Source: Elusimicrobiota bacterium | GTDB taxonomy: Bacteria > Elusimicrobiota > Elusimicrobia > JACQPE01 | Reading direction: 5' to 3' | Length of the DNA: 64,000 bases | Assembly: GCA_042563375.1 (NCBI GenBank) | Contig: JBHPMF010000005.1 | Location: forward strand, 3,568 to 67,567 | Shown here: piece by piece, positions 1 through 64,000 of the stretch | How positions within the stretch are numbered: the first letter of the stretch is position 1 | Layout of the letters: every line of letters starts with the position of its first letter | Translations under genes and position numbers: made by a program | The notes under the pieces: model-generated | Databases searched by the model: none | Told to the model about the DNA's origin: nothing | Seen by the model: the letters and a program-made list of their open reading frames with translations, nothing else

Positions 1-445
1 GAAAACAATGGGATTTCACATAGGGGTTCTGCATGCCGCAAAAACACAAGGTCAGCGTACCGCGACCATGGAGAGTTTCAGGAAAGGTAAAGTCCAGATC
101 CTTGTGGCGACTGATATTGCAGCGCGAGGTATTGATGTTCAGGAGATAAGCCATGTTATCAACTATGATGTGCCTCAGCATCCTGAGGATTATGTTCACA
201 GGGTTGGCCGCACTGCCCGGGCTTACAGCGTGGGAGATGCCATAACTCTTATGGATTTAAGTGAACGTGCTGAAGTGGCAGCGATCGAGCGTTTTACAGG
301 CATCACGTTCCCGCGCGCCATGCTGCCTGATTTCCCGTATTCGTATCCCCCTCTTTTACATGTCCCAAAACCGCGTGCTGGCGGTATGCATCGATTATCA
401 GGAAGATTCGGATCCCGGGTTTTCAGCCGCCGTATAAAACGGTAA
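1..445 (+). CDS. DEAD-box RNA helicase, C-terminal fragment (5' end lies outside window)
   Basis: Frame is open to the window edge. Helicase C-domain motifs ILVATDIAARGID and HRVGRTARA are present, followed by a basic C-terminal tail. Confidence 0.85.
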   Translation, partial: KTMGFHIGVLHAAKTQGQRTATMESFRKGKVQILVATDIAARGIDVQEISHVINYDVPQHPEDYVHRVGRTARAYSVGDAITLMDLSERAEVAAIERFTGITFPRAMLPDFPYSYPPLLHVPKPRAGGMHRLSGRFGSRVFSRRIKR

Positions 446-484
446 AGAAAACACCACTCCTTTTCTTCAACTACGCTTTTTCCC

Positions 485-547
485 GGTAGTCGGACCCTTT
501 ATGGGTCCGCTCTGCTCCCCCGGTAGTCGCATGCTTGAGCGTGCGTC
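485..547. repeat. Two REP-like stem-loops of the GGTAGTCG-hairpin family
   Basis: ggtagtcggaccctttatgggtccg and ggtagtcgcatgcttgagcgtgcg each fold as a short hairpin. The same family recurs at 3347-3505, 10324-10352 (inside ORF1), 54415-54600 and 57237-57317. Confidence 0.75.
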
Positions 548-583
548 TTTTTACCAGCTAACAACCAACAGCAAACAACTTTC

Positions 584-1501
584 TTAATAATCCACATCCT
601 CGTCTATGTCGATATAAGCAGAATCCGGTTCGATTGATCGCGGGTTTATCCCAAGGCTTAAATTCTTAGGGTCTCCGAAGATCTTCGTGAGTATTGATAG
701 CAATTTATTGTCATTAGATCTGAGCCAGTCCAAGCCGCGCTTGCCCGCATGATCCCTTGTCCCAAAAAACATGGAAGCTGATACTGCGAAGTATTCCACC
801 ATGTTCTTTGAAGCGTAGTTGCCCGGGAACGGCAATGAGTTGTTCACCCTGCTTTCATAGGCGTCTATGAGTTCCTGGTGTCCCTCCCATGACACGACAT
901 AATGAACAGCATGCGCCATTTCATGTGCTGCGATAAGTCCAAAATGTTTGCGGACAGTTTTGTGTTTGGCTCCGGGGATATCAAATGGAACCACATCTTC
1001 CTCAGCGAATACGATCTCGATTCCGTTGACCCGCCTGGCGCATCCGCGCACTCTGTTAAAGGCCCTGCCGTCAGATGTCGGCTCACCTTTTAAATCAGCA
1101 AGCTCAGGCAGATCTGTTAGATCCCTGTTTGCCGGGATAATATATGCGGTGAATTGTTCGCTTTCCAGCTCTTCAAGCATCTGCATTGGCAGATTTATCG
1201 CCATTTCCCATATTATGGACTTGGCGTTTTGAAGCGCTTGTTCATATCTGCCTCTGTATACTATTCTGGATGTGAGGATGGTCGCCAGGTCCCTTCTTTT
1301 ATTCTGGCCGACATACGCGACTTCATTTATCAGGGGCTTGATCTGCTGCGCATCAGGCTTGAAATTCGACAGGGGGCTGAAGGCAGTCTGTGCGTTAAAA
1401 AGCGCTGTTGTATTGTTTGTCTTGAGAATATGTGCTGACTGATATTCAAACGCGTTTGCGCAGGAAACAGAAGCGATGAGGATTATCAGTAGTTTTTTCA
1501 T
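584..1501 (-). CDS. Exported HExxH zinc-metallopeptidase-like protein
   Basis: Start chosen at the internal ATG (1501) that gives signal peptide MKKLLIILIASVSCANA. Contains HEMAH plus a downstream EYFA (candidate third zinc ligand, gluzincin style). Its ATG overlaps the TGA of the upstream rhodanese gene (ATGA). Family assignment is tentative. Confidence 0.7.
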   Translation of the reverse strand: MKKLLIILIASVSCANAFEYQSAHILKTNNTTALFNAQTAFSPLSNFKPDAQQIKPLINEVAYVGQNKRRDLATILTSRIVYRGRYEQALQNAKSIIWEMAINLPMQMLEELESEQFTAYIIPANRDLTDLPELADLKGEPTSDGRAFNRVRGCARRVNGIEIVFAEEDVVPFDIPGAKHKTVRKHFGLIAAHEMAHAVHYVVSWEGHQELIDAYESRVNNSLPFPGNYASKNMVEYFAVSASMFFGTRDHAGKRGLDWLRSNDNKLLSILTKIFGDPKNLSLGINPRSIEPDSAYIDIDEDVDY

Positions 1502-2067
1502 CGGACTGTCTCGTATCCCTGTTTGATCCATTCTGTTATCCCGCCTGTCATGTTGTAAGCTGCTTGAAAGCCTTCTTCCTTCATCATGCCAAGAGCATTG
1601 CTTGAGCGTCTTCCGCTTTTGCAATAAACAAGATAAGTCATGCTTTTATTGAGTCCTTGCAGTTTGGATGTAAAGCTTCTGGAATAATAATCCAGGTTCA
1701 TTGCGCCTTTTATACGCCCTACACTGAATTCATCCGGGGTCCGCACATCCAGAATAACGAAGTGCTCTTTCCCCGTGTTTTCCTGTATCATCTTATACGC
1801 TTCTTGCGCTGAAATATTGCGGTTGATTTGCTGCTTGGTTTTGCGGTATTGAGTTTCTTGAGGTTTGACAGGTGCTGCAAGGGTCTTTAAAAGGTATTCG
1901 CGGACAAGTTGCTTAACAGCATCTTCTCCGGGAAATCCATCGAAAATCCCGATAGTCTGCGAGAAAACATCTGGTGTGTCTTGAGCATGAGCATTGTTGT
2001 GCGCGAGCGCGGAAACCATTGCTATTAGCAGTAGTCCTGCCAGTAAACTCTTTATTCTATTGATCAT
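1498..2067 (-). CDS. Exported rhodanese-domain sulfurtransferase
   Basis: Active-site loop CKSGRRS within a typical rhodanese context (VILDVRTPDEF...GAMNL). N-terminal signal peptide. Start set at the ATG preceded by AAAGGAG with 5-nt spacing (MINRIK...). Confidence 0.85.
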   Translation of the reverse strand: MINRIKSLLAGLLLIAMVSALAHNNAHAQDTPDVFSQTIGIFDGFPGEDAVKQLVREYLLKTLAAPVKPQETQYRKTKQQINRNISAQEAYKMIQENTGKEHFVILDVRTPDEFSVGRIKGAMNLDYYSRSFTSKLQGLNKSMTYLVYCKSGRRSSNALGMMKEEGFQAAYNMTGGITEWIKQGYETVR

Positions 2068-2170
2068 TTTTACTCCTTTCTTTTCTGTCATCCCCGTATC
2101 GAGTACGGGGCAGGCTCTGAACTTGTTTCAGGATCTTCTTAATTATTCCAGTAAAACGACTCACTACCGA

Positions 2171-2257
2171 GAGTCCAAAGGGCAAATCTATTAGGTCTTA
2201 AGTCCGGTCTAGCGCTGGATTAGCAAAACACGCGGATTAGTGTATAAGCGTTAGACC
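2171..2257 (-). promoter_or_regulatory. Conserved upstream element, copy A (about 87 nt)
   Basis: In gene orientation reads GGTCTAACGC..TTTTGCTAATCCAGCGCTAGACCGGACTTAAGACC..GATTTGCCC..GGACTC. It aligns with copies at 3275-3339, 5740-5828 and 48859-48945. Lies about 100 nt upstream of the rhodanese start, co-oriented. Confidence 0.6.
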
Positions 2258-2260
2258 AAA

Positions 2261-3181
2261 TCATTTTTTACACCCAACACTGCCGAGTTTTCCCTGGCTT
2301 TTGCACTGTTTGTCTGAAGGGTTGCATGCCAGGCGCACATGAAAGTGGTCATCGTGTTTTGGCCAGTGCTGCAAATGGAGAAGCACTGTTCTGCCTGTTT
2401 TATCCCCCCCATATACCTTGCAGAACAGGTCTTTGATCGCGGAGTCAGTGAAAATCCTCACAGTCGGCGCGTATAAAACAGCGTTTTTGACAAGCGCCCA
2501 GTTCTTTTCAATGTCAAAGTTCTTTTTAACCCTGCCTCCCTGTATAAATCCTGCTCCGAATCCTGTTTTATTGGGGCTTGGCCTGTTTTCATTCTTCCCG
2601 ATGATATCAATATCAATATCAAGCCCGTTTTGGTGGGATTTGCTATACCCGGACGCCCCACCTTTGGGGCCGCTGATATTGCCTATCTGGATAACAGAGC
2701 CCGGAAACTCACTGCCATATGCTGCGCCCATTGCTTGTATCGCGGAGATAGTCTCAACAGTACCCCAATGCAGGTTTCTGCTGCGCGATATCTTCATATA
2801 TCCATTCCCGTCCATGGGCAAAGCCACAGCGTTTTTTAGACTGCCCCGGGTATAAAATCCGATCGCTTCGGAAGAAGATGCCTGGTTCTTGTCACTTCCG
2901 AAAAATTTGCGGGCACGGTTTTGCGGCATCAGACTTTTTAAGATATTCGGCAAAGTCGGCTTGGAATGAGCTCCTGCTGTAAATGATAGATCAACATCTT
3001 GGCCGCTGGCAGGGAAGTCATCGATCATAACAGGCGCGATCTTGTTTGGGACCATGTGCCCCGGTCCGATGTCAAATATGGTCCTTGCATGTTGCGGTCC
3101 CGGGTTTGCCATGGGTCCGAAACAGTGCCCATTAAAGCAGAATGCGCAAATATAGACTAAGGTTAAGCTGGATATCTTCAT
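2261..3181 (-). CDS. mepA: Penicillin-insensitive murein endopeptidase (MepA / peptidase M74-like), exported
   Basis: Motifs SHQNGLDIDI and HDDHFHVRLAC match the MepA metal-binding signature. Start set at the ATG with AAGGAGG 5 nt upstream (MKISSLTLVYICAF... signal peptide). Confidence 0.8.
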   Translation of the reverse strand: MKISSLTLVYICAFCFNGHCFGPMANPGPQHARTIFDIGPGHMVPNKIAPVMIDDFPASGQDVDLSFTAGAHSKPTLPNILKSLMPQNRARKFFGSDKNQASSSEAIGFYTRGSLKNAVALPMDGNGYMKISRSRNLHWGTVETISAIQAMGAAYGSEFPGSVIQIGNISGPKGGASGYSKSHQNGLDIDIDIIGKNENRPSPNKTGFGAGFIQGGRVKKNFDIEKNWALVKNAVLYAPTVRIFTDSAIKDLFCKVYGGDKTGRTVLLHLQHWPKHDDHFHVRLACNPSDKQCKSQGKLGSVGCKK

Positions 3182-3274
3182 AACCGCCTCCTTTAGTTTT
3201 GCCAAGTTTGTGATCATGCTAAAAGGTTAGGTGGAAATTAAACACGGTAAAAGGGACTTAGGTACGGAATTTAT

Positions 3275-3339
3275 GGGACTTAGGTCTCATCTAGCGCTGG
3301 ATTAGTAAAAGGGGCGGTTTGGTGTATGTGCGCTAGACC
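3275..3339 (-). promoter_or_regulatory. Conserved upstream element, copy B
   Basis: In gene orientation reads GGTCTAGCGC..CCCCTTTTACTAATCCAGCGCTAGATGAGACCTAAGTCCC. A partial duplicate of the GGGACTTAGG end lies at 3253-3262. About 70-95 nt upstream of the mepA-like start, co-oriented. Confidence 0.6.
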
Positions 3340-3346
3340 AGGTTTT

Positions 3347-3505
3347 GGTAGTCGCATGCTTGAGCGTGCGTCTGCTTTGTCTCCCTTTCGGTAGTCGCAC
3401 CCTTTATGGGTGCGTTTTGCTCTATCGCGTTGATCAGAACAGAAAAGAACGCACCCATATCCCGTGGGCATACACGGGACTGCTTCGCTGAAGGATGCGA
3501 CTACC
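3347..3505. repeat. Cluster of GGTAGTCGC-type REP hairpins in both orientations
   Basis: ggtagtcgcatgcttgagcgtgcg, ggtagtcgcaccctttatgggtgcg, and inverted partners cgcacccata and gcgactacc. The 96-aa ORF 3280-3570 is made of these repeats. Confidence 0.75.
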
Positions 3506-3572
3506 AAAAAAACAGATAGGCAAAAAAAACGAGCCTGCTTCGTATTCTGTATGTAAAGGAAGGAAACCAAGT

Positions 3573-4430
3573 CTAGAAGTCGAAGAGTTTGGTGAGTTTG
3601 GCTTCAGCTATCACAAAAGCTGAGCGATCTTTTTTCTCATCAACAGAATAAGCAGTAAGACTTCTTGCCGCGCTTTGGAGATGATGGATAAAGCCCGTCA
3701 ATGAATCAAGGTCAGCCCTGACGCTGTAGCGGAATCCATCTATCAGCTTGCCTTGCTTTTTAGACAACGCAGCATTGTATTGCGTTGCTGTTTCCTTTAA
3801 TGACTGGCTGCGCGCGTCTTTTGGAGGGAATTGGATCACTTTATCAGCTATTGGGCTTTGATACTTGTCATCTTTCACGCGTTTGGCAATTCCATGCTTG
3901 CATAGGATCTGCATGGCAGCATTGATTTCTTTTTTTGGCATTTTAACCATTTTGGAAATTTCCTCGGATGAGACAGGATCTTTGGAAGCTGCCAATATCT
4001 GAAAGCACCAGTATGTGGCCTGAGTTTTTAATATCGCGTCATGCTGGACAATATTAATATGGACCGGGTTATCATAGGCAACCTTTTTCAAGGCTTGAGA
4101 ACCCGGGTCCAGCATTGTTTTATCCGCGGTTTCTTCGCGCAAACAAGCCATTATCCATTTGGCAAGGTCCGCTGATTTGAACCATGTTTCAAGATATGAA
4201 AGCGCAAGAGCTTTCAGGTTGGCAGGTGTTAAAGGCGCGCGCAAAAGAGTGCATAAAAGCTGAAGGCGCTCCGGCTTGGGGAGGTGATCCCCGTCTTCAA
4301 GCTTCAAATAATTCTGGAAACTGCAGTCAAAAACCTTTGCCCCGCCGTTCTTGTGGAAGAACTGGTATGCTGTTTCGAAACCCGCTTCTTTTCTTAAACG
4401 CACAAAGACTCTTGAGAAAGGTGTTTTCAT
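3573..4430 (-). CDS. HTH-domain protein, paralogue 2 of a tandem pair
   Basis: N-terminus resembles an XRE-type HTH (LRKEAGFETAYQFFHKNGG...NYLKLEDGDHLP). C-terminal part is winged-helix-like (SEEISKMVKMPKKEINAAMQILCKHGIAKRV). Clearly paralogous to 4434-5291. Resemblance to the TIGR02147/DUF4423 family is unverified. Confidence 0.7.
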   Translation of the reverse strand: MKTPFSRVFVRLRKEAGFETAYQFFHKNGGAKVFDCSFQNYLKLEDGDHLPKPERLQLLCTLLRAPLTPANLKALALSYLETWFKSADLAKWIMACLREETADKTMLDPGSQALKKVAYDNPVHINIVQHDAILKTQATYWCFQILAASKDPVSSEEISKMVKMPKKEINAAMQILCKHGIAKRVKDDKYQSPIADKVIQFPPKDARSQSLKETATQYNAALSKKQGKLIDGFRYSVRADLDSLTGFIHHLQSAARSLTAYSVDEKKDRSAFVIAEAKLTKLFDF

Positions 4431-4433
4431 TGT

Positions 4434-5291
4434 CTAATAATCAAAAAGCTTATACATCACTGCCTGCACAAGCACATATGCTGAACGGTCTTTTTTCTCA
4501 CTGGTCGTGTATGCTTTGAGATTCTTTGTTGCGGCAGCCAGATGCGGCAGAAGGTTGTTGAGCTTGTCCAAATCGACCCTGCCGCTGGTTATATGTCCGC
4601 CGATCATGGAACCGCGTTTTTTAAGCATCATCTCATGGTACTGCGAGCTTTTCCCCTTTACCGAGGGGTCTTGCAGAACGCGAGTGGGCAATGAGATATT
4701 AGCGCCGATCAGGCGGGATATGTACTCATCATTTTTGACGCATTTGATGATCTTATGCTTGCACAGCTCCTTTAAAGCTGATTCTATTTCTTTTCTTGGA
4801 ATGTGAGTTGCTGTTGTAAAATCTTCTGTTTTGAGCGGATCTTTCGAGTTTGAGAGCATTGTAAAACACCAGTAGGAAGCTGGATTTTTGTGGATCACTT
4901 TGTGCTCTTCAATGCTTATATGCACTTTGTTTTGCTGTGAGAGCTTATTCAAAGCCATTGTTCCGGGATCAGAAACAGCGTCATCCTTTATAGCGTCTTG
5001 CAGGGAATTCACTATCCATTTGGCAAGATCCGCTGACTTAAACCATGTTTCCAAATAGGCTTTTATAAATTCCTTGAGATCATGAGACTTTAGCGGAGAA
5101 CGCATGCATGCATATAGAAGCTGAAGGCGTTCAGGCTTGGGAAGATGGGTCCCGTCTTCGATCTTGAGATAGTTTTGAAAACTGCACTTGAATACCTTGG
5201 CCCCTCCGTTCTTATGGAAGAATTGGTAAGCAGTCTCAAACCCCGCATCCTTCCTTAGGCGCATAAAGACTTTTGAAAAAGGCGTTTTCAT
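4434..5291 (-). CDS. HTH-domain protein, paralogue 1 of a tandem pair
   Basis: Start set at MKTPFSKVFMRL to match its paralogue. Same architecture. Only 3 nt separate it from the downstream paralogue. Confidence 0.7.
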   Translation of the reverse strand: MKTPFSKVFMRLRKDAGFETAYQFFHKNGGAKVFKCSFQNYLKIEDGTHLPKPERLQLLYACMRSPLKSHDLKEFIKAYLETWFKSADLAKWIVNSLQDAIKDDAVSDPGTMALNKLSQQNKVHISIEEHKVIHKNPASYWCFTMLSNSKDPLKTEDFTTATHIPRKEIESALKELCKHKIIKCVKNDEYISRLIGANISLPTRVLQDPSVKGKSSQYHEMMLKKRGSMIGGHITSGRVDLDKLNNLLPHLAAATKNLKAYTTSEKKDRSAYVLVQAVMYKLFDY

Positions 5292-5571
5292 ATTACAACT
5301 ATACAAAAAACTTCCCAAATTCTTTCCGTTTCATATTTTTGTAGCTCGGCCTCTTGTTCCCTCCGGGAATACCTGAGGCTACCGGAGAAAAGCAATTTCT
5401 TCATTGATGAGCGCCGCCGAACCAATGTTTGCCAAGCGAACCCTCTTCTTTTATGTCTCTTGTTTCATCATTCCCCGAAAAAGCGGACACTTTATTAAGA
5501 CGCAATACACCGCTCTGACCTTCCCCCATTTTCTAGACTATTTGCAGGTTTAAAAAATCAGTCTTAAGATT

Positions 5572-5690
5572 GTCATTCCAGCGGAGGCTGGAATCCAGTT
5601 CCATTGTTTTTATAGAGATCCTTTTCTTAATATTCAGAGAAGAGTCTTTATAAAACAGCGGTGCTGGATCCCTGCCTTCGCAGGGATGAC
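5572..5690. repeat. Inverted pair of GTCATYCC...GGRATCC palindromic repeats
   Basis: gtcattccagcggaggctggaatcc and ggatccctgccttcgcagggatgac are each hairpins and lie in opposite orientation. The same family is translated in-frame at 15905-15935 and 35044-35070. Confidence 0.7.
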
Positions 5691-5739
5691 AAAGAAGGCA
5701 GGATCTCATCATCGCGTCATCTCATTATCATTCTCCCTT

Positions 5740-5828
5740 GGTCTAGCTTCTATTTACCAATCCCCCCCTTTTACTAATCCACTGCCAGACGAGACTTAAG
5801 TCCCAATGTTTTTAGTCTATGGACTCAA
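5740..5828 (+). promoter_or_regulatory. Conserved upstream element, copy C
   Basis: GGTCTAGCTTCTATTTACCAATCCCCCCCTTTTACTAATCCACTGCCAGACGAGACTTAAGTCCC..GGACTC. Ends about 40 nt upstream of the giant ORF1 start, co-oriented. Confidence 0.6.
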
Positions 5829-5866
5829 GGCAGGGATCGGATTCTCGGCAATAATATATGTAGAGG

Positions 5867-28357
<22,491 letters not shown>

Positions 28358-28362
28358 CTCTT

Positions 28363-28443
28363 AAGTCATTCCTTCTCTTCGCCCTCATCCCCGCTGCAGT
28401 TTTCCTGGCCGCTCTCAGCCTCCCCGGCATCAGCGAAGCCGCG
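28363..28443 (+). repeat. Conserved TM/signal-like element H9, in the ORF2 frame but upstream of the ORF2 ATG
   Basis: KSFLLFALIPAAVFLAALSLPGISEAA is encoded immediately 5' of ATG 28444. There is no ATG, GTG or TTG in this frame between the stop at 28285-28287 and 28444. Confidence 0.8.
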
Positions 28444-31400
28444 ATGGCCGTCAGTGACTCCTCCTCCGGATTCCTTTCTTTTCTTTCTCCTCAGCTTTTT
28501 CCACCTCCCCTCTCTGTCATCCTGCGTGTCCTCCATAGCTTTAGCGACGGAGGGAACTTGATTCCGGATCTCTTCTCTTTTTCCCCCTCATTATTCGCCT
28601 TATCTCTTTTTTCATCCCTCAGCCCTCAGCCCTCAGCCCTTCTTGGCCTCGGTCTCCTAGCTATGGTCCAAACCAAAAAAACACTCCCGTCTCCTTATGA
28701 CATTCCCGCGGATTCCCCGGAACAAAGACAAAAAATCGCACAAGCAGCGCTTTTTTTAAGCATGTGGATACCGGCTGTAGAATCCTCGGATATAGGCGTA
28801 AGAGCAGGCGCTCTTTCGGGCGCGGGCGAACTCATCCAGATCTTTCCTGAAAAAAAAGAGTGGATGTTTGAGCTCGTGAAAAAAGGAGTGAATAGCACGA
28901 AACCCGTAAGTCGCGCTGCTCTTACAAGTCTTGGGAAAATAGCTCGGGTCATGCCCGAGAAGGCTGATGAGATCCTGGATATATTGCGCAAGGGGATGCG
29001 GATGAATGACTGGCATGTGCGCCAAGCCGCTGCCTTGGGTCTCGGAAGCGCAGCACAGGTCATGCCTGAGAAGGCAGACGTGATCTGGGAAATCATGACC
29101 ACGTCGATGAAAGACGTTAGCGCATATCAACAAACCGCTTTTGCGAGCCTTGGAGGGATAGCTCGAGCCATGCCGGATAAACAAGATGAGATTCTTGCAA
29201 TACTCAAGAGGGGGATGCAGCATACCGATTGGTATGTTCAAAGAGCTGCCGGCTTAAGTGTTAAGGATATCGTCCAGTCTATGCCCAATAAGGCAGAAGA
29301 GATTTTTTATATGACAACGAAGATAGAAGAAGAGGGGGCTATGATCGGAGTTTTTGCGGGACTAGGCGCAATAGCGCAGGCTATGCCCGAGAGAAAAGCA
29401 AAGTTTTGGGATATGGTGAGCAAGGGAATGAAAGGCGCTTGGTATATGCGGCAAGCTACCCTCTTCGGTCTTGAGCACATGGTTCAGGCGATGCCCGATA
29501 AAGCGGTGGAGATTTTAGATATTGTGAGCAATGCGATGGAGTCCAGTAACTCTGAAACGCAGGAAGGCGCTGTATCAGTTCTTGGGAGTTTGGCTCGATC
29601 TCTGCCTGAGAAGTCAGAAGAGATATGGAAACTGATGAAGAGGGGGATGAAGGATGAGAGTTCGAAGGTGCAGCAAACCGCTGTCTCAAACCTTAGAGAA
29701 ATAGTTCGGGCTATGCCTGAGAAGGAGGGCGAGTTCCTGGATATGGTGAAAAAGGGCATGACGGGCACTGGCTTAAAATCGTGGCAAGCTGCTTTTGTTC
29801 TTGGAGAAATGGCACAGATATTGGATCCGACTTCCCTGAGAGACTTATGGAGCTATGTAGAGCAGAATGTTCCGGACCCGAAACTCCGCATCCATGCTTA
29901 CCAAGCTGTTTCACACATAGCGGATGAAACTTCCGACAAAGACATGGGTATCGCAGCAATGATCCAGAGTAAAAGCATGCCTGATATTCTCTCGGATATC
30001 CTCCCGGATTCCCCGGAGCAAAGACAAAAAATCGCGCAAGCAGCGCGCTTTTTAGGCATGTGGGCATCTGCCATGGAATCTCCGGATGAAGATGTGAGAG
30101 TCGGGGCTCTTTCCTCATTACGCGAGTTGGCGCAAGTTATCCCTGAGCAAAGGTCCTGGATGTTCGAGATGGCGAAAAAAGGAATGGAGGATGACAGCGC
30201 GCGCATATGGCATACAGCCCTGTTGGTCCTTGCGGATATGACCCGATCCATGCCTGATAAAGCAGATGAGATCTGGGAGATAGTGAACAAGGAAATAAAA
30301 AACAGTGACCGGCGAATTCGGCAAACCGCCATCTTAAGCCTTGGGAGCCTGGCCGAAACAATGCCCGGAAAGTCAGATGAGATCCTGGAAATAGTGGGCA
30401 AAGAGATCAATGATGATGACTGGAAAATACGTAAGACCGCTGTTTCGGTCCTTGAGAGCATGGCTCGATCCATGCCTGAGAGATCGGATGACATCTGGAA
30501 GATGGCGATAAAAGCCATGGAAGATGAAGATGGATATGTTCGCCAGGAAGCTGTTGTCGGCCTTATATCCCGAGTCATGCCTGAGAAGGCAGAAGAGATC
30601 TGGGAGATAGCGAAAAAAGCGATGCAGGATGATGACTGGCATAAGCGCCAAGCTATTGTTTCAAGATTGGGAGATATAGCGCGAATCATGCCTGATAAAG
30701 CAAAAAAAATCTGGGAAATGGCACGCAAAGGGATGGAAGACAATGACTGGAGAGTGCGCCGAGCTGCTGCCTCAAGCCTTGGCGACATGGTTCAAACCAT
30801 GCCTGGAAATTCAAGCATGATTTGGAAGATAGCGAGTAAGGGGATGGAGGATGCTATATGGCTTGTGCGCGAAGCCGCTTTCTCAAGCCTTGGAGGCATA
30901 GTCCAAGTTATGCCTAAAAAGAGAGATGATATTTGGAGGATGGTAAGGGAAAGCATGAAAAAGTCTGATTTGTACGAGAACAGGTCCAAACAACGAGCTG
31001 TTCTTTCAAATCTGGGAGACATAGTCCGAGCCATGCCTGAAAAAGCAGAAGATATTTGGGAAATAGTAAGTAAAGAAATGTGGTACGCTGACCCGGATAC
31101 GCGCCGGGCTGCTGTTTCAATCCTGGGAGACATAGCCCAAGGCATGCCCGAGAAAACAAATGAGATTTTGGAAATGCTAGTCAAGGAAATGGGGAGTTTT
31201 AACGGGCATACGCGCCAGGCTGCTGCCTCAAGCCTTTGGGATATAGCCAAAGCCATGCCCGAGAGAGCAGATGAGATTTTGGAGATAGTGAGCAGTAAGA
31301 TACAGCATGGTGATCGGTACGTACACCAAGCTGTTGCCTTAAGTTTCGGGGACATGGCTCAGGCATCGGATCACGCTTCTTTAAGGGAGTTATGGCACTA

Positions 31401-34400
31401 TGTGCAGCAGAATGTTCCGGACCCTAAGCTCCGCATCCATGCTTACCAAACTGTTTCACACATAGCGGATAGAACTTCCGGTAAGGATATGGCCCAGGAT
31501 AAAAACATGTCCGCTGCTTTTCCTGGCATCCCCATGGATTCCCCCGAGCAAGGACAAAAAACCGCGCAAGCAGCGCGCTTTCTAAGCATGTGGGTAGATT
31601 CCATGGAATCCTCCGATGAGAACATAAAAGACGCTGTTCTTTTTTCTTTAGGCAAGCTCGTTCGGATATTCCCCGAGCAAGGAGCAAGGATGTTTGAGAT
31701 GGTGCGCGAAGGCATGGGATCCGATGATTGGAACGCGCGGCAGGCAGCTCTTTCAAGCCTTGCAGGCATGGCGCAGGTCATGCCGGAGAAAGCAGATGAG
31801 ATATTGAACATGGTTGACGAGGGAACAAGGGATGTTTTCGAGCCAGCGCAGAAAGCCGCCCTCTCAAGTCTTGCGGATATCGCCAAGATCCTGCCTGAAA
31901 AGTTAGGCAGGATCCTGGAGATCGTGAACAGGGAAATGAGAAACCAGCGCGATCCAAAGATGCAGCAGGCAGCCGGATCGGTTTTTCGCAACATAGCTTT
32001 ATCCATGCCTGAAAGAGGAGAAGAGATCTGGGAAACGGTGATCAGGAACATGAAGGATGATGACCGCACAGTGCGCAATACAGCCTTTTTAAGCCTTGGG
32101 AGCATAGCCCGGACCCTTCCAGAAAAAGCAGAGGAAATATGGAAGTTGGCGCATGGAGAGATGAAAAATAACTATATGATCGCGCGCAAAGCCGCTTTCT
32201 CAAACTTTGGGGATATCGCCCGTGTCATGCCTGAGAAAGCAGAGGAGATCCGAAAAATCGTTGTTGAAGAGATAAAAGACGATGACCCGCATACACGGAA
32301 AATCGCTTTCTCGATTCTCAGCGACCTGGCGCCTATCCTGCCTGAAAAGGCAGGGGAAATGCTGGTTATGGCAGGCAAAGGGCTGGAAGACAAAGACAGC
32401 AGAGTACGCATGGCAGCTGTCTTAAGCCTTGGGCATATAGCCAAGGCCATGCCGGGCAGTCCAGAGGAGATCCTGGATATGGCGCGCAAGGGGTTAGGGG
32501 ACAATTTCGATGATGTGCGCATAGCTGCTTTCTCGATCCTTGGGAATGTTGCGGAGATCCTGCCCGAAAAAGCAGATGAGATATTGGAGATAGTGAGCAA
32601 AGGGATGAAGGAAGACAACTGGGATCTGCGGCATGCTGCTGTATCAAGCCTTGGGGATATAGCGCGAGCATTACCTGAAAAATCAGAAGAGATCCTGAAT
32701 ATAGTGGACAAGGGGATGGAGGCTGATGAATGGCAGACCCAGCAAGCCTCCGCCCTGAGCCTTGGCAGTATAGTTCCGGTAATGAGTGACAAGTCGGAGA
32801 AGATCTGGGAGATGACGGAAAAGGCAATGAGAGATCCTGATATGCATGAAGAGCAGGCTATCCTCTTAAGTCTTGGCAATATTGCGCGCACCATGCCTGA
32901 GAAAACAGGCGAGATACTGGATATGGTGAGCAAAAGCATGGAGAATGATGACTGGAGCGTGCAGCGGACCGCCATCATAAGCCTCGGGGACATACTCTTG
33001 GCACTGGAACCTGAATCATTAAAGGCCCTTTGGAGCTATACTCAACGGGCAGTTTCTGATGTCAGGCTCTATAATCGCGCTTATGAAATCATGTCCCGCA
33101 TGACCAAGGAATCGGCAAATTGGCAAGAGGACTTCTCGGAGACCTATCTGCCCATATTCCAGAATGCTTCTTCAATGCTCAAGAAAATAGAACCTGAAAA
33201 ACAGGAGATCATTGTTTCCCTTGAGATAGAAGGCAAGACCAAAAGGAGTTTCTTAAAGGCTTTGAGCGCGCAGGAACTAAAGGCCATGGCTTATCTGGAA
33301 AGACTGCGCGATCCTGCTCTGGCTCCGGCCCTTGGGCATTTGGAAGAACTCCTCAAGCTCAAGATGGTCAGGAAGAAAAGATCGGCCTTGAGAGCCCTGT
33401 GGGGCGTCTTTGTTCTTGTAAATAAGGAAGTCATCTCCCCTAAAAACGCCCAAAACCTTTTAAGTTCCATCACAAAAGATAATCTCCCACACGCGAAAGA
33501 CCTTTTGAGTTCCATGGCCTATGGAAATGCTGATCTAAGGCAGGGTTTTGATCTTGATAAATTACTGGATGACAATGATGCGGATTATCATTCACTTCTT
33601 GGATCCTGGCTTAAGCACTTAAAAGAGAAACTTTTCAAAAACTTCGATCTAACACAAGATCAGAAGAAGATCTTGGAAAAAAGCCTTAAGGATAATCCAT
33701 CCGCCTGGCTTGAGAGCGGTCTTTTCTCAAGTCTCGCGCTTCACGCTTCTTTTCTTGAGAAGGAAGGTTTACGATCCCTTAAAGCTCTAGTTCTAGACCT
33801 TACCCAAAGCCCTGCAAGCGAAGACAAGGATAGGTTCGTATATAAAAAGCGCTACGCAGAAGTGGAAAAGGCTTTCAAAGATCACCCCAAGTTCCTAAAA
33901 GCTTGGATGCAGGAGTATGTTTCCTCTCCCTCTTCTTCTTTTCCCTCTCCCCTTGAGGGAGAGGGTAGGGTGAGGGGTCCCTCTTCAAATAAAGTCTCAG
34001 AAGAACCCACCATCAACTGGGCCCAGCACCTAGCCCAAATAAAAGACCACCTTGGCATCAAAACAGCTGATGATATTGAGCAGGCATTCGCTTTCAAAAC
34101 CAAGGATCTCAAAGAAAAACTCTCAAGCGACCAGGTAAGCGAGGATTTGCAAAGATTCATATCCCAGGCTCCAATGCTTTCCAATTATCTGGATGGTTTT
34201 ATTCCAAGCCTTAAGGTGATAGTCGAGAACTTGGAGCAGAACAGGGCGCCTCCGAAAGAAGCCGTCTCGACATTGCTTCCCCTGCTCTCCAAACCTGATC
34301 TCATGAAACATGTCCTGCCCGACGCCGGAAACACTTTCACTGATATAAAGAACCTGAATACCGAGATCAAGGCTTTTAATGCGCCCAAAACCCGGGAAAA

Positions 34401-37400
34401 TTCTTCCCCATTAAGACTCGAAGTGACCGATGACCCTTCTGCCATGATCCTCATGGGAGCAGAGCCCATGCCCACATGCCAGAACTGCAAGGAGGAGAAA
34501 GGCCATACAAAGAAAGGAGAGCTTGTAAACAGATTAAGACTCGGACAGGTAAAGTTGGCCAATATTTACCAGGAAAACACTCTTGTTGCAAGAACAGTGG
34601 TTGAAGCTGGATTCAATGATAAAGGTAAACCAGCTCTTCTTGTTGAAAGACTCTACACTCTCCCCGGCAAGAAGCTAGGGGTAAGCGAGATAGAGTCTCT
34701 TATTATGTCATTTGCCGTTCATTTAAAGGCAGAAACAGTGTTCTGGGGAAACGGTCATAGTACATGGTCTTTGAAAAACCAGAAAACACAGACAAAACCC
34801 TACAAGCTCCTCCCCCAGCGCGGCCTCAAGATCTACAGGGACAGCTTCGGCAAGGACGGAGGAAAAGCTGTTTCTGTTCCTATAATTAAGAATTCAAAAT
34901 TAAGAATTAAAAATTATTCTTTTCTACCCTGGTTCCTCGCCCCTGCCATAGCCCTCCTCGCCTTCCTCGGCATCCCCGGCGCAAGCGAAGCAGCATCGAG
35001 CGTCAGTGAATCTGTTTTAAATTTCTCCTTCCTTTCTTCTTCTGTCATTCCTGCGAAAGCAGGAATCCAGACCCTCTTCTCTTTTTCTTTATCACTTTTG
35101 TCACTTTCCCTGATCCCCCTCCTCGCCATGGTCCAAGCCAAAAAAGCGCCCATGGATCTTTCCGATATCCCCGCGGATTCCCCGGAACAAAGACAAAAAA
35201 TCGCACAAGCAGCGCTTTTTTTAAGCATGTGGATACCGGCTGTAGAATCCTCGGATATAAGCGTAAGAGCAGGCGCTCTTTCGGGCGTAGGCGAACTCAT
35301 CCAGATCTTCCCTGAAAAAAAGCAGTGGATGTTTGAGCTTGTGAAAAAAGGAGTTAATAACTCACGCCTCGCCTTTGAGACCATTACGAAACCCGTAAGT
35401 CGCGCTGCTCTTACAAGTCTTGGGAAAATAGCTCGGGTCATGCCCGAGAAGGCTGATGAGATCCTGGATATATTGCGCAAGGGGATGCGGATGAATGACT
35501 GGCATGTGCGCCAAGCCGCTGCCTTGAGTCTCGGAAGCGTAGCACAGGTCATGCCTGAGAAGGCAGACGTGATCTGGGAAATCATGACTACGTCGATGAA
35601 AGACATTAGCGCATATCAACAAACCGCTTTTGCGAGCCTTGGAGGGATAGCTCAAGCCATGCCGGATAAGCAAGATGAGATTCTGGCAATACTCAAGAGG
35701 GGGATGCAGCATACTGATTGGCATGTTCAAAAAGCTGCTGGTTTAAGCCTTGGGGACATAATCCAGGCCATGCCTGAGAAGGCAGAAGAGATTTTTGATA
35801 TGGCAGAGAAGATAAGAGCTGATCACGAGGACTCTTTGGGAGCTTTCGCAGGCCTTGGAGGAATAGTCCAAGCCATGCCTGAAAAGAGAGCAGATATCTG
35901 GGATATGGTGAATAAGGGCATGCGCGGCGCCTGGTATGTGCGCCAGGCTACTTTCTTTGGTCTTAAGCACATGGTTACTGCCATGCCTGAGAAAGCGGAA
36001 GAGATCTTTGATCTTGTGGCCAAGGGAATGAGGTCCCGCAATCTTGATGTACAGATAGCCGCGGCATCAGTTCTTGGGAGTTTGGCCCAGGCTCTGCCCG
36101 AGAAGTCGGATGAGATCTGGGAATTGGCGAAGATCGGAGTGGAAGATGATGCATGGAAAGTACGGCAATCCGCTATCTCGAGCCTTGGACAAATAGTCCG
36201 GGCTGAGCCGAAAAGGGCAGGCGAGATCCTGGATCTGGTGAACAGGAGCATAACAGACCCTGGACTGGAAGCATGGCAAGACGTTCTTGGGGAGATGGCT
36301 CATTTACTCGATCCCGCTTCCATTAGAGATGTATGGAGCCATGTTGAGCATAAAGTAGCGGACCCCCGGCTTCGCGTCCATGCTTTAGAAGCTGTTTCGC
36401 ACATGATGAATGAAACTTCGGGCAAGGATACGGATATTGCGGTGATGATCCGGGATGAAAACACGCGAGAAGCTTTCCCTGATATTTATATGGACTCACA
36501 GGAACAGAGACAGGAGATCACACGGGCAGCGCGTTTTCTAAGCATGTGGATACAAGCCTCTGAAAGCGCAGACGCAAGCATAAAAGTGGGCGCTCTATCC
36601 GCATCGGGCAAGGTTGCGCAACACCTACCAGAGGAAGCAAGACCCTGGATGCTGGAAATGGTTAAAGGGGGCGTGGAAGATGCTGATCAAAGAGTGCGGC
36701 AAGCCGCTATGCTAAGCATGATCATACTGGCTCAAGTCATACCGGAAAGGGCGGGTGAGATTTGGGAAATGGCTAAAGATGGCATGGGAGATGCTGACTG
36801 GAGCGTGCGCCGAGCCGCTGCTTCAACACTGGGCAGTATGTTCAAGCATATGCCGGAAAGGGCAGATGAGATTTGGGAAATGGTTAAAAGGGACAGGGAA
36901 AACAGTGACCGGGATGTGCGGCAAGCCGCTATCCTAAACCTGGATAGCATGGTTCAGCATATGCCGGAAAGGGCGGGTGAGATTTGGGAAATGGCTAAAG
37001 CGGGGATGGAAGATGATGATTGGCATGTGCGCGAAGCCGCTGCTTTAAGCCTGGGCAGCATAGCTCGAGCCATGCCGGAGAAGTCAGATGAGATTTTTAG
37101 AGTGGTCAAAAAAGGTATGAGGGATGATGTTCGGTCTGTGCAAGAAGCCTCTGCGTTAAATCTGGGCGACTTAGCTGCTGCCATGCCGCAGAAAGCAGAT
37201 GAGATTTTGAAAATGGTTAAAGAGGATGCGCAAGACAATAGCCTGTATGTACAGAGAGCCGCTGTTTTAACGCTTGGAAGCCTGGCTGCTGCCATGCCGG
37301 AGAATGCTGATGAGATTTGGGAGATGGCTAAAAAGAGCATGGGAAATAATAACTGGCGCGTGCGCCAAGCAGCTGTTTCAAACCTTGGTATGCTGGCTCA

Positions 37401-40400
37401 AGCCATGCCGCATAGGGCGAATGAGATTTGGGAAATGATCACAAGAGAGATGGGAGATGATTACTGGGTCATGCGCTATGCCGCTGCTTCAGCGCTGGGT
37501 AGCATGGTTAAGGCCATGCCGGAGAAAGCAGATGAGATCTTGGAAATGATTAAAAAGGGCGTGGAAGACAATAGTTGGGATGTGCGGCAAGCCGCTGTTT
37601 CAGCGTTGGGAGACGTAATGCAAACAACGAACCCTTCCTCCCTGCGGGCCCTATTGGACTATACGCGGCAAAGAGTTCCCCGCGCAAAGCTCCACTCTCA
37701 CGCCTTAAAAGTCATATCACGTTTGGCAAAGGAATCTTCCGGCTGGAAAAAGACCCTTTCCAAGGATTACCTCCCTATTTTCCAGGGTATCTCTTCAATG
37801 CTGAAAAAAATAGAGCCTGAAAGGCAGGAGATCATTGTTGCCCTGGATATCGAGGGTAAAACCAAGAGAAGCTTTTTGAAAAACTTGAGCGTGCAGGAAC
37901 TAAAGGCCATGGCCTATCTGGAAAGACTGCGCAATCCTGATCTGGCCCCAAGCCTGGAACGCCTGGAAGAACTTCTCAAAAATAGAAAGATCAGAAAGAG
38001 CAGGGCTGTGCGTAGAGCTTTATGGGGAGTTTTCATCCTCGTAAATAAGAAGGTTATTTCCCCTCGGAACGCTCAAGTTCTTCTGGATGCCATAGATATG
38101 GACAACCTGTCGCAGGCAAGAGATTTCCTTGGGACCCTGGCTTACGGGAATGTCAAGCTTAGGCAGGGTTTTAACCTCGCTGGAGCATTGAGCAATGGTA
38201 AAGCTGATTATCAAACGCTTTTTCAATCATGGCTCGAACATCTGAAAGAAAAACTTCTCAAGGACTTTAATCTGACGAAAGAACAGAAGGATACCCTGGG
38301 CAAGAGCCTTAAAAAGCACCATTCAGCCTGGCTTGAAACCGGACTGCTTTCCAATCTTGTGCTCCACTCGTCTTTTCTCAATGGTACAGGCTTAAAAACC
38401 GTCAAAGCGCTCGTCCTTGACCTTGCCCAAAGCCCAGTGAGCAAGGATGGCAGCAGATTTGTGCACAAGAAGCGATATGAAAAGATAAAACAAGCCTTTA
38501 AAAACCACCCCAAATTCCTAAAAGCCTGGATGCAGGAATACTCCTCGCCTCCCCATTCTTCCCCTCGCCCCCTGAGGGAGAGGGCAAGCGAAGCGCGGGT
38601 GAGGGGCACCTCTGCCGATAAAGTTTCCGAAGAACCCATCACTAACTGGCCCATGCACCTAGCCCAAATAAAAGACCACCTCAACATTGAATCAGCGGAT
38701 GAGCTCGAGCGATCTTTCGCTTCCAAGATCAAAGAACTCAAAGAAAAGCTCCAAAGCGATCAAGTAAACGCGGATCTGGAAAGATTCATGCCCCAGGCTG
38801 AGATGCTTTCCAATTATCTGGATGGTTTTATCCCAAGCCTTAAAGTGATAGTCGAGAACTTAGAGCAGAACAGGGCGCCTCCAAAACAAGCAATTTCAAC
38901 GTTATTCCCACTCCTATCCAAACCAGATCTCATGAAGCATGTCCTGCCTGATACCGGGAATACTTTCCAAGATATAAAGAATTTAAATGAAGAGCTTAAA
39001 GCCCTTCAAGCGCCCAAGACTCCAACAAACACTTCCTCCTTGAGACTTGATGTAACCGATGATCCTGCTGTGATGATACTCATGGGGGATGAACCTATGC
39101 CGACGTGCCAGAATTACAAGGAAGCGAAAGGTCATACAAGGAGCGGGGAGCTTGTCAACCGATCAAGGCTTGGGCAGATCAAGCTCGCCAATATTTTCCA
39201 GGGAGGCGTTCTTGTGGCAAGAACAGTAGTCGAGGCGGGGCTTGACGACAAGGGTAAACCGGCTCTTTTTGTTGAAAGACTTTACACCCTCCCCGGGAAG
39301 AAAATAAACATAAGCGAGGTAGAGTCCCTTATTATGTCATACGCCGGCCATATCAGGGCGAATACTGTGTATTGGGGAAACCACCACGGCACCTGGACAC
39401 TGAAAAAACAAAAGACACAGGCAAAATCCTATGAACTGCTTCCCCAGCATGGGCTCAGCATATACCGTGACAGCTTCGGCAAAGACGGAGGAGAAGCCCC
39501 TGCTTCTGTTGTTGCCGCTACCGGAAAAAACAAACGCAAAGGCTCGACCATGCTCCTCCCGCTGATCGCGCTGGCCCTGGCCTCCGGCTTTCTCGCCCTC
39601 CTCGGCCTCCCCGAAGCCGCCAGCGTTGGCTCAGCAGCTGCCATCGAACCTACCCCCTCTGTCATCCTGAACTTGATTCAGGATCTCTTCTTTTTTCCCC
39701 CATCGTTATTCATTCTGCCGCTTCTTTCACTCAGTGCCTTAGTGGCTCAGTGCCTTAGCGGCTTCTTCTCTTCATCATTTCCTTTTTTGGGTCTTGGCAT
39801 AGTCACTTCCGCGATGATCCCGCCCTCTCTGCATTCAATTCTTTCCTGGCTCAAAGCATTATCATCCATAGATCCAAAGACAGCACAGAGCAAGCGCAAG
39901 CAATCCAAAATCCGGAAGTTAAGACAACTCATATCTGAGCGAGACCCGAAGATCTGGGACAAGCAGGTCTATGTCGGGACGATCGGGGCAGGCGAAAGAA
40001 GCACATGGAATCCCGAAGGATTCTCTTTTCCATGGGGTATTACGCTAGACGGTCAAGGCAATATATATGTTGCTGATACGCGGGCGAACCGAATACAGAT
40101 GCTTGATAAGAATGGCGAACGCATCAAGACGATAGGAACAGGCAGGCCGACCAAGAGCAAGAATGGTTTTAACGGTCCTGTTGCCGCAGCTTTGGATAAA
40201 CGCGGTAATCTATACGTGTCAGACGCGCAGAACCATCGCGTGCAGAAATTCAGCAAGAACGGCAAGTATTTGGGGATGATGGGCACTGGCAAGATAGAGT
40301 GGGGGAAGGAGGGATTCAACGGTCCCCATGGGATCGCCGTGGATAGCCGCAATAATATCTATATTGCGGATTCAGGCAATAGCAGGATACAGGTATTCGA

Positions 40401-43400
40401 TGAGAATATGGAATACATCGATATGATCGGCACAGGCTTTATAGCATCGGATAACAACGGCTTCAACTCTCCTCATGGCATTGCCGTAGACATATACGAC
40501 AACGTATATGTGGCGGACACGAGGAACCATCGCATCCAGAAATTCGACAAGAACTGGAAATACGTCAGTACCATCGGTCTAGGCACGAGAACTTCCCGGA
40601 AGAAGGGTCTTGATTCACCATACAGCATTGCCGTTGATAAATGGGGCAATATCTATGTGGCGGATGCAGGAAATCAGCGCGTGCAGAAATTCGGCAAGAA
40701 CGGGAAATATCTCAGCGCCACGGGAACAGGCGAGGATACTGCCCGCAGTGAGGAATTCGACGATCCCAACGGCGTTGCCGTGGACGCAGACGGTGATCTT
40801 TACGTGGCGGACACGAGCAACCATCGCATACAATCCTACGCATTGCTTGCCAATATGCTCATACCGGAATTATTGAAAATGCCGGAAAGCGAATGGGGCC
40901 GTCTCCTGGACAGGATAGAGACTTTGATAGTCTCTCATCCTTATTTTGCATCCTGGCTGGTGAATTCAGAGGATATAGCAGAGGCATTAGATACTCTGGA
41001 AAACATGTCAGTGGCCATCCGCAACATGGAAAGGGAAAGAAGGGATATGATATTAAGCCAAGAGTATTTCCCGAAAACAGACAGAAAATTCCTCAAAACA
41101 TTGACCGTAGAAGAGCTGAGGGTTCTCGTACGGCTTGAACGCTTGTGGAATCCGTCCGTTATGAACGATAGGGTTATGGATAAGCTCGAGCATCTGCTCC
41201 AGCAGAAATATGTGCGCAAAAAAAGAAGCGCTCTTAGAGCCGTCTGGGGAGCTATCGTGCTTTCGGGCACGGGTGAGCTTTCGTCCAAAAACCTCGAAAC
41301 GGCATTCGTGTCTATGACAAAGGCTAATATGAATCAAGCCAAGGATTTCTTCAACTCTCTTGCTTTTGGGGGCTCAGGACTGGAAGAGGATTTTGATATC
41401 AATAAGGCTATAAAGAACTCGAAGCAAGGCGGAATCATCGATTTTTCATCCGCCATCGATCTATGGACAGCTTATCTGTCCAAAGAGATGTTCGAAGATC
41501 TCAAATTCACCAAAAAAGAAAAAAACACCATAAAATCGAGCCTCAAAACAAGATACATAGCCTGGCTTTCCAGCAACTTCTATTCCAACCTCATGATACA
41601 CTCAAGCTTTCTTAACGACACTAACGGCCGAAGGTCCCTAAAAGCCCTACTGCTTGACCTTGCCAAAAGCCCCGTAAGCAAAGACAGGGAAAGGTTCATA
41701 TACAAGAAGCGCTACGACCAGGTAAAAAAAGCTTTTAGGAACCACCCCAAGTTCCTAAAAGCTTGGATGCAGGAGTATGTTTCCTCTCCCTCTTCTTCTT
41801 TTCCCTCTCCCCTTGAGGGAGAGGGTAGGGTGAGGGGCCCCTCTTCAAATAAAGTTTCAGAAGAACCCACTATCAACTGGGCCCAGCACCTAGCCCAGAT
41901 AAAAGACCACCTTGGCATCGAGTCAGCGGATGATATCGAACTAGCCTTTGCGTTAAAAACCAAAGAGCTTAAAGAAAAGCTCTCAAGCGACCAAATAAGC
42001 GAGGATCTGGAAATGTTCATGCCCCAGGCTGAGATGCTTTCCAATTATCTTGATGGCTTTATCCCAAGCCTTAAGGTGATAGTCGAGGGCCTGGAACAGA
42101 ATAGGGCTCCCCCCAGGGAAGCTTTCTCAACATTGCTTCCCCTGCTGTCCAAGCCTGATCTCATGAAACATGTCCTGCCGGATGCTTCGAATACTTTTAC
42201 GGATATAAAGAATCTTAATGATGAGGTTAAGGCTTTATCCCCCCCACCTAGCCTCCCCCACCAGGGGGGAGGAAAAAGACAGAGAGAGGATAATTCTTCT
42301 TTAAGACTCGAGGTGACTGATGATCCTTCTGTGATGCTCCTTATGGGAGCAGAGCCTATGCCCACATGCCAGGATTACAGTGAACTGAAACTTCAAACCG
42401 GAAACGGCGATCTTTTAAACAGGCTAAGGCTCGGACAAATTAAACTAGCCAACATCTCCCAGGGAGACGCTCTTGTTGCAAGGACAGTGGTTGAAGCTGG
42501 ATTCGATGATAAGGGCGAACCAGCTCTTTTTGTTGAAAGACTATATACTCTCCCAGGCAAGAAGATAAGGGTAAGCGAGATAGAATCCCTCATCATGTCA
42601 TTCGCCGGTCATCTCAATGCAGAAACAGTGTTCTGGGGAGGTGGTCATGGCACCTGGTCTCTTAAAAACCAAAAAACTCAAACAAGATCCTACAAACTTC
42701 TCCCCCAGCAAGGGCTCACGATCTACAGAGACAGCTTCAGCAAGGACGGAGGAAAAACTGTTTCTGTTCCTGTAATTAAGAATTCAAAATTAAGAATTAA
42801 AAATTATTCTTTTCTACCCTGGGTCCTCGCCCCTGCCATAGCCCTCCTCGCCTTCTTCGGATTGTCAAGCATAGGCGAAGCGGCGGCTATGGTGTCTCGG
42901 GCCGCGAATGCCGTTGACGCAGGGCCGCTGTCATTGCTTTCCATCCTCGTAGGAACTCTGGGGCTTGGGTTGACGGGGGTTTTGGGCAGTGTTATGCCGG
43001 ATGCACCAGCGCATTCCAAGGAGCATGCGGAAAAGGCCATAGAGGCGCTAAAAAGGCTAAACATCGCGGCCACTGACGCCACAGCATTCTTCTCACCCGA
43101 CAGCAGGTTTATGGTTGCGCGCCTCAAGAACAATACAATAAAAGTCTTCGACCTTGAAGCGCGCGAGGATATGGAACACTTGATTGGCCTCAATGTACGG
43201 CATGTATCCTTCTCGCTTGACAGTAAATTTATGATTGCGTACAGCGGGAATCTCACAGCAAGAGTTTTTAACCTTGAAACGCGCGTGGATATGGGAATGT
43301 CCATTGACTATGCCGTTGAGGAAGTATCTTTTTCGCCTAACAACAGGTTTATGGCTGTGCGTAAGCTCCGTGGAGGGACAAAGGTTTTTGACCTCGAGGC

Positions 43401-46400
43401 GCGCGGGGATATGGAACGCCTGATCGGTTCTGACGCCCGGAGAGTATTCTTCTCGCCCGACAGCAGGTTCATAATTGTGCGCTATTGGGACGCCACGGTA
43501 AAAGTCTTCGACCTTGAAGCGCGCAAGGATATGGAACGCCTGATCGGCCACGATGTCCGGCATGCATCCTTCTCACCCGACAGCAGGATCATGGTTGCGC
43601 GCTATGAGGACGAGACAGCAAAAGTCTTTGACCTCGAGGCGCGTGAGGACGTGGAAATACCTACCGGCATTTGCGTCCAGGAAATTACCTTCTCCCCTGA
43701 CAGCAAGTTCGTGATTGCGCGCTATAAAGACAACCCGGCAAAAGTCTTCGACCTTGAAACGCGCAAGGACATGGGAATACAGATTGGCTCTAATATCTGG
43801 GGAATATCCTTCTCGCCCGACAGCAGGTTCATTGTTGGGCGCTATGAGAACGATACGGCAAAAGTTTTCGACCTTGAGGCGCGTAATGACATGGAACACT
43901 TGATCGGCCCTAACGTCCGTAAAGCATCCTTTTCGTCCAATGGCAAATTCATGGCTGTGATCTACAAGGACAATTCGGCAAAAGCCTTCGACCTTGAGGT
44001 GCGCGAGGATATGGAACACTTGATCGGTTCTGACGCCCGGATGGTATTTTTATCACCTGACGGTAGATTTATGGCTGTGCATAGCGAGAATCGCACAGTA
44101 AAAATTTTCGACCTTGAGGCGCGTGAGAGCGTGGAAATGCCGATCGGCCATGACGTCCAGCATGTAACCTTCTCGCCCGACAGCAAATTTATGGTTGCGC
44201 GCTATGAGAACATTCCGGTAAAAGTCTTTGACCTTGAATCTTTCCTGTTCAATCCTGCGCTTAAGCAAGGATCCAAGGCATGGAGAGAAAGCGCTTCTTT
44301 TGGCTTTGAGCTTCTCTACTTGCTTATAAAAAAGGGAATCATCCAAAAAAAAGAAGGTTTCGAGGACTGGTTCTCTTTTCTGCTTGAGCCCATAGAAAGG
44401 ATAAATGAATATACCACAGGCTACAACCGCCCGCACATTTTTAAACTCTTCCAGACAACGGATATCCTTGGTTTTGTCCTTGAGAACGGAGGAGATATAA
44501 AGACTCATATTCTCTTCTATGTTGACATCATAAGAAAGAATAAAAGGCTGGCTCTCCAGGCCCTGGAAGGCCTTTTCGAAGCAATCAGGCAGGGAGTCGT
44601 CTCGATCGAGCTCAGTGAAACAGAGCAGAAGGATATTCTGGCCTTTACCAGGAAAACCAACAGCTTCAATCTGTTTCTTTACCGGATGTATCAGAAAGAG
44701 GGTGAAAAAGGCCTGGCTGAAGCCATTAGATTCGGAGAAACTATCCTGAAAGACGAAGCGGGCTTTGAAGAGATGGCAGCCTTTAAACAAGGAATGGCCC
44801 AAAAGGGCCATGACGCAGAAGAAGTTCTCTTGGCCGTGGCCCAGAAAGCAATCCCCGCCTCAGGAGCCTCTTTCGTTAGTAAGGGTGAGATCAAATACTT
44901 GTTCAGTAGATATCTGGAAGCAGGGGACAGAAGGGGCGATATCCCCAAAGCCCTGAGAAAACTCGGCAGATTCGGCGGCAAATTAATCCGGAAAATAGAA
45001 TGGAGGCTTAAAAAAGGCGAGGTTTTTGATCCTGAGAAGAAAGTCCGGGTTCTGATCTCAAAAATGCGCTATCCCGACAGCGGAAAAGACAAAGCACAGA
45101 AGGAGAAGGATATGGAGGGGGACAGGAAGAGGTTTGTTGGGGAATTGAGGGAGTATTTATCTGTCATCGTGAAGAGCGCCCCCCCTTCTTCACGTAGGAC
45201 TTCCCTCTCTGTCATTGCGAGGAGCAGCAGCGACGAAGCAATCCCAAAAGCGCCCCAAGCCCCGGAGATTGCCACGCTCCATCAGAAAAATGGGGACAGC
45301 CCCTTGGCAGAAGGCAGGGACAGTCCCCGTTTTTCTGAGGGAGCTCACAATAACAGAAGTGTGGATATACCCCATCTTCTCAATTCCTTCCTCTCCTACG
45401 CCCGCTATAACGACCAATTAAACGAAAAAATCGACGCTATACAGACGGAAAGCTATACGAGCCTTGACCTTCTCGATCAGTTGTTCACGGATAAAGACAA
45501 CTTAAGCGTGCTTTTAAGGAAAGTGATAGGCATTGAGTTCAATAACGACGGAAGCAAGGATATAACCAACCAGAAGAAGCTTTTAAAACAGATGAAAGGC
45601 ATATGGGACCACAAAAAGCTCACCGCCCCGGAAAAGAAAGAAAAAGCCCTCAGAGGCTTGATGCATAATTATAAGACGGATGAGCTGATAAGCAAGATGT
45701 TGACCGAAGACCTGGGCCCTGCTTTAAGGGACGCGATAGAGAAGATACTTGCGCAACGCTCTACCCTTCCGATACCTCCCTCCCAGATCATAAAAGACCT
45801 ATTCGAAGAACCGATAGAGACAATAAAAGCGGAAAAAGCCAAATATAAAGAGAAAGTCTCCAAAGACTCGATCAATCTTAAATTCCAGGTTGTTAAAGGC
45901 CCCGCTTATGGGCTTTGGGGATTATTGGCCGGAGTCTGTATAGCCACTGACCTTGAGCTCTGGAAGAAAAAGAATTTCTACCTCCTTGCCATGATAGACG
46001 AGGCGACACAGGAGGCGCTAGGCTTCGTCCATCTGTTTGAGGAAAACGGGATAGAAGGCAAGAAAATACTGGTAATTCCCGGGATAGAGCCAAGCACAGA
46101 GTTCTTAGGCCAGGTAAAAGCCAGAGACCTCTATCCGCTGATCGAAGAGGCTATCGAGCGAATCGCCATTGAAGGCGGTTTTGATGCGGTATATCTTCCT
46201 ACAAGCCCGACCATACACTCAAACAGATCGGATATACAGCAACTAATCAAAAAACAGGATTACAAGAAGCTATCTCTCGGCAAATCCATCTCCTGGAGCG
46301 CACAACCCGCATATCCCATTAGTGAAGTGTATGTGATGTGGGAAAAGTCTTCATCTCCTTCATCCTCCAATTCAAAATTGCTCTTAGCCTTTCTCCCCAT

Positions 46401-48837
46401 CGTCCTCTTGCTCACCTCCATCTTCATGCCCGGCATAAGCGAAGCCGTTCCGCTTTCCAACGAATTCTCTCCCTCCGTCATCCTGAATTTGACTTTGCCG
46501 ATACTTTCCATATTGAGTAAAGGCATGGCGCTGTCCGGTTCTTTTGCTGAGAACAGTATCCAGGATATCTTCTCTTCTCTTTCACCTCGTCACCTCATCA
46601 CCTTATCACCTCATCTATCTTTCTTCCCCCTCCTCGCAGCCGTGGGCCTGAAGAAAACCGCGTTCCTCGACAAACACGGCAGGAAGGTCAGATTTAATCC
46701 CAAGAGGATCAGCTACTCGATCGCGAAATTCGATCCCAAGAAGAAGGATGGGATCATAGTCTCGATGATGGGAGATATGACTCCAAGGATGGTCAAATAT
46801 GATTATCATGATATTATCGATAAATCTCAGTCACATGACAGAAAGCATTGGGCGAGGACTATTAAAGCCAGAGGAGTAAACAACGGCAGGTGGTTCGTTG
46901 TTGTAGACGGACACCGTGTGGCTCCGGGATATGATCATGAAAGCCACGCGAAGTTCAGCAAAGACGGTAAGTATTACGCTGTCATGACCAGCAAGAAGAA
47001 TAAGCATGAATACTATCTGGTGATGGGCCGGACCGATGATATTCTAGGCAGTAAAACCATTGTGAAATTCGACAAGGTCTATAAAGAGCCATGGTTCCTG
47101 GAAGACGGACGACTTGTCCTCAACGCAGAGTTCGAAGGAATAAAGGGCGACTGGGAGATCAATATCCTGTCAAAGCGCGAGGTTGGCAAGCTGAAAAGAC
47201 AGATAAAGAAAGAAAATCGCAAACTAAACAAGGTCCCAAGGGTTGATAAGTCCAAAAGAAAAACCCGCAAAAAAGTGAGGTTCTCCGCTATCGGCAAAGC
47301 GCTCAAAGAGCAGTTGGGAAGGATAACAGGAAAAGGCTCCTCTGGTCCCGCATTCCGGATTTCAGGGAAGGGGTTGACAAAAAAGCAGCATAAGGCGATC
47401 AACCTGCTGATAGAGCAAGCTTTCAGGCAGGATGCGGTAACGCTTCTGCATCCCTCTGAGCAATTAAAGGAAGCTCTCCTTAAATACAGGAAGGAGAGCA
47501 CTAATGCCTCATGGAACGAGGTCTTGTATCAGATACAGTCGAATGAGGATGAAGAATACCTGGAATATGATCCTGAAGGCGAATATCTCGCTAATGGCAC
47601 GCAAGTTTATGTTATCAGCGCCGGAGAACGTGCCATAGAGATGTATTCGAAGTATGTCGGCGTGAGCGCGCCTGTTGACTTGGCAGTCCATGCAGGAAGA
47701 TCAAGAAACCAGGTCTATTATTTCGGCCATCAAAAACAGCTTGTGCGGGATCTTTCGGAGCATGAGCGAAAGCTGATAGCCAGGCATGAGGTGGAACATA
47801 TAAAAAATCCGGATAAATCGGAGAAAGAAATAAAAGCTATCGCTCCATTGCCGGAAAGGATAAGCATTGAGAAAAGCCAATGGTACTTCAATTTTGAAGC
47901 TGAAGAGATGTTCAAAGAAATGATGCTTAAGAAGCTGGAAACGCTTCCGCATGCCAACAAGCATGCACAGCTGTATAGATCAGGAAGATTAAAGATCTCG
48001 ATCGAGAAGATCGGTAGCGGCGCATTTGGTCAATTTGACTCTTCCAATCCATCATGGGTATCTCTGAACGAGAATGCTATAGGAAATACCATCAGAGATC
48101 TGATGGTATTGGGTTATTCTGAAAAGCAAGCGCTTGAATACGCCAGCTGGTTGTGGGTCACGACATTGATACATGAAGCTCAGCACAGGCTGCAATACAG
48201 CGAGATCGCGAGGATCACAGGCCATAATCCGAGTTATGCAATAGAAAGCGAGATAGGCGCGCATGCTGCTGAGGTGGTTCTTGCTAACACAGTACTGAGA
48301 TCGCTCCCGGCAGATGTCCGGTGGACTCAGATCGGGCAGGCAAAAGAATCCTCTTTTGCAGCTTATGAGCGCGGTCCGGCGAATTTTAAAGAATATGTTG
48401 TTTCAATGCATCCCTCCTTTCCTTCCCTTGATGACGTGAGCGCGTCATGGGTACCCAAACTTAATGCCTACTATGAGAGCGAATTCAAGGAATATGAAAG
48501 AATTTTTGAAGATGTCAGGCTGAAACCGAGTTTTATTTCCATGTTTCTGATCAATCCGCGTCCTTCGAAGGTGTATGGCGCGATGTCCAAGTATCAAAAA
48601 AAGCAGGCAAGTAAGGCCCTGAAAGAGTTTATGATCGGGAGTGAAAAATTGGGCAGGGGCCTATATTCCAAGAGCGTGAATGGCAAATGGCAGTTAATAG
48701 TGCAGATTAACCCCAGAAACGGGTTTGGAAGCGTCTTATATCTCGGCCCAAAGAAATCCTACACGCCGAAAAAGAGTATCGGAAAGAAGCCTTCAGCCAA
48801 AAAACACCCCCGCCGCAAAACCGCAAAACAAATCTAA
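28444..48837 (+). CDS. Giant modular protein, part 2 (6,797 aa as annotated; probably continuous with ORF1)
   Basis: Uninterrupted 20.4-kb ORF with HEAT, NHL, WD40-like and HExxH modules all in frame. No Shine-Dalgarno lies before ATG 28444, and the annotated N-terminus (MAVSDSSSGF) lacks a signal. Confidence 0.9.
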   Translation: MAVSDSSSGFLSFLSPQLFPPPLSVILRVLHSFSDGGNLIPDLFSFSPSLFALSLFSSLSPQPSALLGLGLLAMVQTKKTLPSPYDIPADSPEQRQKIAQAALFLSMWIPAVESSDIGVRAGALSGAGELIQIFPEKKEWMFELVKKGVNSTKPVSRAALTSLGKIARVMPEKADEILDILRKGMRMNDWHVRQAAALGLGSAAQVMPEKADVIWEIMTTSMKDVSAYQQTAFASLGGIARAMPDKQDEILAILKRGMQHTDWYVQRAAGLSVKDIVQSMPNKAEEIFYMTTKIEEEGAMIGVFAGLGAIAQAMPERKAKFWDMVSKGMKGAWYMRQATLFGLEHMVQAMPDKAVEILDIVSNAMESSNSETQEGAVSVLGSLARSLPEKSEEIWKLMKRGMKDESSKVQQTAVSNLREIVRAMPEKEGEFLDMVKKGMTGTGLKSWQAAFVLGEMAQILDPTSLRDLWSYVEQNVPDPKLRIHAYQAVSHIADETSDKDMGIAAMIQSKSMPDILSDILPDSPEQRQKIAQAARFLGMWASAMESPDEDVRVGALSSLRELAQVIPEQRSWMFEMAKKGMEDDSARIWHTALLVLADMTRSMPDKADEIWEIVNKEIKNSDRRIRQTAILSLGSLAETMPGKSDEILEIVGKEINDDDWKIRKTAVSVLESMARSMPERSDDIWKMAIKAMEDEDGYVRQEAVVGLISRVMPEKAEEIWEIAKKAMQDDDWHKRQAIVSRLGDIARIMPDKAKKIWEMARKGMEDNDWRVRRAAASSLGDMVQTMPGNSSMIWKIASKGMEDAIWLVREAAFSSLGGIVQVMPKKRDDIWRMVRESMKKSDLYENRSKQRAVLSNLGDIVRAMPEKAEDIWEIVSKEMWYADPDTRRAAVSILGDIAQGMPEKTNEILEMLVKEMGSFNGHTRQAAASSLWDIAKAMPERADEILEIVSSKIQHGDRYVHQAVALSFGDMAQASDHASLRELWHYVQQNVPDPKLRIHAYQTVSHIADRTSGKDMAQDKNMSAAFPGIPMDSPEQGQKTAQAARFLSMWVDSMESSDENIKDAVLFSLGKLVRIFPEQGARMFEMVREGMGSDDWNARQAALSSLAGMAQVMPEKADEILNMVDEGTRDVFEPAQKAALSSLADIAKILPEKLGRILEIVNREMRNQRDPKMQQAAGSVFRNIALSMPERGEEIWETVIRNMKDDDRTVRNTAFLSLGSIARTLPEKAEEIWKLAHGEMKNNYMIARKAAFSNFGDIARVMPEKAEEIRKIVVEEIKDDDPHTRKIAFSILSDLAPILPEKAGEMLVMAGKGLEDKDSRVRMAAVLSLGHIAKAMPGSPEEILDMARKGLGDNFDDVRIAAFSILGNVAEILPEKADEILEIVSKGMKEDNWDLRHAAVSSLGDIARALPEKSEEILNIVDKGMEADEWQTQQASALSLGSIVPVMSDKSEKIWEMTEKAMRDPDMHEEQAILLSLGNIARTMPEKTGEILDMVSKSMENDDWSVQRTAIISLGDILLALEPESLKALWSYTQRAVSDVRLYNRAYEIMSRMTKESANWQEDFSETYLPIFQNASSMLKKIEPEKQEIIVSLEIEGKTKRSFLKALSAQELKAMAYLERLRDPALAPALGHLEELLKLKMVRKKRSALRALWGVFVLVNKEVISPKNAQNLLSSITKDNLPHAKDLLSSMAYGNADLRQGFDLDKLLDDNDADYHSLLGSWLKHLKEKLFKNFDLTQDQKKILEKSLKDNPSAWLESGLFSSLALHASFLEKEGLRSLKALVLDLTQSPASEDKDRFVYKKRYAEVEKAFKDHPKFLKAWMQEYVSSPSSSFPSPLEGEGRVRGPSSNKVSEEPTINWAQHLAQIKDHLGIKTADDIEQAFAFKTKDLKEKLSSDQVSEDLQRFISQAPMLSNYLDGFIPSLKVIVENLEQNRAPPKEAVSTLLPLLSKPDLMKHVLPDAGNTFTDIKNLNTEIKAFNAPKTRENSSPLRLEVTDDPSAMILMGAEPMPTCQNCKEEKGHTKKGELVNRLRLGQVKLANIYQENTLVARTVVEAGFNDKGKPALLVERLYTLPGKKLGVSEIESLIMSFAVHLKAETVFWGNGHSTWSLKNQKTQTKPYKLLPQRGLKIYRDSFGKDGGKAVSVPIIKNSKLRIKNYSFLPWFLAPAIALLAFLGIPGASEAASSVSESVLNFSFLSSSVIPAKAGIQTLFSFSLSLLSLSLIPLLAMVQAKKAPMDLSDIPADSPEQRQKIAQAALFLSMWIPAVESSDISVRAGALSGVGELIQIFPEKKQWMFELVKKGVNNSRLAFETITKPVSRAALTSLGKIARVMPEKADEILDILRKGMRMNDWHVRQAAALSLGSVAQVMPEKADVIWEIMTTSMKDISAYQQTAFASLGGIAQAMPDKQDEILAILKRGMQHTDWHVQKAAGLSLGDIIQAMPEKAEEIFDMAEKIRADHEDSLGAFAGLGGIVQAMPEKRADIWDMVNKGMRGAWYVRQATFFGLKHMVTAMPEKAEEIFDLVAKGMRSRNLDVQIAAASVLGSLAQALPEKSDEIWELAKIGVEDDAWKVRQSAISSLGQIVRAEPKRAGEILDLVNRSITDPGLEAWQDVLGEMAHLLDPASIRDVWSHVEHKVADPRLRVHALEAVSHMMNETSGKDTDIAVMIRDENTREAFPDIYMDSQEQRQEITRAARFLSMWIQASESADASIKVGALSASGKVAQHLPEEARPWMLEMVKGGVEDADQRVRQAAMLSMIILAQVIPERAGEIWEMAKDGMGDADWSVRRAAASTLGSMFKHMPERADEIWEMVKRDRENSDRDVRQAAILNLDSMVQHMPERAGEIWEMAKAGMEDDDWHVREAAALSLGSIARAMPEKSDEIFRVVKKGMRDDVRSVQEASALNLGDLAAAMPQKADEILKMVKEDAQDNSLYVQRAAVLTLGSLAAAMPENADEIWEMAKKSMGNNNWRVRQAAVSNLGMLAQAMPHRANEIWEMITREMGDDYWVMRYAAASALGSMVKAMPEKADEILEMIKKGVEDNSWDVRQAAVSALGDVMQTTNPSSLRALLDYTRQRVPRAKLHSHALKVISRLAKESSGWKKTLSKDYLPIFQGISSMLKKIEPERQEIIVALDIEGKTKRSFLKNLSVQELKAMAYLERLRNPDLAPSLERLEELLKNRKIRKSRAVRRALWGVFILVNKKVISPRNAQVLLDAIDMDNLSQARDFLGTLAYGNVKLRQGFNLAGALSNGKADYQTLFQSWLEHLKEKLLKDFNLTKEQKDTLGKSLKKHHSAWLETGLLSNLVLHSSFLNGTGLKTVKALVLDLAQSPVSKDGSRFVHKKRYEKIKQAFKNHPKFLKAWMQEYSSPPHSSPRPLRERASEARVRGTSADKVSEEPITNWPMHLAQIKDHLNIESADELERSFASKIKELKEKLQSDQVNADLERFMPQAEMLSNYLDGFIPSLKVIVENLEQNRAPPKQAISTLFPLLSKPDLMKHVLPDTGNTFQDIKNLNEELKALQAPKTPTNTSSLRLDVTDDPAVMILMGDEPMPTCQNYKEAKGHTRSGELVNRSRLGQIKLANIFQGGVLVARTVVEAGLDDKGKPALFVERLYTLPGKKINISEVESLIMSYAGHIRANTVYWGNHHGTWTLKKQKTQAKSYELLPQHGLSIYRDSFGKDGGEAPASVVAATGKNKRKGSTMLLPLIALALASGFLALLGLPEAASVGSAAAIEPTPSVILNLIQDLFFFPPSLFILPLLSLSALVAQCLSGFFSSSFPFLGLGIVTSAMIPPSLHSILSWLKALSSIDPKTAQSKRKQSKIRKLRQLISERDPKIWDKQVYVGTIGAGERSTWNPEGFSFPWGITLDGQGNIYVADTRANRIQMLDKNGERIKTIGTGRPTKSKNGFNGPVAAALDKRGNLYVSDAQNHRVQKFSKNGKYLGMMGTGKIEWGKEGFNGPHGIAVDSRNNIYIADSGNSRIQVFDENMEYIDMIGTGFIASDNNGFNSPHGIAVDIYDNVYVADTRNHRIQKFDKNWKYVSTIGLGTRTSRKKGLDSPYSIAVDKWGNIYVADAGNQRVQKFGKNGKYLSATGTGEDTARSEEFDDPNGVAVDADGDLYVADTSNHRIQSYALLANMLIPELLKMPESEWGRLLDRIETLIVSHPYFASWLVNSEDIAEALDTLENMSVAIRNMERERRDMILSQEYFPKTDRKFLKTLTVEELRVLVRLERLWNPSVMNDRVMDKLEHLLQQKYVRKKRSALRAVWGAIVLSGTGELSSKNLETAFVSMTKANMNQAKDFFNSLAFGGSGLEEDFDINKAIKNSKQGGIIDFSSAIDLWTAYLSKEMFEDLKFTKKEKNTIKSSLKTRYIAWLSSNFYSNLMIHSSFLNDTNGRRSLKALLLDLAKSPVSKDRERFIYKKRYDQVKKAFRNHPKFLKAWMQEYVSSPSSSFPSPLEGEGRVRGPSSNKVSEEPTINWAQHLAQIKDHLGIESADDIELAFALKTKELKEKLSSDQISEDLEMFMPQAEMLSNYLDGFIPSLKVIVEGLEQNRAPPREAFSTLLPLLSKPDLMKHVLPDASNTFTDIKNLNDEVKALSPPPSLPHQGGGKRQREDNSSLRLEVTDDPSVMLLMGAEPMPTCQDYSELKLQTGNGDLLNRLRLGQIKLANISQGDALVARTVVEAGFDDKGEPALFVERLYTLPGKKIRVSEIESLIMSFAGHLNAETVFWGGGHGTWSLKNQKTQTRSYKLLPQQGLTIYRDSFSKDGGKTVSVPVIKNSKLRIKNYSFLPWVLAPAIALLAFFGLSSIGEAAAMVSRAANAVDAGPLSLLSILVGTLGLGLTGVLGSVMPDAPAHSKEHAEKAIEALKRLNIAATDATAFFSPDSRFMVARLKNNTIKVFDLEAREDMEHLIGLNVRHVSFSLDSKFMIAYSGNLTARVFNLETRVDMGMSIDYAVEEVSFSPNNRFMAVRKLRGGTKVFDLEARGDMERLIGSDARRVFFSPDSRFIIVRYWDATVKVFDLEARKDMERLIGHDVRHASFSPDSRIMVARYEDETAKVFDLEAREDVEIPTGICVQEITFSPDSKFVIARYKDNPAKVFDLETRKDMGIQIGSNIWGISFSPDSRFIVGRYENDTAKVFDLEARNDMEHLIGPNVRKASFSSNGKFMAVIYKDNSAKAFDLEVREDMEHLIGSDARMVFLSPDGRFMAVHSENRTVKIFDLEARESVEMPIGHDVQHVTFSPDSKFMVARYENIPVKVFDLESFLFNPALKQGSKAWRESASFGFELLYLLIKKGIIQKKEGFEDWFSFLLEPIERINEYTTGYNRPHIFKLFQTTDILGFVLENGGDIKTHILFYVDIIRKNKRLALQALEGLFEAIRQGVVSIELSETEQKDILAFTRKTNSFNLFLYRMYQKEGEKGLAEAIRFGETILKDEAGFEEMAAFKQGMAQKGHDAEEVLLAVAQKAIPASGASFVSKGEIKYLFSRYLEAGDRRGDIPKALRKLGRFGGKLIRKIEWRLKKGEVFDPEKKVRVLISKMRYPDSGKDKAQKEKDMEGDRKRFVGELREYLSVIVKSAPPSSRRTSLSVIARSSSDEAIPKAPQAPEIATLHQKNGDSPLAEGRDSPRFSEGAHNNRSVDIPHLLNSFLSYARYNDQLNEKIDAIQTESYTSLDLLDQLFTDKDNLSVLLRKVIGIEFNNDGSKDITNQKKLLKQMKGIWDHKKLTAPEKKEKALRGLMHNYKTDELISKMLTEDLGPALRDAIEKILAQRSTLPIPPSQIIKDLFEEPIETIKAEKAKYKEKVSKDSINLKFQVVKGPAYGLWGLLAGVCIATDLELWKKKNFYLLAMIDEATQEALGFVHLFEENGIEGKKILVIPGIEPSTEFLGQVKARDLYPLIEEAIERIAIEGGFDAVYLPTSPTIHSNRSDIQQLIKKQDYKKLSLGKSISWSAQPAYPISEVYVMWEKSSSPSSSNSKLLLAFLPIVLLLTSIFMPGISEAVPLSNEFSPSVILNLTLPILSILSKGMALSGSFAENSIQDIFSSLSPRHLITLSPHLSFFPLLAAVGLKKTAFLDKHGRKVRFNPKRISYSIAKFDPKKKDGIIVSMMGDMTPRMVKYDYHDIIDKSQSHDRKHWARTIKARGVNNGRWFVVVDGHRVAPGYDHESHAKFSKDGKYYAVMTSKKNKHEYYLVMGRTDDILGSKTIVKFDKVYKEPWFLEDGRLVLNAEFEGIKGDWEINILSKREVGKLKRQIKKENRKLNKVPRVDKSKRKTRKKVRFSAIGKALKEQLGRITGKGSSGPAFRISGKGLTKKQHKAINLLIEQAFRQDAVTLLHPSEQLKEALLKYRKESTNASWNEVLYQIQSNEDEEYLEYDPEGEYLANGTQVYVISAGERAIEMYSKYVGVSAPVDLAVHAGRSRNQVYYFGHQKQLVRDLSEHERKLIARHEVEHIKNPDKSEKEIKAIAPLPERISIEKSQWYFNFEAEEMFKEMMLKKLETLPHANKHAQLYRSGRLKISIEKIGSGAFGQFDSSNPSWVSLNENAIGNTIRDLMVLGYSEKQALEYASWLWVTTLIHEAQHRLQYSEIARITGHNPSYAIESEIGAHAAEVVLANTVLRSLPADVRWTQIGQAKESSFAAYERGPANFKEYVVSMHPSFPSLDDVSASWVPKLNAYYESEFKEYERIFEDVRLKPSFISMFLINPRPSKVYGAMSKYQKKQASKALKEFMIGSEKLGRGLYSKSVNGKWQLIVQINPRNGFGSVLYLGPKKSYTPKKSIGKKPSAKKHPRRKTAKQI
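28690..33010 (+). repeat. Three consecutive HEAT super-arrays (about 38-aa units)
   Basis: Unit MPEKADEILDILRKGMRMNDWHVRQAAALGLGSAAQV. Each array opens with a DSPEQRQKIAQAA.FL.MW header (28711, 30008, 31536) and closes with SL[RK].LW.Y[VT][EQ]..V.D.[KR]L..HAY. Confidence 0.85.
33110..34880 (+). other. Unknown 'T' module, copy 1 of 3
   Basis: About 590 aa, from YLPIFQNASSMLKKIEPEKQEII to IYRDSFGKDGG. Repeated at 37732-39500 and (from FLKTLTVEEL) at 41068-42775. Contains TDDPSAMILMGAEPMPTCQN and FWGNGHSTW. Confidence 0.6.
34915..34995 (+). repeat. Conserved TM/signal-like element H10
   Basis: YSFLPWFLAPAIALLAFLGIPGASEAA, followed by a palindrome-derived spacer and a second helix LSLLSLSLIPLLAMV, then QAKK. 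Confidence 0.8.
35150..37650 (+). repeat. Two further HEAT super-arrays
   Basis: Headers at 35175 and 36493. The stretch 35176-35700 is nearly identical at nucleotide level to 28711-29230, apart from a short insertion (NNSRLAFETIT versus NST). Confidence 0.85.
37732..39500 (+). other. Unknown 'T' module, copy 2
   Basis: Collinear with T1 (YLPIFQGISSMLKKIEPERQEII ... IYRDSFGKDGG). Confidence 0.6.
39544..39624 (+). repeat. Conserved TM/signal-like element H11 (divergent)
   Basis: STMLLPLIALALASGFLALLGLPEAAS, followed by a GTCATCCTGAA palindrome and hydrophobic low-complexity sequence. Confidence 0.7.
39966..40838 (+). repeat. Six NHL repeats (six-bladed beta-propeller)
   Basis: Six units of the form F..P.G[IV]A[VL]D..GN[IL]YVAD..N.R[IV]Q.F, e.g. 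NIYVADTRANRIQML, NLYVSDAQNHRVQKF, NIYIADSGNSRIQVF, NVYVADTRNHRIQKF, NIYVADAGNQRVQKF, DLYVADTSNHRIQSY. Confidence 0.9.
41068..42775 (+). other. Unknown 'T' module, copy 3
   Basis: Collinear with T1 and T2. The stretch 41740-41910 is nearly identical at nucleotide level to 33870-34040. Confidence 0.6.
42805..42885 (+). repeat. Conserved TM/signal-like element H12
   Basis: YSFLPWVLAPAIALLAFFGLSSIGEAA, followed by a second helix LSLLSILVGTLGLGLTGVLGSV. Confidence 0.8.
43078..44244 (+). repeat. Ten tandem 40-aa WD40-like repeats
   Basis: Very regular 120-nt period: FSPDSRF[MI]VARY.D.TAKVFDLEAR.DME.LIG.DVR.. . It matches the WD40 FSPDG...D.T.K.WD pattern, with VFD in place of LWD. Confidence 0.75.
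45170..45340 (+). repeat. In-frame linker built from REP-type palindromes
   Basis: gtcattgcgaggagcagcagcgacgaagcaatc (45208-45248) and gggacagcccc...gggacagtcccc (45291-45335), translated as SVIARSSSDEAIP...GDSPLAEGRDSPRF. Confidence 0.7.
46372..46449 (+). repeat. Conserved TM/signal-like element H13 (divergent)
   Basis: SKLLLAFLPIVLLLTSIFMPGISEAV, followed by a palindrome-derived spacer and a second helix LSFFPLLAAVGL, then KK. Confidence 0.7.
47344..48834 (+). other. HExxH metallopeptidase-like module M2 (C-terminus of ORF2)
   Basis: GPAFRISGKGLTKKQHK ... HEAQH at 48172-48186 ... LYLGPKKSYTPKK. Collinear with M1. A second HExxH (HEVEH) occurs only in this copy. Confidence 0.6.
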
Positions 48838-48858
48838 GAATCCATTATTATTTCTGTT

Positions 48859-48945
48859 GGTCTAGCTTCTATTTACCATTCCCCCTCTTTTGCTAATCCA
48901 TCACTTGATGAGACTTAAGACCCAGCAAATCTGCCCTCCAGACTC
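48859..48945 (+). promoter_or_regulatory. Conserved upstream element, copy D
   Basis: GGTCTAGCTTCTATTTACCATTCCCCCTCTTTTGCTAATCCATCACTTGATGAGACTTAAGACCC..AATCTGCCC..AGACTC. Lies 22 nt after the ORF2 stop and about 196 nt upstream of the ankyrin gene, co-oriented. Confidence 0.6.
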
Positions 48946-49009
48946 AATACAGAGTCGGAATTCATTGGGAAAATAGAGATAGATCATTGTGTCAGGCATC
49001 GCCCAGTAT

Positions 49010-49098
49010 GTCATCCTGAATTTATCGGGACGATGCCGATTTATTGAGTTAAGGACCTGTGCTATTTTCTGCTAATGAGAAATAGTGTTCAGGATGAC
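49010..49098. repeat. Perfect 11-bp inverted repeat GTCATCCTGAA / TTCAGGATGAC flanking 67 nt
   Basis: Same terminal sequence as the in-frame VILNLIQDL palindromes at 26207-26236, 26357-26386, 39658-39687 and 46475-46500. Confidence 0.8.
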
Positions 49099-49140
49099 AG
49101 CAAGAGGCGAGACTTAAATTAAACAAAAGGAGAAAAACAA

Positions 49141-50187
49141 ATGAAAAATAAAATATTAGCAGCAATGATTGCTGCAGTGATTGGTGCAGTTCTTGCGGCA
49201 AATCCGCTATTTGCATTATCAGATAAAAGTCTTTTTGACAATGCGATCAATGTGTTTGGAGAAAGCAGAACCGCCAAAACAAAGGTCAAACCTGTTCGAT
49301 CCGATCTCCCCGACGCTCTCAAGCGAAAAGCGAATTACCAATTGCAAAAAGGCATTGAAAATGACAGCGTGTTCATGGTCAAGGCTGCTCTTGTCTCCGG
49401 CGCTGATGCTGATCTTGTATATGGGGGATACGGTATGACCGCTCTGATGTACTCTCTGCATAATAAATGCAAGATAAAGATATCCACTCTGTTGATCAGC
49501 TATGGCGCTGACGTAAACGCCAAAGACGATTATGGCAGAACACCCTTGATGCATGCGCTCAGGCAGGACTATCTAGAAGCAGCAAAGCTCTTGATCGAGA
49601 GCGGCTCCGATGTAAACGCAAAGAGTAATAAAGGGCAAACACCCTTGATGTACACGGCGGGTTACTTGAGTTATCCAAACCGGGGCCTCCGCCAAAGACT
49701 CGAGGTTGTAAAAATATTGCTAGAAAACGGAGCAAAAGTCAATGAAAAAGATAACGAAGGCACAACCACGCTGATGATGGCTATACATGTAGGATATGCG
49801 GCTCGTTTTTCCTGGTTGTTGATCGATAATGGCGCTGATGTGAACGCGAAAGACAACGACTCACTGACAGCCTTGATGTTAGCTGCTTGGGGGCCCGATC
49901 CGGACACAGCAAGGCTGTTGTTAACGCGTGGCGCTGACGTGCACGCCAGAGATAGTTTGGGACGCACCGCTCTGATGCATGCCGTGCAAACTATATCCGA
50001 TTTCCCCTCTCAGGTTGAAGAGATATCTGACGTTGTATTTATTTTGATCTACAATGGCATTAATATAAATGCGCGCGACCTGAAAGACCGCACAGCTCTT
50101 ACATACGCTAAGGACAATTGGCGCAACAGCTCAACAGATTACCATAAAGTCGTCAAGATCTTAGTCGATAATGGAGCGCAAGAGTAG
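49141..50187 (+). CDS. Exported ankyrin-repeat protein
   Basis: Signal peptide MKNKILAAMIAAVIGAVLAANPLFA. Multiple G.T[AP]LM.A......[IV]..LL..GA[DK]VNA units. Strong Shine-Dalgarno AAAGGAG. Confidence 0.9.
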   Translation: MKNKILAAMIAAVIGAVLAANPLFALSDKSLFDNAINVFGESRTAKTKVKPVRSDLPDALKRKANYQLQKGIENDSVFMVKAALVSGADADLVYGGYGMTALMYSLHNKCKIKISTLLISYGADVNAKDDYGRTPLMHALRQDYLEAAKLLIESGSDVNAKSNKGQTPLMYTAGYLSYPNRGLRQRLEVVKILLENGAKVNEKDNEGTTTLMMAIHVGYAARFSWLLIDNGADVNAKDNDSLTALMLAAWGPDPDTARLLLTRGADVHARDSLGRTALMHAVQTISDFPSQVEEISDVVFILIYNGININARDLKDRTALTYAKDNWRNSSTDYHKVVKILVDNGAQE

Positions 50188-50266
50188 CAGTTAATGGATA
50201 AAAAATCAGCAAATCATAATGGCTCTGCTGAGTATTTTCGAAATCCAAACAAGGAGACAATATAAC

Positions 50267-51415
50267 ATGAATAGGATCATTTCTTTCGGTATCGTAATGC
50301 TTTTCGCGGTTCCCGCAATAGCGGCGAGGACTGGGGACCATGCCAAGGTTGGCAAGTTCTTTGATGGGACTGCTCAAGTCAACGCTGAGGACTCATGTTT
50401 CGATCCGGACAAATATAACATCAACGACATAAACAGGATATTGATGACAGCGGCCGCAGATGGTGACATGAAGAATGTGCGATGCGCATTGGCCGCAGGA
50501 GCCAATGTGAATGCCAGTCTCAATGAATTCACCGAGAAGGGCTATACAGCCTTGATGTTGGCCGTCAGCAATGAGCACCCTGACATCGTCAGCCTGCTGA
50601 TCGACAACGGAGCTGATGTGGATGCCGCAGACAGCGCCGGCAAGACAGCGTTGGCACATGCGACGAAAGAGGGGTCCCTTGAACTCTCAAAACTACTGGT
50701 TAACAATGGCGCTGGCGTGAACAAGGAGGACTATTACGGCAACACAGCCTTGATGTATGCGGCGTATGAGGGATTCGCCGGGATTGCCTCGTTATTGCTA
50801 GACAATGGCGCTGATGTGAACGCGGACAATGAAGCTGGCAGTACAGCCTTGATATATGCAGCGAGACAGGATTCTATTGATATCACAAGGCTTTTGATTG
50901 ACAGCGGCGCTGATCTGGACAAGAAGAACAACCGTGGCAACACAGCATTGATATATGCGGCAAGCAAGGGCTATTATGCCACAGCCGGGCTTTTGATCAA
51001 CAGCGGCGCTAATGTATCAGCAGGGAACCGCCATGAAAAAACAGCGCTGATCTTTACGGCAGAACATGGCCATATTGACATTGCGAAACTTCTGATCAAC
51101 AATGGCGCTAATGTGAACGTGGGAGATGATTTTGGCAAAACAGCGTTGATATACGCATCAGAGAAAGGCTTTGTCAAAACCGTTGGATTCCTGATCGACA
51201 ATGGCGCTAATGTGAATGCAAGAGGTCGTGCCGGTAAAACAGCGCTGATAGAAGCCTCTCTTAATGACCGCTACGAGCCCGTCAGGCTCTTGATCGCCAG
51301 CAATGCGAGCGTGAACATTCGGGACAATCTCGGCAGGACAGCCTTAACATGCGCTGTTCTTAAAGGGTATAGCCCTATTGTCCGGCTGCTTAAAGAGGCA
51401 GGCGGAAAAATATAA
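50267..51415 (+). CDS. Exported ankyrin-repeat protein
   Basis: Start set at the ATG after AAGGAGA (MNRIISFGIVMLFAVPAIAA). About 9 ankyrin units (GNTALMYAA..G...IA.LLLDNGADVNA). Confidence 0.9.
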   Translation: MNRIISFGIVMLFAVPAIAARTGDHAKVGKFFDGTAQVNAEDSCFDPDKYNINDINRILMTAAADGDMKNVRCALAAGANVNASLNEFTEKGYTALMLAVSNEHPDIVSLLIDNGADVDAADSAGKTALAHATKEGSLELSKLLVNNGAGVNKEDYYGNTALMYAAYEGFAGIASLLLDNGADVNADNEAGSTALIYAARQDSIDITRLLIDSGADLDKKNNRGNTALIYAASKGYYATAGLLINSGANVSAGNRHEKTALIFTAEHGHIDIAKLLINNGANVNVGDDFGKTALIYASEKGFVKTVGFLIDNGANVNARGRAGKTALIEASLNDRYEPVRLLIASNASVNIRDNLGRTALTCAVLKGYSPIVRLLKEAGGKI

Positions 51416-52249
51416 ATGAAATTAAGAATATCAGCAGTCTTGTGCATTTTATCTGCGCTTATGCTATTCACTGTTGGAGCAGGAGTTTGTGGACAGAATG
51501 ACTGCATCTTGGGTTTCTTTGAATATGATGCCGCGGGGTTTCCCAAATATTTCATCCTGAACAAGAAGCGCAAGCTCGAGACCGGCGCATATATCCACCT
51601 GGAAGCGACCTGCCACGAAGACGGGCATTGTATCCCAGCCGCGGTGATATTCGAGAGGGTTGACCCGAAGACAGGAGCCCTCTATCAGACCGAATGGGCC
51701 GCCATACCATACCACCTTGGTTGTCATAAGCAGTGGAACTACGAGAAGCCCGAGTGCGTTCTATATCAGGCGTTCGCCTTCAGGTTCCATCGCCGCGACA
51801 TAAGGGAATACGCGGAGCCAGTCCATGCTACATACTCAGAAAAACACAACTTCATCTTGACCAATGAGCGATTACTGCGCGAGAATGGATGGAAATTGTC
51901 AAGCGATATAGACGGTCTGCTCGTCTGGCACAACACCGAATACCTTCGCTATGACAACATACACATACTCTACGCGTTAACGCGCCTCCTCAAAGGCATG
52001 GAATGCACGCAATGGGGCTGTAAGCACGCGTACATATTGGCGAATCTGGACATTCTTAAAAAGAACGGCTGGACAGTAAGCAATAGCAGAAGATTCAATG
52101 ATATCGAGATCTGCAATGCGAATGGACTCGAGGAAGACAATGTCAATTCCATATACGAGCTGGTCCTGGCGCTGAAAAATCAGGGATCACAAGGGAAAGC
52201 CAATGAGCGCTCCGCTCTCCCCAGGGGAACTGACTCAGGGTGCAGGTAA
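51416..52249 (+). CDS. Exported hypothetical protein (Cys-rich)
   Basis: The ATG directly follows the TAA of the upstream gene. Signal-like N-terminus MKLRISAVLCILSALMLFTVGAG. No recognisable domain. Confidence 0.6.
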   Translation: MKLRISAVLCILSALMLFTVGAGVCGQNDCILGFFEYDAAGFPKYFILNKKRKLETGAYIHLEATCHEDGHCIPAAVIFERVDPKTGALYQTEWAAIPYHLGCHKQWNYEKPECVLYQAFAFRFHRRDIREYAEPVHATYSEKHNFILTNERLLRENGWKLSSDIDGLLVWHNTEYLRYDNIHILYALTRLLKGMECTQWGCKHAYILANLDILKKNGWTVSNSRRFNDIEICNANGLEEDNVNSIYELVLALKNQGSQGKANERSALPRGTDSGCR

Positions 52250-52288
52250 AAGGACAATCAGGTCAATTATTATAAAGGAGAAAAACAA

Positions 52289-52993
52289 ATGAAAAACAAA
52301 ATATTAGCAGTAACGCTTGTTGCATTCGCGTGCTCTATAGCGTTGAATGCGATGGCAATGAACATGGAAACAGACCTAAAAGCCATGGCAAAAGACGCCG
52401 GGCTCGAGGTGGCGCAGGAGAATACGCCGATCGCCCCAAAGGAAGTGGATGAGAAGGCTGATGCACAGCAGAACGGGCCTGTGTCAGAGAGTGAACAGGA
52501 TACCAGCTATTTCAGCCAGCTTAAAGGTATGTATGAAAAAGGCTCGCTTCCCACGACAAAAGAATTAAAAGGATGGTTCGCGGGAAGGTGTTATTGGGGT
52601 AACTATCCTGACCGCGCTGCTGGAGGCATACTCATGGGTGTAAGGAAAAAAAGGACAAAGCAGAACGGCCCGCTTTTTCCGCCATATGAGTTCAAGTTAA
52701 TGACATTTTACGATACATCCGACAATCCGGATATCTATGACAATATGACAGATAAGGATAAATGCGAAATGGCTGAGATGGCGGATCCATTGTTTTCTGG
52801 GCATGAGCTGGTTAAGGAAATTGACGCAAGTCTGATGACGCGAAGTCTGGATCCAGAGGCAATTGCCGAATTCAGGGTCCGTAAGTATGAAGATTATTTC
52901 GTCGAAATCGGCATAGCTCTGAAGGATGTCCAGGGCATCAAGACAGGAGAAATCTTCATGGCGTGCTACTACTTCAAGAAAGTGCGGAATTGA
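52289..52993 (+). CDS. Exported hypothetical protein
   Basis: Signal peptide MKNKILAVTLVAFACSIALNAMA. Shares a 21-nt RBS/start cassette with 49141 and 53481. Confidence 0.65.
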   Translation: MKNKILAVTLVAFACSIALNAMAMNMETDLKAMAKDAGLEVAQENTPIAPKEVDEKADAQQNGPVSESEQDTSYFSQLKGMYEKGSLPTTKELKGWFAGRCYWGNYPDRAAGGILMGVRKKRTKQNGPLFPPYEFKLMTFYDTSDNPDIYDNMTDKDKCEMAEMADPLFSGHELVKEIDASLMTRSLDPEAIAEFRVRKYEDYFVEIGIALKDVQGIKTGEIFMACYYFKKVRN

Positions 52994-53016
52994 GGATTAA
53001 ACAAGGAGATAGCAAT

Positions 53017-53454
53017 ATGAAAAAAACAATAGTGATAACGCTGATTACAGTCTTTGGCATGGGAGCGTTCGTGGACGCCTTGAAAGCCGAGTCATTGTGC
53101 ACGCATCGCACAAGCCCTGAGGTGTTCGAGATGTTCTTGGATGCCAAGCCGGAGCCGGGTCCCTACGACCTGGGTCAAGCCAAAGCAGAGGCGCAGCGCT
53201 TTGCTGTCATAGCCAGAGAACGCGGATATACAGATGTTTACTGGCAAGCCAGGCCGTATCTACTGAGTTTTTCCGCATGCGTGTTTTTTGCCCAGGATAC
53301 GCCAGTGCCGGATAAAACGCTCAGAGGCCTGATGGGAAGATTCGGCGCTCTCATAAAGGAGATTAAATCCGTAGTCAATCAGATATTAGCGCACGAGGAC
53401 AGGACTGATGAAGCGGTAAGACGCGTTGAGGAAGGGCTTCGCGAATTAAGATAG
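53017..53454 (+). CDS. Exported hypothetical protein
   Basis: Start set at the ATG after AAGGAGA (MKKTIVITLITVFGMGAFVDALKA). No recognisable domain. Confidence 0.6.
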   Translation: MKKTIVITLITVFGMGAFVDALKAESLCTHRTSPEVFEMFLDAKPEPGPYDLGQAKAEAQRFAVIARERGYTDVYWQARPYLLSFSACVFFAQDTPVPDKTLRGLMGRFGALIKEIKSVVNQILAHEDRTDEAVRRVEEGLRELR

Positions 53455-53480
53455 GGTCTCTTGATAAAGGAGAAAAACAA

Positions 53481-53978
53481 ATGAAACAAATGATAGTTGC
53501 GGTGATCGGTGCGGTTCTTGTCGTTAATCCATTGTTCGCGATGGAGGATGCTGAGTCTGATCGCGCTATTGAAGGGCTTCAAGCTCTTAATGTTTCTTTT
53601 GATAAAGGCATGATAAAGCCGGATGCGGGCAAGTATCCTGTGAAGATTGACTATGAAAGTGTTTCTTTCGCGAAAGATGGAAGATCAGAAGAGCCGGCAG
53701 GTAATAATACTGCAACCCCTGCGAAGCCCGAAAGCGAGAATAATGAGAAGCAGGCTCCGGAGAATCTCAAATATTTGAAGATTGCCGGACGCGCTGCATT
53801 TGGCGCTGTGGCAGGGGGCACTATCGGAGGCATGATCGCCATGACATTCGGAGAGAAGGCAAGGCCATGGATATATTCATGCGCTTTGTTGGGCGCGACT
53901 TTCGGGCTTTTATATACGGATAAAGGGAGCAGGGAACCGTTATTTTCCAACATTTCGGAAGATACCGGGCAAGAATAA
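53481..53978 (+). CDS. Exported/membrane hypothetical protein with a Gly-zipper C-terminal helix
   Basis: Signal peptide MKQMIVAVIGAVLVVNPLFA. C-terminal GRAAFGAVAGGTIGGMIAMTFG hydrophobic glycine-rich segment. Confidence 0.6.
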   Translation: MKQMIVAVIGAVLVVNPLFAMEDAESDRAIEGLQALNVSFDKGMIKPDAGKYPVKIDYESVSFAKDGRSEEPAGNNTATPAKPESENNEKQAPENLKYLKIAGRAAFGAVAGGTIGGMIAMTFGEKARPWIYSCALLGATFGLLYTDKGSREPLFSNISEDTGQE

Positions 53979-54078
53979 AGAAGATCTGCATAGAATTGCG
54001 GTTCTGGATCCCGGTCCCTAAAGAGGACCCGCGTCTCTAATAATTTAGAAGCAGGATCACGTCCGGGATGACAGAAAA

Positions 54079-54629
54079 AAGATTTCCGGGGGCAAAATAA
54101 GCGCCCTGCCCCAAGGCGCTACGCGCCACTTATAGCTTATAGCTTATGGCTTATGGCTAGGTGGAAGTTCTTTAAGGCGCTGCGCGCCACTTATGGCTTA
54201 TGGCTAGGTGGAAGTTCTTTGAGGCGCTGCGCGCTATTGAAAGATTTCCGGGGGCAAAATAAGCGCCCTGCCCCCGGAATTAATTTAAAAGAGCCGGGAT
54301 TTACGCCCGGCTCTTTTTATTTTTTCCGGCTCTTCCGGTTCCCGTTCCGGCAGCCGCGCCCTTCTGCGAAGCGATCCCGCACAGCGGGATAGGGTGCGTT
54401 CTGCTCTGCTTCTGTGGTAGCCTCAGGCTTTCCTGTGGTGAGCGAGTTGCGAGTCGAATCCAAGCCTGTGTCTGCATGAAGAACTACATTTTCAAAGGAA
54501 CGCACGCTGAAGCATGCGGCTACCAAATAAGGGCGAAAGACGCACCCATAAAGAGTGCGGCTACCATATAAAGAAAATACCTGCCAGCCATAGGCCATAA
54601 GCTATAAGCTATAAGTGGCGCGTAGCGCC
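54079..54629. repeat. Composite MITE-like repeat region
   Basis: A direct repeat aagatttccgggggcaaaataagcgccctgcccc occurs at 54079-54112 and 54241-54275. There is a tandem duplicate of gccacttatggcttatggctaggtggaagttcttt.aggcgctgcgc. An inverted repeat of about 40 nt, ggcgctacgcgccacttatagcttatagcttatggc, lies at 54115-54150 versus 54587-54629. Internal (AGCTTAT)n heptamer repeats and GGTAGCC-type hairpins are present. Confidence 0.7.
54287..54325. terminator. Intrinsic-terminator-like hairpin (bidirectional)
   Basis: aaaagagccggg-atttacg-cccggctctttt forms a 12-bp stem, flanked by an A-run upstream and a T-run (tttttatttttt) downstream. Confidence 0.55.
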
Positions 54630-54668
54630 CCGGGGCATCTATTATAGTATCCCCCCTTTTTATAGACT

Positions 54669-56696
54669 TTGAGTATGCGATTGAGAAGATCATTGATCAC
54701 AGCTTGTATTTTTGCGGTCTCTGTGAACGTATTCGCTGCTGAAGAAGATTTATTGACAACATGCAGCAATCTCATAATTGAAGGCATACCTGAAGTTCCG
54801 CGGGAACTTAAAGTACACATGAATCAGTACCAGAATATCAGATACGCATCATTCCTCGATTGGGATATCAACGGCAAGGGCATTCTCATTGCTTCCCGTT
54901 TCGCTCAAACAAACCAGATCCATAGAGTGCTTATGCCCGGCGGAGCACGAAAGCAATTAACATTCTCCATGGAGCCTGTTGTCGGCGGGAAGTATTGCCC
55001 TGATCCGCAGCGCAATGGATTTTTATTCCGGATGGACAGCGCCGGTAATGAAGTGTACCAGATCTATTATTTTGACATGGATGCCAATAAATACAGAAAG
55101 CTCACAAGCGGCAATTCAGAGCACTTAACTCCGATCTGGTCGAACAAGGGTCACAGATTCGCGTTTTCCGCGAACACCGAGGGCAATGCGGATTTTGATA
55201 TTTATGTGATGGACCCGTTCGGGAAAAACGGACAATCCCTTATTCTGGATGCACAAGGATATTGGTTCCCTGTTGACTGGTCTCCTGATGATTCTAAGCT
55301 GCTTGTGATGAATTATGTATCAGCCAATGAATCGTATTATCATATTATTGACATTCAAACAGGCGAGCCGCAGATTTTATTCCCCATCATACCTGATAAA
55401 ATAATGGCTTTCGGGGATGCGAAGTTCTCAAAAGACGGCAAAGGTATTTATTATGTGTCAGACCAGTGGGGTGAGTTCCTGCAATTAAGATATATCGACT
55501 TGACCACCCGCGACGTAAAACCTGTGTCAGCGCATATTCCATGGGATGTTGAAGGGCTAGCCCTTTCAAATAATGGCAAATACCTGGCTTTTATAACCAA
55601 TGAAAACGGTATAAGCAAACTTCATATTCTCAATACTAAAAACTCGAAGGAGATCGATTTGCCTGAGATGCCTCAAGGCTTGATAAAGCATATTGAGTTC
55701 AGCCCTGAGAGTTCAAAGCTTGGATTTAGCATGCAGACTTCCTTGTCGCCATCTGATGTCTACAGCTTTAAAGTCGGGGGCAAGAAACTGACGCGCTGGA
55801 CAACAAGCGAGACCGGAGGGCTCAGCACAGAGAAATTCATCAGCCCTGATCTTATTTATTATCCGACTTTTGACAATGTCGTGGGAAAGAGGCGCGAGAT
55901 CCCGGCTTTTTATTATAAGCCGAAAACCGCGGGTCCGCATCCTGTGGCGATCTATATCCATGGGGGCCCTGAGATCCAATTCCGCCCGGAATTCATGCCT
56001 AAGTTCCAATACTGGCTTGATGAGCTTGGTATCGCGATATTAGCGCCTAATGTTAGAGGCTCTGAAGGCTATGGTAAAAGTTATCTTAAACTTGACAATG
56101 GCATGAAAAGAGAGGATTCTGTTAAGGATGTAGGAGCGCTTCTGTATTGGATCGCGGGCAGGCCTGAGCTTGACCCTAAACGCGTTGGATTAACAGGAGC
56201 TTCGTATGGAGGTTATATGGTGCTCTCCGCCATGGCGCATTTCAATGACAGAGTTAGGGCGGGCGCGCAGCAGGTGGGCATCAGTAACTTTGCCACATAT
56301 CTCGAGAATACAAAAACGTACAGGCAGGATCTGCGAAGAGCGGAATACGGCGATGAAAGAGATGTTGCCATGCGTGAATTCCTGGAATCAATTTCCCCTA
56401 CAAAGCAGGCATCGAACATAAGGAAGCCGCTTTTTATCGCGCATGGAATGAATGATCCCAGAGTGCCGGTTGAAGAAGCAAAGCAGATAATCAGCGCTGT
56501 GAGCAAGAATGATATTGATGTCTGGACCATGATCGCAAAAGATGAAGGACATAGGTTCAATAAGAAAAAAAACAAGGATTTTCTCGAGCAAGCGCAGGTG
56601 CTTTTCTGGCTGAAATTTTTGCTGGAGCCGGATGAAGCTCAGGATAATGCGTTGGATCCTGAGAAAAGTGTTTTGCCCGGCATGAGCGAGCAATAG
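54669..56696 (+). CDS. S9-family serine peptidase (prolyl oligopeptidase / dipeptidyl aminopeptidase type) with N-terminal beta-propeller
   Basis: Catalytic triad context GASYGGYM (Ser), HGMNDPRVP (Asp), DEGHRF (His). The N-terminal half has TolB-like WSPD repeats. Signal peptide present. The track start is TTG 54669; ATG 54675 is an alternative. Confidence 0.85.
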   Translation: MSMRLRRSLITACIFAVSVNVFAAEEDLLTTCSNLIIEGIPEVPRELKVHMNQYQNIRYASFLDWDINGKGILIASRFAQTNQIHRVLMPGGARKQLTFSMEPVVGGKYCPDPQRNGFLFRMDSAGNEVYQIYYFDMDANKYRKLTSGNSEHLTPIWSNKGHRFAFSANTEGNADFDIYVMDPFGKNGQSLILDAQGYWFPVDWSPDDSKLLVMNYVSANESYYHIIDIQTGEPQILFPIIPDKIMAFGDAKFSKDGKGIYYVSDQWGEFLQLRYIDLTTRDVKPVSAHIPWDVEGLALSNNGKYLAFITNENGISKLHILNTKNSKEIDLPEMPQGLIKHIEFSPESSKLGFSMQTSLSPSDVYSFKVGGKKLTRWTTSETGGLSTEKFISPDLIYYPTFDNVVGKRREIPAFYYKPKTAGPHPVAIYIHGGPEIQFRPEFMPKFQYWLDELGIAILAPNVRGSEGYGKSYLKLDNGMKREDSVKDVGALLYWIAGRPELDPKRVGLTGASYGGYMVLSAMAHFNDRVRAGAQQVGISNFATYLENTKTYRQDLRRAEYGDERDVAMREFLESISPTKQASNIRKPLFIAHGMNDPRVPVEEAKQIISAVSKNDIDVWTMIAKDEGHRFNKKKNKDFLEQAQVLFWLKFLLEPDEAQDNALDPEKSVLPGMSEQ

Positions 56697-56720
56697 ATTT
56701 AGATCAGACAAGGAGGTAAT

Positions 56721-57218
56721 ATGGCAGAGGAGTTCTCATTCGATGTTGTGTCAAAGGTTGATTTGCAGGGAGTGGAAGACGCGGTGAATACCGCTAACAG
56801 GGAAATTTCAACGCGTTTTGATTTCAGGGGAAGTGCGTCAAAACTGGACTTTAATAAAAAAGACGGCATTGTAACGCTTGCCTCTGACGATGAGGGCAAG
56901 CTCAAAAGCGTCACTGATATCTATATAAACCGTCTTATAAAAAGAAGCGTGCCCTTGAAGAATATGGATTATCAGAAAATAGAGCCTGCTGAAGGCGGCA
57001 CTGTAAGACAGCAGGTGAAGATCGTGCAGGGAGTCGCGACTGAGATCGCTAAAAAAATCGTTCAGGAAATAAAAGGCATGAAATTAAAGGTCCAGCCCGC
57101 CATACAATCCGAGCAGATAAGAGTCACCGCAAGATCAAAGAACGACCTGCAGACAGTGATAGTGAATTTAAAAGCCAAAGATTACGGCATTGACCTGCAG
57201 TTCGTGAATTACAGGTAA
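56721..57218 (+). CDS. yajQ: YajQ-family (UPF0234) nucleotide-binding protein
   Basis: SFDVVSKVDLQ.V.DAVN.A.REI.TRFDF[RK]G opening and a size of 165 aa are characteristic. Shine-Dalgarno AAGGAGG. Confidence 0.85.
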   Translation: MAEEFSFDVVSKVDLQGVEDAVNTANREISTRFDFRGSASKLDFNKKDGIVTLASDDEGKLKSVTDIYINRLIKRSVPLKNMDYQKIEPAEGGTVRQQVKIVQGVATEIAKKIVQEIKGMKLKVQPAIQSEQIRVTARSKNDLQTVIVNLKAKDYGIDLQFVNYR

Positions 57219-57236
57219 AGAAGCCCCTCTTTCTTT

Positions 57237-57317
57237 GGTAGTCGCAGGTCTTCAGCCTGCGTTCCTTTGAAAATGGAATTCTTAATAAAAGACGCAGGAT
57301 GAAGATCTGCGACTACC
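57237..57317. repeat. REP hairpin pair between convergent genes (likely bidirectional terminator)
   Basis: ggtagtcgcag (57237-57247) and ctgcgactacc (57307-57317) form a perfect 11-bp inverted repeat. Each arm also contains a local hairpin. Confidence 0.7.
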
Positions 57318-57329
57318 GGAATAGAATGA

Positions 57330-57923
57330 TCAAAACGTGAACTGGACGCCTACATTAAGCTTGATGCCTGTGTAGTTCATTTCAAAAGGTCTTTCCCCGG
57401 CGGTTATCGCGCTATTCAATGATTTGATATTGACTTCTTCGCTTCCCGGGAGCTGAGAGTCTGCTTTCATGATAAGCTGGCTTAGATCGCTCTCATATTC
57501 GTCGATCGTTGCCATAGGCACCCTTAGCTCGGTCACAACCGATAAGAACTTGTGGAATTTCCACTGCCACCCTGAATACATGTGCCACCCTATGCCGCTG
57601 GCTTTAAAATCCTGAGTTGATTTGGATCCGGTTGTTGAAAAAAGATACTTAACTTTTGCCATATAATAATCAAGGCCCGCTCCGATCCTTAAGCTATGCA
57701 TTCCCGTGCGCTCGATCGGAAATTTATAGTAAAGGCTTACCGGTATGGCGTAGTAGCTTGGCTGAAGCTTGAGGTAAGTGTCTTTGGCTGTGGTTATCGT
57801 GTATTTTTCAGTGAAGGTCTCTGTCCTGTCGTACGTGAGTCCTGTAAAAGCTCCAATTGAGCGCTTGCCGGTAAAATTTCTTTCAAAGCCTATGCGCAGT
57901 TCACCGCCTCCGCCATTGTGCAT
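57330..57923 (-). CDS. Outer-membrane beta-barrel-like domain (probably the C-terminal part of a longer protein)
   Basis: Alternating amphipathic strands and a C-terminal GVQFTF (terminal Phe), typical of OMPs. The annotated N-terminus has no signal peptide, and the frame stays open upstream across 57924-58110 without a start codon. Confidence 0.6.
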   Translation of the reverse strand: MHNGGGGELRIGFERNFTGKRSIGAFTGLTYDRTETFTEKYTITTAKDTYLKLQPSYYAIPVSLYYKFPIERTGMHSLRIGAGLDYYMAKVKYLFSTTGSKSTQDFKASGIGWHMYSGWQWKFHKFLSVVTELRVPMATIDEYESDLSQLIMKADSQLPGSEEVNIKSLNSAITAGERPFEMNYTGIKLNVGVQFTF

Positions 57924-58039
57924 TGAAATGGCGCGCGCGGGCCTGGATTTGGTGATCTTATTGTAGCCTTCGATGTTGGGGTCATTGCCGTCGATGGAAG
58001 AATACGCTCCCAGAAGCGCGAGAGTGAAGCTCCACCTAT

Positions 58040-58567
58040 TTATTTGCGGGTAGGGTCTTTTTTTTGCTTCTTTTTTCTTTTTTTCTTTTTTTCTTTTTTT
58101 TTAGGCTTCTTGGATCTCTTGAGATTTTTTTTGTCCGATATTCCGTGTTTTACAGCGTAGTATTCAAGGATATTTAATTCCCTTTCCACGAAGCTCACAT
58201 CAATCTTGAGCGGGGAAAACTTGTCTCGCAGGAATTCAAGATAGGCGATCCTTTCCAGTATCGGCACGAATTCCACCACCATTTTTCCATAACGGTGTTT
58301 CAATGACATCTCAAGCGCTAATTTGGGATTTTTATCGGACAGCTTGGACCATTCTTCTTTCGCTTTGCTTAAGTTCAGGCTGGATGACTCATACATGATG
58401 AGAAGACGCTCAAGAATATCCAGGCGTTCAGTGCTGTTAGCGCCGTCTTCAACACGTTCCGAATAATACTGCCAATTCGTTTCGAAATTCTTCTGCGTAT
58501 AGGCCGCTGACGCCAGGGGCAGGGCACACAGGGACACAAGCAGGATTGACAAGAATGCCGTGTTCAT
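58040..58567 (-). CDS. Exported helical protein with Lys-rich tail (probably the N-terminal part of the OMP-like protein)
   Basis: Start set at MNTAFLSILLVSLCALPLASA. Ends in KKPKKKEKKKKRKKKQKK, encoded by long A-runs. Confidence 0.6.
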   Translation of the reverse strand: MNTAFLSILLVSLCALPLASAAYTQKNFETNWQYYSERVEDGANSTERLDILERLLIMYESSSLNLSKAKEEWSKLSDKNPKLALEMSLKHRYGKMVVEFVPILERIAYLEFLRDKFSPLKIDVSFVERELNILEYYAVKHGISDKKNLKRSKKPKKKEKKKKRKKKQKKDPTRK

Positions 58568-58629
58568 ATGATGCGCGATGCGTACTGTTAGTCCCACAAT
58601 TAGAATTTAGCGAATTTTTTCTGCATTTT

Positions 58630-59196
58630 CTATATTAATTTAAAAAATTGTTTTCTTGTTTGAGGCGAATGTTTAAGTTTTCCGAGGAAACTGCTTGTCA
58701 CGAATTCCGAGCTCGATGATTTCGCGCCGCGCATCTCAAGGCACATATGCCTTGCTGTGAGCACTACAGCTGTTCCTGACGGCTTAAGGACGTTCTCGAT
58801 CGCCTTGGCTATCTCATGGGTCAGGCGTTCCTGGAGCTGCAGTCTCCTTGCGAACATCTGCACGATCCCGGGTATCTTGGATAATCCTATGATCTTTTTA
58901 TTCGGCAAATAAGCCACATGCGCTTTTCCCCAAAAAGGCAGCATATGATGTTCGCACAATGAATAAAAGGGTATGTCTTTGACCAGCACGATGTCATTTG
59001 AATCCTCGGAAGGGTATATAGCGTTTTTGGTTATCGCGCCCAGGTCCATGGCATAGCCGCTTGTGAGCTCTGAGAGCGCCTGGGCAATGCGCTTTGGAGT
59101 ACGCTTGAGCTCCGGACGATCAGGGTTTTCGCCCACCAGAATAAGCAGATCTCTGGCGATGTCGGTCAGTGATCTGGGACGTGCTTTTGTGTTCAT
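58630..59196 (-). CDS. folE: GTP cyclohydrolase I
   Basis: [15 protein letters not shown] and QERLT signatures. 188 aa. Confidence 0.9.
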
Positions 59197-60159
59197 TTAT
59201 AAATTATAGATTTCGCGGGGCAGGGCAAATGACACATTCTCATCGGCAAAAGACACTTCTTCTGTCGTGTATCCGGCTTTTGTGAAATAAGCGCTGACGC
59301 GCTCAACAATGTCTTCGGGAGCGCTGGCTCCTGCTGTGAGGCCTATGCGCTGCGCTTTGAGGAAATCCTCAGGAATAATATCAGTCTCGCTGTCAATGAG
59401 CTTTGCCTTTACGCCGATCGACTCTGAAACTTCGCGCAAACGGTTTGAATTCGAGCTGTTCTTTGAACCGATAACATAAAGCATTCCAATCCTTTTTGTG
59501 TTGACGAGCGAGCGCACGGCATTCTGGCGGTTTGTTGTGGCGTAGCAGATGTCTTCTCTTTTTGGCAGTATTATCTCAGGGAACCTTTCCTTTAATACGG
59601 CTATGATCTTTTGAGCGTCAATGATGGAAAGGGTGGTTTGAGTCAATACGCAGAATTGCGCTTTACTGAACTTATCAGGGGCCTGCCACTTTCTGGCGTC
59701 CGTTTCTGTTTCAATGATCGAGATATTTTCCGGGTTTTCGCCGTACACCCCGACTGCTTCCTCGTGTTTTTTATGTCCGATATAGAGGATGTGGTATCCT
59801 TTTTTTGCGAAATTCCGCACTTCAGTGTGCACTTTGGTCACAAGGGGGCAAGTGGCATCTATGATCTTCAGATTCTTGATTTCCGCTTGTTTGTACACGC
59901 CCGGAGCAGCTCCATGCGCTGAAAAAATAATGAGTGATTCTTCCGGAACAGCTTCTATATTGTCGGCGAATATAACCCCCATTTTCTTGAATGACTCAAC
60001 AACTGCCTTATTGTGAACGATCTCATGCCTTACATATATCTGATCCTTGCTTTTCTCCAGCGCCTTCTCAAGCACCCCTATGGCGCGTTTCACTCCCGCG
60101 CACCATCCCCTCGGCGACACCACATAAAGTATTTTTTGGGTACCTGGTTTATCGGACAT
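59197..60159 (-). CDS. ispH: 4-hydroxy-3-methylbut-2-enyl diphosphate reductase
   Basis: GWCAGV, HEIVHN, SAHG, DATCPLVTKVH and SSNSNRL motifs. The stop abuts the folE start. Confidence 0.9.
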   Translation of the reverse strand: MSDKPGTQKILYVVSPRGWCAGVKRAIGVLEKALEKSKDQIYVRHEIVHNKAVVESFKKMGVIFADNIEAVPEESLIIFSAHGAAPGVYKQAEIKNLKIIDATCPLVTKVHTEVRNFAKKGYHILYIGHKKHEEAVGVYGENPENISIIETETDARKWQAPDKFSKAQFCVLTQTTLSIIDAQKIIAVLKERFPEIILPKREDICYATTNRQNAVRSLVNTKRIGMLYVIGSKNSSNSNRLREVSESIGVKAKLIDSETDIIPEDFLKAQRIGLTAGASAPEDIVERVSAYFTKAGYTTEEVSFADENVSFALPREIYNL

Positions 60160-60283
60160 TGTAAAGGGAGTGTTGAAAGGAAAAGGGCTGAGGGATCAGG
60201 GATGAGGGCTGCAATAAGAAAATAGGCAAATAAAAAATACGATCTTTCTTTTTGTCTTTAGTTTTAGCCCTTAGCATTTAGCC

Positions 60284-61786
60284 CTATTGCAGAAGGTATT
60301 CCAACAGCGTCCGTGTGATAGCTCCGGTCCCGCCCACTGTCGGGCAGATCGGGGTTTCAGTATCTGTCCAGGCTGACCCGGCGATATCGAGGTGCGCCCA
60401 ATTTTTGGAGTCCACAAATTCCTCAAGAAAAAGTCCCGCGATCGTAGCGCTTGGAGAATTGGGACGCGTCGGCATATTGGAAATATCAGCCACAGGGCTT
60501 TTGATCCGTGATTTATAGTTTTTAGCCAGAGGCATATGCCAAATGTTTTCTCCGGCGAGCGCTGCTGCTTTCTTTATGTCTTGCAGGAGGCTTTCATTGT
60601 TTGAAAAAAGCCCCGTGATCTCATCGCCCAGGGCCACTACTATTCCGCCTGTGAGAGTCGCAACGTCGATCAAGGTATCAGGATTCTGCTTTGTAGCGAA
60701 ACTTAATGCGTCCGCGAGGATAAGCCTTCCTTCGGCATCAGTGTTGAGCACTTCGATCGTTTTTCCGTTGTATGCTTTCAGTACGTCTCCTACCTTGTAA
60801 GCGTTGCATCCGGGCATGTTTTCAGCCAAAGGCACAAAGCCCTGGACCTCAAACCCGATGTTGAGTTTGGGGCAGGCACGCAGGGTCGCCAGCACTGTTG
60901 CCGCTCCCGCCATATCTGATTTCATCTCACGCATTTGATTACTGGTCTTGATGCAAAGACCTCCTGAGTCAAAAGTGACTCCTTTACCCACCAATCCTAT
61001 CTTCTTGCGGGAATTACCATGACCGCCCTTGGGCTTATATGTGATATGTATGAAATAAGGGTCATGGCTCGAGCCCTGGCCGACGCCTAGGAGGGCATTC
61101 ATTTTCATCCTCTCCAGTTCTTTCCTGTTATAAACGCGTACTATGATCTGTTTGTTCGCCATAGTTTTGGCGATCTTGGCGATATCCGCAGGATGCTTGT
61201 TCATCGAAGGCTCGTTCACCAGATCTCTTGCGAACACGACCGCATCGGCGAGGGCTTCAGCCTTTTTTATTCCATTGGCGCAGTGTCCGGTATCCTCGGG
61301 CTTTTCAACTATGACAGAAGCTCTTTTTAAAATCTGCTCTTTTTTGGATTCTTCGTCCTTTGATTTGTGCTTGGTGAAGGCATATGAGGCCAGAAGCAGC
61401 CCCTCAGCGGCTGCTTGCGACAGTTGCGCATTGCTGATTTTTTCAGGCCATTTCGGCAGATCCACCCAAATGTGTTCCGATTGTTTTTTTGAGACTTTTA
61501 CGCAAGAACCCGCGGCATTTCTCAAAGTGGATGCCGCAGCTTCTTTCTTTTTACCCAATCCTGCCAGGATGATCCTTGCGCAAGGGTCTCCGGTCTCAGG
61601 TAAGTGAAGGAATGTTTCCCCTTCTTTACCTTTAAAGCCCTCTTTTTTAAGGGTCTCCTCAAGGCTTTTCTGTTTTTTTGAGTCCAGCCATCCTCCTGCG
61701 TCTATTTTTTCCCCTTCCCAAGCAAAAAGCACAAGAGTGTCTTTTTCGCCTTTAAAATTCGATCTGTCAATGCAATTTATCGTCAT
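60284..61786 (-). CDS. pepA: Leucyl aminopeptidase (M17)
   Basis: VGKGVTFDSGG and NTDAEGRLILAD signatures. Confidence 0.9.
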   Translation of the reverse strand: MTINCIDRSNFKGEKDTLVLFAWEGEKIDAGGWLDSKKQKSLEETLKKEGFKGKEGETFLHLPETGDPCARIILAGLGKKKEAAASTLRNAAGSCVKVSKKQSEHIWVDLPKWPEKISNAQLSQAAAEGLLLASYAFTKHKSKDEESKKEQILKRASVIVEKPEDTGHCANGIKKAEALADAVVFARDLVNEPSMNKHPADIAKIAKTMANKQIIVRVYNRKELERMKMNALLGVGQGSSHDPYFIHITYKPKGGHGNSRKKIGLVGKGVTFDSGGLCIKTSNQMREMKSDMAGAATVLATLRACPKLNIGFEVQGFVPLAENMPGCNAYKVGDVLKAYNGKTIEVLNTDAEGRLILADALSFATKQNPDTLIDVATLTGGIVVALGDEITGLFSNNESLLQDIKKAAALAGENIWHMPLAKNYKSRIKSPVADISNMPTRPNSPSATIAGLFLEEFVDSKNWAHLDIAGSAWTDTETPICPTVGGTGAITRTLLEYLLQ

Positions 61787-61800
61787 ATGATAACCTCTCT

Positions 61801-63090
61801 CTAATTTTCAGCAAGAATAGCATGTCTGGGGATCTCGTCTGAAAAACTTTTTTTGGACCCCGCTATAACCCGAAGGATAGTAAGCCACGCAGCAGCAGTC
61901 CCAGACCTGCTTTTTATGGTATATACCTTCCCATTATACAGAAGTTCAATAACAGAGATTCCCTTAAGGCTGGCTCTGGCTGCTTTGGCCGCGGGGATCC
62001 TTACCTCGTGCTTTTCCTTTGTGAAAACAAGGATGCCGTTTTCATTTATCCTGAGCCTTGTTTGCCTTAATCCTTTCTTGTCCTGGGCGCAATCATAGAG
62101 TACGTCTGTTTCATGGAAGAGTTCGCCGGCGCTTTTTTTGCAGATCGAATACAACATATCCTCAAACCATGCTGAAATATGGCGCGTCACGGAATCATCG
62201 CCTGTTGTCATGGTAAGGTGCGATCCCTGGATCTGCAGATTGAGCTTGCATATATCGCATTTTAATGAAGACGAATCCGTGTCAAAACCAAGCGTGTTTG
62301 CCCTGAGACATAGCGGGCATAAGAACAGGAAGTTCGAGATGTATCTGGCTCTGTCTCCATAAGTCAAAACTATGTTGGTGTCTTCGCCTTTGGCGGCTTC
62401 ATTGAGAGCATTGAGCACCGTATTCCTGGATCCATGAATGGTGATATTTTTTTTCAGGTCATACACATTCTGCCAGGGATGTTTTGCATTCTTGATATCC
62501 GGTCCTGCGGTATCCGGAGATCTAAGCCAGTGGCTCAATCCAATGGTAACAGATTTTGTCCGTAAGCGCGGTTTCGGGTCCCATCTCGGCCATGTGTTAT
62601 ACGCGCCCTTGATGGATATTACGGCCACGGGGATCTTTAACTTCATGATGAACCTGGAGGCGCTTGCGGATGGCATAAGAGGTTTTGCGTCGAATGTTCT
62701 TGCGCCTTCAGGAAAGATCACGCACGCTCTGCCTTGTTCCAGATTGCGCAGAAGGCGCCTCAGGGGTATCGGACCCGGCTTGGTTTTGTTCGCGGGTATC
62801 ACATCAAAAGTTCTCATTAGGAAACTCAGGGCCGGATGCAGGAAGAAGAAATACGAATCAGCGATAAACACAGGCAGTCTCGGAAGAACACTTAGAAGGA
62901 ACACCGGATCCAGGTAGCTTGCGTGCGGGGCGATTATAAGTAAAGGGCCCTTTGCCGGGATCCGTTCGATGCCGCTTGAATCAATGCCAAGGATAGTTCC
63001 CGCTGTTCTTGCCAGAAACCACAATATCCTGGCTGTGATGTTTGGTGATGATTCGCGGTGCGACGGGCTTTTCTTTATTTTTTTGCCCAT
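61801..63090 (-). CDS. Acyltransferase (PlsC/LPLAT family) with an extra C-terminal domain
   Basis: HxxxxD box (APHASYLDP) and FPEGART box in the N-terminal half. The C-terminal approx. 200 aa contains CPLC...CDIC cysteine pairs of unknown function. Confidence 0.7.
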   Translation of the reverse strand: MGKKIKKSPSHRESSPNITARILWFLARTAGTILGIDSSGIERIPAKGPLLIIAPHASYLDPVFLLSVLPRLPVFIADSYFFFLHPALSFLMRTFDVIPANKTKPGPIPLRRLLRNLEQGRACVIFPEGARTFDAKPLMPSASASRFIMKLKIPVAVISIKGAYNTWPRWDPKPRLRTKSVTIGLSHWLRSPDTAGPDIKNAKHPWQNVYDLKKNITIHGSRNTVLNALNEAAKGEDTNIVLTYGDRARYISNFLFLCPLCLRANTLGFDTDSSSLKCDICKLNLQIQGSHLTMTTGDDSVTRHISAWFEDMLYSICKKSAGELFHETDVLYDCAQDKKGLRQTRLRINENGILVFTKEKHEVRIPAAKAARASLKGISVIELLYNGKVYTIKSRSGTAAAWLTILRVIAGSKKSFSDEIPRHAILAEN

Positions 63091-63611
63091 TTAACAGTGC
63101 AGCCAACAGGCAATGTTTCCTGCACCGGCGGTTCTTTTTCTTCCAGGAGGGATTCCAGGGCAGACATAAGATAGGCATTCTTTACTTTTTGGGGATCATC
63201 CCAATTATCATCAATGGCGCCTGCGTAGCGCAGTTTTCGTTCTTTGTCCAGCATGAAAACATGCGGGGTCTTGACGGCTCCGTAAGCTTTTGCCGTGTCC
63301 TGCTCAGTGTCTCTTAGATATGGGAAGTTGTATTGCTTTTCTTTCGCTCTTGCGACCATATGATTAAAGCTGTCTTCCGCGTATACTTTCTCATCATTCG
63401 GATTGATAAGGACGAAGCTGACGCCGTCTTTCTTGTATTTTTTCTGCAGCTCGATTATTCTTGCTTCATAACTCACGACATACGGGCAGTGATTGCAGCT
63501 GAAGATTATGACCAGTATCTTGCTGTCAATGAAATTATCCAGGCTGTAGCTTGCGCCATCCACTCCCGGTAGTTTAAAGTTCGAAGCTGTATCTCCTATT
63601 TTGAGTCCCAT
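63075..63611 (-). CDS. Thioredoxin-fold thiol-disulfide oxidoreductase (AhpC/TSA-like)
   Basis: CNHCPYV CxxC motif in a thioredoxin-fold context. The stop overlaps the downstream start by 16 nt. Confidence 0.75.
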   Translation of the reverse strand: MGLKIGDTASNFKLPGVDGASYSLDNFIDSKILVIIFSCNHCPYVVSYEARIIELQKKYKKDGVSFVLINPNDEKVYAEDSFNHMVARAKEKQYNFPYLRDTEQDTAKAYGAVKTPHVFMLDKERKLRYAGAIDDNWDDPQKVKNAYLMSALESLLEEKEPPVQETLPVGCTVKWAKK

Positions 63612-63639
63612 CGCAACTATAAGTGTATAATTTTCAGTC

Positions 63640-64000
63640 TTATTTTTTGAAACTTTTTTCCAAGCTCAGAAGTCCGGCGCCAAGCACGCCGAGGTCTTTT
63701 CGCAGCAATACGTAGATCCGAACGCTGCTCACGGCCGGCGGAAAACTGCGAAGCTTGATCTGGGATTTAAGCTCCGGAAGGAATAAATCCCTGGCTTTGG
63801 CTATGCCGCCTGTAAGCACTATCCATTGCGGATTTATCAGATTCACCGCGTTGGCGATCGCGCGTCCAAGGTAATGGCCGTAGCTTTTCCATAGTTTGAT
63901 CGCCATCTTGTCCCCTCTTCTGGCCATTTCTGCGATCTTGCGCGGCGTTAGATCCATGATTCTCTTTTTGCTTTTTTCCTGCGCGCGCTTGACGAGGTTG
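63640..64000 (-). CDS. ROK-family sugar kinase/regulator, C-terminal fragment (5' end outside window)
   Basis: GD..A...W..YG.YLG.AIAN..NL.NP..IVLTGGIA pattern. The frame stays open to the window end. Confidence 0.7.
   Translation of the reverse strand, partial: NLVKRAQEKSKKRIMDLTPRKIAEMARRGDKMAIKLWKSYGHYLGRAIANAVNLINPQWIVLTGGIAKARDLFLPELKSQIKLRSFPPAVSSVRIYVLLRKDLGVLGAGLLSLEKSFKK

Follow-up and report, generated by a model that had tools for sequence, protein, structure and literature searches.

The two giant open reading frames in the analysed stretch of DNA (64 kb, below called the window) constitute one modular giant membrane-protein gene, that is, one architectural unit, in which the coding frame changes at a run of nine adenines (A9) located at 28342..28350 on the plus strand. 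This is concluded because the frame of the upstream ORF1 is coding before the run, the frame of the downstream ORF2 is coding straight after it, and the element encoded at the junction is kept at the protein level. As to how the second part of the gene is reached, we favour, with a probability of roughly 45%, one giant modular gene where, if A9 is genuine, ORF2 is reached through slippage on the run. The break falls at a type of site known to be prone to slippage or to miscalling, and a programmed frameshift cassette in the style of dnaX is not supported; apart from slippage, the arrangement may reflect an error of the assembly, a tract of variable length, re-initiation at a non-canonical start or a mutation of recent date.

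ORF1 (5867..28357, plus strand, 7496 aa) begins with a signal peptide and ends in a double AAA+ module of the ClpC type; in between it has HEAT repeats and eight elements that resemble signal peptides. ORF2 (28444..48837, plus strand, 6797 aa), which is in the -1 frame relative to ORF1, comprises HEAT arrays, NHL and WD40 propellers, four further internal elements and thrice-repeated module ends. The only Pfam domains in the two ORFs are HEAT, AAA+/ClpB, NHL and WD40; no transposase (DDE) domain was found in either of them by Pfam, and the locus is not a mobile element. The ClpC-like module (26534..28351, plus strand; ORF1 residues about 6890-7495) is approximately 50% identical to ordinary ClpC/ClpB proteins of 750-930 aa. 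The tail of ORF1, ending in KLVFKPKFQSAKKKS before the stop, aligned with the native C-termini of ClpC proteins up to 28330, where the native C-terminus of the module (KLVFKPK...) ends just 5' of the A run. The N-terminus of ORF2, in turn, is the continuation of a paralogous module (..LLAMVQ[TA]KK..DIPADSPEQRQKIAQAALFLSMW). A search for a promoter or a terminator between ORF1 and ORF2 yielded none. A fusion of the two ORFs via a shift at the heptamer described below would have 14,323 aa. Thus the claim of the earlier note that the two ORFs form one unit is borne out in the architectural sense by the ClpC alignment, the codon model and the junction element.

The recurring element consists of basic residues, about 20 hydrophobic residues and then G-L-P-x-x-[GS]-E-A↓A, and it is present in 13 internal copies in addition to the N-terminal signal peptide of ORF1. 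A further copy is situated at the junction itself, in the ORF2 frame (28351..28443, plus strand; VLTLK, then SFLLFALIPAAVFLAALSLPGIS, then EA↓A), and has no canonical start. It had been described as the ninth TM element; the copy is indeed complete, but it is the tenth in order, because the 13 internal copies and the ORF1 signal peptide are all counted. The copy near ORF1 residue 6745 is easily overlooked. As judged only by inspection, the junction copy has the sequence features of a Sec-type signal peptide or signal anchor with a signal peptidase I site, namely an n-region with a net charge of +4, 23 uncharged residues, P at -6 and S-E-A↓A; also by inspection, [GS]-E-A is present in 11 of the 13 internal copies. 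The NCBIfam sorting-signal models yielded zero matches to the element at E-values up to 10. GLPxx[GS]EAA is kept across the 12 tabulated copies, and, since it stays constant while the synonymous codons differ, the element is under protein-level selection. DNA paralogy to an internal module (89%) begins only at 28654, and for this reason the junction copy is old and diverged rather than a recent DNA duplicate. That the -1 frame 5' of 28444 is open by chance, or as the remnant of a duplication of recent date, was rejected, given the start of the paralogy at 28654, the codons of its own and the coding score.

Farther downstream, at 28570..28668 on the plus strand, a second hydrophobic segment, LFSFSPSLFALSLFSSLSPQPSALLGLGLLAMV, is followed by QTKK. 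This segment is paralogous to LFSFSLSLLSLSLIPLLAMVQAKK within ORF2 and is proposed to be the return helix of a membrane hairpin. Inside it there is a 7-nt tandem repeat, TCAGCCC in 4.1 copies (28612..28640, plus strand), and gain or loss of one repeat unit would likewise shift the frame.

ORF1 ends with GCA AAA AAA AAG TCC TGA. On rechecking, this ending, the A9 run and the in-phase heptamer A_AAA_AAG (28345..28351, plus strand; a possible minor site of -1 ribosomal slippage) all hold as reported earlier. The ORF1 stop codon TGA (28355..28357, plus strand) is situated one codon after the heptamer and 4 nt after the run, and overlaps the CTG at 28354-28356 of the ORF2 frame (CTGA). As had been stated, the -1 frame is open from 28288, the last stop being at 28285-28287, and reads SGPRRPPKTRVQAKIPKRKKKVLTLKSFLLFALIPAAVFLAALSLPGISEAA-MAVSD, with an overlap window of the two frames at 28288-28357; the codon check agrees that this frame contains no ATG, GTG or TTG between 28288 and 28443. 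In the codon model, the ORF1 frame scored +5.5 bits at 28288-28341, where 5.9 +/- 3.3 is expected of coding sequence and the score of the ORF2 frame was -6.9, whereas at 28358-28443 it was the ORF2 frame that scored +15.3 bits (coding expectation for the junction element 9.2 +/- 3.9), with the other frames at -0.9 and -21.6. Thus, by its score and by the complete element that it encodes, the -1-frame stretch 5' of 28444 is coding, as had been proposed.

Together, the ClpC alignment and the codon model confine the frame change to roughly 28331-28351. This interval holds the sole homopolymer of at least 9 bases in the 43 kb of the giant-ORF sequence, and by simple arithmetic the chance of a random break landing there is about 24/43,000, or roughly 6e-4; the coincidence of the break with the run is more than chance. 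The 43 kb contain 14 further A/T/C runs of 7-8 nt, and zero breaks are observed at them; apart from the junction, the assembly looks clean. The idea that the window contains no further 9-nt homopolymer within coding sequence was rejected, as the Lys-rich tail of a minus-strand ORF (58040-58597) carries another A9, in frame. That this genome tolerates another coding A9 speaks against slippage. A miscall, or an indel of recent date, would likewise be expected to break the frame of a contig assembled from a metagenome at exactly its longest homopolymer.

If the true sequence, at least in a part of the population, is A10, then A9 would be either an under-called homopolymer or consensus artefact, or one of the lengths of a phase-variable tract, by which expression of the downstream 6.8k-aa half would be switched in the DNA itself. 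We consider this possible, although rather unlikely. The longest homopolymer of the giant ORFs is also the site of the only frame break in their 43 kb. With A10, or with an additional A in the transcript, ORF1 would be fused with ORF2 and the boundary would be as seamless as the 13 that are in frame. The DNA comes from one NCBI contig of 75,981 bp, for which a second assembly was not found, and the 7-nt tandem repeat at 28612-28640 is a second slippery site in the same region. Moreover, long A runs are hypermutable in replication (PMC1088944), and in a survey of 1106 genomes most of the unclustered, orphan frame transitions were ascribed to sequencing errors, indel mutations and gene overlaps (PMC3711429). 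Similarly to contingency loci, the mononucleotide run lies in an envelope-associated coding sequence, where a change of +/-1 nt would switch the downstream part; in the classical loci, however, the tract is near the 5' end of the gene. Against A10, no other break is linked to a homopolymer despite the many A7-A8 runs and the other coding A9. A scan of metagenome contigs for the exact flanks of the run, with N{7,12} between them, matched no other copy.

The label "dnaX-type" and the weight that the earlier note had put on the heptamer proved unsupported. The efficiency of frameshifting in E. coli dnaX relies on an SD-like element about 10 nt upstream of the heptamer and a stable stem-loop beginning 4-10 nt downstream of it. 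Here the same heptamer is present in the 0-frame phase, with the 0-frame stop one codon on and a start-less -1 ORF behind it, but both stimulators are absent. No SD-like stimulator is present in the 25 nt upstream, 28320-28344 (tcaagccaaaattccaaagcgcaaa; GGAG, GAGG and AGGA all absent). In four folds, no downstream stem-loop or pseudoknot was seen, and three windows compared with shuffles had z-scores of 0.02, -0.64 and -0.99. The sole local hairpin, UGACU/AGUCA, spans 12 nt (-3.7 kcal/mol) and is weak, as had been anticipated, although its stem is of 5 bp rather than 4 bp. The Rfam scan for frameshift elements yielded zero matches. The phase of the heptamer is not supported as independent evidence, because the A10 fused form, gcA AAA AAA AAA Gtc, leaves the same heptamer when one A is removed, that is, the phase is an automatic by-product of the change from A10 to A9. 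Four further in-phase copies of A_AAA_AAG sit harmlessly inside ORF2, and the motif is not rare here. The share of AAG among Lys codons (45%) hints that tRNA-Lys(CUU) is present and the heptamer hence less shifty; from established work on dnaX, this tRNA lowers the shiftiness of A_AAA_AAG. No tRNA-Lys gene was found within the 64-kb window. The bare motif is weak: V_VVA_AAG heptamers without stimulators shift at best at about 0.3% in E. coli (PMC4066793). Besides, the shifted product is short in dnaX and long here. We therefore regard an efficient programmed -1 frameshift of the E. coli dnaX type, fixing the ratio of the 7.5k- and 14.3k-aa products, as the least probable of all the explanations, and a highly improbable one.

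The first ATG of the ORF2 frame (28444..28446, plus strand) corresponds, in the alignment with the paralogous elements, to an unremarkable site in their interior (SEAA/SSVSE, GEAA/AMVSR). No Shine-Dalgarno sequence precedes it, in agreement with the earlier reading, whereas other genes of the window show clear ones such as aaaggagaaaaacaaATG. The public gene call of ORF2 (P0001, 6724 aa, MVQTKK...) starts at the ATG at 28663..28665 (plus strand), which also has no SD, and drops both hydrophobic segments. Upstream, the ATT of the ORF2 frame at 28330..28332 (plus strand) is a candidate non-canonical start that would give MPKRKKKVLTLK...

If ORF2 were a separate gene, translated by termination-reinitiation or from a non-canonical start, either the CTG at 28354 (MTLKSFLL...) or this ATT, the junction element would serve as its own N-terminal signal anchor, like the one of ORF1. 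The N-terminus of ORF1 (MMKMFIRSIAVTLITALLITVPGIAPYQVLAA) shows that such an element can be a true N-terminus, the end of ORF1 is a natural ClpC C-terminus, both codons are suitably positioned, and the window is rich in tightly abutting or overlapping genes. Still, CTG and ATT are very rare start codons in bacteria, and neither is preceded here by an SD, as opposed to the strong SDs of other genes in this region. In addition, translation enters each of the 13 other copies of the element in frame from the preceding sequence and does not restart there, and the ORF2 frame is non-coding by score 5' of the run. Re-initiation is thus very improbable.

Another variant is a recent genuine deletion of one nucleotide, after which ORF1 would work minus its C-terminal anchor, and ORF2 would be either silent and bound to become a pseudogene or translated from 28444 or 28663 without the hairpin. 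Homopolymer indels are the commonest frameshift mutations, the break is located at a module boundary, where it harms ORF1 least, and ORF2 begins at 28663 in the public gene call. On the other hand, the 6,797 codons of ORF2 are open, the element upstream is intact and undecayed, and neither 28444 nor 28663 has an SD; a stop-free ORF2 of this length is hard to reconcile with long-term silence. We consider this variant quite improbable. It also shades into the preferred one, because A9 is expected to give some slippage rescue anyway (PMC1088944, PMC4256274).

According to the explanation that we prefer, one gene with slippage on A9, large and probably cytoplasmic modules (HEAT arrays, the ClpC-like ATPase, beta-propellers) are linked to one another by hydrophobic hairpins whose first helix resembles a signal peptide. 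The ORF1/ORF2 junction is one such module boundary, differing from the 13 other internal ones solely in that A9 replaces A10. Because the lysine-coding run is A9 instead of A10, ORF1 stops two codons later, and the next helix is encoded in the -1 frame and lacks a start codon. If A9 is genuine, the main route would be the addition of one A by RNA polymerase to a fraction of transcripts, with a possible minor contribution of -1 ribosomal slippage at A_AAA_AAG, and the outcome would be the 7,496-aa product and a lesser amount of the 14,323-aa fusion. The anatomy of the locus, the place of the frame switch, the conservation of the junction element as protein and the lack of frameshift stimulators are shown by the sequence; the occurrence of slippage and this proportion are what we infer.

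The earlier note was thus correct in part, on coding upstream of 28444, on one unit and on a switch in the A run, and its dnaX-type label is not supported. The three routes that it had listed (programmed -1 frameshift, A9/A10 phase variation, assembly under-call) are all kept here as candidates; it had omitted slippage of RNA polymerase, re-initiation at a non-canonical start and a recent inactivating indel.

Slippage of RNA polymerase on A9 is, in our judgement, the best-precedented mechanism, and the closest precedents are cases of poly(A) transcriptional slippage: tssM1, Thermus dnaX and the two-ORF dnaX genes. The locus shares with this class a run of about at least 9 A at the frame transition, as well as a near 0-frame stop and an open, coding downstream frame that is start-less and RBS-less. 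Nine nucleotides is the typical length at which slippage on A/T runs is selected against, and the efficiency of slippage on A9 strongly depends on the organism (PMC1088944). In tssM1 of Citrobacter rodentium and tssM3 of Yersinia pseudotuberculosis, poly(A) transcriptional frameshifting has been described (Gueguen et al. 2014, PMC4256274). Similarly to tssM1, the gene considered here encodes a large inner-membrane protein, has a premature stop just past a lysine-coding A run and no SD-like or structural stimulator nearby, and its downstream part is without a start of its own. [quoted passage not shown] Unlike tssM1, the run is A9 and not A11, the stop is 4 nt and not 28 nt past the run, the gene is ten times larger, and the break falls exactly at a module boundary.

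The combination of A9 on the sense strand and a nearby stop in the alternative frame is shared with dnaX of T. thermophilus, where about 50% of the product is the shorter form (Baranov et al. 2005, PMC1088944). In the two-ORF dnaX genes, joined through A7-A10 runs, it is likewise only by realigning on the run that the longer product can be made (Antonov et al. 2013, PMC3711429). In contrast to the present case, the sites of Thermus and of the two-ORF dnaX genes are conserved across genera, hence 'programmed', while here no orthologue was found and the protein family is unrelated. The orfA-orfB pairs of IS3 and IS1, which are expressed through -1 ribosomal frameshifting or transcriptional slippage at A-rich motifs, resemble this locus in the short overlap (28288-28357 here), in a slippery motif shortly before the first ORF ends, in the start-less downstream -1 ORF and in the fusion product (PMC4066793, PMC1088944); unlike them, transposase domains are absent here, and members of IS3 usually have a downstream pseudoknot or hairpin.

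Neither an orthologue nor a second assembly of the giant ORFs was found in the collections searched. The ORF2 extension with the N-terminus matched nothing in the GTDB representative genomes or in a word-indexed search of 5.8 billion proteins, and an exhaustive HMMER search against 1.84 billion representatives retrieved only the protein itself and generic HEAT-repeat proteins, none of which carries the element. The ORF1 C-terminus retrieved only ordinary ClpC/ClpB proteins, and the profile of the thrice-repeated ORF2 module end matched neither genomes nor metagenomes. The ORF2 protein cluster has a single member, from one contig, and look-ups with the neighbouring proteins revealed no other contig of the source organism. 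The closest relatives were MAGs of Elusimicrobiota, with 59-61% identity in PepA, which share the redoxin-acyltransferase upstream of PepA and PepA-IspH-FolE; no giant ORFs were observed within 10 kb in these MAGs.

For annotation, ORF1 and ORF2 should be treated as one locus. The true N-terminal membrane hairpin of ORF2 is located upstream of both candidate ATGs, and the call at 28663 removes it. If A9 is real, a protein far larger than any other such case would require slippage for its full-length form, and the case would come from outside Proteobacteria, namely from a lineage of Elusimicrobiota that is uncultured. The wider context may outweigh the frameshift in importance. Genes of at least 10,000 aa are reported to be frequent in Elusimicrobiota, and the giants of Omnitrophota and related PVC bacteria ('Archaeovorin'-type) are similar in exceeding 10,000 aa, in many TM helices and in HEAT/NHL/WD scaffolds (West-Roberts et al. 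2023 preprint; 2026 Omnitrophota preprint). The same preprints pose as an open question whether such giants are cut into pieces; unlike here, they describe no recurring signal-peptidase-like motif and no frame breaks. In the gene considered here, a recurring motif conserved at the protein level and resembling a signal peptidase site marks every module boundary, and these motifs offer concrete candidate cleavage points for the question of whether bacterial giant proteins are processed into smaller pieces.

Processing by signal peptidase is known for flavivirus polyproteins and for the Bradyrhizobium cytochrome b/c1 precursor, and an improbable but far-reaching variant of the slippage explanation would provide their bacterial counterpart. 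In this variant, A9 is genuine and selected, slippage sets the ratio of the 7.5k- and 14.3k-aa products, and the 13 internal elements are signal-peptidase-I sites in short periplasmic loops. If this were true, the one or two giant ORFs would be cut into about 14 separate membrane-anchored proteins, and at the frame break there would be a kind of attenuator inside a translational operon, between its 'cistrons'.

The two giant ORFs are arranged head-to-tail on the plus strand; ORF1 (7496 aa) spans 5867-28357, and ORF2 (6797 aa) spans 28444-48837. The last codons of ORF1 are GCA AAA AAA AAG TCC TGA, comprising an A9 run (28342-28350) and the heptamer A_AAA_AAG (28345-28351) in the ORF1 phase. The frame of ORF2, -1 relative to ORF1, has a stop at 28285-28287, is open from there on, and upstream of its first ATG (28444) encodes SGPRRPPKTRVQAKIPKRKKKVLTLKSFLLFALIPAAVFLAALSLPGISEAA. 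None of the 52 ORF2-frame codons ahead of 28444 is ATG, GTG or TTG, and no Shine-Dalgarno-like (SD-like) sequence precedes either 28444 or 28663, the start in the public gene call P0001 (6724 aa); strong SDs precede several other genes of the window. The statements of the earlier note on the junction sequence were all correct on re-check. Non-canonical re-initiation, at CTG 28354 (CTGA overlapping with the stop) or at ATT 28330, seems quite unlikely. Within the N-terminal hydrophobic region of ORF2, the 7-nt unit TCAGCCC is also repeated in tandem (x 4.1, 28612-28640); this is potentially a second hypermutable site 270 nt past the A9 run, as one unit more or less would shift the frame.

The C-terminal 225 residues of ORF1 align with ordinary ClpC proteins through their native C-termini (KLVFKPKFQSAKKKS* vs KLTFRKKELSL...), hence frame 0 is coding up to about 28330. 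A codon model trained on ORF1 and ORF2 yielded, at 28288-28341, +5.5 bits for the ORF1 frame (real coding sequence of equal length, 5.9 +/- 3.3) and -6.9 for the ORF2 frame; at 28358-28443, it yielded +15.3 for the ORF2 frame (coding expectation 9.2 +/- 3.9) and -0.9 and -21.6 for the other frames. The junction copy of the recurring hydrophobic element is not a fresh duplicate: the 89% DNA paralogy with an internal module at about 35119 begins only at 28654, and the copy has a codon set of its own, the residues GLPxx[GS]EAA being constant across copies and the synonymous sites differing. Thus, the sequence after the A run has been read in the ORF2 frame through most of its history. A recent silencing indel is an unlikely reading of the junction. 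The frame switch is confined to about 21 nt, which hold the sole run of at least nine bases in the 43 kb of giant-ORF sequence, and the probability of such a coincidence by chance is roughly 6e-4. The two ORFs are one unit, as the core of the earlier interpretation had it.

One of the three options in the earlier note was a programmed frameshift at a dnaX-type heptamer, where a -1 shift yields a 14,323-aa product. The heptamer does sit in the ORF1 phase, but this is not independent evidence, because the removal of one A from the fused form, gcA AAA AAA AAA Gtc, necessarily leaves an in-phase A AAA AAG; four further in-phase copies occur, all within ORF2. Both defining stimulators are lacking: the 25 nt ahead of the heptamer hold no SD-like motif, and the downstream region, where a stimulatory structure had been sought, folds like shuffled sequence (z = 0.02 for 28352-28450, -0.64 for 28352-28400, -0.99 for 28352-28490), the sole hairpin adjoining the heptamer being of 12 nt and -3.7 kcal/mol. 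No frameshift-element family in Rfam matched (E up to 1), and even the best V_VVA_AAG heptamers without stimulators cause only ~0.3% shifting in E. coli (PMC4066793). Thus, membership in the dnaX type is not supported, and an efficient frameshift of this kind is very improbable here. The junction geometry is less similar to that of E. coli dnaX than to IS3-type orfA/orfB or two-ORF dnaX genes.

RNA polymerase slippage on the A run appears to be a better precedent. In many bacterial genomes, counter-selection on slippage first shows at a run length of nine nucleotides, and the A9 of Thermus thermophilus dnaX causes ~50% of its product to be the shorter form (PMC1088944); in one class of dnaX genes, two ORFs are linked via A7-A10 runs (PMC3711429). 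In Citrobacter rodentium, the inner-membrane protein gene tssM1 is split by a stop just past an A11 run, near which neither an SD nor a structure occurs; transcriptional slippage rescues 20-25%, and both products are required (PMC4256274). ORF1 is similar in having a stop just after a poly(A) run without SD or structure, although its run is A9. One additional A in the mRNA would give ...FQSAKKK-VLTLKSFLL..., the same design as at the in-frame element boundaries. We tentatively favour, with a probability of roughly 0.45, a single gene whose A9 is genuine and would be bridged chiefly by transcriptional slippage, with a minor share added by ribosomal slippage.

Alternatively, the tract could truly be A10 or variable, by artefact or phase variation. 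The base rate counts against a genuine A9, orphan frame transitions being mostly due to errors, indels or gene overlaps (PMC3711429). In its favour, the assembly has many A7-A8 runs yet no second homopolymer-linked break, and a further A9 in coding sequence stays in frame. We consider an A10 or variable tract possible, if doubtful. A minus-strand ORF (58040-58597) for a small secreted-looking protein has a Lys-rich tail, KKPKKKEKKKKRKKKQKK, from A8, A9, A7, A7 and A8 runs (58058-58132), hence this genome does not strictly exclude long A runs from its coding sequence.

The source is a single 75,981-bp NCBI contig, and neither an orthologue nor a second assembly of the locus was found in the collections searched. 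Besides generic HEAT-repeat proteins, the ORF2 extension with the N-terminus matched only itself among 1.84 billion representatives, and it matched nothing in a word-indexed search or GTDB genomes; the end of ORF1 matched normal ClpC/ClpB proteins only, the ORF2 module-end profile had no match in genomes or metagenomes, and the exact-flank pattern, with 7-12 bases allowed where the run lies, had no other copy in metagenome contigs. By its PepA, which is 59-61% identical to proteins from MAGs, the organism falls in Elusimicrobiota, where genes of at least 10,000 aa are reported to be frequent. The redoxin-acyltransferase and PepA-IspH-FolE blocks (57330-63611) are syntenic in two Elusimicrobiota MAGs (GCA_016180815.1, GCA_016205025.1; PepA about 60% identical), with no giant ORFs or ankyrin genes within 10 kb; hence the giant locus sits in a lineage-specific region. 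Directly downstream of the giant ORFs, the genes at 49141 and 50219-51415 encode ankyrin-repeat proteins whose N-termini resemble signal peptides; three genes (starts 49141, 52289, 53481) have the same 5' region, aaaggagaaaaacaaATGAAA, and signal peptides in common.

By Pfam, HEAT arrays occur in ORF1 and ORF2 alike; ORF2 also has NHL and WD40 propellers, and the extreme end of ORF1 is a ClpB/ClpC-like double AAA+ unit (AAA_lid_9, AAA_2, ClpB_D2-small). This unfoldase module (plus strand, 26534-28351, residues about 6890-7495) is ~50% identical to free-standing ClpC/ClpB proteins, has no detectable Clp_N domain and lies between two putative membrane hairpins, one near residue 6745 and the other at the junction; apparently, it is a Clp ATPase tethered to the membrane. 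Self-comparison revealed duplicated modules, with 60-75% identity among three module ends of ORF2 and 42% identity between the last ORF2 module (47300-48837) and residues 3360-3845 of ORF1 (15944-17401). This last module, without a significant Pfam match, has two HExxH motifs (HEVEH, HEAQH), suggesting a candidate zincin-like peptidase.

All module boundaries bear a conserved signal-peptidase-like motif. The element comprises a few basic residues, ~21-25 uncharged, mostly hydrophobic residues, and [FL]-G-[LI]-P-x-x-[GS]-E-A-A. The earlier element count needed correction: there are 13 internal copies, and the N-terminal signal peptide of ORF1 is related to them. In fusion numbering, the -1 residues of the copies are 1665, 1980, 2111, 2692, 4311, 4750, 5118 and 6770 (eight copies in ORF1), 7525 (junction, nt about 28435-28440), and 9709, 11252, 12339 and 13527 (four in ORF2). 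The n-region is net positive in 10 of the 13, and 11 have [GS]-E-A at -3 to -1 with Pro at about -6, judged by sequence a signal peptidase I site pattern; the 13 are candidate signal-peptidase-I processing sites in a giant polyprotein. None of the known sorting-signal families in NCBIfam fits (E up to 10). In most copies examined, another hydrophobic stretch and basic residues come 30-45 residues further on. Given that the adjacent modules (the ClpC-like ATP-dependent unit, HEAT arrays) probably reside in the cytoplasm, the most economical topology would place a hairpin in the membrane, its short loop outside, between large cytoplasmic modules. Short GC-rich palindromic DNA repeats (38-44 nt, 90-92% identity among copies) are read in frame within the loops just past the hydrophobic elements: VILNLIQDL (26218-26255, 39669-39711), VILNSFQDL (about 26360), VIPAKAGIQ (35044-35070) and VLHSFSDGG / VSSVALAKGG (28530-28560 and 14796-14826). 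They resemble small REP/MITE-like insertions that the coding sequence has tolerated.

Every reading weighed for the junction belongs to a known kind of event; ORF1/ORF2, if real, would add a new and very large example to the genes that a poly(A) run interrupts. The element context is more unusual than the frame break, and it offers testable candidate cleavage points for the question of whether giant bacterial proteins are processed.
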